Shown in pieces: positions 1-64,000 of a stretch of DNA of 64,000 nt. The stretch is taken from assembly GCA_002269645.1 (NCBI GenBank), contig NIVC01001785.1, positions 173,763-237,762 on the forward strand, written 5' to 3'. How positions within the stretch are numbered: position 1 is the stretch's first letter; the number at the start of each line of letters is the position of its first letter. Source of the DNA: Macrostomum lignano (taxonomy: Eukaryota). The notes under the pieces were generated by a model. That model saw only the letters and a program-made list of their open reading frames with translations. It searched no databases and was not told the origin of the DNA. A program made the translations under genes and the position numbers.

Positions 1-146
1 CCGAGACCGCCGGCTCGCGTGCTGAGCAGGAATATGAAATAATCGGACTCTTTGTCGCTGAAGACCTGCAGCAGAGAGCCGCGATCCTCCGACTTGGTGG
101 TGCCGTCCAAGCGCAGATACTTGTAGCCCATGTAGTCGAAGTAGTC
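1..146 (-). CDS. brm: brahma/SMARCA2-4 exon (helicase C), truncated by the window edge
   Basis: Not in the ORF track. The reverse complement translates to [48 protein letters not shown]; acceptor CCCCAG|GAC. Confidence 0.95.
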
Positions 147-201
147 CTGGGGTTGGTGTGATGGGAATCAGTGCGCTCTTTGACGGTTTGAAGAATGAAA
201 C

Positions 202-523
202 AATAATAATAATAATAATAATAATAATTGATTACACCTGCCCTAATGGCCAGATGTGCAACCGACAGCTCAGCCGCAGCTATTGCCCGGCGCATCTGAA
301 GGCTGCGTACGGCTGTTCAGTCCAAGCACTGGGGGGGGGGTCGCCACACACATCCTCAATTACCCCAGCTAATGCTGGCACCCATTTTACAGCTGGGTGA
401 ACTGAAGCAATGCAGAGTTAAGTGTCTTGCTGAAGAACACAAAATTGTTCCGAATGGGTCGGGAATCGAACCCTCGACCTTCCAGTCGTGAGTCCGTCGC
501 TCTGACCACTAGGCTACCACCTC
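202..523 (-). mobile_element. tRNA-derived SINE in a brm intron
   Basis: Minus strand: A box GGTAGCCTAGTGG, B box GGTTCGATTCC, central CAAGACACTTAACT...CACCCAGCTGTAAAATGGGT segment, (ATT)n tail. Flanking direct repeat TTGAAG(A/G)ATGAAAC at 188-201 and 524-537. Confidence 0.85.
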
Positions 524-1275
524 TTGAAGGATGAAACAATAATAAATTTTTCGCAGTAGAGCTGTGGGTCGTTAGCGCAACGCCTTCAAGCTACATCGGT
601 CATACAACCAGCGCTCAGGCGATTTTGCCCATTCCGCTGACTCCTGAGTACAAGCGCGCCAATACTGTACGCAGGCACAACACTCCTACACACGCTCACA
701 CTGGATGTACAGCGGCCCTGTGACTTTCTAATCGTCAGGCATGTACACTGGCTGTGAATCGCACGACAACCACCCCCCGAGGCCAATCCGTCCCAAATGA
801 ATGTGAACGGTTGAGCAAATAATCAAAGCTATAAGTAAAAAGATTCTGGATATGGATGAAAACGGTACCCAGGCCGAGAAGCGTCCCAGAGTCACTTGTG
901 CACCCTTAGAGTCATTTCAGAGTTTTATTGTCTGCGACTCTGAAACGACAAATGACTCAGGGGCCGTTGAGTCGTATTTGAGGCGTGCCAGAGTCGCTGT
1001 AGAATCGTTGAGTTGTGTTTAACGCACTCTAACTAGCCTACTGAGTTAGTAGAAAGTTAAGCGCCCAACACAACGATTCTTGGACGACGACTCTTTCGCG
1101 ACTCTTTTACGATTCTACAACTCGCGTACTTTGAGTAATGAAAAAATCACAAAAGTTAACCCAGTGTCGCGCTATAGCCACTAGAACTATTTGCAACAAC
1201 TTTTTAGAGATTCTTGTCACGTTAACGTTTTCAAACGGGTAACCTCTAGGGCCTATAAATAGAGCTGAAAATTAC

Positions 1276-1527
1276 CTGCATAACGGTCATCAGCTGGGTC
1301 ATCTGGCAGAAGATCAACACCCGGTGGCCAGTGGCCCGAAGTTTCGGCAGTATTCGGTTCAGCAATTCGAACTTGCCAGATGATCTGTACAGATCTTCTC
1401 CGTTGACAGCCTGGTGGCCCTTGTGCTCAGTCATGGCGTCCTCGATGTGGGGGAACAGGAACGGATGATTGCAGATCTTGCGCAGCTGCATGATGGTGTT
1501 GTTCAGCGTCCTGACGCCGCCGTTGCC
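1276..1527 (-). CDS. brm: brahma/SMARCA2-4 exon (helicase C start)
   Basis: [16 protein letters not shown]...[31 protein letters not shown]; CAG|GGC acceptor, CAG|GTAATT donor; 252 nt. Confidence 0.97.
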
Positions 1528-1868
1528 CTGTGGAATATTGGGTTTATACAGCTGATAGTGATTATACAGGTCTACAGTCATCTATTAATAGACGAAATTT
1601 TGTCAGGTGTGGTTGGCAGACATCTTGATATCTTGATAATTAGTTCTAATGATGCGCCGAGAAATGATATATTGACAGACTAAGTAGTCTATTAATATTC
1701 TGAGCGATATTTTCAAAGATTCTGAGTAACTTATTGACAGATTCTGAGTGATCTGTTGACAGATTCTGAGTGACTTATTGAGAGATTCTAAGTGATTTAT
1801 TGACGGATTTTGGTGACACTTCAACGGTGTGCCGCTAGACTTCACAGATCAGAACCATAAACACTCAC

Positions 1869-2449
1869 CTTCTTGTCCTTCTCGGAGCCGGCGGTGAGTA
1901 TGACATTCCGCTGACTCATATGATGGTGCAGAGTCCGCTGCAGGGCGCTCATGTCGCACTTGATCACGTACTCAACCTTCTCGGGCAGCTGAGATTCCAC
2001 CTCTTTTTTGAGCCGGCGCAGCAGGAACGGCCGCAGGACTTTGTGCAATCGGCGAATAATGAGCAGAGTCTCCTCTTGGTTGAGCTCAACTTTCTCTGAG
2101 CTGGACAGAGCGAACGGGGCATTAAACCACTGCTCGAAGGTGGTCACAGACGAGAACACTGACGGCAGCAGGAAGTTCATGAGAGCCCAGAGTTCGGGCA
2201 GCTTGTTCTGCAACGGAGTGCCAGTCAGCAGCAGTCGGTAGGGCGCGGTGAAGTAGGTGTTGAGCACGCAGGTGAGCTTGCAGTGATGATTCTTCATCCG
2301 ATGGCCCTCGTCGATGATCATGTACTTCCATTTGATTTTAGTTAGCACGGACTTGTCCTTTATGATGTACTCGTAAGTAGTCAGTAGGACATTGAATTTT
2401 GCCGAGCGAAGCTCCGTCTGTTGCAGCTGGCGGCGCATCTGGGGCGAGC
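1869..2449 (-). CDS. brm: brahma/SMARCA2-4 exon (SNF2_N, DEGH box)
   Basis: [64 protein letters not shown]; splice phases match the neighbouring exons. Confidence 0.97.
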
Positions 2450-2579
2450 CTGGCGCGGATTTTGGGGCGATGTCAGTTATTTATTAATGATATTAGCGTA
2501 TCTCTACTTATGAGTAAAACTTGTCAAAAAACATTAAAACATAACTGTTGTATTTATTACAGACGATTCTTAGGGATTT

Positions 2580-3110
2580 AGGGTTTAGGATTTAGGGTTG
2601 ATCCTGAGGAGTTAGGGTTGATCTTGAGGAGTTAGGGCTGATCTTAAGGATGTAGAGGCGATTATCAAGGATTTAGGGCTGATCTTGAGGATTTAAGGCT
2701 GATCTTGAGGATTTAGAGGCGATTATCAAGGATTTAAAGCTGATCTTGAGGATTTAGAGGCGATTATCAAGGATTTAAGGCTGATCTTGAGGATTTAAGG
2801 CTGATCTTGAGGATTTAGAGGCGATTATCAAGGATTTAAAGCTGATCTTGAGGATTTAGAGGCGATTATCAATGATTTAGGGCTGACCTTGAGGATTTAC
2901 AGGCGATTATCAAGGATTCAGGGTTGATATTGAGGATTTACAGGCGATTATCAAGGATTCTGGGTTGATATTGAGGATTTACAGGCGATTATCAAGGATT
3001 TAGGGTTGATTTTGAGGATTTACAGGCGATTATCAAGGATTTAGGGTTGATTTTGAGGATTTAGAGGCGATTATCAAGGATTTATGGTTGATTTTGAGGA
3101 TTTATTAAAA
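2580..3110. repeat. Intronic minisatellite, alternating 21/20-bp units
   Basis: GGATTTAGAGGCGATTATCAA alternating with GGATTTAAGGCTGATCTTGA. Confidence 0.9.
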
Positions 3111-3183
3111 AAGTTCTGATTTTGCATTTTAGCTTCTGATCACAGCGCACAAGTGCACCAAAGCAAACAGCTCCCGGGCTCAC

Positions 3184-3784
3184 CTTTGTACAAGACTTTC
3201 TTAACAGACGGCGCCCATTTGTCGAACTCCAGCGACCAGTTAGACATGGTGGACAGCGGCACAATGATCAGATAGGGACCATTTTCTTTCTTCTTCTCCA
3301 TCAGATAGGTGATAAGAGCGATGGTCTGGATAGTCTTGCCTAGGCCCATCTCGTCGGCTAGGATGCCATTCAGGTTGTTATTATAAAGCGACACGAGCCA
3401 CTGCAGGCCTTTGAGCTGGTACTCTTTCAGCTTGCCGTTGACGAGAATGCTGGCCTGCTCTCGCACCCGCTCCTGGACGCTGTGCGCGCTGCCGTAGTAG
3501 CCCTGCTGCTGGTGATAATCGTCATCCTCGGTGCCTTTCACCGCGTCGTCAATTGCCTCGTCGTCTGACGAGTCTGTTGAATCGGCGTCGGCTGCGGCGG
3601 CGGCCGCGGCGGCCGTCTGCTGCTGGTGCTGATCCTCCAGCTCCTCTGGGCAGAGCACGCCGTCCTCGTTGACTGGGATCACCCACCACCCCGGATGATC
3701 TGCTAGCCAGGCCTCCAGATCGCGGGCTAGCGGCCCGTTGTCATCCGTAAGGCGCTCGCCGGTGCTGGGGTTCAGGACTGGCAC
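3184..3784 (-). CDS. brm: brahma/SMARCA2-4 exon (BRK domain + SNF2_N start)
   Basis: BRK-like [11 protein letters not shown]; [36 protein letters not shown] (Walker A); phase-1 donor G|GTGAGC. Confidence 0.97.
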
Positions 3785-3789
3785 CTGGG

Positions 3790-4830
3790 AATGGGATTCG
3801 GGATCATTGAAATGGGATTGGGAATTAGGGGCTTGAGATTATTGAAATGGGATAGGGGATTAGGGGGATTGGGATCATTGAAATGGGATTGGGGATTAGG
3901 GGCTTGAGATCATTGAAATGGGATTGGGGATTAGGGGCTTGAGATCATTGAAATGGGATAGGGGATTAGGGGGATTGGGATCATTTAAATATGATAGGGG
4001 ATTAGGGGGGGTTGAGATCATTGAAATGGTATAGGGATAAGGGGGATTGGGATCATTGAAATTTGATAAGGGATTGGGATCACTGAAATGGGATTGGGGA
4101 TTAGGGGGATTGGGATCATTGAAATGGGATAAGGGATTGGGATCATTGAAATGGGATAGGGGATTAGGGGGATTGGGATCATTGAAATGGGATAGGGGAT
4201 TAGGGGGATTGGGATCATTGAAATGGGATAGGGGATTAGGGGGATTGGGATCATTGAAATGGGATTGGGGATTAGGGGCTTGAGATTATTGAAATGGGAT
4301 AGGGGATTAGGGGGATTGGGATCATTGAAATGGGATTGGGGATTAGGGGCTTGAGATCATTGAAATGGGATTGGGAATTAGGGGCTTGAGATCATTGAAA
4401 TGGGATAGGGGATTAGGGGGATTGGGATCATTTAAATATGATAGGGGATTAGGGGGGGGGGTTGAGATCATTGAAATGGTATAGGGATAAGGGGGATTGG
4501 GATCATTGAAATTTGATAAGGGATTGGGATCACTGAAATGGGATTGGGGATTAGGGGGATTGGGATCATTGAAATGGGATAAGGGATTGGGATCATTGAA
4601 ATGGGATAGGGGAGTGGGGGATTCGGATCATTGAAATGGGATTGGGGATTAGGAGGGTTGGGATCATTGAAATGGGATTGGGGATTAGGAGGGTTGGGAT
4701 CATTGAAATGGGATTGGGGATTAGGAGGGTTGGGATCATTGAAATGGGATTGGGGATTAGGAGGGTTGGGATCATTGATATGGGATTGAGGGTTGGGAGG
4801 GTCGGGATCATTGGAGTGGGATTAAAGAAA
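3790..4830. repeat. Intronic G-rich minisatellite (36-bp unit, 27-bp variants)
   Basis: GGGATCATTGAAATGGGATAGGGGATTAGGGGGATT repeats; the ORFs here are repeat artefacts. Confidence 0.92.
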
Positions 4831-5033
4831 ACTTAGGGATTTACTAGACAGAAATATGGATATCTGGAATCAATGAAATAGGATTAACAGAGTCCATGGT
4901 GATCTGAGTTTTTAAATGCAACGGCAAATCAAATGTATAAAGATTGATGACCTCCACAGGGTTGCTAAATTGGAGGCAATAATTGGCCCTTTTCGGAATG
5001 GAGTTTCATGCATGAACAACCCGCCGCACTCAC

Positions 5034-5591
5034 CCTAACAGTCGGATCTTCTACAGCCCGTTCAAGCCAGGTCTTAGCTAGTCCGTCTTGAATCTCTCTC
5101 TGCCTCAATCGGCGCTCCTTATGACGCTGAGATTTCTGCTTTTTCTTGTGCACCTTGACTAGTTTAGACAGCTTAGCAGTGAACTGGTCAGTTTGCTCTA
5201 GCAGATAGTGCAGTCTCTGGTCCTTCTGCTTGTCAATTAGCTCCCTGTAGCCTTTCTCGTCCTCGGCCATCAGCCGGCGCATTCGTTCCCGTTCAATCCG
5301 GCGAGCCTCCCTCTCGGTGTTGGCGTGCCAGGCCATCACCAGCCGGTTGAGCTTAACCAATCGCGAATTAGCCAGCTTGTAGAACTCGCGCAGCTCTTTG
5401 CCGTGGGCCAGTACGGCATTGAGAAACTCTTGATGCTTCTGCTTTTGGCGCTTCTCCGCCTCCATCTGGCGGAGCAGCTCGGTGCGGACTGTGCCGCGAG
5501 CCTCGCGCAGGGCCACCTTTTTGGGCTTCTTGTAGGCGCGAGCGTTTAGCGCCGTGTCAAGACTGCTATCGCGGCGCGCGGTGCTGATCAC
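5034..5591 (-). CDS. brm: brahma/SMARCA2-4 exon (HSA domain)
   Basis: RRDSSLDTALNARAYK...WHANTERE...ERMRRLMAEDEKGYRELIDKQKDQRLHYLLEQTD; canonical splice sites; 558 nt. Confidence 0.96.
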
Positions 5592-5739
5592 CTGGGCGGG
5601 AGCGAATAGTATTACAGAATACAGGCTACTGATGAAGGGCAGTCTCTAAAGACTCAATAATACAGTGAGATGCCCCCCAGACAGTGACGAAACTACGAGT
5701 ACAAAAGTGACTAAACATGGTTGATTATCCTCCAAATAG

Positions 5740-6000
5740 CCAGTCCCACAGACAGTGAGTCCCACAGACAGTGACAGTACTACATACAATGACAGTCCCA
5801 CAGACAGTGACAGTACTACATACAATGACAGTCCCACAGACAGTGAGTCCTACAGTCAGTGACAGTCCTACAGACAGTGACAATCCCACAGACAGTCCTA
5901 CAGTCAGTGACAGTCCTACAGACAGTGACAGTCCCATAGACAGTGACAGTCCCACAGACAGTGACAGTCCTACACACAGTGACAGGAAAACCCCTTCAGA
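5740..6000. repeat. Intronic ~18-bp minisatellite
   Basis: CCCACAGACAGTGACAGT-type units. Confidence 0.85.
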
Positions 6001-6073
6001 CAATCCTACAGACGCGACCACGCAGTAACAGGCCTGCGAGCGTACAGATACTAGTAATAAGATGATGACTCAC

Positions 6074-6562
6074 CTCCTGTCGCAACTGACGCTGAAAATT
6101 AAGCAGACGCAAAGCTCGCAGCTCAATCTGCAGCCGAGTCCGAGCTTCCTCGCTAACCGAAGCGGACATCTGCTCCAATTCACCAATGCGACCAACTATG
6201 CGGCTTTGCATTCGAAGTTCGCGTTCTTTGAGCAGCTCAACAGGGTCCAGGCCTGGCGGGCGGTCCGTTGGCACGAGGCAGTGTACAACTGGCAGGGCAG
6301 GCTGCTGCTGTGTGATAGACACTGACTGAACTGGCAGCTGGTGCTGCTGAGATTGCTGAGTCACCGATTGTGTTGGCTGCTGGACAATTGTCTGCTGCTG
6401 CTGTTGCTGCTGCGGATGCGACAAAGCCAAGTGATGATGCTGAATCTGAACTGACTGATGATGCTGGAGCAGCGGCAGCGATACAGACACGGGTAGGTGG
6501 GTCGCCGTGGCAACGCCGCCGCCAGCTGCCCCGGTAGCGCCAGCTTGTTGGACAACGGCCAC
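6074..6562 (-). CDS. brm: brahma/SMARCA2-4 exon (Q-rich region and pre-HSA)
   Basis: [19 protein letters not shown]...[18 protein letters not shown] matches BRG1/BRM; CAG|GTG acceptor, GAG|GTGAGT donor; 489 nt in frame. Confidence 0.93.
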
Positions 6563-6639
6563 CTGTTAATTAGTAGTATGGGATGGTTTTCTATAGAATT
6601 TATAGTTAGGTCAAAAGTAGCATCACGGGACTTATGAAC

Positions 6640-7385
6640 CCACTACTGCCCTCTATTCCCGATCATTCAGGAGGTCACTAATGCCCTCTATTCCCGATCC
6701 TTCAACAGGTCACTACTGCCCTCTATTCCCAATCCTTCAGCAGGTCACTACTGCCCTCTATTCCCGATCCTTCAGCAGGTCGCTAATGCCCTCTATTCCC
6801 GATCCTTCAACAGGTCACTACTGCCCTCTATTCCCGATCCTTCAGCAGGTCACTACTGCCCTCTATTCCCGATCCTTCAGCAGGTTACTACTGCCCTCTA
6901 TTCCCGATCTTTCAGTAGGTCACTACTGCCCTCTATTCCCGATCTTTCAGTAGGTCACTACTGCCCTCTATTCCCGATCCTACAGTAGGTCACTACTGCC
7001 CTCTATTCCCGATCCTTCAACAGGTCACTACTGCCCTCAATTCCCGATCCTTCAGCAGGTCACTAATGCCCTCTATTCCCGATCCTTCAGCAGGTTACTA
7101 CTGCCCTCTATTCCCGATCCTTCAACAGGTCACTACTGCCCTCTACTCCCGATCCTTCAGCAGGTCACTACTGCCCTCTATTCCCGATCTTTCAGTAGGT
7201 CACTACTGCCCTCTATTCCCGATCCTTCAGTAGGTCACTACTGCCCTCTATTCCCGATCCTTCAGTAGGTCACTACTGCCCTCTATTCCCGATCCTTCAA
7301 CAGGTCACTACTGCCCTCTATTCCCGATCCTTCAACAGGTCACTACTGCCCTCTATTCCCGATCCTTCAGCAGGTCACTACTGCT
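6640..7385. repeat. Intronic 35-bp minisatellite (~21 copies)
   Basis: GGTCACTACTGCCCTCTATTCCCGATCCTTCAGCA tandem copies. Confidence 0.93.
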
Positions 7386-7428
7386 CTCAACTCTTGACAA
7401 GCCTACACTGCCCGCTCTTTTCCCGCAC

Positions 7429-7803
7429 CTTCGGCAGAGCGGACATGGACACAGTTACAGCAGACGGCTGCACAGCTGTAGACAAGCCAGCAGACAAAGC
7501 CACCACAGCCGTGCCAGGCAGTGCTGTGGCCATCACTTCAGACACAACAGTAGCCACAGGAGCCGACTGAATCTGGCTAGACTGGGCCAGTAGCTGAGCA
7601 ATATTCTCAGGCACAGGCCGAGTCAGCGAGCTGCCCATAGCCTGCGCTCTCAGCGCATCTGGTATCGGCTGATTCCGGCTCAAACTCTTGTAGGCATTGA
7701 TTTGAGCTCTCAGCTGGGACAGCTGTGCAGGTGAGAATGGCGATCCCTCCGGTTGCTGATTGACAGAAGACTGTGGCGCTATTGTTGCCATGCTGTGGGA
7801 CAT
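7429..7803 (-). CDS. brm: brahma/SMARCA2-4 ATPase, first coding exon seen (QLQ domain)
   Basis: PFSPAQLSQLRAQINAYKSLSRNQPIP matches the QLQ domain; donor AAG|GTGCGG at 7429 is phase 0. The start ATG (7803 or 7791) and any upstream exons are uncertain. Confidence 0.8.
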
Positions 7804-8610
7804 GCAGCAAAGTATGTTTTAAGCCTTAATCTATAGCAGAAGAATTTGATAAATTACCAGATTCAAATCATCAAATCATCCTTCTAGCATTGGTGGTCTC
7901 AAAACAATTTTACCAGCATAGCAACAAGATGGCATTGCTTATTAAAGGCCTATATTTAGCTAGGATTATTAGGATTAGTTCAAAAGATATAATGTGTAAT
8001 AGTATGTATGGCGACCCCTAGTCTTTCAGGACTGAACAACTATATGCAGACTTCAGATGTGCTATGCAATAGCTGCAGCTAAGCTATTGGTGCACATCTA
8101 CCCATTGGGGTAGGTATAATCAATTATTATTATTAGGCCTTAAACAAATAAAAAACCTATAGCATAGTCACTAAAAGTAGATAGGCATTTAAGACATTTT
8201 GCTAAGCAAATATTTAGACAAATTGTTTTTTGATAAACAAAAGTTTCTAGACTAAGATTACCATTTTTATAAGAATGCTTATGCCAATTGAAATTTTAGA
8301 TACAATACAACTTTTAACTAACTGTTTTAATTAGCATCATAAAATATTAGAAGAATTGGTCTAGCAGATAAGAAGTTAGATGTGATAATATGGCAAAATT
8401 TAAAGATTTTTAGGCCCCTATTATGATTTTGATTTTGGTTTTCTAAATTTCAGAATTTTTAAGTGCAAATTTTTATTTAAAAAATGTTGCTTTCTAAGTG
8501 GACTGATTTTTTGCTTGGAGTCTAGTTCCAATTTTTCGATTTAATAGGGCCTACTCTTAGAACTTCAATACTGTTTAGGCCTAATCTACACTCTCGAATC
8601 TGTTATATGG

Positions 8611-9065
8611 TACGCCAGAAAAAATGACCCCTTACGCCATAAATTTAAGTTTATGCCAGAAAAAAATTTTGTACATGATATATATGCCGGAATGAAATTG
8701 CAACGTTACGCCAAATTGAAACTCAAATTTTAGGTCCCTTTTCTTTTTGAGTAAAATTACCTTTTACTTTATTAAACACAAAAATCTGGAAATAAATAAA
8801 TAGTAACTGTTGTATAGTGTTTCTTGTTTTGTATTTTGTTTTAACATTTTGTTCATAAAAACATTTTTAAACGTTTTTTGTACGTCAATTGAATATACAA
8901 TACGTGAATACATCATTTTATATGTCTACTGCCACGCCAAACATATATGCCAGACACCGATACGCCGGCGCAGTGGCGCACAATTGGCATAGCTGTTGTG
9001 TTATGCCGGATGTTATACGCCAAGCATATTTTCAGGTCTACTGTACGCCAGAATTTTCTGGCGTA
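8611..9065. mobile_element. Putative MITE
   Basis: 12-bp perfect inverted repeat TACGCCAGAAAA (8611-8622) / TTTTCTGGCGTA (9054-9065) with many internal TACGCC/TATGCC motifs; no clear TSD. Confidence 0.4.
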
Positions 9066-11879
9066 TATATAAGATTTGGGAGTGGGGGCCTAATGATTAT
9101 GATTTTTAAAAGCTAGGCCTATTTTGTCATATTTTTGTAGACCTATAAATTGATCTAATTAGAAAATACACAATTGATAATATGCTATGGATATTGTACA
9201 TCAACATCTTGAAATTGAAATTTGAAAATGGTTGAACTTATAGTAATTAAAACATGTAAATTCACAAGAACTATGGTTTTTGCTAGCTAATATATTATGG
9301 CAATAACCATTTTGGTGATAGACTGAAAACCCATAGCAGCAACATAGACTAATAGGTTGTAATAAATAAATAAATAAATAAAATTAGGCCTTACAAATTA
9401 AAAATAAAACAAATAAAATTACTGTTTAGGCCTACTATGCTACAGGTGCATTCAGGTGGCTACAGGCAAGCAAGAGTGCTTTTTTATAAGCCTAGTTGAT
9501 TGCAAAAAATCAGCACAGATATAATTGCAGATGTAGCTAGTCAAAGCTATCTAGTCTTTATAGTTGACAGTATTGATACTATGTCATGTCACACCATTGT
9601 TGCAAGTCTTATGCTGCCATCGGGAGCACTGATTGCATTGCAATGCTTGTTGTCTGCTTTGGCAATCCTACACTTCCGTTTGGTAAATTATTTTCACATT
9701 TGAATTCGTACCACCGAGTCAAATGACGTTGATTGGCAATGTGTCTATGGCCAAAAGTTTGAGCAAATAGAGTTTAAAGGGGTGCAAACTATTCTAAACT
9801 AAACTATAGTCTAAACCATAGACTATTTGGCTTCTGACTGAGCCATAGATATTTTTTCCGGTCGGAAGCACACTGGTCCCTGTACAAAAGGAATGGGCAA
9901 CACGAACAGCATACATGCGCAACAGTCGGCCGAGTCGGCCGATCCGGCCGACCGATTTGGCAGCCAATCAAGGAAGTCGCAAAAATGCCCACCCGAAAAA
10001 ATACCAAAGTAGTATTACTAAGTAGCTGACGAGGCATTTTGACCTAATAAGACAGTCATAGTTACTCCTGCCGTTTACCCAAAGTTGCGTTAATTTTGCG
10101 TATGGTTTTTTTAATTACATGTAAGTCGCATTTTTGGCCAAAAACTACGTCGCATTTTTGTTAAAACTAAGTCGCATGGCCGACTGAATTTTGGAGGTTG
10201 CGCATGTATGACGAACAGTATAAGAAACGTTCTTTTTCCTAGCCCCAGTCAGTTCAAACAGAGAAGCTGATCCATCTCCTTACTTGTCTAGCTTTTTGAC
10301 AGTTTGTTTTATTGAGCTTCTCATATCTTCCTGTCTTCATTGCCATGGCTAGGCGACCTGCAGCACCCGGGTTCATCATCCCATTAAATGAGGTTCAAAA
10401 CACCGCCGAGCTACTCAATCTCAACATGTCGCTACGGGATCTGCACATCGTCACCCAGGACACCCTGTCTGCAATGCAGTGGTTTCAAATTCAAAATTCA
10501 AATGTCAAAATAATTTACCGAACGAAAGTGTAGGATTGCCTCTGCTTCTTTATGACAAAAAACACAATTAGACATGATTGTTAATAGAGGACTGACTGGC
10601 TGACCTACTTATATCGTATTGGACCTCACTTTAAGCTGCAATATAGGGCTACCCACAATGCAGATGGCTTGAAGATTGCATATGGGAATTTGTATATTAC
10701 ATAGGCCCTAGAATGGCTAGATTGTATTTGTCAATGAGAAATACTGATAGATCATTACATTAGGCCTAGTTACAATTTGTTTAGAAGTGCAAGCTGGGAA
10801 TTTGTATTTACATATTTGTACTTCTTAATGATACACAGAGAGATCATTACAATTCATTTATGAGCGCATATGGGCCAAAAGTCACGGAAAAAACGTAAAA
10901 TAGTGCCTAGGCCTATCGTAAAATTGAAATAGGTTCATTTCAATTGAACCAGAGAAAACCGAAATATACACTGCAAACTAGACAAAAAATGGAACACAAG
11001 AGTTTTTAACTATCTTAAAATGCGCAACGCGAGCCAACTTATGTTAGACGGAAGTTTGGGTAGAAAAATTTTTTGGTAGAAAAACCAAAGTGAGGACGCA
11101 ACTTAAAAAACCGATGTTTTGGAAAATTGAAATTTAGAGTAAATTAAGCCCATATAAACACAAATAAAGACCATATATGAGTAGAGTAGCAATTAAAGTG
11201 TGTTCTAGGACGTCGCACAAGCCAATTACAGGAACTTTCAGCAGCAGAAAAATATGAAAATTTCAGCAGACACTTCCTGTCCTGCTCATCTCATAGCAGT
11301 CGGGCTTCAAACACGGATAATGAAGTAAGCCCAACGGGAAGCTCTAATCCATAGATAATCAAAAATAGTATCCGTCTTTAGTATCTGTGCTCTAATCAGT
11401 GACGCGTCCAAGGGGGGCTAGGGGGGGGGGGCCTGGGCCCCCCCAATTAAGCCACGGGCCCCCCTGTGGCCCTCCCAATTAAGCCACGGGCCCCCCTGTG
11501 GCCCACCCCCACTTTCAGTTTTTTTTCACTTTGGATTTCCAAAAAATAGTTTGAAAAACCCATTTTTTTCTTTTTTGCAATTTTAATTTTAGAAACAATA
11601 GTTTTTATACGAGCACTTGTAAGCTGTTGAAACCTGTGGATCTTGAACCCGTGGAATTCCAATCCCCGGAATTATTTTCGCACATTCTAGAATTTGAAGT
11701 CATACTCAAACAAAAACTTGTTAATAGTTAGGATGGAGATGAACATAAAATGGAGTAAATTCGTGTAAAATTAAGATTTGAGGCAAGCATTGATCTCGTT
11801 GGCTGGGGTGCTGTGCAGAATATCAGGCAATGTTGATCTAAAACATGTATTGGAAAAGTCGGGAAAACTCTGACCTCTG

Positions 11880-12690
11880 TCTCTGCCTCTCTCTACATGT
11901 ACATCCCTCGGATCCTTTGAAACTTCTATCTTTGCTTCTGTTTCCTCTCTTTTCTCTCATCTTTCGTCTCTCCTGTCATCTCTTCTTTCCTAGCTCTTTC
12001 CTCTCTTCTCTCTCCCCTCTTCTTTTGTCTCTTCCCCACCTCTCTTCTCTCACGTCTTTTCTCATCTCTTCCCTGTTCTTTCCTCTCTCCTCTTTCCTCA
12101 CTTTTTTCTCTCTGCTCTCCTCTCTCCTCTTTCCCCTCTACTCTCGTCTCTTCCCTTTCCTCTCTTTTCTCTCCTCTCTTCTCTTCTCTCTCATCTCTCT
12201 CATCTCATATCTTCTCTCTTATTTCCTCTCTCCTCTCTCCTCTTACTTATCTCTCTGCTCTCCACTCCCCATCTCTCTTCTCTCTACTTTCTCCCCTCTC
12301 CATTCTCTTCTTTCCTCTCCCCTCTCTCCCCTGTTGTCGATTCTCTCCCCTCTTCTCTCTTTACTCCACTTCTTTCTCCCTTTGTATCTCTTCTCTGCTC
12401 TTACACATTTTTCTTCTCCCTACTCTCTCCTCTCGTCTCCATAATCTCTTCTCTGTCCTCTGTTCTCTCTACTCTCCCATCTCTTGTCTGTTTACTGTCG
12501 TCTCTGTTCTCTGTTCTCCCCTCTCTCTTCTGTCAACTTTAATCTCTTATATGTTCTCTCATGTCTTTCCCCTATACTCTTTTATTTCCCGTCTTTGACT
12601 CCTCTCTTTCCTTTCTCCTCTCTTCTCTTCTCTTGTCTCTTCTCTTCTCTCTCCACTCTCCTCTCTCTTCTCTTCTCTCTTTGGTAATTA
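11880..12690. repeat. ~800-bp polypyrimidine (CT-rich) low-complexity tract
   Basis: Almost purely C/T on the + strand; the ORFs here are compositional artefacts. Confidence 0.9.
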
Positions 12691-13094
12691 AAATGTACGT
12701 ATTTTTTTCTTAGAAACACGTCACTTTAAACAAGAAGTATACGTCTTTTTCGATACCGACTTATTTTAGCAAGGCTTCAAATTACGAGCGACTGATCTAG
12801 GGTATGTACTTTAATTTAAACTTAACATCCTGCACACATCTCTTTACACTATTGGGTGAAATGACGAAATGACTATTTGAAGAAAAGGCTTTTGACGAAG
12901 GGTTTCTTGACGAAATGTCCATCCGCCTTTCCATATTGCTTGTTCTGGTTGTAGATCACAGATCTAATTTCTAAAGTATAACTGTCACCTAAACTAGTAC
13001 TATAGAGTTGTAAGACACGGGCGTAGCCTATCGGGGAATTTCCCATTCACTTTCCGTTTTGTTTCGTCTTTACGACTCGTTCGGGTATCTATGT

Positions 13095-16083
13095 GTATAT
13101 ATATATATATTAAGACGCAGAGGGGAGGACCCTTGCGCGCGCGCACTCGCAGAACAGGCGGGAGGGGCAGGCAGCAGCAGCCTGAGCGGTCAGCTCAAGC
13201 GCCTGCAAGTCAGCGATGAGGCAGTCCGTTAGAGTGGCAGTGCGGGCCTGGCCGCGGCGCAATTGCTCGGTCGGCCGGTGCAGCATGGCCAGGGCCAGAG
13301 GGACGGGCGCACTGCGACCCAGGGTAGCGCTCAGGGGCGGAGTTCCAGCGCGGGCCATCAGAGCGTTGGTCGACAGGCGATCCGGGTAGTGCACGCCCAG
13401 CAGCGATCGGTAAAGCGCGTCCAAGGCTCGCTCTCGCGTTTCGGTCAGCGACACAGCCTCCATGCCGTACAGCAGGATCGGCTCGACGGCCGCGCGGAAC
13501 AGGCGCACCTTCAGGTCGTCTCTGGCAGCTGTAGTAAAAACGTTCATGAGGAGGTGCACGGCGCGCCAGGCCTGGTTCCTTCTGTCGGAGACAATTGCAT
13601 CGGGGCTAATCACCAGGGCGCCGAGGCACCGGAAGTCCTTGCACACCGCGATGCGGTCTCCATTGGGCAGCGTTAGAGTTGGGACGGTATTCGTGCTCAC
13701 GTGCAGCGCCTCCGTCTTGCGAGCGTTCACCAGCAGTCCAACACGGGCACCCTCGTCGCAGAGCCTTGTGAGAGCGCGCTGGGCAGCAGCTGGATCGCGG
13801 CAGAGCAGCGCGATGTCGTCAGCATACGCGAGAGCGGGAAGCGAAACAGCAGGGTGTCTGGAGCTTCGGCGTGAGACCAGCAAGTAGCTGTCATCCTCGC
13901 GGAGGGACCGACGAAGCACGTAGTCCACAACCACGAGGAAGAGCAGAGGAGCCAGCGTGTAGCCCTGAAGGACCCCTGAACTGGTGCCGAACTCTTCTGT
14001 GGGGCCGTCGCTCGACATGACAAAAGCCCTGGAGTCGCGGTAGAGGTCCATTACCGCGCTCACCAGCGCAGCAGGTACACCATAGTGAGATAAAAGCCAA
14101 GCGATCGCAGGCCTGGACACCGAGTCAAACGCCTTGCGAAAGTCGACAAAGATGATTGACACGGAGCGCTGGCGGGTCTTGCAGGCCTCGATGACAGAGC
14201 GGATGGTGGCAACCTGCTCGGTGGTGGACCTGCCCGGGCGGAAGCCGCTTCGGAGGCTCAGCAGCAGCGGGTTGAGGCTGGGCAGGAGTCGGTTGCGCAG
14301 AATCTCGTTCAGCAGCTTCGGCGTTGTGCATTCCAGAACGATGCCCCGCTGGTTGTCCAAGATGGTGGAGGCATCTTTCTTCGGGATGGAGACAATCTTG
14401 GAGGTGCGCCATTGCTGAGGAGCTGAGGCGGTCTCGTTGCCTCCAAGGCTGCAGTACTTGTTCAGCAGGCAGGTGATGATCGGGGTGAGCTCGGGCAGCT
14501 TCAGGACCCTGGGAGGGATGGCGTCCACCCCAGCGGCAGCATCAGCTCGCATGGTCCTCAGTGCTCGGTCAACCGCAGTGATGTGGGCCGGTGTTGAAGG
14601 CGCCTGGCTGGGCTGGAGCGAAGTCTGGGATTGGCAGAAGAGGCGCAGTTGGAGCGGGCGCAGTGAGCAGCTCGCGGTAGTGGGTGGCCAGCAGGGCCTT
14701 GCGGTGCTCGGTGGAATCAGCGCCGACGATGGTGTTGGGCCTGGGCTTCCTGCCAGTCAGCTGGTTGATGGCCCTCCAGGCAGCACTATGGCGGCAGTTG
14801 TCAGTAGCGAGTTGGATTTCGCTCACAGCCTCTTCGATGAAGGCTTCAGTCCGCTGGGCGTAGATGCGCTGCAGCTCGTCCCTGGCAGCACTGGCCTGGT
14901 CGCTGTCATGGCCGTGGAGTGCAGCAGTGCTCTGCACATGCCGCCTTGCCTTGGAGATGATGAGATCGCGGTCCCACAGGGCCTTTAGATGATTTGACTG
15001 TCTCCGTGGGAGAAGCACTGCAGCATCCTCGACAGCGTGATGGAAAGACTCGAAGGACTCGGCTGGAGCAGGAGTGGCGGCATGCAGCTTGCGTAGGAAG
15101 ACCTGCCGCGTGTCCGGGTTTCTCAGGTCGGCCCAGAGCGGGGGAGGTGGCGCAGGCCGGAGCTTTTGCCAGTGCAGATCGAAGTCGCATGCCACCAGGC
15201 GGTGATCAGATTGAACGCAGTCGGGGCGGATGTTGAGGACTCTGCGCACCCTGGACCTCAGAGCAGTTGGGCAGAGAATCCAGTCCAGCCGAGTCGTTCG
15301 CCCGTTGGGGCCAGAGAAAGTTGGAAGCTTGCTGAAGCGCTGTCGCATGATGCCATTGACAGCCATCAGATCTCTGGCCTGGATAAAACTGGATAGAAAA
15401 GGTGAGTTGGCATTGGGGATGCCACAGCTGTTCTTTATCAGGCGGCCGTCCGCTGGCAATGGCGAGTTGAATTCACCAGCAACAATGACAGAGTCACGAG
15501 CAGGGATGGAATCAAGCAGTCTCGTAAAGGGCTTCTGTCTCAGATGGATCTTCACTGGTCCGGGGGGCCGTTGGAGCATAGACAGAGATGATGTGAAGCC
15601 GCCTGTCTTTTCCGGCAAAGGAGGCGAGTCCCAGGCGCTCGGATGGAAACCTGATGTCCAGCAGCACTCTGGATGCGGCGGGCGACAGCAGGAAGCCGAT
15701 GCCTCCAGTTCCCTGGGGGGTGGCTAAGGCAACCTTGAATTGCCAGCTTAGGCCCAGATCCATAGATTCTTGAACTGCCAGGATGGAGATGTTGAGTTCG
15801 GCCGCCAGTCTTGTCAGCTCCTGCAGTCTCCATGTCTGACTGAGAGTGCGGGCATTGAAGGTGGCGACCCGAATCTGGCTTTGCAGATGCGGCTGACTTG
15901 TCTCCTTCTTGGCTCTGCTTGTGCGTGCATTGCGATGGCCCTCGAGGCTCCGGCTTGGCAGGCCGCGAGTCCTGGTGGGTCCGACAAGCATTGGTGCCAA
16001 GCACTTTGCGCCGCGCATTAAAGGGCTGCCGGCGGCGCTTAGAGGCCTCCTGACTCCGTCGTCCCCCGTGAGTCGCCCCATCT
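13095..16083 (-). mobile_element. Decayed RTE-like non-LTR retrotransposon (APE + RT)
   Basis: A single long reading frame split by frameshifts: APE N-term (IRVATFNARTL, LAVQE, IISVYAPT), APE C-term (VIVAGEFNS, RLDWIL, SDHRLV), RT (GFRPGRSTTEQ, VDFRKAFDSV, LQGYTLAPLLF, YADD); (TA)n tail near 13095-13110. The clade assignment is from motif style. Confidence 0.88.
13110..16081 (-). pseudogene. Frameshifted APE-RT polyprotein of the RTE-like LINE
   Basis: ORF pieces 16081-15512, 15618-14569 and 14552-13110 are colinear parts of one protein; frameshifts near 15520 and 14580. Confidence 0.85.
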
Positions 16084-16969
16084 ACATGTATGTATAGGGA
16101 TGGGTATACCTATGTATTGTTCGACACAAAGCATATAGTTTTTTAATCAAAATAATGGTAGTCAAAATAATGGTAGATAGTCCTAAGGCACAAATTGTGT
16201 TTTTTTCAAAAGCATCTGAAAAAAGAACTTTTTCTTTTTTCTCTGACCTCTGACCTCCTTTGATGAATCATATAGCTATTGTAGTTATTATTTAAGCAAT
16301 CAATAATCTGATAATTAAGAAAAAGATCAAGGGCTACTACATACAGTGTCTCTCATATCAACGCTAGGGATTGAGCGGCTACCCCTATTCCCTGCTTGGC
16401 CGGACGCCAAACTGACAAAACAGTAGACAATAAGAATTCCTCGGCCTTAATTAGTCACACTGCTGTACTTTAACGAATGTATTGAGAATTTAAAAGCAAA
16501 GCCTTAATATTTTTAGGAACAAAATTAAATACTAGATCAAATGGAGAATTCAAATGGTACACAAATCCATATGATGGATGCTCTGGTATAGGACAGGTCT
16601 TTTCTGTAATTTAATTTGAATTCCCAGCTCTGATTGGCTCACACCTGACCAATGTCTAAACATGGCCTGATCCCAATAAAATCAAAAGCACATTGCAATT
16701 CTTGCATTAATTCTTCAAGGAGAGAATATTATTCACGATTCTGCGACAGAAATTTAACGAATTCAATTTGGAAAACAGGTGAGTTTATCGTGTGTGCAAA
16801 TCTGCTCATAAATGTTGTCCAATAAGCTTGAGCTCAGAGAACACAACATGTACCTGTACAAGACTTGATGTGAATGTATCGCTTGCTACAAGCTTAGCGC
16901 TAGACTTTGATGGTACCTCGGATATTTGAAGGCCCACGCCAAATGGAATCTTAGAGAGTGTGCAAATTC

Positions 16970-17430
16970 GGATGTCAGGGTTGTGTCAGGGCGACACTTC
17001 GGATGTCAGAGCGTCACTTCAGATGTCAGGGAGACACTTCGGATGTCAGGGCGTCACTTCGGATGTCAGGGCGTCACTTCGGATGTCAGGGCGTCACTTC
17101 GGATGTCAGGGCGTCACTTCAGATGTCAGGGCGACACTTCAGATGTCAGGGCGTCACTTCGGATGTCAGGGCGTCACTTCGGATGTCAGGGCGTCACTTC
17201 GGATGTCAGGGCGTCACTTCAGATGTCAGGGCGTCACTTCGGATGTCAGGGCGTCACTTCGGATGTCAGGGCGTCACTTCAGATGTCAGGGCGTCACTTC
17301 GGATGTCAGGGCGTCACTTCGGATGTCAGGGCGTCACTTCAGATGTCAGGGCGTCACTTCGGATGTCAGGGCGTCACTTCAGATGTCAGGGCGTCACTTC
17401 GGATGTCAGGGCGTCACTTCGGATGTCAGC
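16970..17430. repeat. 20-bp minisatellite (~23 copies)
   Basis: GGATGTCAGGGCGTCACTTC tandem copies, nearly identical. Confidence 0.95.
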
Positions 17431-17984
17431 ATCACTTTGGATAATTGTAGCTCGCATAGGGTAAACACTTCGAGTGTCACTTTTTCGATTACTAATTAGT
17501 TGTATTGCCTCAAATGCACCATTGTTGGACGATAGAATTGGAACAAGAGTTAATGCAGGAGTGCTATAAATAAAATTTTAAAGGAATGCAAATTCATAAA
17601 AATCCATAGAAAAATACTGCCGTGCCAGCACGACTTTGAAACTTTCGATGAGAAATGAGTGCTGCAACAATGCTGCATAAGCTTCCTTCTGAATTAGCGT
17701 TTGATTCGTTAGCATGGCAACGAGTCGTGAAGCTGGCCGTCAGTGTCAAATATTTTCCAAGAGTAAACAGAGCGAAGCCGCGGTCCGCTACAGTTAATGA
17801 TAGCAGCCACACCGTTATCCAAATCATGGAATTTTCCCTGCCTACAACCTGCTCCGTTGTCCTGCAAAATATTCAGAATTCAGAGACGAAATGGGATAGG
17901 AGCTACCAAGCGGGGTGGGCGATCTCAGCCATTGTGAAATTACCTGTTAGATGGTTGGTGACATTCACCTGTACGGATGGGTGG

Positions 17985-18316
17985 ATATCCTGTTAGACTC
18001 GGGAGATGCATGTAAATGTGCAGGTTTAGGTAAAGGTGACATCCTGTTAGACACGGGAGATGCATGAACATGTGTAGGATTAGGTAAAGGTGACATCCTG
18101 TTAGACACGGGAGATGCATGAACCTGTGTAGGATTAGGTAAAGGTGACATCCTGTTAGACACGGGAGATGCATGAACCTGTGTAGGATTAGGTAAAGGTG
18201 ACATCCTGTTAGACACGGGAGATGCATAAACCTGTGTAGGATTAGGTAAAAGGTGACATCCTGTTAGACACGGGAGATGCATGAACCTGTGTAGGATTAG
18301 GTAAAAGGTGACATCC
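17985..18316. repeat. 54-bp tandem repeat (~6 copies)
   Basis: GTGACATCCTGTTAGACACGGGAGATGCATGAACCTGTGTAGGATTAGGTAAAG with period 54. Confidence 0.92.
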
Positions 18317-18711
18317 TTTGACGAATTTTAGCGGACTTCTCTTAGCACAGATCGACCTACTATACTCGTAGTATGGTCTTCCAGCTACAGTAGCAAAAGC
18401 CATTGAGGGACACACAGAGCGCAGTGTTTGCACTGGTTTTTTAGATAAGAATATCCTGGATGCTGGATGAGTGAGATTTTACTTCATCGTCTGGCTGTCC
18501 AAGCCAAACAGAGCACAAACAGCCGCAACGCCCCAGTTTATTATCTATAAACCTCTGCTCTCCCTCGATCTCCGATAAATGCACCGTTTGACAGGCACAA
18601 GTATAATACCATTCTTCCGTTATGATAAAAATAAATTTGCTGTTTTTTTCACCCATTTATTTTTTGCATCTATAAGGGCCGTACCGTGTCTTTAAACGCC
18701 TTTCGTAGTTC

Positions 18712-18965
18712 CTCCTTCTCCCACTCCCTCTCTCCCACTCCCTCCCTCCCACTCCCTCTCTCCCACTCCCTCTCTCCACTCCCTCTCTCCCACTCCCTCT
18801 CTCCCACTCCCTCTCTCTCACTGCCTCTCTCCCACTCCCTCTCTCCCACTCCCTCGCTCCCACTCCCTCTCTCCCACTCCCTCTATCCCACTCCCTCTCT
18901 CCCACTCCCTCTCTCCCACTCCCTCTCTCCCACTCCCTCTCTCCCACTCCCTTTCTCCTACTCTC
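18712..18965. repeat. 14-bp pyrimidine-rich tandem repeat
   Basis: CCACTCCCTCTCTC units. Confidence 0.9.
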
Positions 18966-19217
18966 TCACTACCGACTTGTAAATGTATAATAGATGAATC
19001 AAGTCGGCAATCAATCCATCAGAGCAAAAACTTTCCCTGACGAATAGCAACACGTTTCGGCAGTTCCTTAATCTACGTAAATCTAATCTGATTATTATGA
19101 CCTCTTTTCTCTTCCTTCCTCTCTCTCTCCTTTTTGCGTTAGGTTTTTGCAATAACTTCCACTTTCTGCTTCAGATAAACAAAACACAAGCCACTCAAAT
19201 AAACAAATTGGAGCGTC

Positions 19218-20204
19218 ATGACGCCGGAGCAGCTGAAAAGCTTCGGCCTGGCCTACCGCGCCATTCTGCTGTGTCTGGGCCTGCCCTCAAACGCGCTGGT
19301 TCTCCTGGCCATGTCCGCCAAGCGACTGCGCGGCGGCAGCATCAGCGTCCAGCTTCGCGGTCTGGCAGCCAGCGGCTCCATCAGCCTGCTGTTCGGTCTG
19401 GCCCCGGATCTGGCGCTTCGAGCCGGCGCCCCGCCGCCACCAGCTGCCGATGTTGCCTGCCCGCTGTTGTCCTTCCTGGAGTACTGCAGCGGCGATGTGG
19501 CCGTGTGGATTGTGCCCTGTCTGGCCGCCGACCGGCTGGTGGCGCTTCTGGCGCCGGCGCGGGCTGCCAGGCGCCTGGCAACCACCAGAGCGGCGCTGGT
19601 GCAGCTGCTGGGCCTGGCGCTGCTAGCGGCGGCCAAGAACATCATTGTGCTGCTCGGCCGCGCCATGGTGGTGGTGCCGGCGGCTGGCAATTCCACCCGG
19701 CTCCGCTGCACCTGGCGGCCGGAGTTCGCCCAGACCAGGGAGATTCGTAGCTACGTTGCCATGGCAACGGTAGCCATCGCGCCCAGCCTGCTGGTGCTGG
19801 CGCTGAACGCCATTCTGCTGTGGGCGCTGTGCCGCCGCATGCGTCGCGGCCGTCGGATCGGCTCGACGTCGGTCGCTTCGAACTCCTCGGCGATGACGAA
19901 CACTCCCCCGGCAGTGTCGGCCTCGACCTCGGACGCAACGTCGAAGGCGATGCGCGGCTCCGTAGCCGTGACGCTGGCGATCTCGGCCAGCTTTGTCGTG
20001 CTCCTGATGCCGAACTTTGCCTACCTGATGGCTATCAACCTGGTTGATGTATCGCAGGACACAAAAGACCTGCTGTCTGAGGTGTTCCAGATGCTGTACA
20101 ATCTCAACCACACCGTCAACTTTCTGCTCTACGTTGCCGCGTCTCCGAATTTTCGACGCGAATTGGTCGGCTTGTTGCTCTGCCGCAAAGTGGCTGGCAA
20201 GTGA
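19218..20204 (+). CDS. Intronless class A (rhodopsin-like) GPCR, orphan peptide-receptor type
   Basis: 328 aa with seven hydrophobic segments; TM1 GLPSNAL, TM3 Cys and ADRL (DRY variant), ECL2 Cys (RCTW), TM5 APSLL, TM6 FVVLLMP, TM7 NHTVNFLLY, helix 8 NFRREL. Confidence 0.9.
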   Translation: MTPEQLKSFGLAYRAILLCLGLPSNALVLLAMSAKRLRGGSISVQLRGLAASGSISLLFGLAPDLALRAGAPPPPAADVACPLLSFLEYCSGDVAVWIVPCLAADRLVALLAPARAARRLATTRAALVQLLGLALLAAAKNIIVLLGRAMVVVPAAGNSTRLRCTWRPEFAQTREIRSYVAMATVAIAPSLLVLALNAILLWALCRRMRRGRRIGSTSVASNSSAMTNTPPAVSASTSDATSKAMRGSVAVTLAISASFVVLLMPNFAYLMAINLVDVSQDTKDLLSEVFQMLYNLNHTVNFLLYVAASPNFRRELVGLLLCRKVAGK

Positions 20205-20755
20205 GCGATAGAGAGACGACAATTTCTGACAAAAATCGACTCGACAATCTCCACAGCAATATCTCTATACTTCTTCATTAGCTGAGTCGAGCTTTCAACA
20301 TTAAATGTCTGGCACACAAAGCTGTGAAAGAAGCTTATTAGCAGGGGGGCAAACGGCAACTTAAACCGAGGGACTCTGTGACATCCGCCAGCTTTTTGTT
20401 TTTCGAGGAGGCTCTTCCCCCTCCTTTTCGTTCTGGCCTGGCGTGGAAGCGGCTAGCTTCCTCGTCTTGGTCTGCTGGTGGGGGACGGATCCCCCCTGCT
20501 GCTTTTTTGCGGGGCAGGTGGCTGCTAAGTAGTTGGCTGCTGGCTAAGCGCCAACTACCCATCGACAGCCCTTAGTTGCAACTGGTACCACACGGGTTCT
20601 CGAGGGCCGCTCTTGTGGGGGAGGGCTCGGGCGTCGGCTGTCAACTCGACCTGGCGCCTGTGTCCCAAGCCCGCAGCCGGCCTCCCGCCCCCTGATCTTG
20701 CAGAGTGTGGACCGGGGGCCTGCCGGAGCCTCGCCTGGGAGCAATCCTGGGATAA

Positions 20756-25635
<4,880 letters not shown>

Positions 25636-25725
25636 TCCTTGTGCTCTTTTACCTTGGGGTTGCGATAGGGGCCTCGCGGCCTATTCGCGGCGCCTGCGCC
25701 CCCCGTCAGTAGTAAGTAAGTAAGT

Positions 25726-27199
25726 AAGCTTATTAGCAGCTGAAACATTAGCCTGAAGCTGATTAGCAGCTGAAACATTAGCCTGAAGCTGATTAGCAAC
25801 TGAAACATTAGCCTGAAGCTGATTGGCAGCTGAAACATTAGCCTGAAGCTGATTAGCAGCTGAAACATTAGCCTGAAGCTGATTAGCAGCTGAAACATTA
25901 GCCTGAAGCTGCAATTAACAGCTGAAAAATAGCCTGAAGCTGATGAGCAGCTGAATCATTAGCCTGAAGCTGATTAGCAACAGAAACATTAGCCTGAAGC
26001 TGATTAGCAGCTGAATCATTAGCCTGAAGCTGATGAGCAGCTGAAAAATTAGCCTGAAGCTGCAGTTAACAGCTGAAACAATAGCCTGAAGCTGATGAGC
26101 AGCTGAAACATTAGCCTGAAGCTGCAGTTAACAGCTGAAACAATAGCCTGAAGCTGATTAGCAGCTGAATCATTAGCCTGAAGCTGATGAGCAACAGAAA
26201 CATTAGCTTGAAGCCGATTAGCAGCTGAAACATTAGCCTGAAGCTGCAATTAGCAGCTGAAACATTAGCCTGAAGCCGATTAGCAGCTGAATCATTAGCC
26301 TGAAGCTGATTAGCAGCTGAATCATTAGCCTGAAGCTGATGAGCAGCTGAATCATTAGCCTGAAGCTGATTAGCAACAGAAACATTAGCCTGAAGCTGAT
26401 TAGCAGCTGAATCATTAGCCTGAAGCTGATGAGCAACAGAAACATTAGCTTGAAGCTGATTAGCAGCTGAAACATTAGCCTGAAGCTGATTAGCAGCTGA
26501 AACATTAGCCTGAAGCTGCAGTTAACAGCTGAAACAATAGCCTGAAGCTGATTAGCAGCTGAATCATTAGCCTGAAGCTGATGAGCAACAGAAACATTAG
26601 CTTGAAGCCGATTAGCAGCTGAAACATTAGCCTGAAGCTGATTAGCAGCTGAAACATTAGCCTGAAGCTGCAATTAGCAGCTGAAACATTAGCCTGAAGC
26701 CGATTAGCAGCTGAATCATTAGCCTGAAGCTGATTGGCAGCTGAAACATTAGCCTGAAGCTGATTAGCAGCTGAATCATTAGCCTGAAGCTAATTGGAAG
26801 CTGAAACATTAGCCTGAAGCTGATTAGCAGCTGAAACATTAGCCTGAAGCTGATTGGCAGCTGAAACATTACCCTGAAGCTGATTAGCAGCTGAAACATT
26901 AGCCTGAAGCTGATTAGCAGCTGAAACATTAGCCTGAAGCCGATTAGCAGCTGAATCATTAGCCTGAAGCTGATTAGCAACTGAATCATTAGCCTGAAGC
27001 TGATTAGCAACTGAATCATTAGCCTGAAGCTGATTAGCAACTGAATCATTAGCCTGAAGCTGATTAGCAACTGAATCATTAGCCTGAAGCTGATTAGCAA
27101 CTGAATCATTAGCCTGAAGCTGATTAGCAACTGAATCATTAGCCTGAAGCTGATTAGCAACTGAATCATTAGCCTGAAGCTGATTAGCAACTGAATCAT
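25726..27199. repeat. 30-bp satellite (~49 copies)
   Basis: GATTAGCAGCTGAAACATTAGCCTGAAGCT tandem array; the MFQLLISFRL/LQANVSAANQ ORFs are artefacts. Confidence 0.96.
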
Positions 27200-27854
27200 C
27201 TATCGTATAATTTTTCAACCTGTCTAGATTTAGTGGTTAAAGCCAATAAAATTTACTCATTTTTACTTTCCGAATTCTATCTAGAAAGTAGCGATCTTAA
27301 AGGTTTTATTAAAAAATCCTTAAAAAGTCAAAATATGAAGTCCATGTTATAATACGTAAGAATTAATCGATACAAGAAAGCAGAGATTTCTGAGTAAACC
27401 GTGTTTATCGATCATTTTTTTCATTGTCTTTTTTCAGCATTAGTGGCTGAAATGATTAGATACGGGGGTAGCACAGATAAGAGTGGCGAAGTGTTAATGC
27501 GTTTTCGATCGGCCATTAATCTGTCTGAGCCATGACCTGCGGGTCAATACTGTGTCAGCGCATCCTCAGGTGTCAGCGGTATTATTGGCATTCCGATTCG
27601 TAATTGCTGGCCAAAAATATTGTAGAATCAGAATCTACAGGCACCCTGCTTACAAACCGAAACTACAAGGATTTATAAAAAATCATGATTTTCGTTGGTA
27701 TAATCAGGGGCGTCGCCTCCGGGGAGGGGGGGCGGACAAGGAGGACATGCCCCCTTAGTAAAAGCCACGGATGGGGGACATATCCAATGCTTCCCCCCCC
27801 CCTCTACTCTAACTTTGTGTTGTTCCATTATGAAATTCAATAGTTTTACTTTAG

Positions 27855-30800
27855 GGCGCCAAAATGAGTGCCTACGGCGCCAAAATGAGTGCCTGCGCTG
27901 CCAAAATGAGTGCCTGCGGCGCTAAAATAAATGCCTGCGGCGCCAAAATGAGTGCCTGGCTGTGGCGCCAAAATGAGTGCGTGCGCTGCCAAAATGAGTG
28001 CCTGCGGCGTCAAAATGAGTGCCTGCGGCGCTAAAATAAATGCCTGCGGCGCCAAAATGAGCGACTTGCTGCGGCGCCAAAATGAGTGCCTGCGGCGCCA
28101 AAATGAGTGCCTGGCTGTTGCGCCAAAATGAGTGCTTGCGGCGCCAAAATGAGTGGCTGCGGCGCCAAAATGAGTGCCTGCGGCGCTAAAATAAATGCCT
28201 GCGGCGCCAAAATGAGTGCCTGGCTGTGGCGCCAAAATGAGTGCGTGCGCTGCCAAAATGAGTGCCTGCGGCGCTAAAATAAATGCCTGCGGCGCCAAAA
28301 TGAGCGACTTGCTGCGGCGCCAAAATGAGTGCCTGGCTGTTGCGCCAAAATGAGTGCTTGCGGCGCCAAAATGAGTGCCTGCGGCGCCAAAATGAGTGCC
28401 TAGCTGCGGCGCCAAAATGAGTGCCTGGCTGCGGCGCCAAAATGAGTGCCTGCGGCGCCAAAATGAGTGCCTGCGGCGCCAAAATGAGTGCCTGGCTGCG
28501 GCGCCAAAATGAGTGCCTGCGGCGCCAAAATGAGTGCCTGCGGCGCCAAAATGAGTGCCTGCGGCGCTAAAATGAGTGCCTGCGGCGCTAAAATGAGTGC
28601 CTTCGACGCTAAAATGAGTGCCTGCGGCGCCAAAATGATTGCCTTCGACGCCAAAATGAGTGCCTTCGACGCTAAAATGAGTGCCTGCGGCGCCAAAACG
28701 AGTGCCTGCGGCGCCAAAATGAGTGCCTTCGACGCTAAAATGAGTGCCTGCGGCGCCAAAATGAGTGCCTGCGGCGCCAAAATGAGTGCCTGGCTGTGGC
28801 GCCAAAATGAGTGCTTGCGGCGCCAAAATGAGTGCCTGCGGCGCCAAAATGAGTGCCTGCGGCGCCAAAATGAGCGCCTGGCTGCGGCGCCAAAATGAGT
28901 GCCTGCGGCGCCAAAATGAGCGCCTGGCTGCGGCGCCAAAATGAGTGCCTGCGGCGCCAAAATGAGTGCCTGGCTGTTGCGCCAAAATGAGTGCTTGCGG
29001 CGCCAAAATGAGTGGCTGCGGCGCCAAAATGAGTGCCTGCGGCGCTAAAATAAATGCCTGCGGCGCCAAAATGAGTGCCTGGCTGTGGCGCCAAAATGAG
29101 TGCGTGCGCTGCCAAAATGAGTGCCTGCGGCGCTAAAATAAATGCCTGCGGCGCCAAAATGAGCGACTTGCTGCGGCGCCAAAATGAGTGCCTGCGGCGC
29201 CAAAATGAGTGCCTGGCTGTTGCGCCAAAATGAGTGCTTGCGGCGCCAAAATGAGTGCCTGCGGCGCCAAAATGAGTGCCTGGCTGCGGCGCCAAAATGA
29301 GTGCCTGCGGCGCCAAAATGAGTGCCTGCGGTGCCAAAATGAGTGCCTGGCTGCGGCGCCAAAATGAGTGCCTGCGGCGCCAAAATGAGTGCCTGCGGCG
29401 CCAAAATGAGTGCCTGCGGCGCTAAAATGAGTGCCTGCGGCGCTAAAATGAGTGCCTGCGGCGCTAAAATAAATGCCTGCGGCGCCAAAATGAGTGCCTG
29501 GCTGTGGCGCCAAAATGAGTGCGTGCGCTGCCAAAATGAGTGCCTGCGGCGCTAAAATAAATGCCTGCGGCGCCAAAATGAGCGACTTGCTGCGGCGCCA
29601 AAATGAGTGCCTGCGGCGCCAAAATGAGTGCCTGGCTGTTGCGCCAAAATGAGTGCTTGCGGCGCCAAAATGAGTGCCTGCGGCGCCAAAATGAGTGCCT
29701 AGCTGCGGCGCCAAAATGAGTGCCTGGCTGCGGCGCCAAAATGAGTGCCTGCGGCGCCAAAATGAGTGCCTGCGGCGCCAAAATGAGTGCCTGGCTGCGG
29801 CGCCAAAATGAGTGCCTGCGGCGCCAAAATGAGTGCCTGCGGCGCTAAAATGAGTGCCTGCGGCGCTAAAATGAGTGCCTTCGACGCTAAAATGAGTGCC
29901 TGCGGCGCCAAAATGATTGCCTTCGACGCCAAAATGAGTGCCTTCGACGCTAAAATGAGTGCCTGCGGCGCCAAAACGAGTGCCTGCGGCGCCAAAATGA
30001 GTGCCTTCGACGCTAAAATGAGTGCCTGCGGCGCCAAAATGAGTGCCTGCGGCGCCAAAATGAGTGCCTGGCTGTGGCGCCAAAATGAGTGCTTGCGGCG
30101 CCAAAATGAGTGCCTGCGGCGCCAAAATGAGTGCCTGCGGCGCCAAAATGAGCGCCTGGCTGCGGCGCCAAAATGAGTGCCTGCGGCGCCAAATGAGCGC
30201 CTGGCTGCGGCGCCAAAATGAGTGCCTGCGGCGCCAAAATGAGTGCCTGGCTGTTGCGCCAAAATGAGTGCTTGCGGCGCCAAAATGAGTGGCTGCGGCG
30301 CCAAAATGAGTGCCTGCGGCGCTAAAATAAATGCCTGCGGCGCCAAAATGAGTGCCTGGCTGTGGCGCCAAAATGAGTGCGTGCGCTGCCAAAATGAGTG
30401 CCTGCGGCGCTAAAATAAATGCCTGCGGCGCCAAAATGAGCGACTTGCTGCGGCGCCAAAATGAGTGCCTGCGGCGCCAAAATGAGTGCCTGGCTGTTGC
30501 GCCAAAATGAGTGCTTGCGGCGCCAAAATGAGTGCCTGCGGCGCCAAAATGAGTGCCTGGCTGCGGCGCCAAAATGAGTGCCTGCGGCGCCAAAATGAGT
30601 GCCTGCGGTGCCAAAATGAGTGCCTGGCTGCGGCGCCAAAATGAGTGCCTGCGGCGCCAAAATGAGTGCCTGCGGCGCCAAAATGAGTGCCTGCGGCGCT
30701 AAAATGAGTGCCTGCGGCGCTAAAATGAGTGCCTTCGACGCTAAAATGAGTGCCTGCGGCGCCAAAATGATTGCCTTCGACGCCAAAATGAGTGCCTTCG

Positions 30801-33800
30801 ACGCTAAAATGAGTGCCTGCGGCGCCAAAACGAGTGCCTGCGGCGCCAAAATGAGTGCCTTCGACGCTAAAATGAGTGCCTGCGGCGCCAAAATGATTGC
30901 CTTCGACGCCAAAATGAGTGCCTTCGACGCTAAAATGAGTGCCTGCGGCGCCAAAACGAGTGCCTGCGGCGCCAAAATGAGTGCCTTCGACGCTAAAATG
31001 AGTGCCTGCGGCGCCAAAATGAGTGCCTGCGGCGCCAAAATGAGTGCCTGGCTGTGGCGCCAAAATGAGTGCTTGCGGCGCCAAAATGAGTGCCTGGCTG
31101 TGGCGCCAAAATGAGTGCTTGCGGCGCCAAAATGAGTGCTTGCGGCGCCAAAATGAGTGCCTTCGACGCTAAAATGAGTGCCTGCGGCGCCAAAATGATT
31201 GCCTTCGACGCCAAAATGAGTGCCTTCGACGCTAAAATGAGTGCCTGCGGCGCCAAAACGAGTGCCTGCGGCGCCAAAATGAGTGCCTTCGACGCTAAAA
31301 TGAGTGCCTGCGGCGCCAAAATGAGTGCCTGCGGCGCCAAAATGAGTGCCTGGCTGTGGCGCCAAAATGAGTGCTTGCGGCGCCAAAATGAGTGCCTGCG
31401 GCGCCAAAATGAGTGCCTGCGGCGCCAAAATGAGTGCTTGCGGCGCCAAAATGAGTGCCTGCGGTGCCAAAATGAGTGCCTGGCTGTTGCGCCAAAATGA
31501 GTGCTTGCGGCGCCAAAATGAGTGGCTGCGGCGCCAAAATGAGTGCCTGGCTGCGGCGCCAAAATGAGTGCCTGCGGCGCCAAAATGAGTGCCTGCGGCG
31601 CCAAAATGAGTGCCTGGCTGCGGCGCCAAAATGAGTGCCTGCGGCGCCAAAATGAGTGCCTGCGGCGCCAAAATGAGTGCCTGGCTGTGGCGCCAAAATG
31701 AGTGCCTGGCTGTGGCGCCAAAATGAGTGCTTGCGGCGCCAAAATGAGTGCCTGCGGCGCCAAAATGAGTGCCTGGCTGTGGCGCCAAAATGAGTGCCTG
31801 GCTGCGGCGCAAAAATGAGTGCCTGGCTGTGGCGCCAAAATGAGTGCTTGCGGCGCCAAAACGAGTGCCTGGCTGTGGCGCCAAAATGAGTGCTTGCGGC
31901 GCCAAAATGAGTGCTTGCGGCGCCAAAATGAGTGCCTGCGGTGCCAAAATGAGTGCCTGGCAACGCCAAAATGAGTGCCTGCGGCGCCAAAATGAGTGCC
32001 TGGCTGCGGCGCCAAAATGAGTGCCTGGCTGTGGCGCCAAAATGAGTGCCTGGCTGCGGCGCCAAAATGAGTGCCTGCGGCGCCAAAATGAGTGCCTGCG
32101 GCGCCAAAATGAGTGCCTGGCTGCGGCGCCAAAATGAGTGCCTGCGGCGCCAAAATGAGTGCCTGCGGCGCCAAAATGAGTGCCTGCGGCGCTAAAATGA
32201 GTGCCTGCGGCGCTAAAATGAGTGCCTTCGACGCTAAAATTAGTGCCTGCGGCGCCAAAATGATTGCCTTCGACGCTAAAATGAGTGCCTGCGGCGCCAA
32301 AATGAGTGCCTGCGGCGCCAAAATGAGTGCCTGGCTGTGGCGCCAAAATGAGTGCCTGGCTGCGGCGCAAAAATGAGTGCCTGCGGCGCCAAAATGAGTG
32401 CCTGGCTGCGGCGCCAAAATGAGTGCCTGGCTGTGGCGCCAAAATGAGTGCCTGGCTGCGGCGCCAAAATGAGTGCCTGCGGCGCCAAAATGAGTGCCTG
32501 CGGCGCCAAAATGAGTGCCTGCGGCGCCAAAATGAGTGCCTGGCTGCGGCGCCAAAATGAGTGCCTGCGGCGCCAAAATGAGTGCCTGCGGCGCCAAAAT
32601 GAGTGCCTGCAGCGCTAAAATGAGTGCCTGCGGCGCTAAAATGAGTGCCTTCGACGCTAAAATGAGTGCCTGCGGCGCTAAAATGAGTGCCTTCGACGCT
32701 AAAATGAGTGCCTGCGGCGCCAAAATGAGTGCCTGCGGCGCCAAAATGAGTGCCTGGCTGTGGCGCCAAAATGAGTGCCTGGCTGTGGCGCCAAAATGAG
32801 TGCTTGCGGCGCCAAAATGAGTGCCTGCGGCGCCAAAATGAGTGCCTGCGGCGCCAAAATGAGCGCCTGGCTGCGGCGCCAAAATGAGTGCCTGCGGCGC
32901 CAAAATGAGCGCCTGGCTGCGGCGCCAAAATGAGTGCCTGCGGCGCCAAAATGAGTGCCTGCGGCGCCAAAATGAGCGCCTGGCTGCGGCGCCAAAATGA
33001 GTGCCTGCGGCGCCAAAATGAGTGCCTGCGGCGCCAAAATGAGTGCCTGGCTGTGACGCCAAAATGAGTGCCTGGCTGCGGCGCAAAAATGAGTGCCTGG
33101 CTGTGGCGCCAAAATGAGTGCTTGCGGCGCCAAAACGAGTGCCTGGCTGTGGCGCCAAAATGAGTGCTTGCGGCGCCAAAATGAGTGCTTGCGGCGCCAA
33201 AATGAGTGCCTGCGGTGCCAAAATGAGTGCCTGGCAACGCCAAAATGAGTGCCTGCGGCGCCAAAATGAGTGCCTGCGGCGCCAAAATGAGTGCCTGGCT
33301 GTGGCGCCAAAATGAGTGCCTGGCTGCGGCGCCAAAATGAGTGCCTGCGGCGCCAAAATGAGTGCCTGCGGCGCCAAAATGAGTGCCTGGCTGCGGCGCC
33401 AAAATGAGTGCCTGGCTGTGGCGCCAAAATGAGTGCCTGGCTGCGGCGCCAAAATGAGTGCCTGCGGCGCCAAAATGAGTGCCTGCGGCGCCAAAATGAG
33501 TGCCTGGCTGTGGCGCCAAAATGAGTGCCTGGCTGTGGCGCCAAAATGAGTGCCTGCGGCGCCAAAATGAGTGCCTGGCTGTGGCGCCAAAATGAGTGCC
33601 TGCGGCGCCAAAATGAGTGCCTGCGGCGCTAAAATGAGTGCCTGCGGCGCCAAAATGAGTGCCTTCGACGCTAAAATGAGTGCCTGCGGCGCCAAAATGA
33701 GTGCCTGGCAACGCCAAAATGAGTGCCTGCGGCGCCAAAATGAGTGCCTGCGGCGCCAAAATGAGTGCCTGGCTGTGGCGCCAAAATGAGTGCCTGGCTG

Positions 33801-35386
33801 CGGCGCCAAAATGAGTGCCTGCGGCGCCAAAATGAGTGCCTGCGGCGCCAAAATGAGTGCCTGCGGCGCCAAAATGAGTGCCTGGCTGTGGCGCCAAAAT
33901 GAGTGCCTGCGGCGCCAAAATGAGTGCCTGCGGCGCCAAAATGAGTGCCTGCGGCGCCAAAATGAGTGCCTGGCTGCGGCGCCAAAATGAGTGCCTGCGG
34001 CGCCAAAATGAGTGCCTGCGGCGCCAAAATGAGTGCCTGCGGCGCTAAAATGAGTGCCTGCGGCGCTAAAATGAGTGCCTTCGACGCTAAAATGAGTGCC
34101 TGCGGCGCCAAAATGATTGCCTTCGACGCCAAAATGAGTGCCTTCGACGCTAAAATGAGTGCCTGCGGCGCCAAAACGAGTGCCTGCGGCGCCAAAATGA
34201 GTGCCTTCGACGCTAAAATGAGTGCCTGCGGCGCCAAAATGAGTGCCTGCGGCGCCAAAATGAGTGCCTGGCTGTGGCGCCAAAATGAGTGCTTGCGGCG
34301 CCAAAATGAGTGCCTGCGGCGCCAAAATGAGTGCCTGCGGCGCCAAAATGAGCGCCTGGCTGCGGCGCCAAAATGAGTGCCTGCGGCGCCAAAATGAGCG
34401 CCTGGCTGCGGCGCCAAAATGAGTGCCTGCGGCGCCAAAACGAGTGCCTGCGGCGACAAAATGAGTGCCTGGCTGTTGCGCCAAAATGAGTGCCTGGCTG
34501 CGGCGCAAAAATGAGTGCCTGGCTGTGGCGCCAAAATGAGTGCCTGCGGCGCCAAAATGAGTGCCTGGCTGTGGCGCCAAAATGAGTGCCTGGCTGCGGC
34601 GCCAAAATGAGTGCCTGCGGCGCCAAAATGAGTGCCTGCGGCGCCAAAATGAGTGCCTGCGGCGCCAAAATGAGTGCCTGGCTGTGGCGCCAAAATGAGT
34701 GCCTGCGGCGCCAAAATGAGTGCCTGCGGCGCCAAAATGAGTGCCTGCGGCGCCAAAATGAGTGCCTGGCTGCGGCGCCAAAATGAGTGCCTGCGGCGCC
34801 AAAATGAGTGCCTGCGGCGCCAAAATGAGTGCCTGCGGCGCTAAAATGAGTGCCTGCGGCGCTAAAATGAGTGCCTTCGACGCTAAAATGAGTGCCTGCG
34901 GCGCCAAAATGATTGCCTTCGACGCCAAAATGAGTGCCTTCGACGCTAAAATGAGTGCCTGCGGCGCCAAAACGAGTGCCTGCGGCGCCAAAATGAGTGC
35001 CTTCGACGCTAAAACGAGTGCCTGCGGCGCCAAAATGAGTGCCTGCGGCGCCAAAATGAGTGCCTGGCTGTGGCGCCAAAATGAGTGCTTGCGGCGCCAA
35101 AATGAGTGCCTGCGGCGCCAAAATGAGTGCCTGCGGCGCCAAAATGAGTGCCTGGCTGTTGCGCCAAAATGAGTGCCTGGCTGCGGCGTAAAAATGAGTG
35201 CCTGGCTGTGGCGCCAAAATGAGTGCTTGCGGCGCCAAAATGAGTGCCTGGCTGTGGCGCCAAAATGAGTGCTTGCGGCGCCAAAATGAGTGCTTGCGGC
35301 GCCAAAATGAGTGCCTGCGGTGCCAAAATGAGTGCCTGGCAACGCCAAAATGAGGGCCTGCGGCGCAAAAATGAGTGCCTGCGGCG
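27855..35386. repeat. 7.5-kb satellite of 21-bp (and 25-bp) monomers with higher-order cassettes
   Basis: GGCGCCAAAATGAGTGCCTGC and GGCGCCAAAATGAGTGCCTGGCTG(C/T); roughly 340 monomers. Confidence 0.97.
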
Positions 35387-37423
35387 TTGCACTGACCACA
35401 GCCACTTCAAGAGGTGCTGCTGCTGGTGCGAGGACAGGCGCGCACCAACGCTTCGTTTTTCCTGCCTTGATGGCTGACGCCTTATTTCCAAGACATTTTT
35501 GGAGAGAGAATATTTTTATCTTATACCGGTATTCCCTATTCAGTGCAGCTAAATAAGAAAAAGCTGCAATATGATACAAGCATTCGCGCATTAGGACGCC
35601 AGCAAGGAGAGAAACAGAGGTAATCTAACCCAGGATTGAGTGCAAGTTACATTAATGTCTGACTCAATCAGTCTCATAGCCTAAATAAGGATTTAGTCGA
35701 GCAAGAAAAATGGTAATGAAATTTCTTGATGAGTGTAAAATACACAGCAATTATATAGTCAGTAGTATTCTCCTTAATGTCCTTAATCGATATAAATCAT
35801 ATGTTTAGGAGGATAAAAACTTCATTCATGTCATTCTTTATACCTCCCAGGTCTTAATTAGTTTAAGCGTTGACCCCTCCCTGGAATGTCATCCGCTAAA
35901 GAACCTCTAAGTCTGCTATAGGATCTTCTATTTTTTTCTGACTCATTCCCATTTTTCGAAGAAATAAATTGGTTGTAGTCTCGAAAACACAGCCCTGAGG
36001 GAATAGCTCGTACTGTGTGATTATTTTTTGTTATATTTTCAGATCGTTGTTAAAATTATACAGTTTTCTTTCCAATACATCTATTAGCCTACTAGCAGCA
36101 GTAGCCATATTAGAAAGTGATGAACTTTTAATAATTAGGTGTTGCTCTAAAAATAATTTTTCCATTTCAATAAAGAATCCAATGACTAACATCAGAGACA
36201 CCTGCAACTTTTGAGGCGATGCCGGAATGCATTCAGGTCCAGTCAACATGACAACATGACTTTGATAGCTCAAACCAGAGTATCACTACTCGAATAGAAT
36301 ATAGAGAGATAGAGAGAATTTAATTGAAACTTTATTCGTACAATCAACGGGCACATTTATCTAGTCAAGTGTGATAGTCAAGTGTGATATAAGGCATGAT
36401 AGGGTGTTATTCCAAAGAGGATACAGGATTTAAGAGCTTTTTAAATTCAGTTGAAACCTATTTAGGATGCTTCACCTTGAGGATAAAACATAAAAATTTA
36501 ATTACGCATATACTCAGTGCGTGAATGTAAAAGATTTTTGGATTAGCAAAGCACTTTTACGCACAGAGACGCTGCTGACGTTGCGTGCTCACAAAGCCAT
36601 GACTTTGAAGCTTTCTATAGAGATGGGACAAAAACACCCTTGGCTTGAGGTTCCCTGCAGATGAAAGCGTTTCCCCACAAGCAGCTGCACCCATACCTAA
36701 GCCTGTCCTGACCTAAAAACCATGGTACCTACCTAGCTTTTCTGTCAGTAAACTGAAGGCTGTACTAGCAAAAGCTTTAACGACTACTGCACTATACTAC
36801 ATTATATTGGCAATTTCTAAGACGCCTTTAAGCCAAGGATTTGCTCAGAAAACAAGTCAGCTGGGTTGCCTAATTAGTAATAAGCAAGTCCCACAGGCAA
36901 AAAGGACAACTACAAGACTGTGAAGTCTGGGTTTGCGTGCCGAAAAGGTGGCCTCTGTATGGCTCTGTTTACTCAATATATTTATTAGTCAATATTGTGG
37001 GGTGGGGTGCAGCGATGCGCGATTGGTCGAGAATTGGTAAACAAGTTTAGGCGAGAGAATGAGTCATGAATAATAATGTGGGGCAGAGAGTGCAGCGCAC
37101 GGCCTACGCCCTACAAAGACCATTATTGCCTCCCACAGATACCGCAGTGCGAGACATTGCCCCAGAAATTCGACAATATTTGACAATATTACAGGTACTG
37201 AGACTTTTGCCTCGCCTGGTCAAGCGTTTTATGCGGTGCCTGCTGATGTACAATCATTATTAAAAACTGGGATGAAAGTAAAGATCTCTAAGGACTGCAG
37301 AAAAGTAGCTATTCGACAATATAATCGTTCATGAACCAACAAACTTGAATTAGCACATGAACCTACTGAGTACATGCAAGTCTGAGCGCCTGATCTAGAG
37401 TGAACTTTCAACTTTCAAGTCCG

Positions 37424-40400
37424 TCAGTGGTTTTTGCACCATGTCTCAATTTCCTCAATATCGGCGGCAGTCAGTTTGCCTCTGGCCAGGCTAAAGCACT
37501 GCAGCCAGCCCATCAGGCTCAGCTCAGGAACTCTAAAACCACCGAATCGCAAGCAGCTGTAGTGTTCCGGTGAGTTCAGGCGTTTGGCATTTAGTTGAGC
37601 AGTTCCCACCGGGCAGTTCCATTGTTGTCCATTGTAGAACAGAGTAGTTGAATCGTTGCTATTCGTACGATAGCCAAACGATGCAAAGTCGCTTGTGTTG
37701 AGAAAGGCGTTTGCGCTTTTCACGTACCTGTTGTATTTCAGTACGTGCATAGAAAGTTGCAGCCTGAATAGTTTGCCCTTTGGGTTGATTGTGAACCGCT
37801 CGCCCAACGTGCTGGTGTCGTTGCACATAGTGAAGTAAAAGAAGTGCATCATCGGTGGATTGTAGCTAAAAGGTGATTTTGGTGTGTTTTGTATGAAATT
37901 TGGTTACTTTGTTAGTCCGTTTAGTTATTTTAGTTCTTTCCATGGGCACTGCTGCAAATTAAGGAGACAGTCGATTTGGACCTTGCAAGCAAGCACACGC
38001 TCAGACACACAGATGCGAGGGGAGTTCAATAAGTTTTCGGTTGTGCAAAGACTTAAATAGTTAAAGAGCAACTGACTGTCAGATTTTTTCAAAGTACTCT
38101 TTGGAAGAGGCTACATGTATGCACCGTCGCATCCTCAGAAACCACTTATTGAAGCACTCTGAACTTGGCCCCTCCTTGACATGCTTGATGAAGGCCTCGA
38201 CTGCAGCTTCCGACGATGAATAGCGAATGCCACACATCTTCTGCTTGATTTGCGGAAACACAAAGACGTCACACGGGGCCAGGTCTGGGGCTGTAGGGTG
38301 GATGGCCGAGCTCTTGAATGTGTTCTCCAGCCAGGAATTCGACCACTTGCCTGGACTTCTGATTGGGGGCGTTGTCGTGATGAAGAAGCACACCCCGAGC
38401 TCGAGTCCTTCGGCGGCGGCTGGAGAGAGCACTCAGCACTTCTGGCCGGCAGTAGTTGGTATTACCAGTTGCCAGTGACTGTGCGCTGCTGTACAAGTGG
38501 CACGGTCGCTACATGACCAGCTTTCGTCACAAAAATGGCCACCATCTGCTTTGCTACGCTGCGCAGAGCAAAGTGTTTGAAATTACACAGATATAATCAC
38601 AAGATAATGTACATAATACCTGCTATGCCAAAGTTATGTACATCACCTTCCCAATTTGTGCATCCGGAAACGTATTGAACTCCACCTCGTATGTACTCAG
38701 GCACACGCTCACACAGGATGTACAGCGATCCGCTGTCTCTCATCGGCACCCGCAGAGCGTACCTTGGGGAACGCAGCCGTGCGCGAAACCGGACATGGGG
38801 TCTTTGGCTGCGCGAGAGTCAGAGACGCGTTAACCGCTGAGCTACTCTAGCCCTGAGCGATTGCAAAGCTTCGGGAATCAATTTCTATTGAGTTTTCACT
38901 TACTAAAAGTTCGGCAGGAACCGACCGCGGATGTAAACTGTGACATTGGAGGCAGGGATGAACAGCCGATCGGTGTCGGGCGCCGTAACCACATCCAGCA
39001 GAGAGTCGGCCTGGCCAGTCAAGTAGATGCCCATGGACTTGTTGTGAAGGACTCCGCGAGCCAACGGGGCGTGCGGATTGCCGCCGTCAGGAATCTGGGC
39101 CAGGTTAAACATCCCCATGCGGAAGTTGTACAGCAGCTTCATGGATTGCCGCACGCCAGCACTCAGGTCGCCGGTTCGCTCTGCGGGTTTCGAATGTTCA
39201 GCGGTGCAACTTCTCATACTCAAAACATTAGAAGGTAAGTAGGTTAGCTGCAAAATTTATTCAATTTGCCGACCAAGGACTACTCAAAGGACGGGAAACT
39301 ACGTACGTTTCTTGGAATTTTTAGGAGTCAGGTTTTACAGAAAAATACATGACGGAGAATATAGGTTTTCATTTTTTCAGCACAAACCCAATTAATTGTT
39401 CATCTTTTGATATTTTTTGCCTTTCTTATAGTTCTATTGATATCCGTAAAGCTTTTCGTTCAGAAGATTAGAATTCTATATATTATTTTAAATCCTACGT
39501 CCAGTCGAATATGTACTGTGCCTAAAAATCATAACAATGGCACGGCTCGACTCATTAGCTTTATGAATCTATTTTATCATTCTGTTACACACTTTTTTGC
39601 AGTCAATAAGCTCATCACAATGCTATGAGCGTAAAGTGGATGTCATGTCAAAAAATTATTATTAGGGAACTGCAAAGATGTGAAGCCTGGGAGGAATTTC
39701 TATAATGCTGTGACTCTTTGGGAGAATCGATGAGATGTCAAGGCTTAGATTAGAGTTCATAAGATAAATTTAGTCTATTCAAAAATTTTCATTCCGTTTT
39801 TTTGTTGGATTTCCATGCTATACCAGAATCCTAATTTTCTTTAAAGCTTTATGAGTATCAATAGAGCTATAAGAAAGGCTAAAATTTCAAAAGATGGACA
39901 CTTGGGTCTGCCACCTACGAGTATCAAAAGCAGTAACAAATAAAAAGCTCCATCTCCGTGATGTATATTTTCGGTAAAGCCTGTCTCCTAAAAATTACCA
40001 AGAAACGTAGTTTCCTGTCCTTTTACTTGAGTAGTCCTTGAGGTCGGCAAAAATCTGAGTAGTCAAAAAACAAACCAACAACTTAGTTTTCTTCTATAGT
40101 CGTGCTTTCCGAGTAGATATTTACGAGAAAACCACTTATGTGAATAATGTAAATGTAAATCACTCGTTTTTCACGCTTTGCCTTTTTAAACTATTTCAAT
40201 AGCCCGATTTTGGATCATACTAAAGGATAATCGACTCACCAAGCTGAAATTTCCGAACGGCAGCTGTGTCCACAAAAGTCCGACAGCTGGAATCGGGAAG
40301 CCACTGGCTCAGGAAGGCCTCCACGCCGGCCATCAAGCACTGGCCAGAGCGATACAGTGCAGCAGTGCACTTGGACTTCAGTTTGCAGCTCAGAGTGCAT

Positions 40401-40777
40401 CTTAGCTCTTGGCAGCTGGTCGCGTCATTGTCAGCTGAGCAGGCAATTCGACGCGCCAGGCTGCTGCCCGACTCGATGTTGACGCCATCGGACTGGGCCA
40501 CCGACTCAGCGGGACAAGCCTTGAGCTGCTGGAAGCTGATGGCAGCTGAGCTGGAAACTAGACTGCTGGTACCGATGGAAACCATAAGAACTGTCCAGCA
40601 GACAGCAGATCCCAGACGCTGAAATATTCCATATGAATCTGGTTATGAAAACGCAATGGCTAAAAAAAAATTCCAAGCTTGAAAACAACTAACTCAGTTT
40701 AACTTTCGGATCTATTGAACTACTCCAAAATTCACTACAAGCGAGTTCGAGGTTACAATACTCACCTTAGCCTGCAT
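37424..40777 (-). CDS. Putative multi-exon secreted protein: signal peptide + PAN/apple-like + LamG/pentraxin-like domain
   Basis: Exons 40777-40766 (MQAK|GTGAGT), 40618-40240, ~39180-38904, ~38841-38713 (uncertain) and 37865-37424 give phase-consistent joins. Signal peptide MQAKRLGSAVCWTVLMVSIGTSSLVSSSAA; CTLSCKLKSKCTAALYRSGQCLM; TTLFYNG...LRFGG...LMGWLQCFSLARGKLTAADIEEIETWC. Confidence 0.55.
38016..38689 (-). mobile_element. Internally deleted mariner (D34D) element
   Basis: Imperfect TIRs CGAGGGGAGTTCAATAAGTTTTCGG / CCGGAAACGTATTGAACTCCACCTCG, flanked by TG (mutated TA) and TA. Broken transposase C-terminus: KQMVAIFV, LLHHDNAP, HPPYSPDLAPCDVFVFP, RMRRCI...EYFEK. Confidence 0.88.
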
Positions 40778-41134
40778 TTGATAAGGAGTTTTTGTTTTCT
40801 AGAGGAAGATTAGCTCTCGCATAGATACTAACAGCTTCGTTGGCTAATTGAAGTAGGCTGCCGCAGCATTGGGCTTACAGGTTGGTTGTCATAGTTACAC
40901 TGCCTTCCCAGCCTTGCTAATCATCTCAGCAGAGCACAGTTAAAAAAGTTTGCCTCAACTAAACAATGGACTAGTATTTGACTTGGAATGTTCATAGCTA
41001 TAGACTGCTTCAGAATAGCAGCATCTTTCTCAGCAGCTGCATCTGCAGTTGGCGACGGCATTGTTAAAATTCCTTGTACGCTCTTATTTATGCAAAGCTA
41101 TTCAAGCATGCTAAAGCTAAGAACCTATAAGTGC

Positions 41135-41474
41135 AGTAGTAGGGCGAATTATGATACTGCCGCACTAGCACTGGCGAGATAGGCGGCAATGCAAATGTAT
41201 AGGGAAAAATACACTGCGGAGATATGAGCCCTATCTCTGTGCATTGGGGACGGCTAAGCACTGCAGAGATATGAGCTCTATCTCTGTGCATTGGGGACGG
41301 CTAAGCACTGCAGAGATATGAGCTCTATCTCTGTGCATTGGGGACGGCTAAGCACTGCAGAGATATGAGCTCTATCTCTGTGCATTGGGGACGGCTAAGC
41401 ACTGCAGAGATATGAGCTCTATCTCTGTGCATTGGGGACGGCTAAGCACTGCAGAGATATGAGCTCTATCTCTG
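41135..41474 (+). repeat. Left TIR (340 bp) including five 47-bp units
   Basis: Starts AGTAGTAGGGCGAATTATGATACTGCCGC; matches the right TIR in reverse complement. Confidence 0.93.
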
Positions 41475-41500
41475 TGCATTGGGGACGGCTAAGCACTGCG
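41218..41500. repeat. 47-bp tandem repeat x6 in and just beyond the left TIR
   Basis: AGAGATATGAGCTCTATCTCTGTGCATTGGGGACGGCTAAGCACTGC; no spacers. Confidence 0.95.
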
Positions 41501-41847
41501 GAGATAGAGGCGATTCATGATACTGCCGCACTAGCGCTGGCGAGATAGGCGGCAAAAAGGATATAGGAAAAATACACTGCGGAGAGGATCCTATCTCTGT
41601 GCATTGGGAACGGCTAAACATTGCAGAGATAAGAGGGGTGGCCAATCTCTGTGCTCTGTGTTAGGGTAAGGTTATAAAGTTTTACAACTGCACAGAGGAC
41701 GGCTGGTGTTGCTTACCTGGATAAGGGGACGGGGGGATACACTAATTACAGCCAGTGGCCTCTATAACGGTAAAGTAATTATTACCTGAGCATGGCTGGA
41801 TGTTCATATACGATATGATAAGGAGAGGGCATGCATGTACAAATTAC

Positions 41848-41855
41848 TATATAAG
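41848..41855 (+). promoter_or_regulatory. TATA box (TATATAAG) of the left-end ORF
   Basis: 101 nt upstream of ATG 41957; CCAAT at 41642-41646. Confidence 0.55.
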
Positions 41856-41956
41856 CAGCCACGCAAGTACAAATAAACAAATAGACAAAAACAAATTGTA
41901 TAAAAGGATTTTTAAAAACCTTACTACTTCTAAAAAACAACTCTTTCTCTTTCAAA

Positions 41957-43375
41957 ATGAAAACTTTTAAAAGTTGTCATAGAGACCTCTATGAGGTCTG
42001 TATAAGCTGCGAAGTGTGCCTGCTTGGAGGCGTGTCCCCAAGACACCACGAGAATGAGAACTGTCTGGTCTCATGCTGGTTGGCATGCGACCAGTGCGGC
42101 ACCGTCGAAGCTCTGCAGGAGGGAAAAATTCCAGCATATCATCGAGGACACAAGATCGTCAGCGATGACAAGAAAAAGCAAGAAAGTAACCGCTGGAAAG
42201 TAATCCGCGCCATCAAAAAGAGCAACGAGAGAGAAAAGAAGAGCCAGCAGAAAAAGGGAGCCAGCAGGAGTCTGCTATCAGCTCACTTGAGTCAAGTAAT
42301 TGACTCTACATTGAAGAGGATGAGGCCAAGCGGGTCTTCAGCAGCTGCAGAATTTGAAGTTGAGCTGTCTGCTGGAGTCGAGGCTGCTGGAGTCGAGGCT
42401 GCTGGAGTCGAGGCCGCTGGAGTCGAGGCTGCTGGAGTCGAGGCTGCTGGAGTCGAGGCTGCTGGAGTCGAGGCCGCTGGAGTCGAGGCTGCTGGAGTCG
42501 AGGCTGCTGGAGTCGAGGCTGCTGCTGTCATAAACTTCATAGAGGAAGATGTCCTGGATCAGTTCCTCAGGGAATTCAACGCTGGTCAGCAGCAGCAGCA
42601 GCAGCAACCTGTCTCTTCGGTTCCGGTGATTGCTGGAAAACAACTTCATCTAATTGAAGACGACCACGAAATGGAAATCCTAGAAGAGGAGGGCAGCGAC
42701 AATGAGTCGCATAATGCAATTGTGCCACCTGCAGCTCCAGCCGCCCCAGCTGCTCTGGCCGCCCCAGCTGCTCTGGCCGCCCCAGCTGCTCTGGCCGCCC
42801 CAGCTGCTCTGGCCGCCCCAGCTGCTCTGGCCGCCCCAGCTGCTCCAGCCGCCCCAGCTGCTCTGGCCGCCCCAGCTGCTCCAGCCGCCCCAGCTGCTCT
42901 GGCCGCCCCAGCTGCTCTGGCCGCCCCAGCTGCTCTGTCCGCCCCAGCTGCTCTGTCCGCCCCAGCTGCTCTGGCCGCCCCAGCTGCTCTGGCCGCCCCA
43001 GCTGCTCTGGCCGCCCCAGCTGCTCCAGCCGCCCCAGCTGCTCTGGCCGCCCCAGCTGCTCTGGCCGCCCCAGCTGCTCTGGCCGCCCCAGCTGCTCTGG
43101 CCGCCCCAGCTGCTCTGGCTGCCCCAGCTGCTCCAGCCGCCCCAGCTGCTCTGGCCGCCCCAGCTGCTCCAGCCGCCCCAGCTGCTCCAGCCGCCCCAGC
43201 TGCTCTGGCTGCCCCAGCTGCTCCAGCCGCCCCAGCTGCAGCCTCTACAATTCCAGCTTCTCAATCCGAAACTCCACCCGTGCCAGCTGGAGTTGCCTTC
43301 TTTCTGCCTCCTGTCGGCGGGGCTGGGTACGAGGTAACGATTTTCGAAAATCGTATTAGAATTGTGCCGCTGTGA
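41957..43375 (+). CDS. Polinton left-end ORF: Cys/His-rich N-terminus, basic, acidic, polyQ and Pro/Ala repeat regions (candidate transactivator)
   Basis: 472 aa, intact; CxxC pairs (CISCEVC, CWLACDQC); AAGVE x~11 (15-bp repeat); FIEEDVLDQFLREF; Q7; AAPAAL-type repeats (18 bp). Confidence 0.75.
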   Translation: MKTFKSCHRDLYEVCISCEVCLLGGVSPRHHENENCLVSCWLACDQCGTVEALQEGKIPAYHRGHKIVSDDKKKQESNRWKVIRAIKKSNEREKKSQQKKGASRSLLSAHLSQVIDSTLKRMRPSGSSAAAEFEVELSAGVEAAGVEAAGVEAAGVEAAGVEAAGVEAAGVEAAGVEAAGVEAAGVEAAAVINFIEEDVLDQFLREFNAGQQQQQQQPVSSVPVIAGKQLHLIEDDHEMEILEEEGSDNESHNAIVPPAAPAAPAALAAPAALAAPAALAAPAALAAPAALAAPAAPAAPAALAAPAAPAAPAALAAPAALAAPAALSAPAALSAPAALAAPAALAAPAALAAPAAPAAPAALAAPAALAAPAALAAPAALAAPAALAAPAAPAAPAALAAPAAPAAPAAPAAPAALAAPAAPAAPAAASTIPASQSETPPVPAGVAFFLPPVGGAGYEVTIFENRIRIVPL

Positions 43376-44036
43376 CTAAGCAATTTTTGTACTTTTTTGC
43401 TTTCTGTGTGGAGTGAGAAATCTACCCATTTATTGCAATCATATATACTAAAAATGAAATGTCTGTAACTATCTAGCTATGCGATAGATTTCAGAAAAAG
43501 TGGCTCAACCGATTTTCTTCAAACTTGCACCATTTGATCAGAAATTTTCCTGGGACTGTACATGCATCTTGGCTAAGAAATTGCTTAATTTTAAAGGGAT
43601 TAAATATTCGAAAAACATGCTTTTTTGCAAAGGTCAAGCAGCTCTTTCGACCTGAAATGAATTGTAAAAATGCGAAAGAAAAAACTGACTGACTGAATTT
43701 CAATTGTGATAAAGATTGCATCACAACAAGATGAAAACAGTGTCGAAAAAATGCACACAAGACTTGATTGTAATTGCGTAACCATATTGCTAACTTGAAT
43801 TGAGACTGATACTGGCTGACTGAGAAATTGATTATGTCATAACTTTTTACTCTAACTGACTTGCTATAAGAATTGAATTATAAGGGCCACAATACATGTT
43901 CTCCAATTGAAAAGAGATAGCCAAGATGGGAACAGACTGGACTGCTAATGTAGCGACCTGGGTTCGAATCTTAGTAGTGCAAAAACATTTTTTTATTAAA
44001 ACACTTTAAAACACAAAATGCTAAACATAAAAGAAG

Positions 44037-45830
44037 CGCAATGTCAAATATAAAAGAGCCACCATGCCAAACAAAAAAAAGTGCCACCATGTAGAACACA
44101 GAAGAGACACCATGTCAAACATAAAAGAGCCACCATTTCAAACATAAAAGAGCCACCATGTGAAACATATACGTGACTCAATGTCAAACATTAAAGAGCC
44201 ACCATGTCAAACATTAAAGAGCCACCATGTCGAACATAACAGAGACAACATTTCAAACATAAAAGAGCCATCATGTCAAACATAAAAGAGCCACCATGTC
44301 GAACATTAAAGAGCCACTATGTCAAACATAACAGAGACAACATTTCAAACATAAAAGAGCCATCATGTCAAACATTAAAGAGCCACCATGTCGAACATTA
44401 AAGAGCCACCATGTTGAACATTGAAGAGCCACCATGTCAAACATTAAAGAGCCACCAAGTAAAATATAAAAGAGCTACCATGTCAAACATAAAAGAGCCA
44501 CCATGTCGAACATAACAGAGACAACATTTCAAACATTTAAGAGCCACCATGTCAAACATAAAAGAGCCACCATGTCGAGCATAAAAGAGCCACCATGTCA
44601 AACATAAAAGAGCCACCATGTCAAACATTAAAGAGCCACCATGTCAAACATTCAAGAGAAACCATGTCGAACATAACAGAGACAACATTTCAAACATTTA
44701 AGAGCCACCATGTCAAACATAAAAGAGCCACCATGTCGAGCATAAAATAGCCACCATGTTGAACATTAAAGAGCCACCATGTCAAACATTAAAGAGCCAC
44801 CATGTCGAGCATAAAAGAGCCACCATGTCGAACATAAAAGAGCCACCATGTCAAACATTAAAGAGCCACCATGTCAAACATTCAAGAGACACCATGTCGA
44901 ACATAACAGAGACAACATTTCAAACATTTAAGAGCCACCATGTCAAACATAAAAGATCTACCATGTCAAACATAAAAGAGCCATCATGTCAAACATAAAA
45001 GAGCCACCATGTCGAACATTAAAGAGCCACCATGTTCAACATTAAGGAGCCACCATGTCAAACATAAAAGAGCCACCATGTCAAACATTAAAGAGCCACC
45101 ATGTCAAACATTAAAGAGCCACCATGTCAAACATTCAAGATCAGCCATGTCGAACATAAAAGAGCCACCATGTAAAATATAAAAGAGCTACCATGTCAAA
45201 CATAAAAGAGCCATCATGTCAAACATAAAAGAGCCATCATGTGAAACATATACGTGACTCAATGTCAAACATTAAAGAGCCACCATGTCAAACATATACG
45301 TGACTCCATGTCAAACATTAAAGAGCCACCATGTCAAACATATATGACTCCATGTCAAACATATATGACTCCATGTCAAACATATATGACTCCATGTCAA
45401 ACATTAAAAATAAAAAAGACACCATGTCACACATAAGGGAGCCACCATATCAAACATAAAAGAGCTACCATGTCAAAACATTATTGAGCCATTATGCCCA
45501 ATATAAAAAGACACAATTTCAAATGTAAAAGGGCCGCCATGTCAAACATAGAAGAGCCACCATGTCAAACATAGAAGAGCCACCATGTCAAACAACTAAG
45601 CCACCATGTCAAACATAACAGAGACACCATTTCAAACGTAAAAGGGCCGCCATGGCAAACATAGAAGAGCCACCATGTCAAACATTAAAGAGCTACCATG
45701 TCAAACACAAAAGGGCCACCACGTCCAACATTAAAGAGCTATCATGTCAAACACAAAAGAGCTACCATGTCAAACATTAAAAAGCCACTTTTTTAAACAA
45801 AAAAGAGACACCATTTCAAACATAAAAGAA
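44037..45830. repeat. 23-bp satellite in Helitron 1 (~75 copies)
   Basis: AAGAGCCACCATGTCAAACAT(T/A)A units. Confidence 0.93.
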
Positions 45831-45899
45831 GTGTCATGCCAAACAAAATGAAACCATTATAAAGCTAAGGAAATTGTTGCACTAGCTACTTGTTCTCTG

Positions 45900-46700
45900 G
45901 TGGATGCTTGCTATTTAAGGATGGATACTTGCTATCAGGGGGATGCTTGCTCTTGGGGGTGGAGAGTACTTGCTATCTGAGAGGGGGTTGCTAGATATCT
46001 ATAAGGTATCTTTGTATCCAGGTTATGCTTGCTATCAGGGGTTGCTTGCTGTCTGGGGATGCTTGCTATCTGGGGGGGGGATGCTTGCTATCTAGGGATG
46101 CTTGCTATCTGCGGGATGCTTGCTATCTGGGGGATGCTTGCTATCTGCGGGATGCTTGCTATCTGGGGGACGCTTGCTATCTGGGGTCTGGGGAATGCTT
46201 GCTATCTGGGGATGCTTGCGATCTGGGGGATGCTTGCTATCTGAGGAATGCTTGCTATCTGGGGGATGCTTGCTATCTGCGGGATGCTTGCTATCTGGGG
46301 ATGCTTGCTATCTGGGGTCTGGGGAATGCTTGCTATCGGGGGATGCTTGCAGTCTGGGGGATGCTTGCTATCTGGGGATGCTTGCCATCTGGGGGACGCT
46401 TGCTATCTGGGGTCTGGGGGAATGCTTGCTATCTGGGGATGCTTGCGATCTGGGGGATGCTTGCTATCTGAGGAATGCTTGCTATCTGGGGGATGCTTGC
46501 TATCTGCGGGATGCTTGCTATCTGGGGGATGCTTGCTATCTGGGGTCTGGGGGAATGCTTGCTATCGGGGGATGCTTGCAGTCTGGGGGATGCTTGCTAT
46601 CTGGGGATGCTTGCTATCTGGGGGATGCTTGCAGTCTGGGGGATGCTTGCTATTTGGGGATCAATGCTTGAATGTTGTCTGAGGATGCTTGCTGTCTTGG
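45900..46700. repeat. 18-20-bp satellite in Helitron 1
   Basis: GATGCTTGCTATCTGGGG units. Confidence 0.92.
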
Positions 46701-47501
46701 GATGTTTTGTTTTTAAGAGGGAATGTCTGTTGTTTTTTCTGAAGGCTTTATTTCGCTGTCTATTTGTTATTTGTAAAAAACAAGGATTCTATCCAGATGT
46801 CCCCCATCGGGGGCAAAGATTGCTAGTCCTATATACTAAAAATGAGTTGTCTGTGGGTATGCGATAGATTTCAGAAAAATTGGCTCAACCGATTTTCTTC
46901 AAACTTGCACCATTCGATCAGAAATTTTCCTGGGACGGTACATGCATCTTGGCTAAGAAATTGCTCAATGTTAAAGGGATTAAATATTCGAAAAACATGC
47001 TTTTTTGCAAAGGTCAAGCAGCTCTTTCGACCTGAAATGCATTGTAAGAATGCTAGAGAAAAAACTGACTGACTGAATTCCGATTGTGATAAAGATTGCA
47101 TCACAACAAGTTGAAAACAGTACCGAAGAAATGCACACACAACTTGATTTAAATTGCGTAACCATATTGCTAACTTAAATTGAGACTGATACTGGCTGAC
47201 TGAGAAATTGATTATGTCATAACTTTTTACTCCAATTGACTTGCTGAAAGAATTGAATTATAAGGGCCACAATTCATGTTCTCCAATTGAAAAGAGATAG
47301 CCCTGATGCGAACAGACTGGAATGCTAATGTAGCGACCTGGGTTCGAAGCTTAGTAGTGCAAAAAGATTTTTTTTATTAAAACACCTTAAAAACACAACA
47401 AAACTGCTAAACATCAAAGAAGCGCAATGTCAAACATAGAAGAGCCAACATATCGAACATAAAAGAGTTACCATGTCAAACATAAAAGAGCTACCATGTC
47501 G

Positions 47502-48093
47502 CCATATAGGAAAAAGTTGTAAAACCGCGGACGGTGTCCGGCGCACTTTTGAAATTTTTCTAAAGCGCAGCGCGCGCATAGGCGCAGCGCCTGCGCGCGC
47601 TGCCCTTTCTTACTGGCTGCTGCTCTAGCAAATACATATACATGGAAATGGGTATAATACCTCTGTTGAAGGGGCTTATACACTCGTAATTTATTAAGCT
47701 TAGAGATGTTCCGAAAATTCAATTTCAATTTTCCAAAATTTGAAATTTTTTAGAGCAAATTTCAATTTCGAAATAAAATTTAGAAGTGAAAATTTTGGTA
47801 GTGTCTAAAAAGTCGCTAAAAATAAACTACTTTCTACTACATAAACATGTATTACTTTTTGCTTAAGCAGTAAATTGAAAGTAAAAAAGTGAGTGTTGAT
47901 CATACTAAACTTTGTTTTTCTGAATTATGATTTCGGGAAATTTTAATTTTGATTTTGGAAAGTTAGCGAATTTTGATTTCGACGAAACTGCAGATCTTTC
48001 GGAACATCTCTAATAATCCTAAAGCGCGGTAAAATAGTTTGACTCTTTTCCAAAGCGCGCATCCGCGGGTTTTTAACATTTATTCCAATAGGG
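47502..48093. mobile_element. 592-bp MITE with 8-bp TSD
   Basis: TSD CCATGTCG at 47494-47501 and 48094-48101; ~30-bp imperfect TIRs ending in CCGCGGA; removing it restores a satellite monomer. Confidence 0.7.
47701..48012. mobile_element. 312-bp hAT-like MITE nested in the 592-bp MITE
   Basis: Perfect 16-bp TIR TAGAGATGTTCCGAAA / TTTCGGAACATCTCTA; the flanking 8-mers match at only 5/8. Confidence 0.6.
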
Positions 48094-49169
48094 CCATGTC
48101 GAACATTAAAGAGCCACCATGTCGAACATTAAAGAGCCACCATGCCAAACATAAAAGAGCCACCATGTCAAACATAAAGAGCCACCATGTCAAACATTTA
48201 GGAGCCACCATGTTAAACATATATGTGACTTTATGTCAAATATTAAAGAGCCACCATGTGAAACATTAAAGAGCCACCATGTCAAACATTTAAGAGCCAC
48301 CATGTCAAACCTAAAAGAGCCACCATGTCTAACAGTAAAGAGCCAGCATGTCGAACATTAAAGGGCCACCATGTAGAACATTAAAGAGCCACCATGTCAA
48401 ACAATTAAAAGCCAGCATGTCAAACATAAAAGAACCACTTTGTTGAACACTAAAGAGCCACCATGTCAAACATAAAAGAGACAACATGTCAGACATTAAA
48501 AAGCCACTGTATCAAACATAAAAGAGTTACCATGTAGAACATTAAAGAGCCACCATGTCGAAAATTAAAGAGCCACTATGTAGAATATTAAAGAGCCACC
48601 ATGAAGAACATTAAAGAGCCACCATGTCAAACATTTAGAAGCCACCATGTCAAAGATTTAAGAGCCACCATGTCAAACATTTAAGAGCCACCATGTCAAA
48701 CATAAAAGAGCCACCATGTTAAACATTAAAAAGCCACCATGTCAAACATAGAAGAGCCACCATGTCAGATATTAAAAAGAGCCACCATGTCGAACATAAA
48801 AGAGCCACCATGTCGAACATTAAAGAGCCACCATGTCAAACATATATGTGACTTTATGTCAAACATTAAAGAGCCACCATTTCAAACATTAAAGAGCCAC
48901 CATGTCGAACATTAAAGAGCCACCATGTCAAACATTAAAGAGCCACCATGTAAAACATTAAAGAGCCACCATGTCTAACAGTAAAGAGCCACCATGTCGT
49001 ACATTAAAGAGCCACCATATTGAACATTAAAGAGCCAGCATGTCGAACATTAAAGAGCCACCAAGTCAAACATAGGAGACACAATTTCAAACGTAAAAAG
49101 AAGCGTCATGCCAATCACAAAGGAGCCATTATAAAGCTAAGGAAATTGTTGCACTTGCTACTTATTGTC

Positions 49170-49405
49170 CGGTGGATGCTTGCTATTTAGTATAGGATCA
49201 ATACTTGCTATCAATTGGTTGCTTGCTATCTGGGGTGCTTGCTATCTGGGGGTGCTTGCTATCTGGGGGTGCTTGCTATCTGGGGGTGCTTGCTATCTGG
49301 GGGTGCTTGCTATCTGGTGGTGCTTGCTATCTGGAGGTGCTTGCTATCTGGTGGTGCTTGCTATCTGGAGGTGCTTGCTATCTAGGGGGATGCTTGCTGT
49401 CTTAG
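49170..49405. repeat. 19-bp satellite in Helitron 2
   Basis: GGTGCTTGCTATCTGG(G/A/T)G units. Confidence 0.9.
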
Positions 49406-50367
49406 GATGTTTTCTTTTTGCATTGCACTTCATCTGAGCAGTTTTTCTATTGACTATGTGAAGGCTTTGTTTGGCCATCTTATTGATACTTGTAGAGAAC
49501 AGAGATTCTATCTAGATGTCCCCCATCGGGGGGCGAAGATTGCTAGTTATTGCTAAAACTTTATTTCAACTAGCTTTTTAAAGTTGAAAGTAGGTACATT
49601 AATTAATGATTTGATCATCTCATAACTCTGTATTCGCTTCTAGGAATCTTGCTTATAAGTTTTCAGTTTTCATTTCCAAATTAGTTTTAAAAAAAGCTCG
49701 TAGCTCGTAGTGGCAACCAATATTTTTTTGGTATCCGAGGTAAAAAAAAATTATTTGAAAAGTAGGTGAAACATTATACAGTTGAATTTAACAAATTAAA
49801 ATCAACATAACATACTTTCAATAAATTGGTGATGGTTTCGTATGCTTGGTGCGATTGATTAGGTATAATTTTCTTTCTACTGCTTTGATGCGGTGTTTCC
49901 TCATTCTTTAATTATTGAACTTTTCAGCTATATTTCTGCTTCTAAACTCTCGTCTGTATTTGTAATTCATTGTTCCATGCATTGTTTATTGACTATGATT
50001 GCACCATGTGAATTCGATATTTTTTTAAAAAATATATATATAATGTCAGCATTTTTCCACTCGGTGATTGGTTTGTTAATTAACTATTGGCTTCATTTTG
50101 CATTTTTTACCGATTGAGTCTGCGTAGGAGGCAAATAGAAACGAACTTTTACGAATAGGGATCAATAGAATATGCATGCAGAGAGCTAGCTTAAGGGAGA
50201 ACCAAAAAAATATAACCAGCATCTACTAGCTTGTAAGTGTGGATATTGTACCAGTATTGCAGCAATAAAGACTTACGAAAAAAGATTTCAAATATTCACT
50301 CCCAGTTGCTTATGACACTCAGTTGCAGCCAGTAAACACTGTCAGCTTTTAACTGCTTGCCTTTTCT

Positions 50368-50764
50368 ATGGTTGAGCACTCCTGGATGGAGCAGGAGAAT
50401 GACCACTCATGGATGGAGAATGACCACTCATGGATGGAGAATGACCACTCATGGATGGAGAATGACCACTCATGGATGGAGAATGGCCACTCGTGGATGG
50501 AGGATGACCACTCGTGGATCGAGTATGACCACCCTTGGGTGGACCATGACGTCAGCAGCGAGTCAGCAGCCAGCAGCGAGTCGGCAGCCAGCAGCGAGTC
50601 GGCAGCCAGCAGCGAGTCGGCAGCCAGCAGCGAGTCAGCAGCCAGCAGCGAGTCAGCAGCCAGCAGCGAGTCAGCAGCCAGCAGCGAGTCAGCAGCCAGC
50701 AGCGAGTCAGCAGCCAGCAGCGAGTCAGCAGCCAACAGCGAGTCGGTGACTGATGCACACCAAG
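50368..50764 (+). CDS. Probable first exon of pPolB (MENDHSW x~7, SSESAA x~10 repeats)
   Basis: The ORF reaches a perfect donor CAAG|GTAAGT; splicing to AG 50996 or 51005 is in frame with polB. Confidence 0.6.
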
Positions 50765-50996
50765 GTAAGTGCCTTTATTTATCCTTTTCAACTTACTTAA
50801 AAATTTTCTTATCAATGCGATGTATATTATGCAGTCTAAAATTTTAGTCCAAAGAATGGGAGAAGGGGAGATAAAAGACTTTATACCGGTAGGGTTGTAC
50901 ATGTATGCTTGGGTACAGACGTTTAGTTTAGTATCTTTGATATTTGAAACTATAGGCAGCAAAAAACAAAAATATTATCCTAAAACCACAAACCAG

Positions 50997-53900
50997 GTTC
51001 AACAGTCAGCTTCAGCAGAGTTGCCCAAGCCTATGATCAATCACTGGAAATACTGAGGCTCAGATCGAGTCACCCAGACACGCTTCCGTCAGAATTTTTT
51101 GTCCAAGCTGGAGACAAAATTATTGAGGCAGTTCAGCAAAGAATTTCAAGACATCATTACAAAGTTCAGCTAAAGGCGAATATTCGAATGGTCCGAATAA
51201 GAGATGGGGAGATGCTTGCCGAAGAGGACAGATGGATAAGCTGTAAAATGCAGGCCCTAGACCTAGGTGGTGAAGCAGGCCGTTTAAACAACTGGTTGAT
51301 TGAGCAGGAGCAGGAGTTGGAGAGGATCTGTAGTATGATTAATACGAACGGCAGTGGCTGGACAATTAAACAAATTAATTTTCTAGACATCAACCTTGCC
51401 AGGTACAATCCAATTCGATTTCGCCAGGGCAGAGCCGTTAGATTCAATCTTCCTGCCAGTTTGAAGAACAAAAAGGCTGTTATCAATCCACCGAGCACAG
51501 GCAAAGACTGTTTCCTGTACGCCTGTCTCGCTGCACTGCACAGCGCCGATCCGAAAGTTCAGAAATCGCCCAACAGAATATCCTCTTACGATGAATGGTT
51601 GCGTGAGCTGGACTTTGCAGAAATCTCCATGCCAGTGAGTGTCGCTGATATCGATCGCGTCGAGTCTAACAATCCAGGAATTTGCATTTCTGCGTTCTCT
51701 TGGCAGCAGGGCAGTGTGACTCTTCTCCGTCGCCGCAAGCATGAGTCAGATGACCGAAGACACCTCATGCTTTTGCTAGTTAAAGACAGCTACGGATCGG
51801 AGCACTGGTGTGCAATTACTAATTTTGACAGGTTAATGAACAGTCGTAATGGTCCCGCCATGAGGAAGTGGTGCACGAAATGTTTAACATCATTTTATAG
51901 CAACGAGAGGCTTCAAGAGCACAGGAACGAATGCAGCATTACTGCAGAAAATCCTGTCAAAGAAACGCTTCCAGTTCCAGGACAGAATGAAATAAAGTTC
52001 CGAAACTGTCAAAACACTGTCAGTCCACCATTCGTTGCCTATGCCAACCTGGAAGCCATTTTGCGAGCGAACACAGACCCTGCTAACCTGATCTCAAAGC
52101 ATGAACCATGTGCAGCAGCTTTTCTTGCAGTGCCTCGTGAAGGCATGACAGGACCTCCGCTTAGGCCAGAAGGAGACATGTACAAGGTCTTTTGCAATGC
52201 GGACCCTGATGAGTGTATCCTTGGTTTTCTCAAATCTCTTGAAAGCCTGGCTCAGGATATATTTCACTGGAACCAGAAGCATAGCCACCAGCCGGCTGAC
52301 CGATCATCCGCGACCGTCATGGATGATTTCAATTCTGCTGAGGTATGTCACTACTGCAAGAAGAACTTTAAAAGTTCTACAGATAAACATTTTGACCACG
52401 ATCATTTAAATGGACAGTACAAAGGTGCAGCATGTCAAGAATGCAACCTGCGAGCACAGCTCCGACGCCGGTTTCTGCCCCTGGTTTTTCACAACTTAGG
52501 CGGCTACGACCTTCATCTTCTACTTTCCACTGCGCTTGGGAGCATGAAAAATTGGAAACTTAGTGTTGTTCCGCAATCATCCGAGCGATACTTGTCACTA
52601 AGGGCGGAATTCCCTGTTGCAAGTTACGTAAAGAACGGAAAAGTTGTGCCAATCATGTTTACAATTCAGTTCATCGACTCGCTCTGCTTTTTGAAGGGAA
52701 GTTTGTCCAATTTGTTTGCTAATCTTCCCGAAGCTGAATGCAAGCTGACAATGCAAATGCTTGAGTCAAGACCACATCTTTCAAGAGAGCTACTTCGAAA
52801 AAAGGGATTTTCCCATATGATTACCTCACAGGATTTGAGATTCTCGAGCAGTCGGTTTTGCCGCCTAAAGATGCTTTTTTTAATCGACTTTCCGATCGGG
52901 GAATTTCCGACGACGACTACAATAGAGCAAGAGCGGCATGGGCGGCATTTCAATGCAAAAGTTTGAAGGATTATATGCTCGCCTATCTTGAAATGGATGT
53001 AAGGCAGCTGGCTGACATTTTCGAGACATTCCGACAGGCCAGTCTGAAAGAGGACGGATTGGATCCGGTACACTACTTTACTACTCCTGGTTTGTCTTAC
53101 GACTCAGCTCTAAAGTCGACTGGAGTGGTTCTAGAGCAGCTGACTGATGCTGACATGTATCATCTGTTTGAGAAGGGAATACGAGGAGGCATGTCCTTCA
53201 TTAATGTGCATTGCGTCAAAGGTAATAATCCTAGCTTGCCAGGTTATGATGATCAGCAAGAGAGTGTAAGCCTCATGCCGATCGATATGAACAACTTGTA
53301 TGGCTTTGCCCTGTCGCTTCCGCTTCCATGCAGGGAATTCAGGTGGGTACCGGAACAGGAAATCCAGTTCTGGGACTCCAATCGGTTTCTGTCACTCAAT
53401 CCAGAAGCCGAGATCGCCTACCTTGTTCAACTCGATCTAGAATACCCAGCTGAGATTCACGATTCGACTCAGGAGTTACCGTTTGCACCTGAAAAATCAA
53501 AACCACAGCCAGATCAATTCTCGCCGTACATGGCCGAACTATGGAAAGAGATTGCTGAACAGCGAACTGGCAATGCTGAAGCTAAGTTTCAAGCAACGGA
53601 GAAGCTTCTACTCACCTGTACCGACAAGGATTCTTACGTAGTTCACAGCACCGTTTTAAGATTTTACCTGCAACACGGAATGCGGATCAAGTGCGTCAAA
53701 AAAATGATTTCGTTCAAGCAGGAAAATATTTTCGCGCCGTACATTGCCAGCAACAATGAAAAAAGAGCTTTGGCAACTTCCGAGTTTGCTAAGGATTTTT
53801 ACAAATTGAAAAACAATTCTCTCTTTGGAAAAACTATGGAGAACGTTCGAAAAAGATGCGATGTTCGAATTTGCACTAACCAGACTCAAGCAGAAACTTG

Positions 53901-54645
53901 CGCCTCTCGACCAAACTGTGCCGCATTCTCGATTATCAATGAGTCGTTGAGCATTTTTCAGCTCAAAAAAGATAAAGTCACGCTTGACAAGGCCATTTTC
54001 GTTGGCCAGGCAGTTCTCGATCTCTCTAAGATGGCCATGTACAGCCTACTATATGACAGGCTCCGACCGCTGTTCTGTCATTCAGACGGTTCCAGAGACA
54101 TGATGCTTTGCGGAGGTGATACTGACTCATTTTTTCTAGCTTTCAAGAATCATGATTTAACATCGGAGGTAATCCCGAAGCTTAGAGAGGAAAAAATACT
54201 TGACACATCCAACTATTCTCGAGACCATCCGCATTTCTCTGAAGAGTTAAAAGGAAAGCTGGGCTGCGTTAAAGATGAATCTGCTGGTGGAATTTACCAG
54301 GAGTGGATTCTTTTGCGTCCAAAACTTTATTCGTTTCTCCCTGCCGAGAATTCGAGTGCAAAGATCAAGAAAACTGCCAAAGGCGTGAAGCAGTCAGTAG
54401 TAAGACAGCAAATTTCGCATGCGAACTATGTCGACGCGTTCGAGTCCAAGCAAGAGCAGATGGTTGCCATGACAGCGATTGTTTCCAAGAAACACGAAAT
54501 CTTCACGTCGGTCATGGAGAAAAGAAGCCTATCGGTGTGGGAGGATAAGCGAGTGTGGCTTAGCAGTAATCGAAGCCTGCCCTACGGACACTATGCGCTG
54601 ACGCCCGCATCCCACGATCAGCTGAAGCGCATCCGACTGGTCTAG
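50997..54645 (+). CDS. polB: Protein-primed family B DNA polymerase (pPolB), one frameshift at 52798-52804
   Basis: Frame open from 50984; YANLE (ExoI), CHYC...DHDH...C (endoVII-like Zn insert), FHNLGGYD (ExoII), KGIFPYDY after the shift, DMNNLYG, KLKNNSLFGKTMEN, GGDTDS, LRPKLY, DKRVW. Confidence 0.96.
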
Positions 54646-55227
54646 TGCGGGTGTTTAACAGACTGTTTAGTACTTTTTCTTGCTTTTAGAGTTGTTTAAA
54701 TTGCCAAATTCTGTTTTAAATGTAGTGACTTGCATGTAGTAACTTTTACAAATTTGTATGCTTGGCTAATTGCGCTAGATTTAGCTGTCAATTTGTTTTT
54801 GCGGCGTGAAATATTGATATCAATTTAAGTTTTACTTTTTATAAAGCTGTGTGGCAAGTGCGCTCATACAATATTAATTCATTTTTGTTTGCTTTGTGTA
54901 CTACTTGTTTAAAATGTGTTTTTGGTTTTTATCTGACACAAATTGTTCCTGTAAATTCAATCAGCGTTTTAATCATATTTTCTCTATCACTTTTCTATTT
55001 CTCTTCTCTCGGTGCACATCGTTTGTTATAACGATGGTAGTATTGTTTACTTTCGGATTTGATATGCGTTTTGCGATACTTTTGGTGATGGGCTAAATAC
55101 GTTTTTGAAGTGTTCCATAGCTGTCTGCCTGGGAAAATGAATGTAAAGAATACCAAGTTTATCCTTTTATTCACTTTTCACTAATCATTGAAATATTTGC
55201 GGCAAATTGCTTGACTTGACTTTATTT

Positions 55228-55800
55228 TTATTCAATGGAAAGAACTACATTGAGTAGACGCATGCTATCGGTATGCAACTGATTCAAGGACCGAGCTCCA
55301 CTGAGAACAAAAGAGCCGCTGTGAAAAAGCAGACATTTACAAAAGTTTAAATTGAAAATTAAAGCAGAAAAGGATTCTGGTTCATATTCGGCGTTTGGGA
55401 TAATTGATTTTAACATTAATAAGGAAAGTGCGGAATGAACTGGGAGCTGTCCATGAGCAGTAATAGTTTTAATTCGAACACAAATTGTTTGATGAGGCAG
55501 CAGTTGAGCCGGCACTCTCCGATGCAGCATAGCCACGAAGCGACGGGCAGCCCTTTTGGCGTCTGCGTGGGTCTTGGCACCGCAGATGCTCAGTTGCCCA
55601 GTAGGGTAGAGTAGGAGAGTCACTCTGGGAATCCGCATCCGCTTGATGAGCACCCGGGGCCAGACGGGCCGGTAGATCACATGAGCCATGCTGAGAGCCA
55701 GTTCCCGTAGAGGCAGCTGAGCGCCCCTGCCACCATCCAGTCTCAGATCTACTCCGCCAACCAGATTGGTCACTCTTAGGGCTGTAGCTGGTGGGCTCAT
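55228..55800 (-). CDS. Virus-encoded divergent TATA-binding protein (TBP-like), 190 aa
   Basis: Two TBP repeats: TNLV...YRP...RMRIPRVTLLLYPTGQLSICGAK...AARRF and ...YEPESFSALIF...LLFHSGSFVLSGAR, compared with TBP QNIV...YNP...[23 protein letters not shown]...AARKY / YEPELFPGLIY...LIFVSGKVVLTGAK. First ATG is 55800 (the ORF track starts at TTG 55839). Confidence 0.9.
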   Translation of the reverse strand: MSPPATALRVTNLVGGVDLRLDGGRGAQLPLRELALSMAHVIYRPVWPRVLIKRMRIPRVTLLLYPTGQLSICGAKTHADAKRAARRFVAMLHRRVPAQLLPHQTICVRIKTITAHGQLPVHSALSLLMLKSIIPNAEYEPESFSALIFNLNFCKCLLFHSGSFVLSGARSLNQLHTDSMRLLNVVLSIE

Positions 55801-56320
55801 TTCGATCGTCAACTTCTTCACCAAATCTGCTTCTGCCAACTTTACTGCTCGTGTGCCACGGACACTGCTCGCTTCTTAAGTTGATGCAGAACTTTGGCTT
55901 AAGCCAACTGTAGTGCAGCAACGAATTTCTCACTGCACAGCCAGTATCTGAATCTTCAGTCGAGGGTGCTCCCAAATCTTCTAGGTTATAAACCTGTCTT
56001 CCAAGCAGCTCAGTCAGAAAAATCGACTTCCTTTCCCCATTTGACCAGATCGGACCACTGGCAATGCTCAGAATGTCTTCCGCCAGTTCCATGTACGGAC
56101 GGGTTCCATCATTCCACTTAAACTGGTGCAGACTCTTAGATAGCTGTCTGTAGTAAACTCGCATGTCAGGTGAGACTCTCTCCCATGGATACGGAGGTGC
56201 GTACACATGGTGAGCAATGTGGTAGCTCCCCGCTCTGATTTGAACAACTGCCAACTCCTTCACAACAAATTTTTTGCTTGTGCTGTTGCACGGGAATCCT
56301 TGGAAGTCAATGTAGTTCAT
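55469..56320 (-). CDS. Polinton accessory protein, possible DEDD/RNase H-fold nuclease; C-terminal extension suspect
   Basis: IDFQGF...FVVKELAV...PPYPW...HQFKWNDG...NLEDLGAP...CAVRN...W pattern in the first ~145 aa, recalled from animal Polintons; the rest overlaps the TBP gene in another frame. Confidence 0.55.
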   Translation of the reverse strand: MNYIDFQGFPCNSTSKKFVVKELAVVQIRAGSYHIAHHVYAPPYPWERVSPDMRVYYRQLSKSLHQFKWNDGTRPYMELAEDILSIASGPIWSNGERKSIFLTELLGRQVYNLEDLGAPSTEDSDTGCAVRNSLLHYSWLKPKFCINLRSEQCPWHTSSKVGRSRFGEEVDDRNEPTSYSPKSDQSGWRSRSETGWWQGRSAASTGTGSQHGSCDLPARLAPGAHQADADSQSDSPTLPYWATEHLRCQDPRRRQKGCPSLRGYAASESAGSTAASSNNLCSN

Positions 56321-56349
56321 GATGCAGCTTTCCTTCGAAAATTTCGGAG

Positions 56350-57042
56350 TCAGTCCACCTTCTTATATACTTTTCTGGCAGGCAATTTCAGCCAGGCTGT
56401 GTTGCTCCCGTACCCCTTGACTAGACTCTCCTGTTCTTTCTCCAGTTCACCCCCTCTGCTGGTTGCCATTTTCTTCTTAACTGATTTACCAACAGCGGAA
56501 AGCGGAACATTAAGCTTTTTCTGCTGCAGAAAATCGATGAACTCGTTCCACCCAACTGGTTCACGCTCACATGGCGAATCCCTCACTGTGTGCTGAATCA
56601 AGTCCAGTATGTTTGAGGAAGGGATTGACGTGCCTGCGATTTCCACCTCCCCGTTTTCACAAACTCGAATCAGCTCTGGATTGGTGGACAGGATCGTCCA
56701 CAGACTGCGAGCCCTGGTTTTGAATTTCTGTGGCACCGACTTGCTGATCTTCTCTTCCCAGGTGCTTATCTGGGGTGTCTCTGTTTTCATCAACTTGGCT
56801 TCAGTATTGCGTGCTCCTTCTTTTCCAGCGTGCTTGCGCTTGGCCAGCAAACTTTGCATTGCACTTTGGTACATGGCGGTTTTCACATCTTCTGGACAAT
56901 CCTCGGCATACAAGATGTCATCGCATTTCTTCTGAGCCTGCTTCAAGTCAGCTTCAGTGGTAGTCTCATTTGGCTTCAAATTCTGCATCAACATCTCATA
57001 CTCTGCTTTAGGAATCAGAACCATTTCTGAAAATTTGTTCAT
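56350..57042 (-). CDS. Conserved Polinton/adintovirus protein of unknown function
   Basis: MVLIP...DDILY...Y...SVPQKFKTRARSL...GEVEIAG...SSNILDLI...PVGWNEF...NVP pattern typical of animal Polintons. Confidence 0.75.
   Translation of the reverse strand: MNKFSEMVLIPKAEYEMLMQNLKPNETTTEADLKQAQKKCDDILYAEDCPEDVKTAMYQSAMQSLLAKRKHAGKEGARNTEAKLMKTETPQISTWEEKISKSVPQKFKTRARSLWTILSTNPELIRVCENGEVEIAGTSIPSSNILDLIQHTVRDSPCEREPVGWNEFIDFLQQKKLNVPLSAVGKSVKKKMATSRGGELEKEQESLVKGYGSNTAWLKLPARKVYKKVD
56362..56369 (-). promoter_or_regulatory. TATA box (TATATAAG) upstream of the DEDD-like/TBP-like unit
   Basis: 41 nt upstream of ATG 56320; identical to the boxes at both element ends. Confidence 0.45.
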
Positions 57043-57346
57043 TTTGCTTCTTCTTCTTTACCAGCTTAAGCAGAATCGGGAGTATTTTGATGAAGCCAGC
57101 CTTCAACAAGTCTGTCTTTCTTCTTTTGTGAGTAATTTTTCGAATTATCTCTTTTGACTTTGCAAGAACAGCTTTTTCATCGAGCGAAAACGATAGATTG
57201 TTTTGTAAGAGATTATGGCAGGCCTCGACAAGAAAATAACGCACTTCTTTTGGACAATTTTTTATCAACAGCCGCTTGAAGCGCACGGTATATTTAGGTG
57301 ACGCAAGAACCGCAAAAAGACTTGCATATGAATCAAGCACTTCCAT
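57008..57346 (-). CDS. Small basic conserved Polinton/adintovirus protein (112 aa from MEVLD)
   Basis: RLLIKNC...FLVEACHNLLQNNL...EKAVL...IIRKI...AGFIKILPILL resembles the conserved small virion-associated ORF. Confidence 0.7.
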   Translation of the reverse strand: MEVLDSYASLFAVLASPKYTVRFKRLLIKNCPKEVRYFLVEACHNLLQNNLSFSLDEKAVLAKSKEIIRKITHKRRKTDLLKAGFIKILPILLKLVKKKKQNEQIFRNGSDS

Positions 57347-57387
57347 TGCGATGAAAACAATAGCTGATAAAAACAAGCTTCACTTTC

Positions 57388-58067
57388 TTAAGCAAATACA
57401 AGATGGGGTCGCTGGTTGGGCAGAATTCTGGCCCGCACTCGCAGCTCATCGGGAGTTGATGGGTGAAAGTCTAGGAACAGGTAGGCTCCCCTGCCCTGCG
57501 CGGTCACGTGCTTGAACACTGACAGCAGAAAGCCGGGCTTCTCTGTAAAGCACTGCCTGCCCAGTGCTGCAATCTGCAGCTGGTCTCGGGGTTTTTCAAG
57601 ATAGCTAAGTACATTACATTCAAGCTCATTGTTCGCGACTCTTTTCCCTTGAAAAATATATTCTGAGTCAGCATCACCAAAAAGCACGGCAAGTGATGTG
57701 CGATTCCTGTGAAAAAATTTCGCATTGAAGCAGAGTTTGAAGTTTCCTCTATTAAGTCATCGAAAACAACCAGGTCATTGGGCCTAAGTGCTGCCTCGAT
57801 GTTGGTGGGAAATCCCTGGCGCAGCTGCACACCTAGGCTGTTCAGTTCTGCATGGCCTGCCTGTGAGATCCCATAGTACCACAGAACTCTGCCAGGCTTC
57901 ACATCAAACATGACGTCTCTGTACTGGATCAGGTGTTCGACAAAGGTTGTTTTTCCTGCATTGGTGGGCCCGCAGACAATCATGCAGCTTCCCTGCCTGA
58001 GGCGGATATCGTAGCAAACTTGCTTTTCTCCCATGTTTAATGCATAAATATTAGAAATCACGGACAT
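57388..58067 (-). CDS. A32/FtsK-like genome packaging ATPase, one frameshift near 57588-57596
   Basis: GPTNAGKT (Walker A), VVFDDL (Walker B), LTQNIFFKGKESRTMSLN; the C-terminus PRDQLQIAALGRQCF...YLFLDFHPSTPDELRVR is in the adjacent frame. The true start may be ATG 58034. Confidence 0.93.
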
Positions 58068-58106
58068 CTTTTTCTTAAGTTGGCTTCAAACCTCTGTAAG
58101 ATTCTA

Positions 58107-58568
58107 TCATTCAAATGATTTTTCATTAGCATGCAAATGCTTCAAAATCCCCTCAAATGACCGATTGAACAGAAACTTTTGATAAGCAAAATAGATGCAA
58201 AACATTCCGCATTTATTAGAGTTAGCACATTGAACTCTGTTTATATTGCTTCGGAGCCAAAAGCCAGTTGTTTTAATCTCTCGAAACAAATTATAAACCA
58301 AAGATAAAATTTCAGGTTCCCAGCCGAGGGAGTTGAACAACTCAATGCGATTTCCTTGCCCAACATAGCACACCACCCAGTGACCAAATGAGCCATTGTG
58401 CTGAAGTAGGACAAAAACAAACTTGTTTTCAAAGGAAATTGATGATCTAAATTTTCTTTTTACATTCAAGGGCAGAGAATTTTTATAGCGCAAATGTAAA
58501 GTAACTATGAGAAATTTTTGGTAAGGCAAAAATTTTCTGGCGAGATTAAGTAGTTGAATTGCATCCAT
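58107..58568 (-). CDS. Adenain-like cysteine maturation protease
   Basis: GHWV (His), ELFNSLG, VQCANSNKCGMFC (Gln, Cys); 153 aa, intact. Confidence 0.9.
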   Translation of the reverse strand: MDAIQLLNLARKFLPYQKFLIVTLHLRYKNSLPLNVKRKFRSSISFENKFVFVLLQHNGSFGHWVVCYVGQGNRIELFNSLGWEPEILSLVYNLFREIKTTGFWLRSNINRVQCANSNKCGMFCIYFAYQKFLFNRSFEGILKHLHANEKSFE

Positions 58569-58573
58569 GTCAA

Positions 58574-59855
58574 TTAAGAGGAATAGTCCAGCAAAAGCTC
58601 TCGGTGCTTGGTGACCTCAATCAGCGAGTCATACAGGCACATAGCAATCAGGGACACCGCTTCATTCAGAGCCTGTTGGAAGCGAATCTCCAGCCGCAGG
58701 TTGCCCTCCTTCTGTCCGTACCACAGAGCCGCTCCCTCGGGTGTGAGATCGAATGCAAACACCGTGTGTTGTTGGAGAAGAGCTGGTAGGGGATCCACGG
58801 ACCGAGTTTGTGTGGCTTGCAGATTGACAGCTTTTCAGGTAGTGCAAGTATTCTCTTACGAAGGAATTGTTTTCAGGTGTGAAGGCGCCGTGGCACACGG
58901 TTTCCCCACCTTTCTTTAGAGCCAATCGGCTAAGGTTGAAGCTCTGGAACTGTAACGGGCTCGCGTGATGATGACCGTTGAATGCTCGGTGGCTCACGAA
59001 GGCCAGCATGATGAACTTCGGCAATTTTCCATGAGTGAATCCTTCAATGTTTTTTGACTGAATACCCTGGGGTAGGATGAAGTTCTGCATTTCAGTTCGC
59101 TCGATGGGATACAGTGCATTTTGGTTTGTCAGCCCCTGCTCATGGGCCAGGCTGATGTGGGGCATCACTTTGACTCGGCGAAGATGCAGAATGCTGTGAG
59201 AGATTTCCATTCGGTATGCCGCGTTGTTTGCATTCGGGGTTCTGATGGCAAAGGCCCCATCGCTGGGGACCAGTTTGATGTGCAGGTGCAGATTGCTTAG
59301 CAGAAACACTGGGCACTGGAAAACATCGCTGAAGAGCGGCCCCGCATACTCCATCCATTGGGATTCCCTGTGGCTCTCCGTGTGCTCTTCAGCTGCCGAG
59401 TTCGGCTCCAGGAAGCCAGCAGGGTAAAGTTTTAGTTGCTGGGCATCGGATGAGCTCATTAGTGCTTTGAAGTACGCATGGTAGGGATAGAGCTGGTCTC
59501 CACCAGACACCACTCGCTGGTTAATGCTCACAATTACATCTGAGAAGGCTGTAGACAGAACAAAATTTTCTGGGTGCACGTCACTGTCTCTGCGCTCGGT
59601 GATGATGCCATCTCCATCTCGAACATCCTCCCTCAGCAAACCCCCATCCAGTCTCACAAGGCGGCAGCGAATATAAAGAAAAGAATTAAGCAGATCTGTA
59701 TATTCATCGGCAGATTGGTGGCAGTCAAATTCAATGGGAGAGTTTGCAACAATGGAATTAACTGGGTGAATATCAACATAAGTAGCTTTTTCAATGCAGG
59801 TTTGTAGAACGGGCGTCTTAAATAAATCAAGTCTGGGATTGAATCCGTAAGCCAT
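58574..59855 (-). CDS. Major capsid protein (double jelly-roll hexon), one frameshift near 58832-58835
   Basis: LDLFKTPVLQTCIE...SPIEF...DEYTDL...YPYHAY...AFNG...F; the C-terminus VFAFDLTP...GNLRLEIRF...IEVTKHR..LLDY is in the adjacent frame. Confidence 0.92.
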
Positions 59856-59857
59856 GT

Positions 59858-60235
59858 CTATGACAGAGAGTCGAGCACGCGTTTCACAGTTTTCTTGCTG
59901 ACTTTTTGCTTTCGCTTTCCTCCGCCTGCTCTATTCTTCTTTGCTTTCGTCTTCCTATTCTTAAGCTTTTTCCCACTAGCCTTGCTCGACCTCTTACTGC
60001 GATTTCCACCAGTTGCCTTTCGGGTGCCCTTCTTTTTCTTCAATCGTTTCGGACTTGCTTCAGTATTTCTTTTGCGCCTGACGTTGCTAAGCGTCGAGGC
60101 TGATGATGATGATATAGCCGCTGGCGGAGGCTGGTATGTCATGATCCCTGGGAAGCTCCCACAGCCATAGAGTGCAGGCTTTTCGTGTCCTGTCCTCACC
60201 CCCGAATATTGCTGGATTAGCTGCTGGTAGTTCAT
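59858..60235 (-). CDS. Small Lys/Arg-rich putative core (DNA-condensing) protein, 125 aa
   Basis: Starts MNYQQLIQQYSG...LYGCG and ends in a very basic tail; the ATG overlaps the corrected penton stop (ATGA). Confidence 0.6.
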   Translation of the reverse strand: MNYQQLIQQYSGVRTGHEKPALYGCGSFPGIMTYQPPPAAISSSSASTLSNVRRKRNTEASPKRLKKKKGTRKATGGNRSKRSSKASGKKLKNRKTKAKKNRAGGGKRKQKVSKKTVKRVLDSLS

Positions 60236-61049
60236 TGAATGCGTTTCTCCTGAATTTGAACTGTAAGCAGAACAGGGCTGTGAGTCTGTGCAATCAGTGG
60301 GCAACCATAGATGTCCGCAGCTGAACTCGAATGCTGTGAAGAAGACTGATTCGTTGAATCGGGAAGAATATTGTTTTCTTAAATATTTTTGTTTGATAGT
60401 TGCCCCATTCAATGCCAGCTTTCATTCCAACTGTTCTCAACAAGGAGCTCCAGTTGCAATTAGTTGACTCAACGATACTGCAGTGCACATTGATTAAGCT
60501 GGTGCGCGGGCAGCCAATGCAATGCTCGGATACGCGGCTCCCTGGCTGGATTTTCACAGCCTGGTTTCCAAATCCCAGCCAATGCAGAATTTTACTAGAT
60601 GGAAGAAACAGCTCTGCTCTCGCAGTGTTGTTGTGCACCACAGTTCGTGAGTTGCGGATTTCGAACTTCATACCAAATTCCCTGTTGCCACTACGCCCCA
60701 TCAGGCCGGACTCATCAGCCTCCATCTCAGACTCCCTGTCACTCATTGCATCAAAGAACAGCGAATCAGAGTTGGCCAGCAGCTCATTCAGGCGCTCCAC
60801 CAGCTCCTCCACTCTAGCAAAGCGTCCGGGTTGAAGAACCAGGGCCTCATGCTCTCTTCCATCTGAGACAGTGAAGCAGTAAGGCTCGTCAACATTGAAC
60901 CATGCAGCAGGCAGATGGATTTCAGCCAGACCTGCCTCATAGTCCACATTTCGATCCAAGTAAATAGGTGAAGGCAGGTAAAAATTAAAGTCACTAGGAG
61001 TACCTTCAGCATGCTCACTGTTAATCAAAATAGTTCGCATTATAATCAT
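60232..61049 (-). CDS. Minor capsid protein (penton), one frameshift near 60315
   Basis: DFNFYLPSPIYL...YEAGLAEIHLP..WFNV...PG...LGF...VHCSIVE...LLRTV; the C-terminus DIYGCPLIAQTHSPVLLTVQIQEKRIQ* is in the adjacent frame. Confidence 0.85.
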
Positions 61050-61077
61050 AAACTACATGATGAGGGCTGTGCCAAAG

Positions 61078-62148
61078 CTAAACCTTTCTTAAGTCTTTTT
61101 CATCCACCCAGCCAGTCGAGTCGTAGCCCGCCCATTTCACCAGATAGCGAATTTTTCCCTTCCGCTTCTCCGTTTTCAGGATCTTCTCAATCACATACAG
61201 CCGCTGTGAGTCCGGGACAGCCTGCAGCTCGTGCTCATGGAAGAGTCCTCGAATCTCTTGCCCCCGCATGTCTTTAATCTTGTACATGTAGGGATAATGT
61301 TTTGGGGCTCTGCTCACCACGGTGTACACTTCCTCACTCCAGCTCGCTTTGTATCCCTTTTTGAATATCCGTGGAGCATTGGAAATTCTCACTGACTGGT
61401 TTTCAGCGAACTTAGGCTTCTTTAATTTTTCTAGAGTCTCGACTGCTTTTCCATCGTACAGGTTCATCCACACTTCAGATTCATTCTCTTTGCAGACACT
61501 AGTGGGTGCCATTTTGATGCTTCTGTGGTAGGTATTGTTGTAGGATTTTACCAGCTTAGGCAGCACATCAAGCCAGTGCAGTGTGCTCTTGTAGGTGAAG
61601 TAGCGCCACATTCTACTTTTCAGAGTTCGATTCCATCGCTCAATGACAGCTGCCTTCTGCTCGCTGTTAGTTGGGAAAGCCAGAATCCCTCTGTCAATGC
61701 AGTATTGACGGAAAGTGGAGTTGATAAATTCCTTCCCCTGATCTGTGCGAACTGTGCGTGGCTGGCGCTTTGAACTTCTCAGTATGCTCTCGAATGCTGA
61801 CTTCACTTCTGCAGCAGATTTATTTTTCAGTGCCTTGGCCCAAGCACATTTTGAGAGCACGTCAATGCATGTGAGAATATATTTGTAGCCTTTATTATGC
61901 TTTGCGAATGGAATCATTTCCACTAAGTCAAGTTCCCACTGATCATCGATTGCGCGCACTATGATTGGGGCCCTTGGATATCGCCTCCTAGCTGGCTTGT
62001 GCAGAGTGTGCACTGGCTGCTCGCTGAGCCACTGCTCAATGCTCTTTGCAGATATTCGATCACCTCTTTGCCTCACTTCATGCAGCAACTTTGAGGCACA
62101 AGAAAAACTAGCCGGTTGCTCAGGTTTCAAATAAATTTTCTCCATCAT
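61078..62148 (-). CDS. int: RVE (DDE) integrase with C-terminal chromodomain
   Basis: WELDLVEM (D), RTDQGKEF (D), AVIERWNRTLK (E); chromodomain YVIEKIL...YLVKWAGY...GWV; 356 aa, intact. Confidence 0.96.
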   Translation of the reverse strand: MMEKIYLKPEQPASFSCASKLLHEVRQRGDRISAKSIEQWLSEQPVHTLHKPARRRYPRAPIIVRAIDDQWELDLVEMIPFAKHNKGYKYILTCIDVLSKCAWAKALKNKSAAEVKSAFESILRSSKRQPRTVRTDQGKEFINSTFRQYCIDRGILAFPTNSEQKAAVIERWNRTLKSRMWRYFTYKSTLHWLDVLPKLVKSYNNTYHRSIKMAPTSVCKENESEVWMNLYDGKAVETLEKLKKPKFAENQSVRISNAPRIFKKGYKASWSEEVYTVVSRAPKHYPYMYKIKDMRGQEIRGLFHEHELQAVPDSQRLYVIEKILKTEKRKGKIRYLVKWAGYDSTGWVDEKDLRKV

Positions 62149-62474
62149 GGGTTTATCAAGATACGTGCCTATCCACCTGCTCTAGCTGTACAGTATTTTT
62201 TCTTAAGTAGAAATTTATATTCCAATTAAATGATAGAGAAACGAGTGGCAAATTAATTTATTACTGTCAGATTGAAACCTCTAACATCGTAACAGTCGGT
62301 GTATTTTCCGAAAGCAAACAATCCATAAAAACGAACACTAAAACACTCGCACACCAGCATTTCAGAAATAGCAGAGATAAAAACAGCATAGTGCCGTCAG
62401 GCTGGATAATCATGTGCAAGCTAAAAGTAATTTAGTTAGTCCAATGCATTCAAAGCATTCTAGCTGTTCAGTTA

Positions 62475-62822
62475 TCAAAGCGAACATTGGGCTGCAGCCT
62501 CATCGCGTCCTGCCGACGAAGTTGAAATGGCAGCTTTCGCTTCCTGCTGCTGCTGCTCACCGTCGAAGCCGCTGCATGCGCCTGAACTGATACCACACCG
62601 GATCTTCTCAAGGTTGGTGTCCCGCTGCGGAAGCAGTCCAGCATCAGAATCAACCGAAGGTATCGGTGTGGATGTGATTGGCTCAGTCACAATGCGCGGC
62701 CTTGTGGGCGAGCTAACGTCCTCGTCATCAGCATGATCTCCGCCCTCATCAGTCTCCATTATGGGCTTCGTGTCCTGGTCAGCCTCCAACTTGAGCTTTG
62801 TCCTCTTCCTCCTCTTCCTCAT
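62475..62822 (-). CDS. Acidic/basic disordered ORF, possibly the frameshifted tail of the PC4-like gene
   Basis: MRKRRKR (NLS-like) followed by a D/E/S/P-rich stretch; overlaps the end of ORF 62779-63099 in a GAGGAA-rich run. Confidence 0.4.
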   Translation of the reverse strand: MRKRRKRTKLKLEADQDTKPIMETDEGGDHADDEDVSSPTRPRIVTEPITSTPIPSVDSDAGLLPQRDTNLEKIRCGISSGACSGFDGEQQQQEAKAAISTSSAGRDEAAAQCSL

Positions 62823-63099
62823 CAGACTCCAGCTCGTACTGCATTGTGTTCCTCAAGGGAGCCACCAGCTGACCGTCGATCCAGGAGGCGATTTTCCAGA
62901 GCTTCTGCCACAGCGGCGGAGTCAGTGGTACGGCGTTTCGTCTCAAAAACTCCTCGCAGCAATCTTCCGGCAGCCGTTTGAGCCAAATGATGCCGCCTTT
63001 GACTTCCACAAACTTATCGAAGCCGAGTTTCACGACCTTGGGCTCGTTGTTGCGTGCAGAAATCACAAGTGAGCGTTTCCCTCCTTCAATTTCTTCCAT
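62779..63099 (-). CDS. Second, divergent PC4/Sub1-like domain
   Basis: KLGFDKFVEV...NAVPLTPPLWQKLWKIASWIDGQL compared with PC4 QIGKMRYVSV...[24 protein letters not shown]; acidic tail ESDEEEEEED. Confidence 0.6.
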   Translation of the reverse strand: MEEIEGGKRSLVISARNNEPKVVKLGFDKFVEVKGGIIWLKRLPEDCCEEFLRRNAVPLTPPLWQKLWKIASWIDGQLVAPLRNTMQYELESDEEEEEEDKAQVGG

Positions 63100-63239
63100 T
63101 GGTGAACATTCAGGTTGAATCCTGGGACGCCTGGCTTCAGACTTGCCGTGCTGCCGTGTCGGTAAAATTTGCGAATAGCGATAAATTTTTGTCCTTCAAA
63201 CTCCTGGACTTGTGCCTTATAGCCTTCACAGATGTCCAT
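63063..63239 (-). CDS. PC4/Sub1-like ssDNA-binding coactivator domain (58 aa, absent from the ORF track)
   Basis: MDICEGYKAQVQEFEGQKFIAIRKFYRHGSTASLKPGVPGFNLNVHQWKKLKEG compared with PC4 FKGKVLIDIREYW...[19 protein letters not shown]. Confidence 0.85.
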   Translation of the reverse strand: MDICEGYKAQVQEFEGQKFIAIRKFYRHGSTASLKPGVPGFNLNVHQWKKLKEGNAHL

Positions 63240-63343
63240 TTTCCTTTCGCAATTGAAAACTCACAAAAGTTAAAAGCTGAGGAAAATTTCGGATGAAATT
63301 TTGGATTTGAAAAATTGAGAATTCTTTCTTGTCAATTTCGGGG

Positions 63344-63404
63344 CTTATATACCCTCGACCGAACCACCCCAAACCACCCATCCCACTCCGGGCTCTGTGA
63401 TTGG
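63344..63404 (-). promoter_or_regulatory. Right-end Pol II promoter: CCAAT box and TATATAAG
   Basis: CCAAT at 63404-63400, CACCC/GT boxes, and TATATAAG at 63351-63344, ~105 nt above the PC4-like ATG 63239. Confidence 0.6.
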
Positions 63405-63446
63405 CTCTTTCGCAAACATTATTTCCAATTACATAGATTAACATCT

Positions 63447-63679
63447 TATCTCTGCAGTGTTAACCACCCCCAATGCAAAGAGATAGGCCGCCTCTCCTCC
63501 TATCTCTGCAGTGTTAACCACCCCCAATGCAAAGAGATAGGCCGCCTCTCCTCCTATCTCTGCAGTGTTAACCACCCCAATGCAAAGAGATAGGCCGCCT
63601 CTCCTCCTATCTCTGCAGTGTTAACCATCTCCAGTGTAAAGAAATAGGCCGCCTCTTCTCCTATCACTCCTGTGTTAAG
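63447..63679. repeat. Four ~54-bp subterminal repeats related to the TIR unit
   Basis: TATCTCTGCAGTGTTAACCACCCC(C)AATGCAAAGAGATAGGCCGCCTCTCCTCC starting at 63447, 63501, 63555 and 63608. Confidence 0.9.
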
Positions 63680-64000
63680 CAGAGATAGAGCTCATATCTC
63701 TGCAGTGCTTAGCCGTCCCCAATGCACAGAGATAGAGCTCATATCTCTGCAGTGCTTAGCCGTCCCCAATGCACAGAGATAGAGCTCATATCTCTGCAGT
63801 GCTTAGCCGTCCCCAATGCACAGAGATAGAGCTCATATCTCTGCAGTGCTTAGCCGTCCCCAATGCACAGAGATAGAGCTCATATCTCTGCAGTGCTTAG
63901 CCGTCCCCAATGCACAGAGATAGGGCTCATATCTCCGCAGTGTATTTTTCCCTATACATTTGCATTGCCGCCTATCTCGCCAGTGCTAGTGCGGCAGTAT
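63680..64000 (-). repeat. Right TIR (321 bp visible) with five 47-bp units
   Basis: Reverse complement of 41154-41474. Confidence 0.95.

Follow-up and report, generated by a model that had tools for sequence, protein, structure and literature searches.

A Polinton of ~23 kb in the genome of Macrostomum lignano encodes its own TATA-binding protein (TBP), which, on the evidence of its sequence and its many relatives, is a real, maintained and recurrent gene of the element under purifying selection. Viral TBPs are already known; what appears to be new here is that a Polinton TBP is paired with a candidate matching box, a TATA-like motif with a TAAG core that precedes most genes of the block encoding the integrase, the putative capsid proteins and the putative packaging ATPase. 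The element lies inside a stretch of 64 kb, referred to below as the window, to which all coordinates refer unless a locus is named.

The Polinton encodes an intact TBP

The open reading frame (ORF) at 55228-55800 on the minus strand specifies 190 amino acids (aa) with no internal stop. Pfam family PF00352 matches the protein over two stretches (E 7.9e-25), and 35 of the 36 matches in a PDB sequence search were TBP chains or TBP fusions (best E 2e-18). An AF2 model (pLDDT 77.9) has the two-lobe order of strands and helices, the top PDB matches found with Foldseek were all TBP (best E 2.8e-13), and a BFVD structure search returned viral TBPs from E 8e-10 at 7-19% identity. The protein has the two repeats and the saddle fold of the PF00352 family, and an artefactual ORF was rejected. 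A protein record that is 99% identical (P0002) also comes from M. lignano.

Inverted-repeat arms at 41154-41474 and 63680-64000, 321 nt long and 100% complementary, flank the TBP gene block, and the marks of a Polinton/adintovirus are present, namely, a protein-primed DNA polymerase B (pPolB; PF03175), an rve integrase (PF00665), an adenain protease (PF00770) and terminal inverted repeats. The contig ends at the end of the window, within the right repeat, so that the right terminus and the target-site duplication lie outside the available sequence. The TBP gene closes the minus-strand block, its 3' end facing that of pPolB. An earlier note on this DNA had claimed an intact two-repeat TBP fold at the end of the minus-strand block, well inside the terminal repeats, and had proposed profile searches and structure prediction as a check; the ORF, the searches and the repeat arms uphold that claim. 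The features of the window are as follows (family 1 is the TBP family of this copy).

41135-41506, plus strand: left terminal inverted repeat, starting AGTAGTAG
51188-54645, plus strand: pPolB, split over two frames in the window copy; its own strand is without a TAAGAA box
55228-55800, minus strand: Polinton-encoded TBP, 190 aa, intact (Pfam, PDB, AF2, Foldseek, copies, selection)
55873-55880, minus strand: CTTAAGAA box, 80 nt 5' of the TBP start and within the upstream ORF; kept in 11/11 family-1 representatives
55469-56320, minus strand: 283-aa ORF, function unassigned (a DEDD/Maelstrom-like resemblance is a mere lead); the final 110 codons share their DNA, in another frame, with the TBP N-lobe
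56360-56369, minus strand: TATATAAGAA, a canonical-like TATA plus a TAAGAA box, 47-49 nt 5' of the 283-aa ORF
56350-57042, minus strand: 230-aa ORF, function unassigned; variant box CTTAAGCT upstream at 57063-57070
57008-57346, minus strand: 112-aa ORF, function unassigned; CTTAAGAA box at 57385-57392
57504-58067, minus strand: P-loop ATPase, putatively for packaging; frame broken in the window copy; box at 58072-58079
58107-58568, minus strand: adenain-like protease (PF00770, E 1e-4); no box within 160 nt 5' of it
58662-59855, minus strand: putative major capsid protein, by size and position only; box at 59958-59965
59858-60235, minus strand: basic 125-aa ORF, putative core protein; box TTTAAGAA at 60376-60383
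60294-61049, minus strand: putative minor capsid protein, by position only; box at 61086-61093
61078-62148, minus strand: rve integrase with chromodomain; box at 62200-62207
63063-63239, minus strand: PC4-like ORF (PF02229, E 5e-9); canonical TATATAAG upstream at 63344-63351
63680-64000, minus strand: right terminal inverted repeat, truncated by the contig end
1842-2438, 13110-15579, 19218-20204, 20894-25635, 27777-35600 and 43940-46700: other features of the window, described next

These other features are a host SNF2 exon, two LINE reverse-transcriptase elements, a rhodopsin-type G protein-coupled receptor gene and long arrays of 21-25-nt tandem repeats, one of which lies inside the Polinton. 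Within the block, the two capsid candidates had no match in Pfam, PHROG or PDB; the ATPase ORF has a P-loop, but the PF04665 (A32-like) profile found no match anywhere in the genome; and the predicted structure of the upstream 283-aa ORF reached a pLDDT of only 41.5. Frameshifts break the pPolB, ATPase, protease and both capsid-candidate ORFs (51188-61049) in the window copy, and the TBP and integrase genes are uninterrupted. Contigs from four public runs, possibly of RNA, span the block, carrying no information on strand, level or 5' end; contigs of public runs differ by short indels at 51188-61049, and some of the frameshifts there may be assembly errors.

The TBP gene recurs and is under purifying selection

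Family 1 gave 152 TBP matches in the genome; among the 150 listed, 25 are identical across all 190 aa and ~28, counted by eye, contain stops. The same ORF was the upstream neighbor at 42/42 TBP loci examined, and pPolB lay downstream of TBP in 29/30 near-identical loci. A second TBP family, 36% identical to the first and with 38 genome matches, has the same gene order (ATPase, small ORF, ORF, upstream ORF, TBP). Pairwise comparison of 11 family-1 representatives gave dN/dS values of 0.10-0.58, below 1 in 55/55 pairs, the values for the C-lobe being rough because synonymous sites there are near saturation. Given the 152 matches, the dN/dS values and the like neighbors of a family only 36% identical, the Polinton TBP is no stray pseudogene. 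The earlier note had proposed a search of other copies and had named a dN/dS near 1 as the mark of a captured pseudogene; the gene turned out to be present in many copies and in further lineages (152, 38 and 72 matches in family 1, family 2 and a third lineage, respectively), and the dN/dS values contradict the pseudogene.

The phylogeny against TBP and TRF2 proposed in the same note was also built. In a tree of 55 rows chosen from ~160, families 1 and 2 and their relatives from outside formed one clade (100/98), separate from both host TBP and the host TRF2-like gene, with which the Polinton TBP shares 25% (range 23-25%) and 23% identity, respectively. An origin from TRF2/TBPL1 was rejected, the host TRF2-like gene grouping with P0018 (100/100) and away from the Polinton clade, as was a recent capture from the host, given the 23-25% identity to host TBP and the separate clade.

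Relatives of the Polinton TBP are present in data sets outside the Macrostomum genome, as proteins without a known genomic context (P0003-P0005, P0012, P0019, P0169, P0170, P0181, P0182 and a set of short TBPs). The short TBPs, a clade of 170-176-aa proteins (P0041, P0044, P0050, P0088, P0089 and P0099) in which N159 is replaced by T, group with the Polinton TBPs (96/85) and are candidate Polinton TBPs of other animals. Scans of viral contigs for the context of such relatives yielded two nucleocytovirus-like TBPs, one unrelated element and no relative, and a metagenome scan yielded 21 loci, 0/21 with Polinton neighbors.

Two peculiarities of the gene itself were seen on the way through these copies. 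Among subfamilies it is mosaic-like, with synonymous differences of 0.02-0.46 over codons 9-110 versus 0.56-0.84 over codons 112-186 in 53/55 pairs, a pattern that would fit subfamilies having exchanged their C-lobe and 3' flank. Furthermore, the upstream ORF runs for 107-129 codons across the TBP N-lobe, in another frame, in 11/11 family-1 representatives and in family 2; the chance of that frame being free of stops on the TBP N-lobe (55469-55800) is 0.001-0.02 per lineage. We speculate that the overlap encodes an S/G/R-rich tail by overprinting or else keeps ribosomes from restarting at TBP on a long transcript.

The DNA-facing surface is altered, and the TFIIB stirrup is kept

We numbered residues as in yeast TBP after Table 1 of PMC12529657, in the part of that paper available, with host TBP as the anchor. 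Canonical TATA-binding TBP has four intercalating phenylalanines on its DNA face; alignment to host TBP places W47-P48 and Y65 at the two N-lobe sites (yeast F99 and F116), so that the four positions read P48 (or W47), Y65, F144 and F159. The central asparagines and Pro191 are likewise incomplete, as N12 (N69) is kept and T112 and S145 stand for N159 and P191. The QNMV of TBP has become K111-T112-I113-T114. The earlier note had listed W/P, Y and KTIT as altered DNA-facing positions, and the comparison with host TBP confirms them; the changes P191 to S145, V122 to S, T124 to C and V203 to K go beyond its list, and V161 is also replaced.

These replacements do not scatter among relatives. In 26/26 clade rows, F116 is Y, T124 is C, Q158 is K, N159 is T, V203 is K, V122 is S or T and P191 is S, T or N, and N69, V71, E186, E188, F190 and F207 are kept. 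Phe occurs at F99 in no clade row; family 1 has W-P-R there, and the H-P-R of family 2 aligns to F99 in two alignments and is shifted in a third. The basic contacts K120 and K211 are lost, as is R196 in most clade rows, and family 1 keeps basic residues at 3/4 helix-2 positions checked (K82, R87 and R94), family 2 being without a basic patch; R196, K120, K211, V203 and the helix-2 lysines are further positions of the yeast sequence. Fixed replacements at such distances point to a new ligand and not to decay. Nevertheless, with one of the four phenylalanines gone, another replaced by Tyr and basic residues lost, DNA binding by the viral TBP may be weak or absent, the herpesvirus TBP mimic ORF24 needing all four.

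The acidic YEPE stirrup, which the earlier note had described as retained, is indeed so: comparison with host TBP confirms the glutamates E140 and E142 (yeast E186 and E188), present in 26/26 clade rows. In most viral TBPs, according to the available text of PMC7221094, the TFIIB-binding glutamate signature has changed and a viral TFIIB has been gained. A search of the genome for the TFIIB family (PF00382) gave 15/15 matches at host loci and none in the element, in which a very divergent TFIIB might escape such a search; the Polinton accordingly has no orthogonal TBP-TFIIB pair of the nucleocytovirus type among these matches. The host TFIIB gene is split by introns.

A box with a TAAG core precedes the virion block

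All six copies of CTTAAGAA in the window (6/6) lie on the minus strand of the TBP/capsid block. Six copies over the whole 64 kb are not unusual (7/100 shuffles reach 6), but six within the 7.2-kb block are, the expected number being 0.2 (0/500 shuffles). An unbiased k-mer ranking of family 1 placed TTAAGAA first among 7-mers and CTTAAGAA first among 8-mers. The degenerate motif [AT]TAAGAA, which, like the TATAAGC of the third lineage, was defined after looking at the sequences, occurs nine times in sense and never in antisense in the family-1 7.2-kb block (expected 1.5) and seven times and never in family 2 (expected 0.9), and it is absent from the pPolB sense strand in both families. Thus, the sequence that the earlier note had put forward for binding tests is a real feature of the block.

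A TAAG-core box stands before 8/10 genes of the integrase-capsid-packaging block, 12-161 nt 5' of the ATG, the exceptions being the 230-aa ORF (CTTAAGCT) and the protease (none). The sites occupy three reading frames as well as intergenic stretches, and codon-permitted sites are used in 6/13 cases within 150 nt of an ORF's 3' end (expected 1.1; P 1.6e-4) versus 0/11 elsewhere; on these grounds, we rejected amino acid or codon usage as the origin of the box. The box before TBP has been kept in the family-1 representatives even though the ORF around it has changed its codons: of 19-20 conserved Leu/Arg positions, no more than 9-12 use the codon of the window copy in the distant representatives. 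A TBP-less control, one AT-rich pPolB element, incompletely seen, with no TBP hit in 15 kb, showed no strand bias (8 sense versus 7 antisense). An AT-rich pPolB element family without a TBP hit (L088/L089; G000:C2322) has TATAAAAAATG directly 5' of several ORFs.

The box differs by lineage, being CTTAAGAA in family 1, (C/T)ATAAGAA in family 2 and TATAAGC in lineage 3. In family 2, a canonical TATAAAAG precedes TBP in 10/10 loci read (8 distinct copies). In lineage 3, TATAAGC occurs 5/0 and 4/0 times in sense/antisense (expected 0.19 and 0.26) in the ATPase/minor-capsid-candidate block of two subfamilies and is absent before the TBP gene. Canonical TATATAAG precedes PC4 and a 472-aa ORF; the PC4-like genes stand behind canonical TATA boxes in families 1 and 2 (family 2: L041:864-1301) and give the element, besides TBP, another fold known from Pol II cofactors.

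The earlier note had supposed that the viral element would be non-TATA. A candidate non-consensus box does exist, but it is a TATA variant with a TAAG core (TATAAGAA and TATAAGC in lineages 2 and 3), and cellular TBP, including that of the host, may tolerate these TATAAG variants; according to the available part of PMC1636458, G at position 6 is compatible with binding by wild-type TBP. At position 1, the Pro corresponding to yeast P191 favors T (PMC12529657, available part). Position 1 is C in 6/9 family-1 and 3/7 family-2 sites, both families being without this Pro, and 9/11 ATAAGC sites start with T in lineage 3, where the Pro is kept. Covariation of Pro loss or retention with C versus T at position 1 is suggestive, with three lineages compared.

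A third, very distant lineage carries a TBP fold

While seeking a TBP-less control among other pPolB families, we met a third, very distant Polinton lineage in the genome with a TBP-fold gene (72 genome matches; e.g., L092:5743-6360). Profiles alone detect it, with matches to solved TBPs at E 3e-8 and an hhalign probability of 98.4%; neither Pfam nor single-sequence PDB searches gave a match, and genes of this type are probably under-annotated, as Pfam misses them. In a 38-row tree, lineage 3 joins families 1 and 2 and the short TBPs at 96/85, but on a very long branch, which makes a common origin with families 1 and 2 no more than tentative. Its surface has Pro in the F99 loop and Y-P at F116 and keeps F-P at 190-191; its stirrup has Asp/Ala or Asp/Lys before the second Glu (YDAE/MDKE), one Glu being lost. 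Most of these TBP-fold genes are without an ATG at the start of the fold; much as a spliced exon would, they follow a pyrimidine-rich ..CAG/TAG that they have in common. Most adjoin a deoxynucleoside kinase, with which the gene forms a single open frame in L100.

A model for TBP-dependent expression and its alternatives

We consider it somewhat probable that transcription proceeds in two steps: host TBP starts those genes that have a canonical TATA box, and the viral TBP then reads the TAAG box, borrowing host TFIIB and Pol II to transcribe the integrase-capsid-packaging block. The stand-alone TBP core would be the element's own promoter-recognition factor. Host TBP would first transcribe PC4, the 472-aa ORF and the upstream neighbor of the TBP gene; the viral protein would then bind (C/T)(T/A)TAAGAA in the minor groove, recruit host TFIIB and Pol II through YEPE and switch on the packaging and virion genes. 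It would also activate its own gene in a positive-feedback loop, because the TBP gene itself has the box. The N-lobe of TBP is oriented toward the 3' half of its box, and the polar N-lobe of the viral protein (P, R, Y, S and C for F, A, F, V and T) would face the G-containing 3' half, with loss of the Pro admitting the C of CTTAAGAA at position 1. The more general proposition, that an animal Polinton lineage runs a one-protein orthogonal promoter system in which a bare TBP core, a lineage-specific TAAG box and host TFIIB/Pol II turn on the virion block, strikes us as slightly short of an even chance. Several points count against the model: the box also precedes the integrase and family-1 TBP genes, unlike a clean scheme of early activator and late targets; the family-2 TBP gene stands behind the canonical TATAAAAG, and the boxes of families 2 and 3 are TATAAG variants; and the 12-nt distance from box to ATG leaves too little room for a TATA box at -30, unless translation starts from a later ATG.

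The same surface could instead belong to a decoy, a reading that we regard as unlikely yet deserving of attention: the boxes would be weak TATA boxes read by host TBP, and the viral TBP, without specific DNA reading, would soak up TFIIB or TBP regulators (NC2, Mot1/BTAF1 and TAF1), damping host transcription or freeing host TBP. Retention of the stirrup glutamates in every clade row while the DNA face lost Phe and basic residues would fit this, as would the basic K82, R87 and R94 of family-1 helix-2, a surface used by regulators (PMC7221094, available part), and the tolerance of cellular TBP for TATAAG variants (PMC1636458, available part). However, that basic patch is not kept in family 2, the DNA-face replacements are fixed, not drifting, between proteins 36% identical, the family-1 box differs from TATAAAAG at three positions and, in lineage 3, F-P and the second Phe remain although one of the stirrup glutamates is gone.

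TAAG is also the late promoter motif of the baculovirus type, which raises the improbable case that the box belongs to the late promoters of a large DNA virus acting as helper, on which the element would depend like a virophage, its TBP serving another step or the helper's machinery. The TAAG core is common to three lineages, the short distances from box to ATG fit initiation within the motif, and a literature on virophage and PLV promoters exists; but pPolB, integrase, PC4 and TBP are all encoded by the element itself, the box varies by lineage outside TAAG, as expected if its reader travels with the element, and no helper virus was identified, the LEF-8 search, which gave no match, being uninformative. 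That the gene is a functionless passenger, a captured retrocopy of host TBP, is hardly credible. The host TBP core is itself intronless and stops occur in some of the listed copies, as noted above, yet dN/dS below 1 in all pairs refutes it, and identity to host TBP of only 23-25%, a clade of families 1 and 2 (100/98) apart from host TBP and TRF2 and relatives in other data sets all speak against it.

Relation to known TBPs

Like cellular TBP, TRF2 and archaeal TBP (PF00352), the Polinton protein has the two-lobe fold, N69, V71, F190, F207 and E186/E188; unlike cellular TBP, it has no N-terminal extension, has replaced F99, F116, V122, T124, N159, V161, P191 and V203 and belongs to a separate clade. 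With herpesvirus ORF24/BcRF1/UL87 (PMC12529657, here and below in the part available), it shares a viral TBP fold, a more polar DNA face and a non-consensus TA-rich box before structural genes, which in the Polinton is putative and derives from sequence statistics; use of host Pol II as by ORF24 is our inference for the Polinton. ORF24 turns its polar TBP face to TATTWAA, keeping and needing all four phenylalanines. It is a large multidomain protein in a six-member complex, with four Phe and the Pro kept and without the TFIIB glutamates, whereas the Polinton TBP is a bare 190-aa core with the glutamates kept and one Phe and the Pro lost. The Polinton TBP may work like the herpesvirus mimic without being a member of its group; it belongs to the TBP family but departs from canonical TBP at the residues that contact DNA. 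Nucleocytovirus and mirusvirus TBPs (PMC7221094, available part) likewise have a virus-encoded TBP fold but a diverged TFIIB signature, often with a viral TFIIB, whereas the ~23-kb Polinton keeps the signature and no TFIIB was found in it.

The earlier note knew of no such system in Polintons, and this holds in part. Among adintoviruses, Polintons and MELD viruses, "TBP" already appears as a label in the legend to Fig. 5 of PMC8502044, where it is undiscussed; in the available text of that paper, "promoter" occurs 0 times in the main text, with no box or mechanism, no TBP was found in the supplement text, and the preprint likewise has the figure label only. The words TBP, TATA and promoter are all absent from PMC10748475. 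Our literature search, whose coverage left out most subscription journals, found no description of a Polinton TBP with a promoter box.

Significance

A dedicated TBP with a matching box offers a testable handle on the timing of Polinton capsid genes and on whether Polintons act as viruses, in an animal for which transgenesis and 5'-end libraries exist (PMC5730564, available part). These proteins also bear on TBP specificity as natural variants in which nearly every textbook DNA-contact residue has been replaced, yet the replacements have been fixed by selection. If the one-protein switch is real, no smaller TBP-based switch from early to late expression would be known, the lineages would form a natural series of altered-specificity TBPs and there would be evidence that Polintons run a timed viral program.

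Follow-up and report, generated by a model that had tools for sequence, protein, structure and literature searches.

A conserved TATA-variant motif upstream of the virion genes of a Polinton and its plausible recognition by an element-encoded TBP

The late promoters of beta- and gammaherpesviruses contain the motif TATTWAA, which is read by a viral TBP mimic (ORF24, BcRF1 or UL87), as described in excerpts of two reports (PMC6541308, PMC12529657). Baculovirus late genes use an invariant TAAG (excerpt of PMC13483298), and the TATA box of the adenovirus 5 E2-early promoter, ccTTAAGAGT, is a poor-match, lower-affinity TBP site (excerpt of bioRxiv 10.1101/2020.09.26.315002). Gene regulation in Polintons (Mavericks) is largely unstudied. 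A keyword search of the main text of Polinton studies found no promoter description; the adintovirus paper and its preprint label a TBP in a figure legend, and no other mention of TBP was found. It has long been asked whether Polintons are genuine viruses that pass through a regulated productive cycle, and what triggers such a cycle.

The window (the whole 64-kb stretch of DNA analysed here) contains a multicopy Polinton with the hallmarks of this group: long terminal inverted repeats starting with AGT, a protein-primed DNA polymerase B, a retroviral-type integrase, an adenain-type protease and a packaging ATPase. The left terminal repeat (41135..41474, plus strand) begins with AGTAGT; the right one (63680..64000, plus strand; 321 nt, 100% complementary) is cut by the contig end, which is also the end of the window; the right-hand side of the 6-bp target-site duplication expected of Polintons would lie beyond it. 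The polymerase gene (51188..54645, plus strand; PF03175) is present in two frames. The genes of the following block are all on the minus strand. A PC4-domain gene (62475..63239), frameshifted in this copy (PF02229, E 5.5e-8 on a sister copy), is followed by the integrase with chromodomain (61078..62148; PF00665, PF00385), a putative minor capsid gene (60235..61049; assigned by position and size, with a frameshift near the 3' end here and a longer frame in sister copies), a basic putative core protein of 125 aa (59858..60235; homologous position in other families) and a putative major capsid gene (58575..59855; frameshifted here, identity from synteny). Neither putative capsid protein has a Pfam match, and their tentative assignment as double and single jelly-roll proteins is based on position, size and relatives; the major capsid ORF of a sister copy retrieves 29 relatives. 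The adenain-type protease (58059..58568; PF00770 above cut-off, frameshift near the end in this copy) and the packaging ATPase region (57387..58034; P-loop, AAA matches below cut-off, homology to the sister-family ATPase, frame split near the 3' end) come next. A basic ORF of 112 aa (57008..57346), which we take to belong to the cupiennin-like class of adintoviruses, the 230-aa MVLIP ORF (56350..57042) and ORF 56320 (55469..56320) precede the TBP gene (55228..55800), which ORF 56320 overlaps. Family C and L069 likewise have a homologue of ORF 56320 ahead of their TBP gene. Tandem AATAAA signals (55221..55232, minus strand) directly past the TBP stop may form a 3' end shared by the whole block; internal AATAAA signals are found at 61896, 61824 and 58217.

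A sequence-only reading of this DNA had described six exact copies of CTTAAGAA upstream of viral genes, none of them on the opposite strand. Both observations hold: the copies are at 55873, 57385, 58072, 59958, 61086 and 62200, all on the minus strand, which is the coding strand of the element, and the whole 64 kb contains no further copy. The gaps reported between motif and ATG (51, 36, 102, 37, 38 and 72 nt, and 38 nt for the near-copy CTTAAGCT) were reproduced on recomputation. The description as a fixed distance was overstated: in five genes the first base of the motif lies 44-62 nt from the ATG, and in three others the distance is 80, 110 or 148 nt. Two conserved copies had been overlooked, TTTAAGAA at 60383 and TATAAGAA at 56367. 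The consensus of the sites is (C/T)(T/C/A)TAAGAA, in register with T-A-T-A-A-G-A-A. CTTAAGAA itself does not match the canonical TATA box TATAWAWR, from which it differs at positions 1, 2 and 6, and the site at 56369 is the only one that overlaps a canonical box.

The significance of the CTTAAGAA count depends on the test chosen. In whole-window shuffles the mean was 2.67 copies and 7 of 100 shuffles reached six (p ~0.07), which makes the count alone weak evidence. The k-mer count that had been suggested as a check placed CTTAAGAA first among the 8-mers of 55201-63300 under three Markov models, with expected counts of 0.21, 0.15 and 0.39 and Bonferroni-corrected p values of 0.007, 0.0008 and 0.24 for orders 1, 2 and 3, respectively. 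As the sequence-only reading had cautioned, five of the six exact copies are in or overlap coding sequence, and the copy at 57385 spans a TAA stop codon. The order-3 and shuffle values and this location in coding DNA would all fit chance, or a codon artefact of Leu-Arg-Lys or Leu-Lys runs at basic C-termini; the comparison with sister lineages argues against both.

In that comparison, the TAAGAA core is invariant in 7/7 sister lineages at 7/7 alignable gene junctions, with dS between clades of 0.5-3.0, whereas look-alikes elsewhere have decayed (0/17 fully kept; background 11.2% of all 6-nt windows). The copy in front of the integrase gene (62200..62207, minus strand, as are all sites below) is intergenic, 55 nt beyond an AATAAA, and its first base is 59/62 nt from the ATG. 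In 7/7 lineages (C/T)TTAAGAA precedes the integrase start by about 39-62 nt, despite flanks that do not align. The copy at 61086..61093 lies among the final codons of the integrase gene (TTA AGA) and precedes the putative minor capsid gene by 44/53 nt; it is invariant in 7/7 lineages and present in the distant family C too. TTTAAGAA at 60376..60383, within the minor capsid gene, precedes the basic core ORF by 148 nt and is likewise invariant in all seven; in family C, TATAAGAA is found 140 nt upstream of the homologous ORF. The copy at 59958..59965, within the basic core ORF, precedes the putative major capsid gene by 110 nt. It has TAAGAA in 7/7 lineages (CCTAAGAA in three) and is kept although the surrounding protein is just 46-52% identical in clade B; in family C, CATAAGAA precedes the corresponding gene by 107 nt. 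The copy at 58072..58079, at the 3' end of the protease gene, precedes the ATPase ATG (58034) by 45 nt, and the one at 57385..57392, where the ATPase region ends, precedes the 112-aa basic ORF by 46 nt; both are invariant in 7/7 lineages, the latter including the non-coding GAA past the stop. At 56360..56369, TATATAAGAA combines a canonical TATATAAG with the overlapping variant TATAAGAA, 47 nt above ORF 56320; TAAGAA is present here in 7/7 lineages, in clade B as TTTAAGAA. The last copy (55873..55880), within ORF 56320 and 80 nt above the TBP gene, is invariant in 7/7 lineages, and family C has a canonical TATAAAAG 53 nt above its TBP gene. The conserved copies thus occupy three reading frames, one stop codon and non-coding DNA. 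Of 225 Leu codons, 20 are TTA, and a conserved Leu has the same codon across lineages in only 46 of 176 cases; three TTA-AGA copies are nevertheless invariant. With the non-coding copy present in 7/7 lineages, chance or codon usage is an exceedingly unlikely explanation.

No conserved copy was found upstream of the protease and MVLIP ORFs in the sister-lineage comparison. The near-copy CTTAAGCT (57063..57070, minus strand) does lie 38 nt from 57024, as had been claimed; its membership of the system did not hold up, since it is kept in only 3/7 lineages, and the conserved MVLIP start is at 57042 rather than 57024. Two other candidates, GTTAAGAA (56481) and CTTAAGCC (55903), were dropped as not conserved across lineages.

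Other Polinton families have their own variants at these junctions: TATAAGAA, TATAAG(C/T)A, TATAAATA in family Y and TATAAAC in family M, with TATAAGAA, CATAAGAA and TATAAAAG replacing the box of the present family at the homologous junctions of family C. Sense:antisense motif counts are 41:1 in family X, 18:0 in Y and 72:21 in M, for patterns that were picked after the data were viewed and with related copies inflating the pooled counts. The family C sites are not significantly near ORF starts (5/12, p 0.10). TBP-like genes are present in each motif group. The family Y protein is supported by a profile comparison (probability 95.9, E 5e-9) whose search seed alignment included family Y, and by a PF00352 score of 23.0 bits against a cut-off of 22.9; of the family X TBP-like frames, L110 has no Pfam match and L107 is below cut-off. 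In family Z, a single and distantly related negative control, a search between the terminal repeats detected no TBP (best E 0.038-0.11) and no common upstream 6-mer (the top one at 4/9 genes vs 8/10 in the present family). A comparison of Polintons with and without TBP had been proposed by the sequence-only reading, and its outcome here supports the motif as a plausible TBP target. Family X groups with A/B/C (support 0.625), which leaves few independent TBP-motif contrasts among the five motif groups and family Z. Scans of viral contigs for related elements gave a single match, the distant integrase-bearing contig L114.

The position of the motif relative to the start site was approached indirectly. 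Pooled distances peak at 40-59 nt, with 51 of 97 de-duplicated sites that far above an ATG, and the smallest motif-ATG distance in the present family is 39 nt. After removal of 15 of the 97 sites, out-of-frame ATGs numbered 18/1266 at offsets 6-28 and 8/1870 at 33 and beyond (p 0.0027, pooled; 3/371 vs 2/417, p 0.45, not significant, for this family alone). An initiator search over 82 sites found no CA/YR peak at offsets 10-45 and none at +30. RNA contigs over 54700-63400 (4 of 24 listed runs) showed neither splice joints nor a common loose end at the motifs; because contigs cannot reveal starts or strand, they were counted neither for nor against. The distance peak and the thinning of ATGs past about +30 fit a TATA box some 30 nt above the start rather than a baculovirus-type initiator. 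Conservation across lineages, the lower limit on distance, the distribution of ATGs, the interchange with TATAAGAA and TATAAAAG at homologous junctions and the lack of a shared motif in family Z all back the earlier proposal that the motif is TATA-like and probably lies some 30 nt above the start.

Baculovirus late initiation falls inside the TAAG motif. Families A/B, C and X share a TAAG core, as would be expected if the motif were a baculovirus- or nudivirus-type (A/T/G)TAAG late initiator served by the polymerase of a helper virus, with the element as a virophage-like satellite. The likeness to the baculovirus DTAAG motif drawn in the sequence-only reading does not extend to families Y and M, whose boxes TATAAATA and TATAAAC lack TAAG at the same junctions. 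The tolerance of out-of-frame ATGs over the first 28 nt past the motif, the ~39-nt floor, both of which fit a start well downstream, and conservation over 8 nt also speak against a helper polymerase, which we regard as highly improbable. Only slight credence can be given to a signal at the RNA level, be it a splice or trans-splice acceptor, a 3'-end signal of the upstream gene or a re-initiation element on a polycistronic message. Such a signal would fit the AG within the motif and the location of most copies near the end of the upstream gene, in a block where genes abut or overlap; it is at odds with the often purine-rich upstream flanks, the AG-less variants TATAAATA and TATAAAC at the same junctions, the copies 100-150 nt ahead of the upstream stop, which would truncate that gene, and the intergenic integrase copy 55 nt after an AATAAA.

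The element TBP (190 aa; PF00352, E 7.9e-25) is predicted to form the two-lobed saddle fold (model pLDDT 85.8; TM 0.81 to human TBP 1cdw) and is under purifying selection (dN/dS 0.16-0.24; N-lobe 0.11-0.13). Its DNA-binding face is altered. Aligned with the host TBP, which is canonical, the four intercalating-Phe columns read Pro, Tyr, Phe, Phe, so that the full set of four Phe is not retained; the Pro adjoining the third Phe is replaced by Ser and several saddle residues by polar ones. The acidic C-lobe TFIIB stirrup YEPE is kept in 7/7 lineages and in P0002-P0004. The Phe losses (first to Pro, second to Tyr) could reduce DNA binding by the element TBP. A T at the first TATA position is favoured by the Pro that adjoins the third Phe (excerpt of PMC12529657). 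In family Y this Pro is lost from the TBP yet T1 is kept in the box. The element TBP has Leu at the position matching yeast L114, and yeast TBP L114F permits TATAAG; the residue-to-base assignments and the yeast numbering of TBP contacts are presumed here.

Human TBP can use a TTAAGA box, as in adenovirus 5 E2-early (excerpt of bioRxiv 10.1101/2020.09.26.315002), the family Y box TATAAATA is wholly canonical, and one intercalating Phe is missing from the element TBP. These points favour an alternative in which host TBP/TFIID, maybe aided by the PC4-domain protein or other activators, reads the motif as a weak TATA box, with the element TBP acting, for example, as a decoy or inhibitor. We consider this unlikely. 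Each family holds its own exact variant within one host that has one canonical TBP, which host reading alone leaves unexplained; moreover, the box is absent in family Z, where no TBP was detected, and the N-lobe of the element TBP is strongly constrained. The motif is plausibly the target of the element's TBP, and the best reading, to which we assign a probability of about 0.7, is a family-specific TATA variant read by that protein.

Under this best reading, the motif would be the core promoter of the integrase, capsid, core, packaging and accessory genes, often placed within the last codons of the upstream gene. Each gene would have its own transcript, beginning some 30 nt past the box, and the transcripts would form a nested set that probably ends at the AATAAA pair past the TBP gene. 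The most likely reader is the 190-aa TBP with its altered DNA face, which could recruit host Pol II because the TFIIB-binding stirrup is kept. A canonical TATATAAG at 63344..63351 (minus strand) above the PC4-domain gene, where canonical-type TATA boxes occur in most of the sister lineages shown, is a candidate early, host-TBP promoter, and another TATATAAG (41848..41855, plus strand) lies above ORF 41957; both genes may be host-read early genes, and the genes behind the motif would be expressed late. As the TBP gene is itself behind CTTAAGAA, weak reading by the host TBP could prime a positive feedback loop. More tentatively, a large group of animal Polintons may have a minimal orthogonal switch, in which the DNA face of a small TBP co-evolves with a private TATA variant so that families in the same genome each activate their own virion genes. 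The TBP here would also drive its own gene as a bistable latent-to-productive switch, and the families would represent natural altered-specificity TBP-TATA pairs.

A promoter class before virion genes together with an element TBP offers a concrete and cheaply testable mechanism for a regulated cycle, and suggests a private late-gene switch. If true, it would set self-sufficient nuclear Polintons apart from the TBP-less, box-less family, and herpesvirus-style viral-TBP late promoters would exist in one-protein form in 20-kb elements. The boxes CTTAAGAA, TATAAGAA, TATAAG(C/T)A, TATAAAC and TATAAATA would provide a natural TBP-TATA series for the study of TATA recognition.

With Polintons/Mavericks (adintoviruses) the element shares terminal inverted repeats, protein-primed polymerase, integrase, protease, ATPase and putative capsid genes. 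As in baculovirus late (A/T/G)TAAG promoters, TAAG letters precede structural genes; in baculoviruses a viral RNA polymerase reads them (excerpt of PMC13483298), whereas no RNA polymerase subunit was found among the element ORFs scanned. The adenovirus 5 E2-early box has the same TTAAGA hexamer (excerpt of bioRxiv 10.1101/2020.09.26.315002), used at one early promoter by host TBP, while the element has the motif before eight genes and its own TBP. The TBP-like proteins of large dsDNA viruses resemble the element TBP in their two lobes and diverged surface (Ravarani et al., PMC7221094, in excerpt). Most of these viruses have their own TFIIB, and the stirrup glutamates are often missing from their TBP-like proteins (same excerpt), in contrast to the element, which keeps YEPE and showed no TFIIB among the 16 ORFs scanned. 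The motif differs from the herpesvirus TATTWAA, and no ORF24-type partner factors were recognised among the ORFs scanned. The likeness to the herpesvirus late system is in a modified TATA box before virion genes, an own TBP-fold protein whose DNA face is more polar, and canonical TATA boxes on other genes; the host Pol II used in that system is proposed for the element too (excerpts of PMC6541308, PMC12529657). ORF24 is large, acts in a six-factor complex, requires all four Phe and the Pro and binds Pol II directly (same excerpts), unlike the element, which has a bare 190-aa TBP with an acidic TFIIB stirrup, has lost one Phe and the Pro, and uses another motif in a box that varies between families.

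Six exact copies of CTTAAGAA, all on the minus strand, had been claimed by the sequence-only reading, and both the copies and their distances were reproduced. The raw count is weak, as six copies were reached in 7 of 100 whole-window shuffles. The k-mer count which that reading had proposed placed CTTAAGAA as the top 8-mer inside the gene block (Bonferroni-corrected p 0.007 in the order-1 model, 0.0008 in order 2 and 0.24 in order 3). A fixed distance between motif and ATG was not borne out. Measured from the first motif base, the ATG lies at 44-62 nt for integrase, minor capsid, ATPase, the basic ORF and ORF 56320, and at 80 nt for TBP (TATA-binding protein), 110 nt for the major capsid and 148 nt for the core gene, so that the spacing has a floor and a mode.

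The Polinton carrying these copies starts at ~41135 (AGTAGT), has perfect inverted arms of 321 nt and runs off the contig on its other side at 64000. It encodes pPolB, an integrase with chromodomain, an adenain protease, an ATPase, a PC4-domain protein and a TBP, and putative capsid genes were assigned by position and size without a family hit. Several frames are broken relative to sister copies. The element TBP is 99% identical to a database protein labelled Macrostomum lignano; in the M. lignano genome at least 18 matches reach 99-100% identity (17 of 262 candidates scored), and TBP matches number 152 (38-100% identity). A non-coding part of the Polinton interior (43400-49560) holds large blocks of tandem repeats and a ~600-nt stretch that is duplicated (~43440-44030 and ~46830-47450); it may be DNA that was inserted or has expanded. 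At 50033-50042 there is a TATATATA run. In 50368-51190 (plus strand), upstream of the polymerase frames, a repeat-rich ORF stops right behind a donor-like AG/GTAAGT at ~50766, and the polymerase gene may be spliced. In contigs of three runs, the 3' region of the PC4 gene (62542-62823) is present in a diverged or rearranged form that probably derives from a sister lineage. Sister lineages (L049-L065) are mosaic, with capsid genes at 95-98% identity versus 58-65% for the PC4-domain gene and, in L059, a clade switch inside the gene block, a pattern indicating frequent recombination.

Conservation was analyzed in an alignment of seven lineages of the window's family, chosen among 17 fetched (71-96% pairwise identity), using 25 reference-copy sites beginning with TA and with at most one mismatch to TAAGAA. 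Seven of these, every one a gene-junction copy, were identical across the seven lineages. The integrase copy was not alignable, but each lineage has (C/T)TTAAGAA at ~39-62 nt above the integrase start. The other 17 sites were each kept in at most five lineages; the background was 805 of 7180 six-base windows. The two clades of the family have a synonymous divergence of 0.5-3.0 (rough Nei-Gojobori), and three TTA-AGA copies are invariant even though TTA accounts for only 20 of 225 Leu codons. The invariant junction copies, set against decayed look-alikes and a rare TTA codon, exclude chance and codon bias as the source of the motif. Two further conserved copies were found (60383 and 56367), the near-copy CTTAAGCT listed by the sequence-only reading was dropped on this evidence, and the protease and MVLIP genes have no box. 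The motif feature is real, conserved and extends well past the window.

In family C, whose TBP is 37% identical to the element TBP, the homologous junctions read TATAAGAA for the core gene (at 140 nt), the basic ORF and the ORF 56320 homologue, CATAAGAA for the major capsid gene (at 107 nt) and TATAAAAG for the TBP gene. By this comparison, the window's box is TATAAGAA with positions 1-2 relaxed, i.e. a TATA box whose sixth position is G. In the same genome, the more distant families X and Y have the junction variants TATAAG(C/T)A and TATAAATA. The 16 metagenome fragments of group M mainly have CTATAAAC, and TAAGAA is not enriched in them (13 sense and 9 antisense in 36.6 kb). In pooled counts, which contain related copies and use variant patterns chosen by eye, the sense:antisense ratios of the own variant are 68:3 (A/B, the window's family), 12:0 (C), 41:1 (X), 18:0 (Y) and 72:21 (M), and sites 20-175 nt from an ORF start number 54/68 (A/B), 31/41 (X), 17/18 (Y) and 32/72 (M) with 16-25% expected; 5/12 in family C is not significant. 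The own variant also dominates in each family in a single-locus cross table. TBP-like genes are present in C, X, Y and L069, the sole M fragment of sufficient length, with a partial match in L076. Accessory genes of families X and Y (L085-L104) include a dUTPase, a phospholipase A2-like domain and a Fic domain. In one family-X lineage (L108 and L112; G000:C297 and C1391) the TBP-like frame runs on into a P-loop domain similar to a deoxynucleoside kinase, which points to a fusion of TBP and kinase.

For the comparison with Polintons lacking TBP, raised earlier, family Z was used, which is abundant and distantly related; six copies of it were chosen before TBP status was known, at least three of them with both terminal repeats. 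A TBP-like frame was not detected in family Z (best E 0.11 and 0.038); X and Y controls gave 6e-10 to 4e-5 with the cellular-type profile. Within 20-175 nt upstream, no 6-mer was common to more than four of nine family Z genes, while the most shared 6-mer occurred in 8/10 genes of the window's family, 6/9 of X and 6/8 of Y; in this one contrast, the family with no detected TBP had no shared upstream 6-mer. At the family Z loci L115-L126 (e.g. G000:C142:335200-354300), in 8 of 9 gene starts examined an AAATG closes an A-run that usually follows a T-rich stretch. Such starts resemble poxvirus-type late starts and may point to a dependence of family Z on a cytoplasmic helper virus. An IMG/VR contig (L114), unrelated to the motif question, is virophage/PLV-like with Polinton-type integrase, helicase, ATPase and protease-like ORFs.

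Among 97 de-duplicated sites, 51 are 40-59 nt above an ATG and 11 below 40; 25 are from the window's family, where distances start at 39. After dropping 15 sites (distance <36, weak M variants, GTTAAGAA), out-of-frame ATGs at the remaining 82 numbered 18/1266 at offsets 6-28 versus 8/1870 at offsets of at least 33 (p 0.0027), and 3/371 versus 2/417 in the window's family alone. None of seven control triplets showed a comparable drop, and no initiator peak was seen downstream of the motif at the 82 sites. The distance floor and the ATG pattern fit transcript starts ~30 nt downstream of the motif.

The confidently predicted element TBP structure (pLDDT 85.8, pTM 0.78) matches solved TBPs (TM 0.81 to 1cdw), and the protein is under purifying selection (dN/dS 0.16-0.24). 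Compared to the canonical host TBP (L105), and in yeast numbering, it has F99P, F116Y, V122S, T124C, Q158K, N159T, V161T, P191S and V203K, and retains N69, V71, L114, F190, L205, F207 and the YEPE stirrup. Nearly all changes are common to family C, also a TAAGAA user. Stirrup glutamates contact TFIIB, according to PMC7221094. The Pro after the third Phe, which PMC12529657 reports as favouring T at position 1, has been lost from A/B and C, whose position 1 varies; X and M, with T1 nearly fixed, have kept it, Y being the exception. The three G6 groups, unlike M, Y and the host, have Tyr for the second Phe together with a hydroxyl residue at the V122 column; as X is possibly sister to A/B/C (support 0.625), a single event may account for this. 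Such links of residues to motif letters are suggestive.

The earlier proposal that the motif is the target of the element TBP was partly supported by sequence comparison: the motif is very probably a promoter element of TATA type, and we put reading mainly by the element TBP at roughly 0.7. Reading by the host TBP draws its main support from adenovirus, whose E2-early box ccTTAAGAGT is described in bioRxiv 10.1101/2020.09.26.315002 as binding human TBP with low affinity. Because of this box, weak reading of CTTAAGAA by the host TBP could also prime the element TBP gene under the preferred reading by the element TBP. In the window, the PC4-domain gene and ORF 41957 each have a canonical TATATAAG box in front, and in C, two X copies and L069 the TBP gene has a canonical box; an early-to-late cascade would be laid out in this way. 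The TBP gene of the window's family lies behind CTTAAGAA instead, and a hybrid TATATAAGAA box upstream of it could be the alternative source of priming. Once primed, the element TBP would feed back on its own gene.

Among the full-text literature matches listed (the top 20-30 where hits were many), no paper on Polinton promoters recognised by a TBP of the element appeared. A keyword check of the main texts of PMC8502044, its preprint 10.1101/697771, PMC11296320, PMC11131425 and PMC10748475 returned no promoter mention; TBP occurred solely in PMC8502044 and the preprint, as a label in a figure legend. Supplements or annotated maps may label TBP genes in animal elements. The element's system would be like the herpesvirus viral-TBP late-promoter system in its working without being a member of it. 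The start predicted ~30 nt downstream of the element's box is like that of TATA and of the herpesvirus TATT, for which PMC6541308 gives starts ~30 nt downstream, as for TATA.

Follow-up and report, generated by a model that had tools for sequence, protein, structure and literature searches.

A tandem PC4-like gene of Polintons in the flatworm Macrostomum lignano encodes a predicted single-chain PC4 pseudo-dimer and candidate single-strand-binding protein

PC4 is a symmetric homodimer of single units, an arrangement classed as type II among the PC4-like domains (PMC7549692). Single-chain PC4-like domains form a described class of their own, type I, with Pur-alpha, Whirly/P24 and MRP1/2 (Janowski and Niessing 2020, PMC7549692). 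In PC4, base stacking has been assigned to F77 and W89, and binding of the backbone to R70, R86, R100 and K101 (PMC4350104). A PC4 homologue of phage T5 acts in replication (PMC7549692). Tandem PC4 repeats are mentioned in PMC3575825, and 16 of the 32 matches that we scanned are cellular proteins with two to four canonical PC4 repeats, often together with DEK_C; one is from the green alga Chloropicon. In an adintovirus, the label "MOSUB" occurs once, beside an ITR label, in Supplementary Fig. S2 of Starrett et al. 2021, where "SSDBP" genes are labelled also; the main text of that paper does not mention MOSUB, Sub1 or a coactivator, and the passages and the part of the supplement that our look-up covered give MOSUB neither a tandem structure nor a function (PMC8502044). 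A PC4/Sub1-like gene kind has already been labelled in an adintovirus, and both single-chain PC4-like domains and tandem PC4 repeats are already known. We found no paper that describes a tandem PC4 in Polintons, in a search that left most subscription journals and supplements outside, and the term PC4 was absent on look-up from the accessible text of PMC11161782, PMC10748475, PMC11071296, PMC11131425 and bioRxiv 10.64898/2026.10.13.758929.

Here we analyse a PC4-like gene in a window of 64,000 nucleotides from M. lignano (GCA_002269645.1, contig NIVC01001785.1, positions 173,763 to 237,762), the right part of which is a young Polinton/Maverick of about 22.9 kb between its repeats (Table 1). 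Pfam searches and a repeat comparison identified inverted repeats, a retroviral-type integrase, a protein-primed PolB and a C5 protease. The inverted repeats are 100% complementary over 321 bases, and the contig stops within the right one. The presumed capsid ORFs match no Pfam family and the ATPase gives only weak P-loop matches; these are names that we assume from typical gene size and order. The element's TATA-binding protein (TBP) is strongly divergent, its first half nearly invariant across subfamilies and its second half variable. Genome-wide there are at least 150 TBP-repeat matches, mostly in open frames of 187-221 aa, and those fetched are Polinton-borne. Just inside the left repeat lies a 472-aa ORF (41957-43375) with a Cys-rich start, long Ala/Pro repeats and no clear family. 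Between this left-end ORF and the polymerase, the stretch at about 43400-50300 is AT-rich, with short repeats and hexapeptide-like ORFs, and is possibly an insertion. Outside the Polinton, an animal host is indicated by two reverse transcriptase loci of LINE type and an ORF for a 7-transmembrane receptor (13110-15618, 21817-25635 and 19218-20204).

Table 1. Features of the Polinton and its tandem-PC4 gene, in window coordinates
Feature	Position	Strand	Basis or remark
Tandem-PC4 gene	62468..63239	-	257-258 aa in most natural copies; four breaks in this assembly
Repeat 1 (58-aa ORF), near-canonical PC4 unit	63063..63239	-	Pfam PC4 36 bits; human PC4 alignment; fold
Repeat 2, degenerate unit with predicted PC4 fold	62857..63045 (approximate limits)	-	HHalign 94.4%; fold search of repeat alone
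Acidic, poorly conserved linker	62625..62856 (approximate limits)	-	pN/pS 0.73; 22-35% identity between subfamilies
Conserved C-terminal tail: DPxWY motif and basic KRKL-LRRQ stretch	62468..62624 (approximate limits)	-	pN/pS 0.38; invariant columns
TATA box, 112 bases upstream of start codon	63344..63351	-	
AATAAA poly(A)-type signal, downstream of stop codon	62257..62262	-	
Right terminal inverted repeat	63680..64000	.	100% complementary to 41154-41474; runs off contig end
Left terminus AGTAGTAG and left terminal inverted repeat	41135..41474	.	element begins at 41135
Integrase with chromodomain	61078..62148	-	next gene downstream of tandem-PC4 gene; Pfam rve 50.3 bits, Chromo 25.4
Divergent two-repeat TBP of element	55228..55839	-	Pfam TBP 86.6 bits; spacing equal in other copies
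Protein-primed type B DNA polymerase	51188..54645	+	Pfam DNA_pol_B_2; two ORFs in this assembly

In this assembly the PC4-like gene is in pieces. A preliminary description of the window had reported a hidden 58-aa PC4 ORF, a second, divergent PC4-like domain in the overlapping ORF 63099-62779 and a possible tail in ORF 62822-62475, and had proposed to fuse them across two frameshifts. In a DNA search of this genome (764 Mb), 40 of 92 candidates were scored, of which 36 reached full length at 98% or better. Thirty loci were fetched, the window's own among them. Twenty-five of the 30 contain a single ORF of 257-258 aa from a common start codon; in the other five the ORFs are 58 (the window), 33, 33, 247 and 259 aa long. 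Three database relatives (246-272 aa) hold the parts in one chain. Ten of the database relatives P0001-P0068 were looked up; their contigs, where there is one, do not exceed 2.6 kb. There is next to no doubt that the pieces at 62468-63239 form one gene with a single ORF. The proposed fusion was right in substance, since other copies read through and do not keep two separate ORFs, but the junction peptide suggested for it differs from that of the natural copies. The window copy has four breaks rather than two: one near 63.08 kb, one near 62.80 kb and a pair near 62.6 kb. Only part of ORF 62822-62475 therefore belongs to the tail, and the reading frame of natural copies runs to the stop at 62468.

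The breaks themselves appear to have arisen in the assembly. At each of the four breaks, contigs from all four sequencing runs compared, one run per study, have a length other than that of the window, at full or nearly full depth. Length differences from the same runs are found at the break in the polymerase (4/4 runs) and at breaks in the presumed capsid genes. Aligned with copy L002, the window shows no mismatches and six gap openings in 3107 bases, and L002 and L007 have neither mismatches nor gap openings over 3127 bases. A pattern of gaps with no substitutions suggests read or polishing errors rather than decay. The frameshifts of the window are thus very probably assembly errors and not a lesion of this copy, although contigs collapse copies and a true lesion in this one insertion may exist. 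Nothing biological hides the gene, given gaps without mismatches between the window and L002. A practical warning for this assembly is that its young multi-copy elements contain indel errors which look like frameshifted genes.

A programmed frameshift or a real two-gene pair was considered and rejected, with a single ORF in 25/30 loci and runs that differ from the window at the breaks. A related alternative is a real functional split, in which recoding or a recurrent frameshift would give a free single PC4 unit besides the tandem protein. The window and four sister-subfamily copies are indeed broken at codons 54-57, near the window's first break and where a free repeat 1 would end. However, the four sister copies are broken not at one codon but at three, and for two of these breaks the closest intact copy has a substitution at the site (seven copies compared), as expected from polishing errors in collapsed repeats. 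Nor is the frame break conserved among copies of the window's own family: the 58-aa end occurs in 1/30 loci, and the four runs all lack it at full depth. We regard a functional split as hardly credible. From the sequences, codons 54-57 read as an error-prone spot, though the recurrence of breaks there speaks against assembly error and is not fully explained.

The reported 58-aa ORF is present at 63239-63063, and as repeat 1 of the natural protein it matches Pfam PC4 (PF02229) at 36 bits, above the gathering cut-off of 25 (E 5e-9); the whole natural protein scores 32.6. Repeat 2 stays below the cut-off and matches no Pfam family at E 0.1; P0001-P0003 each show one PC4 stretch only, and ORF 62822-62475 gives no convincing Pfam family. 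The relation of repeat 2 to PC4 was pursued with profiles. A four-sequence profile retrieved 67 proteins at E <=0.001 among 1.84 billion, 16 of which were chosen by eye as being of the same type, one of them spanning repeat 2 only. With P0001, P0002, P0070 and the natural copy these made an alignment of 20 rows, from which canonical multi-PC4 proteins were excluded because they could bias the fold. In HHalign, the repeat-2 profile and one built from 142 canonical PC4 repeats matched at 94.4% over 58 columns (score 35.6), compared with at most 1.7% (score at most 12.3) for 30 column shuffles and 0.17% for a reversed alignment. The match falls to 59.6% when the profile is built from the seven closest rows alone. 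Repeats 1 and 2 match each other directly at only 2.1%, so the duplication is visible only via canonical PC4.

Structure prediction points the same way. An AlphaFold2 model of residues 1-135 (pLDDT 87.9, pTM 0.80) consists of two strand-helix repeats. In a search of 48,161 chains, the domain as a whole was matched best by Pur-alpha repeats I-II (3k44; Z 9.5, rmsd 4.1 over 117 residues, model range 1-128), which would imply that helices may be swapped between the repeats. Next are MRP1/2 (2gia, Z 7.1), two uncharacterised cyanobacterial proteins, human PC4 and Whirly (1l3a, Z 6.0). Repeat 1 superposes on human PC4 (6ycs) with an rmsd of 1.2 over 64 residues. Folded alone, repeat 2 (pLDDT 87.3) has human PC4 as its first match (rmsd 2.9 over 59 residues), followed by MoSub1, with a Z of 6.3 that falls in the range the structure-search tool calls common; Foldseek with repeat 2 alone also places PC4 first, with a weak E-value of 0.085. 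The four-strand-plus-helix PC4 fold is found in each repeat by the predicted models, the fold searches and the profile match. Repeat 2 is thus predicted to be a PC4-fold unit: no score is decisive alone, but the sequence profile and two structure searches agree on the family. The second PC4-like domain of the preliminary description stands as a PC4-fold repeat by profile and fold, though it belongs to no Pfam family.

With high confidence, we predict that the first ~128 residues form a single-chain PC4 pseudo-dimer, as had been suggested earlier and as the single ORF and the predicted fold both support. In secondary structure the model shows the type I arrangement: one chain with a pair of strand-helix repeats and a linker. 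The type II arrangement of one unit per chain does not apply, with two units in one ORF in 25/30 loci. By prediction, the tandem protein files as a type I PC4-like domain and not as an ordinary PC4/Sub1.

Each of the known systems shares part of this architecture. The best viral fold match is MOSUB of the Branchiostoma lancelet adintovirus (UniProt A0A5H3CIS2; E 1.9e-5, TM 0.69 over the 135-residue model, 168 columns). It comes from the same kind of element and was compared by fold alone, with a sequence identity of 17%. A single PC4 chain reaches a TM of only 0.44 on the same model, which suggests that MOSUB is probably tandem too. For eukaryotic PC4/Sub1 (PF02229; 1pcf, 6ycs, 4usg; MoSub1, 4bhm), the likeness lies in the Pfam score of repeat 1 and in the fold searches, where both repeats rank PC4 first or near first. 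The architecture differs, since the domain of host PC4 is C-terminal and preceded by a Ser/acidic/Lys-rich region, whereas the tandem protein begins with two unequal units that are followed by the acidic linker and the tail. Cellular multi-PC4 proteins score as PC4 in every repeat, whereas the Polinton repeat 2 has lost the PC4 signature and has a conserved pattern of its own. Pur-alpha repeats I-II, Whirly/P24 and MRP1/2 have the two-repeat single-chain topology in common with the tandem PC4, at 8-11% identity and with no common Pfam family; the type I examples in the review are without sequence likeness to PC4, whereas the tandem PC4 is recognisably PC4-derived (PMC7549692). The phage T5 homologue (4bg7) is likewise a viral PC4-fold replication protein, but it is a single-unit homodimer, and its replication is recombination-dependent, not protein-primed.

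Both repeats are under purifying selection, as estimated from seven subfamily copies (21 pairs, synonymous sites near saturation): pN/pS is lowest in repeat 1 (0.21) and repeat 2 (0.28), intermediate in the tail (0.38) and highest in the linker (0.73). The residues that would contact DNA are distributed between the repeats. Among 28 sequences, repeat 1 has Phe or Tyr in the F77 column (position 14) in 19, and in all 28 it has Arg at R86, Tyr or Phe in the W89 column (position 26) and Gly at G99; its K101 column is an invariant Pro and its R100 column mostly hydrophobic. Repeat 2 has Lys or Arg at R70 (28/28), R86 (28/28) and R100 (27/28), and in the profile alignment its F77 loop is shortened by a four-residue gap and its W89 column is non-aromatic. 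In these alignments the losses are complementary, with repeat 1 keeping the stacking aromatics and repeat 2 the basic residues. Because repeat 1 is without equivalents of R100 and K101 and repeat 2 without both aromatics, affinity could be low. Outside the repeats, the net charge is -8 to -12 in the window's family, and the linker is acidic. The basic stretch of the tail (KRKL-LRRQ) resembles, in our reading, a nuclear localisation signal. We also take the tail stretch aromatic-x-L-R-R-Q-x-A-hydrophobic (L002 residues ~238-250 and relatives) to look like a substrate site of CAMK-group kinases; the acceptor position is Ala, and Thr in one subfamily, which would fit a possible pseudo-substrate.

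From these residues and the predicted fold, the tandem-PC4 protein is likely to bind single-stranded nucleic acid. It could instead bind RNA or another structured nucleic acid, or act as a decoy against host PC4 or a host defence. Type I PC4-like domains include RNA binders, and MRP1/2 bind the RNA backbone via one of their two sheets (PMC7549692); repeat 2 is basic and without aromatics. Against this, repeat 1 is recognisably PC4/Sub1 and keeps the residues that stack on single-stranded DNA, and the Whirly, PUR and MRP Pfam families were matched by none of the window ORFs, P0001-P0003 or a natural copy. An RNA-binding or decoy role seems improbable to us.

The gene's surroundings bear on what such binding would serve. 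A TATA-like box is present 46-112 bases upstream in all 11 related PC4 genes checked. A second box, CTTAAGAA, occurs six times on the coding strand and not once on the other within 55000-63300, compared with 0.2 expected from 200 base shuffles. Its positions are 62207, 61093, 59965, 58079, 57392 and 55880 (minus strand), preceding the integrase, the presumed capsid genes, the ATPase, a 122-aa ORF and the TBP, and five sister subfamilies retain it. TATATAAG takes its place at the PC4 gene, a 283-aa ORF and the left-end ORF. From these patterns, CTTAAGAA versus TATATAAG is a candidate early/late promoter split.

The tandem PC4 could be a dedicated partner of the element's own TBP and help to open a late promoter class. 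The CTTAAGAA box before the structural genes allows that a separate promoter class may exist, and both genes occur in two distant Polinton lineages. TBP is present in five of six sister-subfamily loci, all five of them Polintons. In a distant family with 35% identity and a different gene order, all three loci are Polintons with TBP, and the PC4 gene is convergent with the neighbouring TBP. Joint presence within one virus lineage is, however, explained by descent, and two further lineages (C and D) break the association. In these, the tandem gene lies head-to-head with a polymerase too distant to match that of the window.

In lineage C, the neighbour was a DNA_pol_B_2 gene in all four contigs first fetched, where TBP, capsid and integrase went undetected, and a dUTPase then follows the PC4 gene. 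Eight stretches of 10 kb around four copies gave no match to 12 window proteins or to the TBP profile, in searches that did find the controls. Lineage D is smaller still: all four elements (G000:C41, C24, C493 and C986; L106-L113) are 8.8-9.8 kb long and complete between inverted repeats of up to 100% over 903 bases, and they consist of polymerase, a 165-aa tandem PC4 and little else. TBP, capsid and integrase were not found in any of the four. Three of them hold an ORF of 332-336 aa without clear Pfam family. A 6-bp target-site duplication, a trait of Polintons/Mavericks, is present in 3/3 elements whose ends were examined. With 6-bp target duplications and no integrase of their own found, lineage-D elements are probably inserted by a helper integrase.

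Many more genomic copies pair polymerase with tandem PC4. A related element of ~10.4 kb (G000:C1263, L099:4515-10000 and L088:1-4957) has 370-base inverted repeats, polymerase, a 268-aa tandem PC4, an ORF without assignment and dUTPase; the type also occurs in C157, C471, C694, C566 and C1159, and some copies are rearranged. One contig, G000:C1753, contains several lineage-C-type PC4 genes, three of them ~3.4 kb apart. In lineages B and C the two repeats are followed by another C-terminal domain, common to both lineages, which is Trp-rich and has no Pfam family (L086:8135-8827, L088:1195-1998, P0040, L084:67-816). By eye, no relation is seen between the tail of lineage A and those of B/C. Beyond this genome, IMG/VR pattern scans with A1, A4 and the lineage-D protein found no relative, tblastn found no match to tandem PC4 in phage records, and in JGI metagenomes A1 found none and A4 one 1.5-kb contig with uninformative neighbours.

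Where the context is readable, the PC4 gene is always accompanied by a polymerase and only sometimes by TBP; L089 and L095 showed no recognisable neighbours. A PC4 gene that accompanies polymerase in elements without detectable TBP cannot depend on its own element's TBP, and this distribution favours a single-stranded DNA-binding role in replication over a TBP partner. In the full-size Polintons the protein may still act with the viral TBP, but we consider the TBP partnership a poor prospect, about as doubtful as the RNA and decoy readings.

Another possibility is that the protein is a transcription cofactor used with host RNA polymerase II, its PC4 domain stabilising open element promoters and its linker and tail recruiting host factors. 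PC4/Sub1 is itself a cofactor of transcription and replication (PMC7549692), and the acidic linker, the charge outside the repeats, the conserved tail and the gene's own TATA box in 11/11 copies would all suit this. No viral TBP would be required, so that it would fit the small elements too. But the host already has a single-domain PC4. A 145-aa protein scoring 73.5 bits, with matches at three places (G000:C37, C98 and C1344; L054-L056) and an intronless ORF in L054, is probably the host's own gene. The 165-aa lineage-D form has little besides both repeats, and the tails that would do the recruiting look unrelated between lineage A and lineages B/C. We think a Pol II cofactor unlikely, if less so than the TBP partner.

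On balance we lean, by a modest degree, towards replication as the main role, given the predicted fold, the residues and the gene's neighbours. The two PC4 units are predicted, by model and profile, to fold onto each other and so to rebuild in one chain the two-sheet domain of the PC4 homodimer. Freed from symmetry, the units have diverged, as the alignments show, with the base-stacking aromatics retained in repeat 1 and the backbone-binding basic residues in repeat 2. When the polymerase replicates the element's linear DNA by protein priming and strand displacement, the resulting protein, predicted to be monomeric and asymmetric, probably binds the single strands that are melted or displaced and stabilises them. 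The gene is probably expressed early, from the TATA promoter beside the terminal repeat, and partner proteins may be contacted through the acidic linker and the conserved tail.

A fuller version of the replication reading is put forward tentatively. The asymmetric tandem PC4 would be the dedicated single-strand-binding protein of a group of animal Polintons, a product of PC4 duplication with its DNA-binding residues shared between the halves into one directional surface; together with polymerase it would make up a minimal two-gene replicon in capsid-less, integrase-less elements of ~9-10 kb that copy themselves and borrow the integrase of Polintons. Alternatively, the small elements may depend on a helper and retain the gene to activate their own transcription. 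Of the six lineage-C-type elements that we examined, two ~9.5-kb copies share the polymerase of the others but have no PC4 gene, so that it is dispensable in cis there.

Among protein-primed replicators, adenovirus and phi29, for example, rely on single-strand-binding proteins of their own. The main text of the Polinton papers that we searched names no PC4-type protein in this role. The tandem PC4 is a concrete, small and soluble candidate for the single-strand-binding protein of Polintons. It also offers a natural case in which a symmetric PC4 homodimer has become an asymmetric single-chain domain that is still recognisable as PC4, a step that may have been taken long ago by the Pur-alpha, Whirly and MRP proteins.
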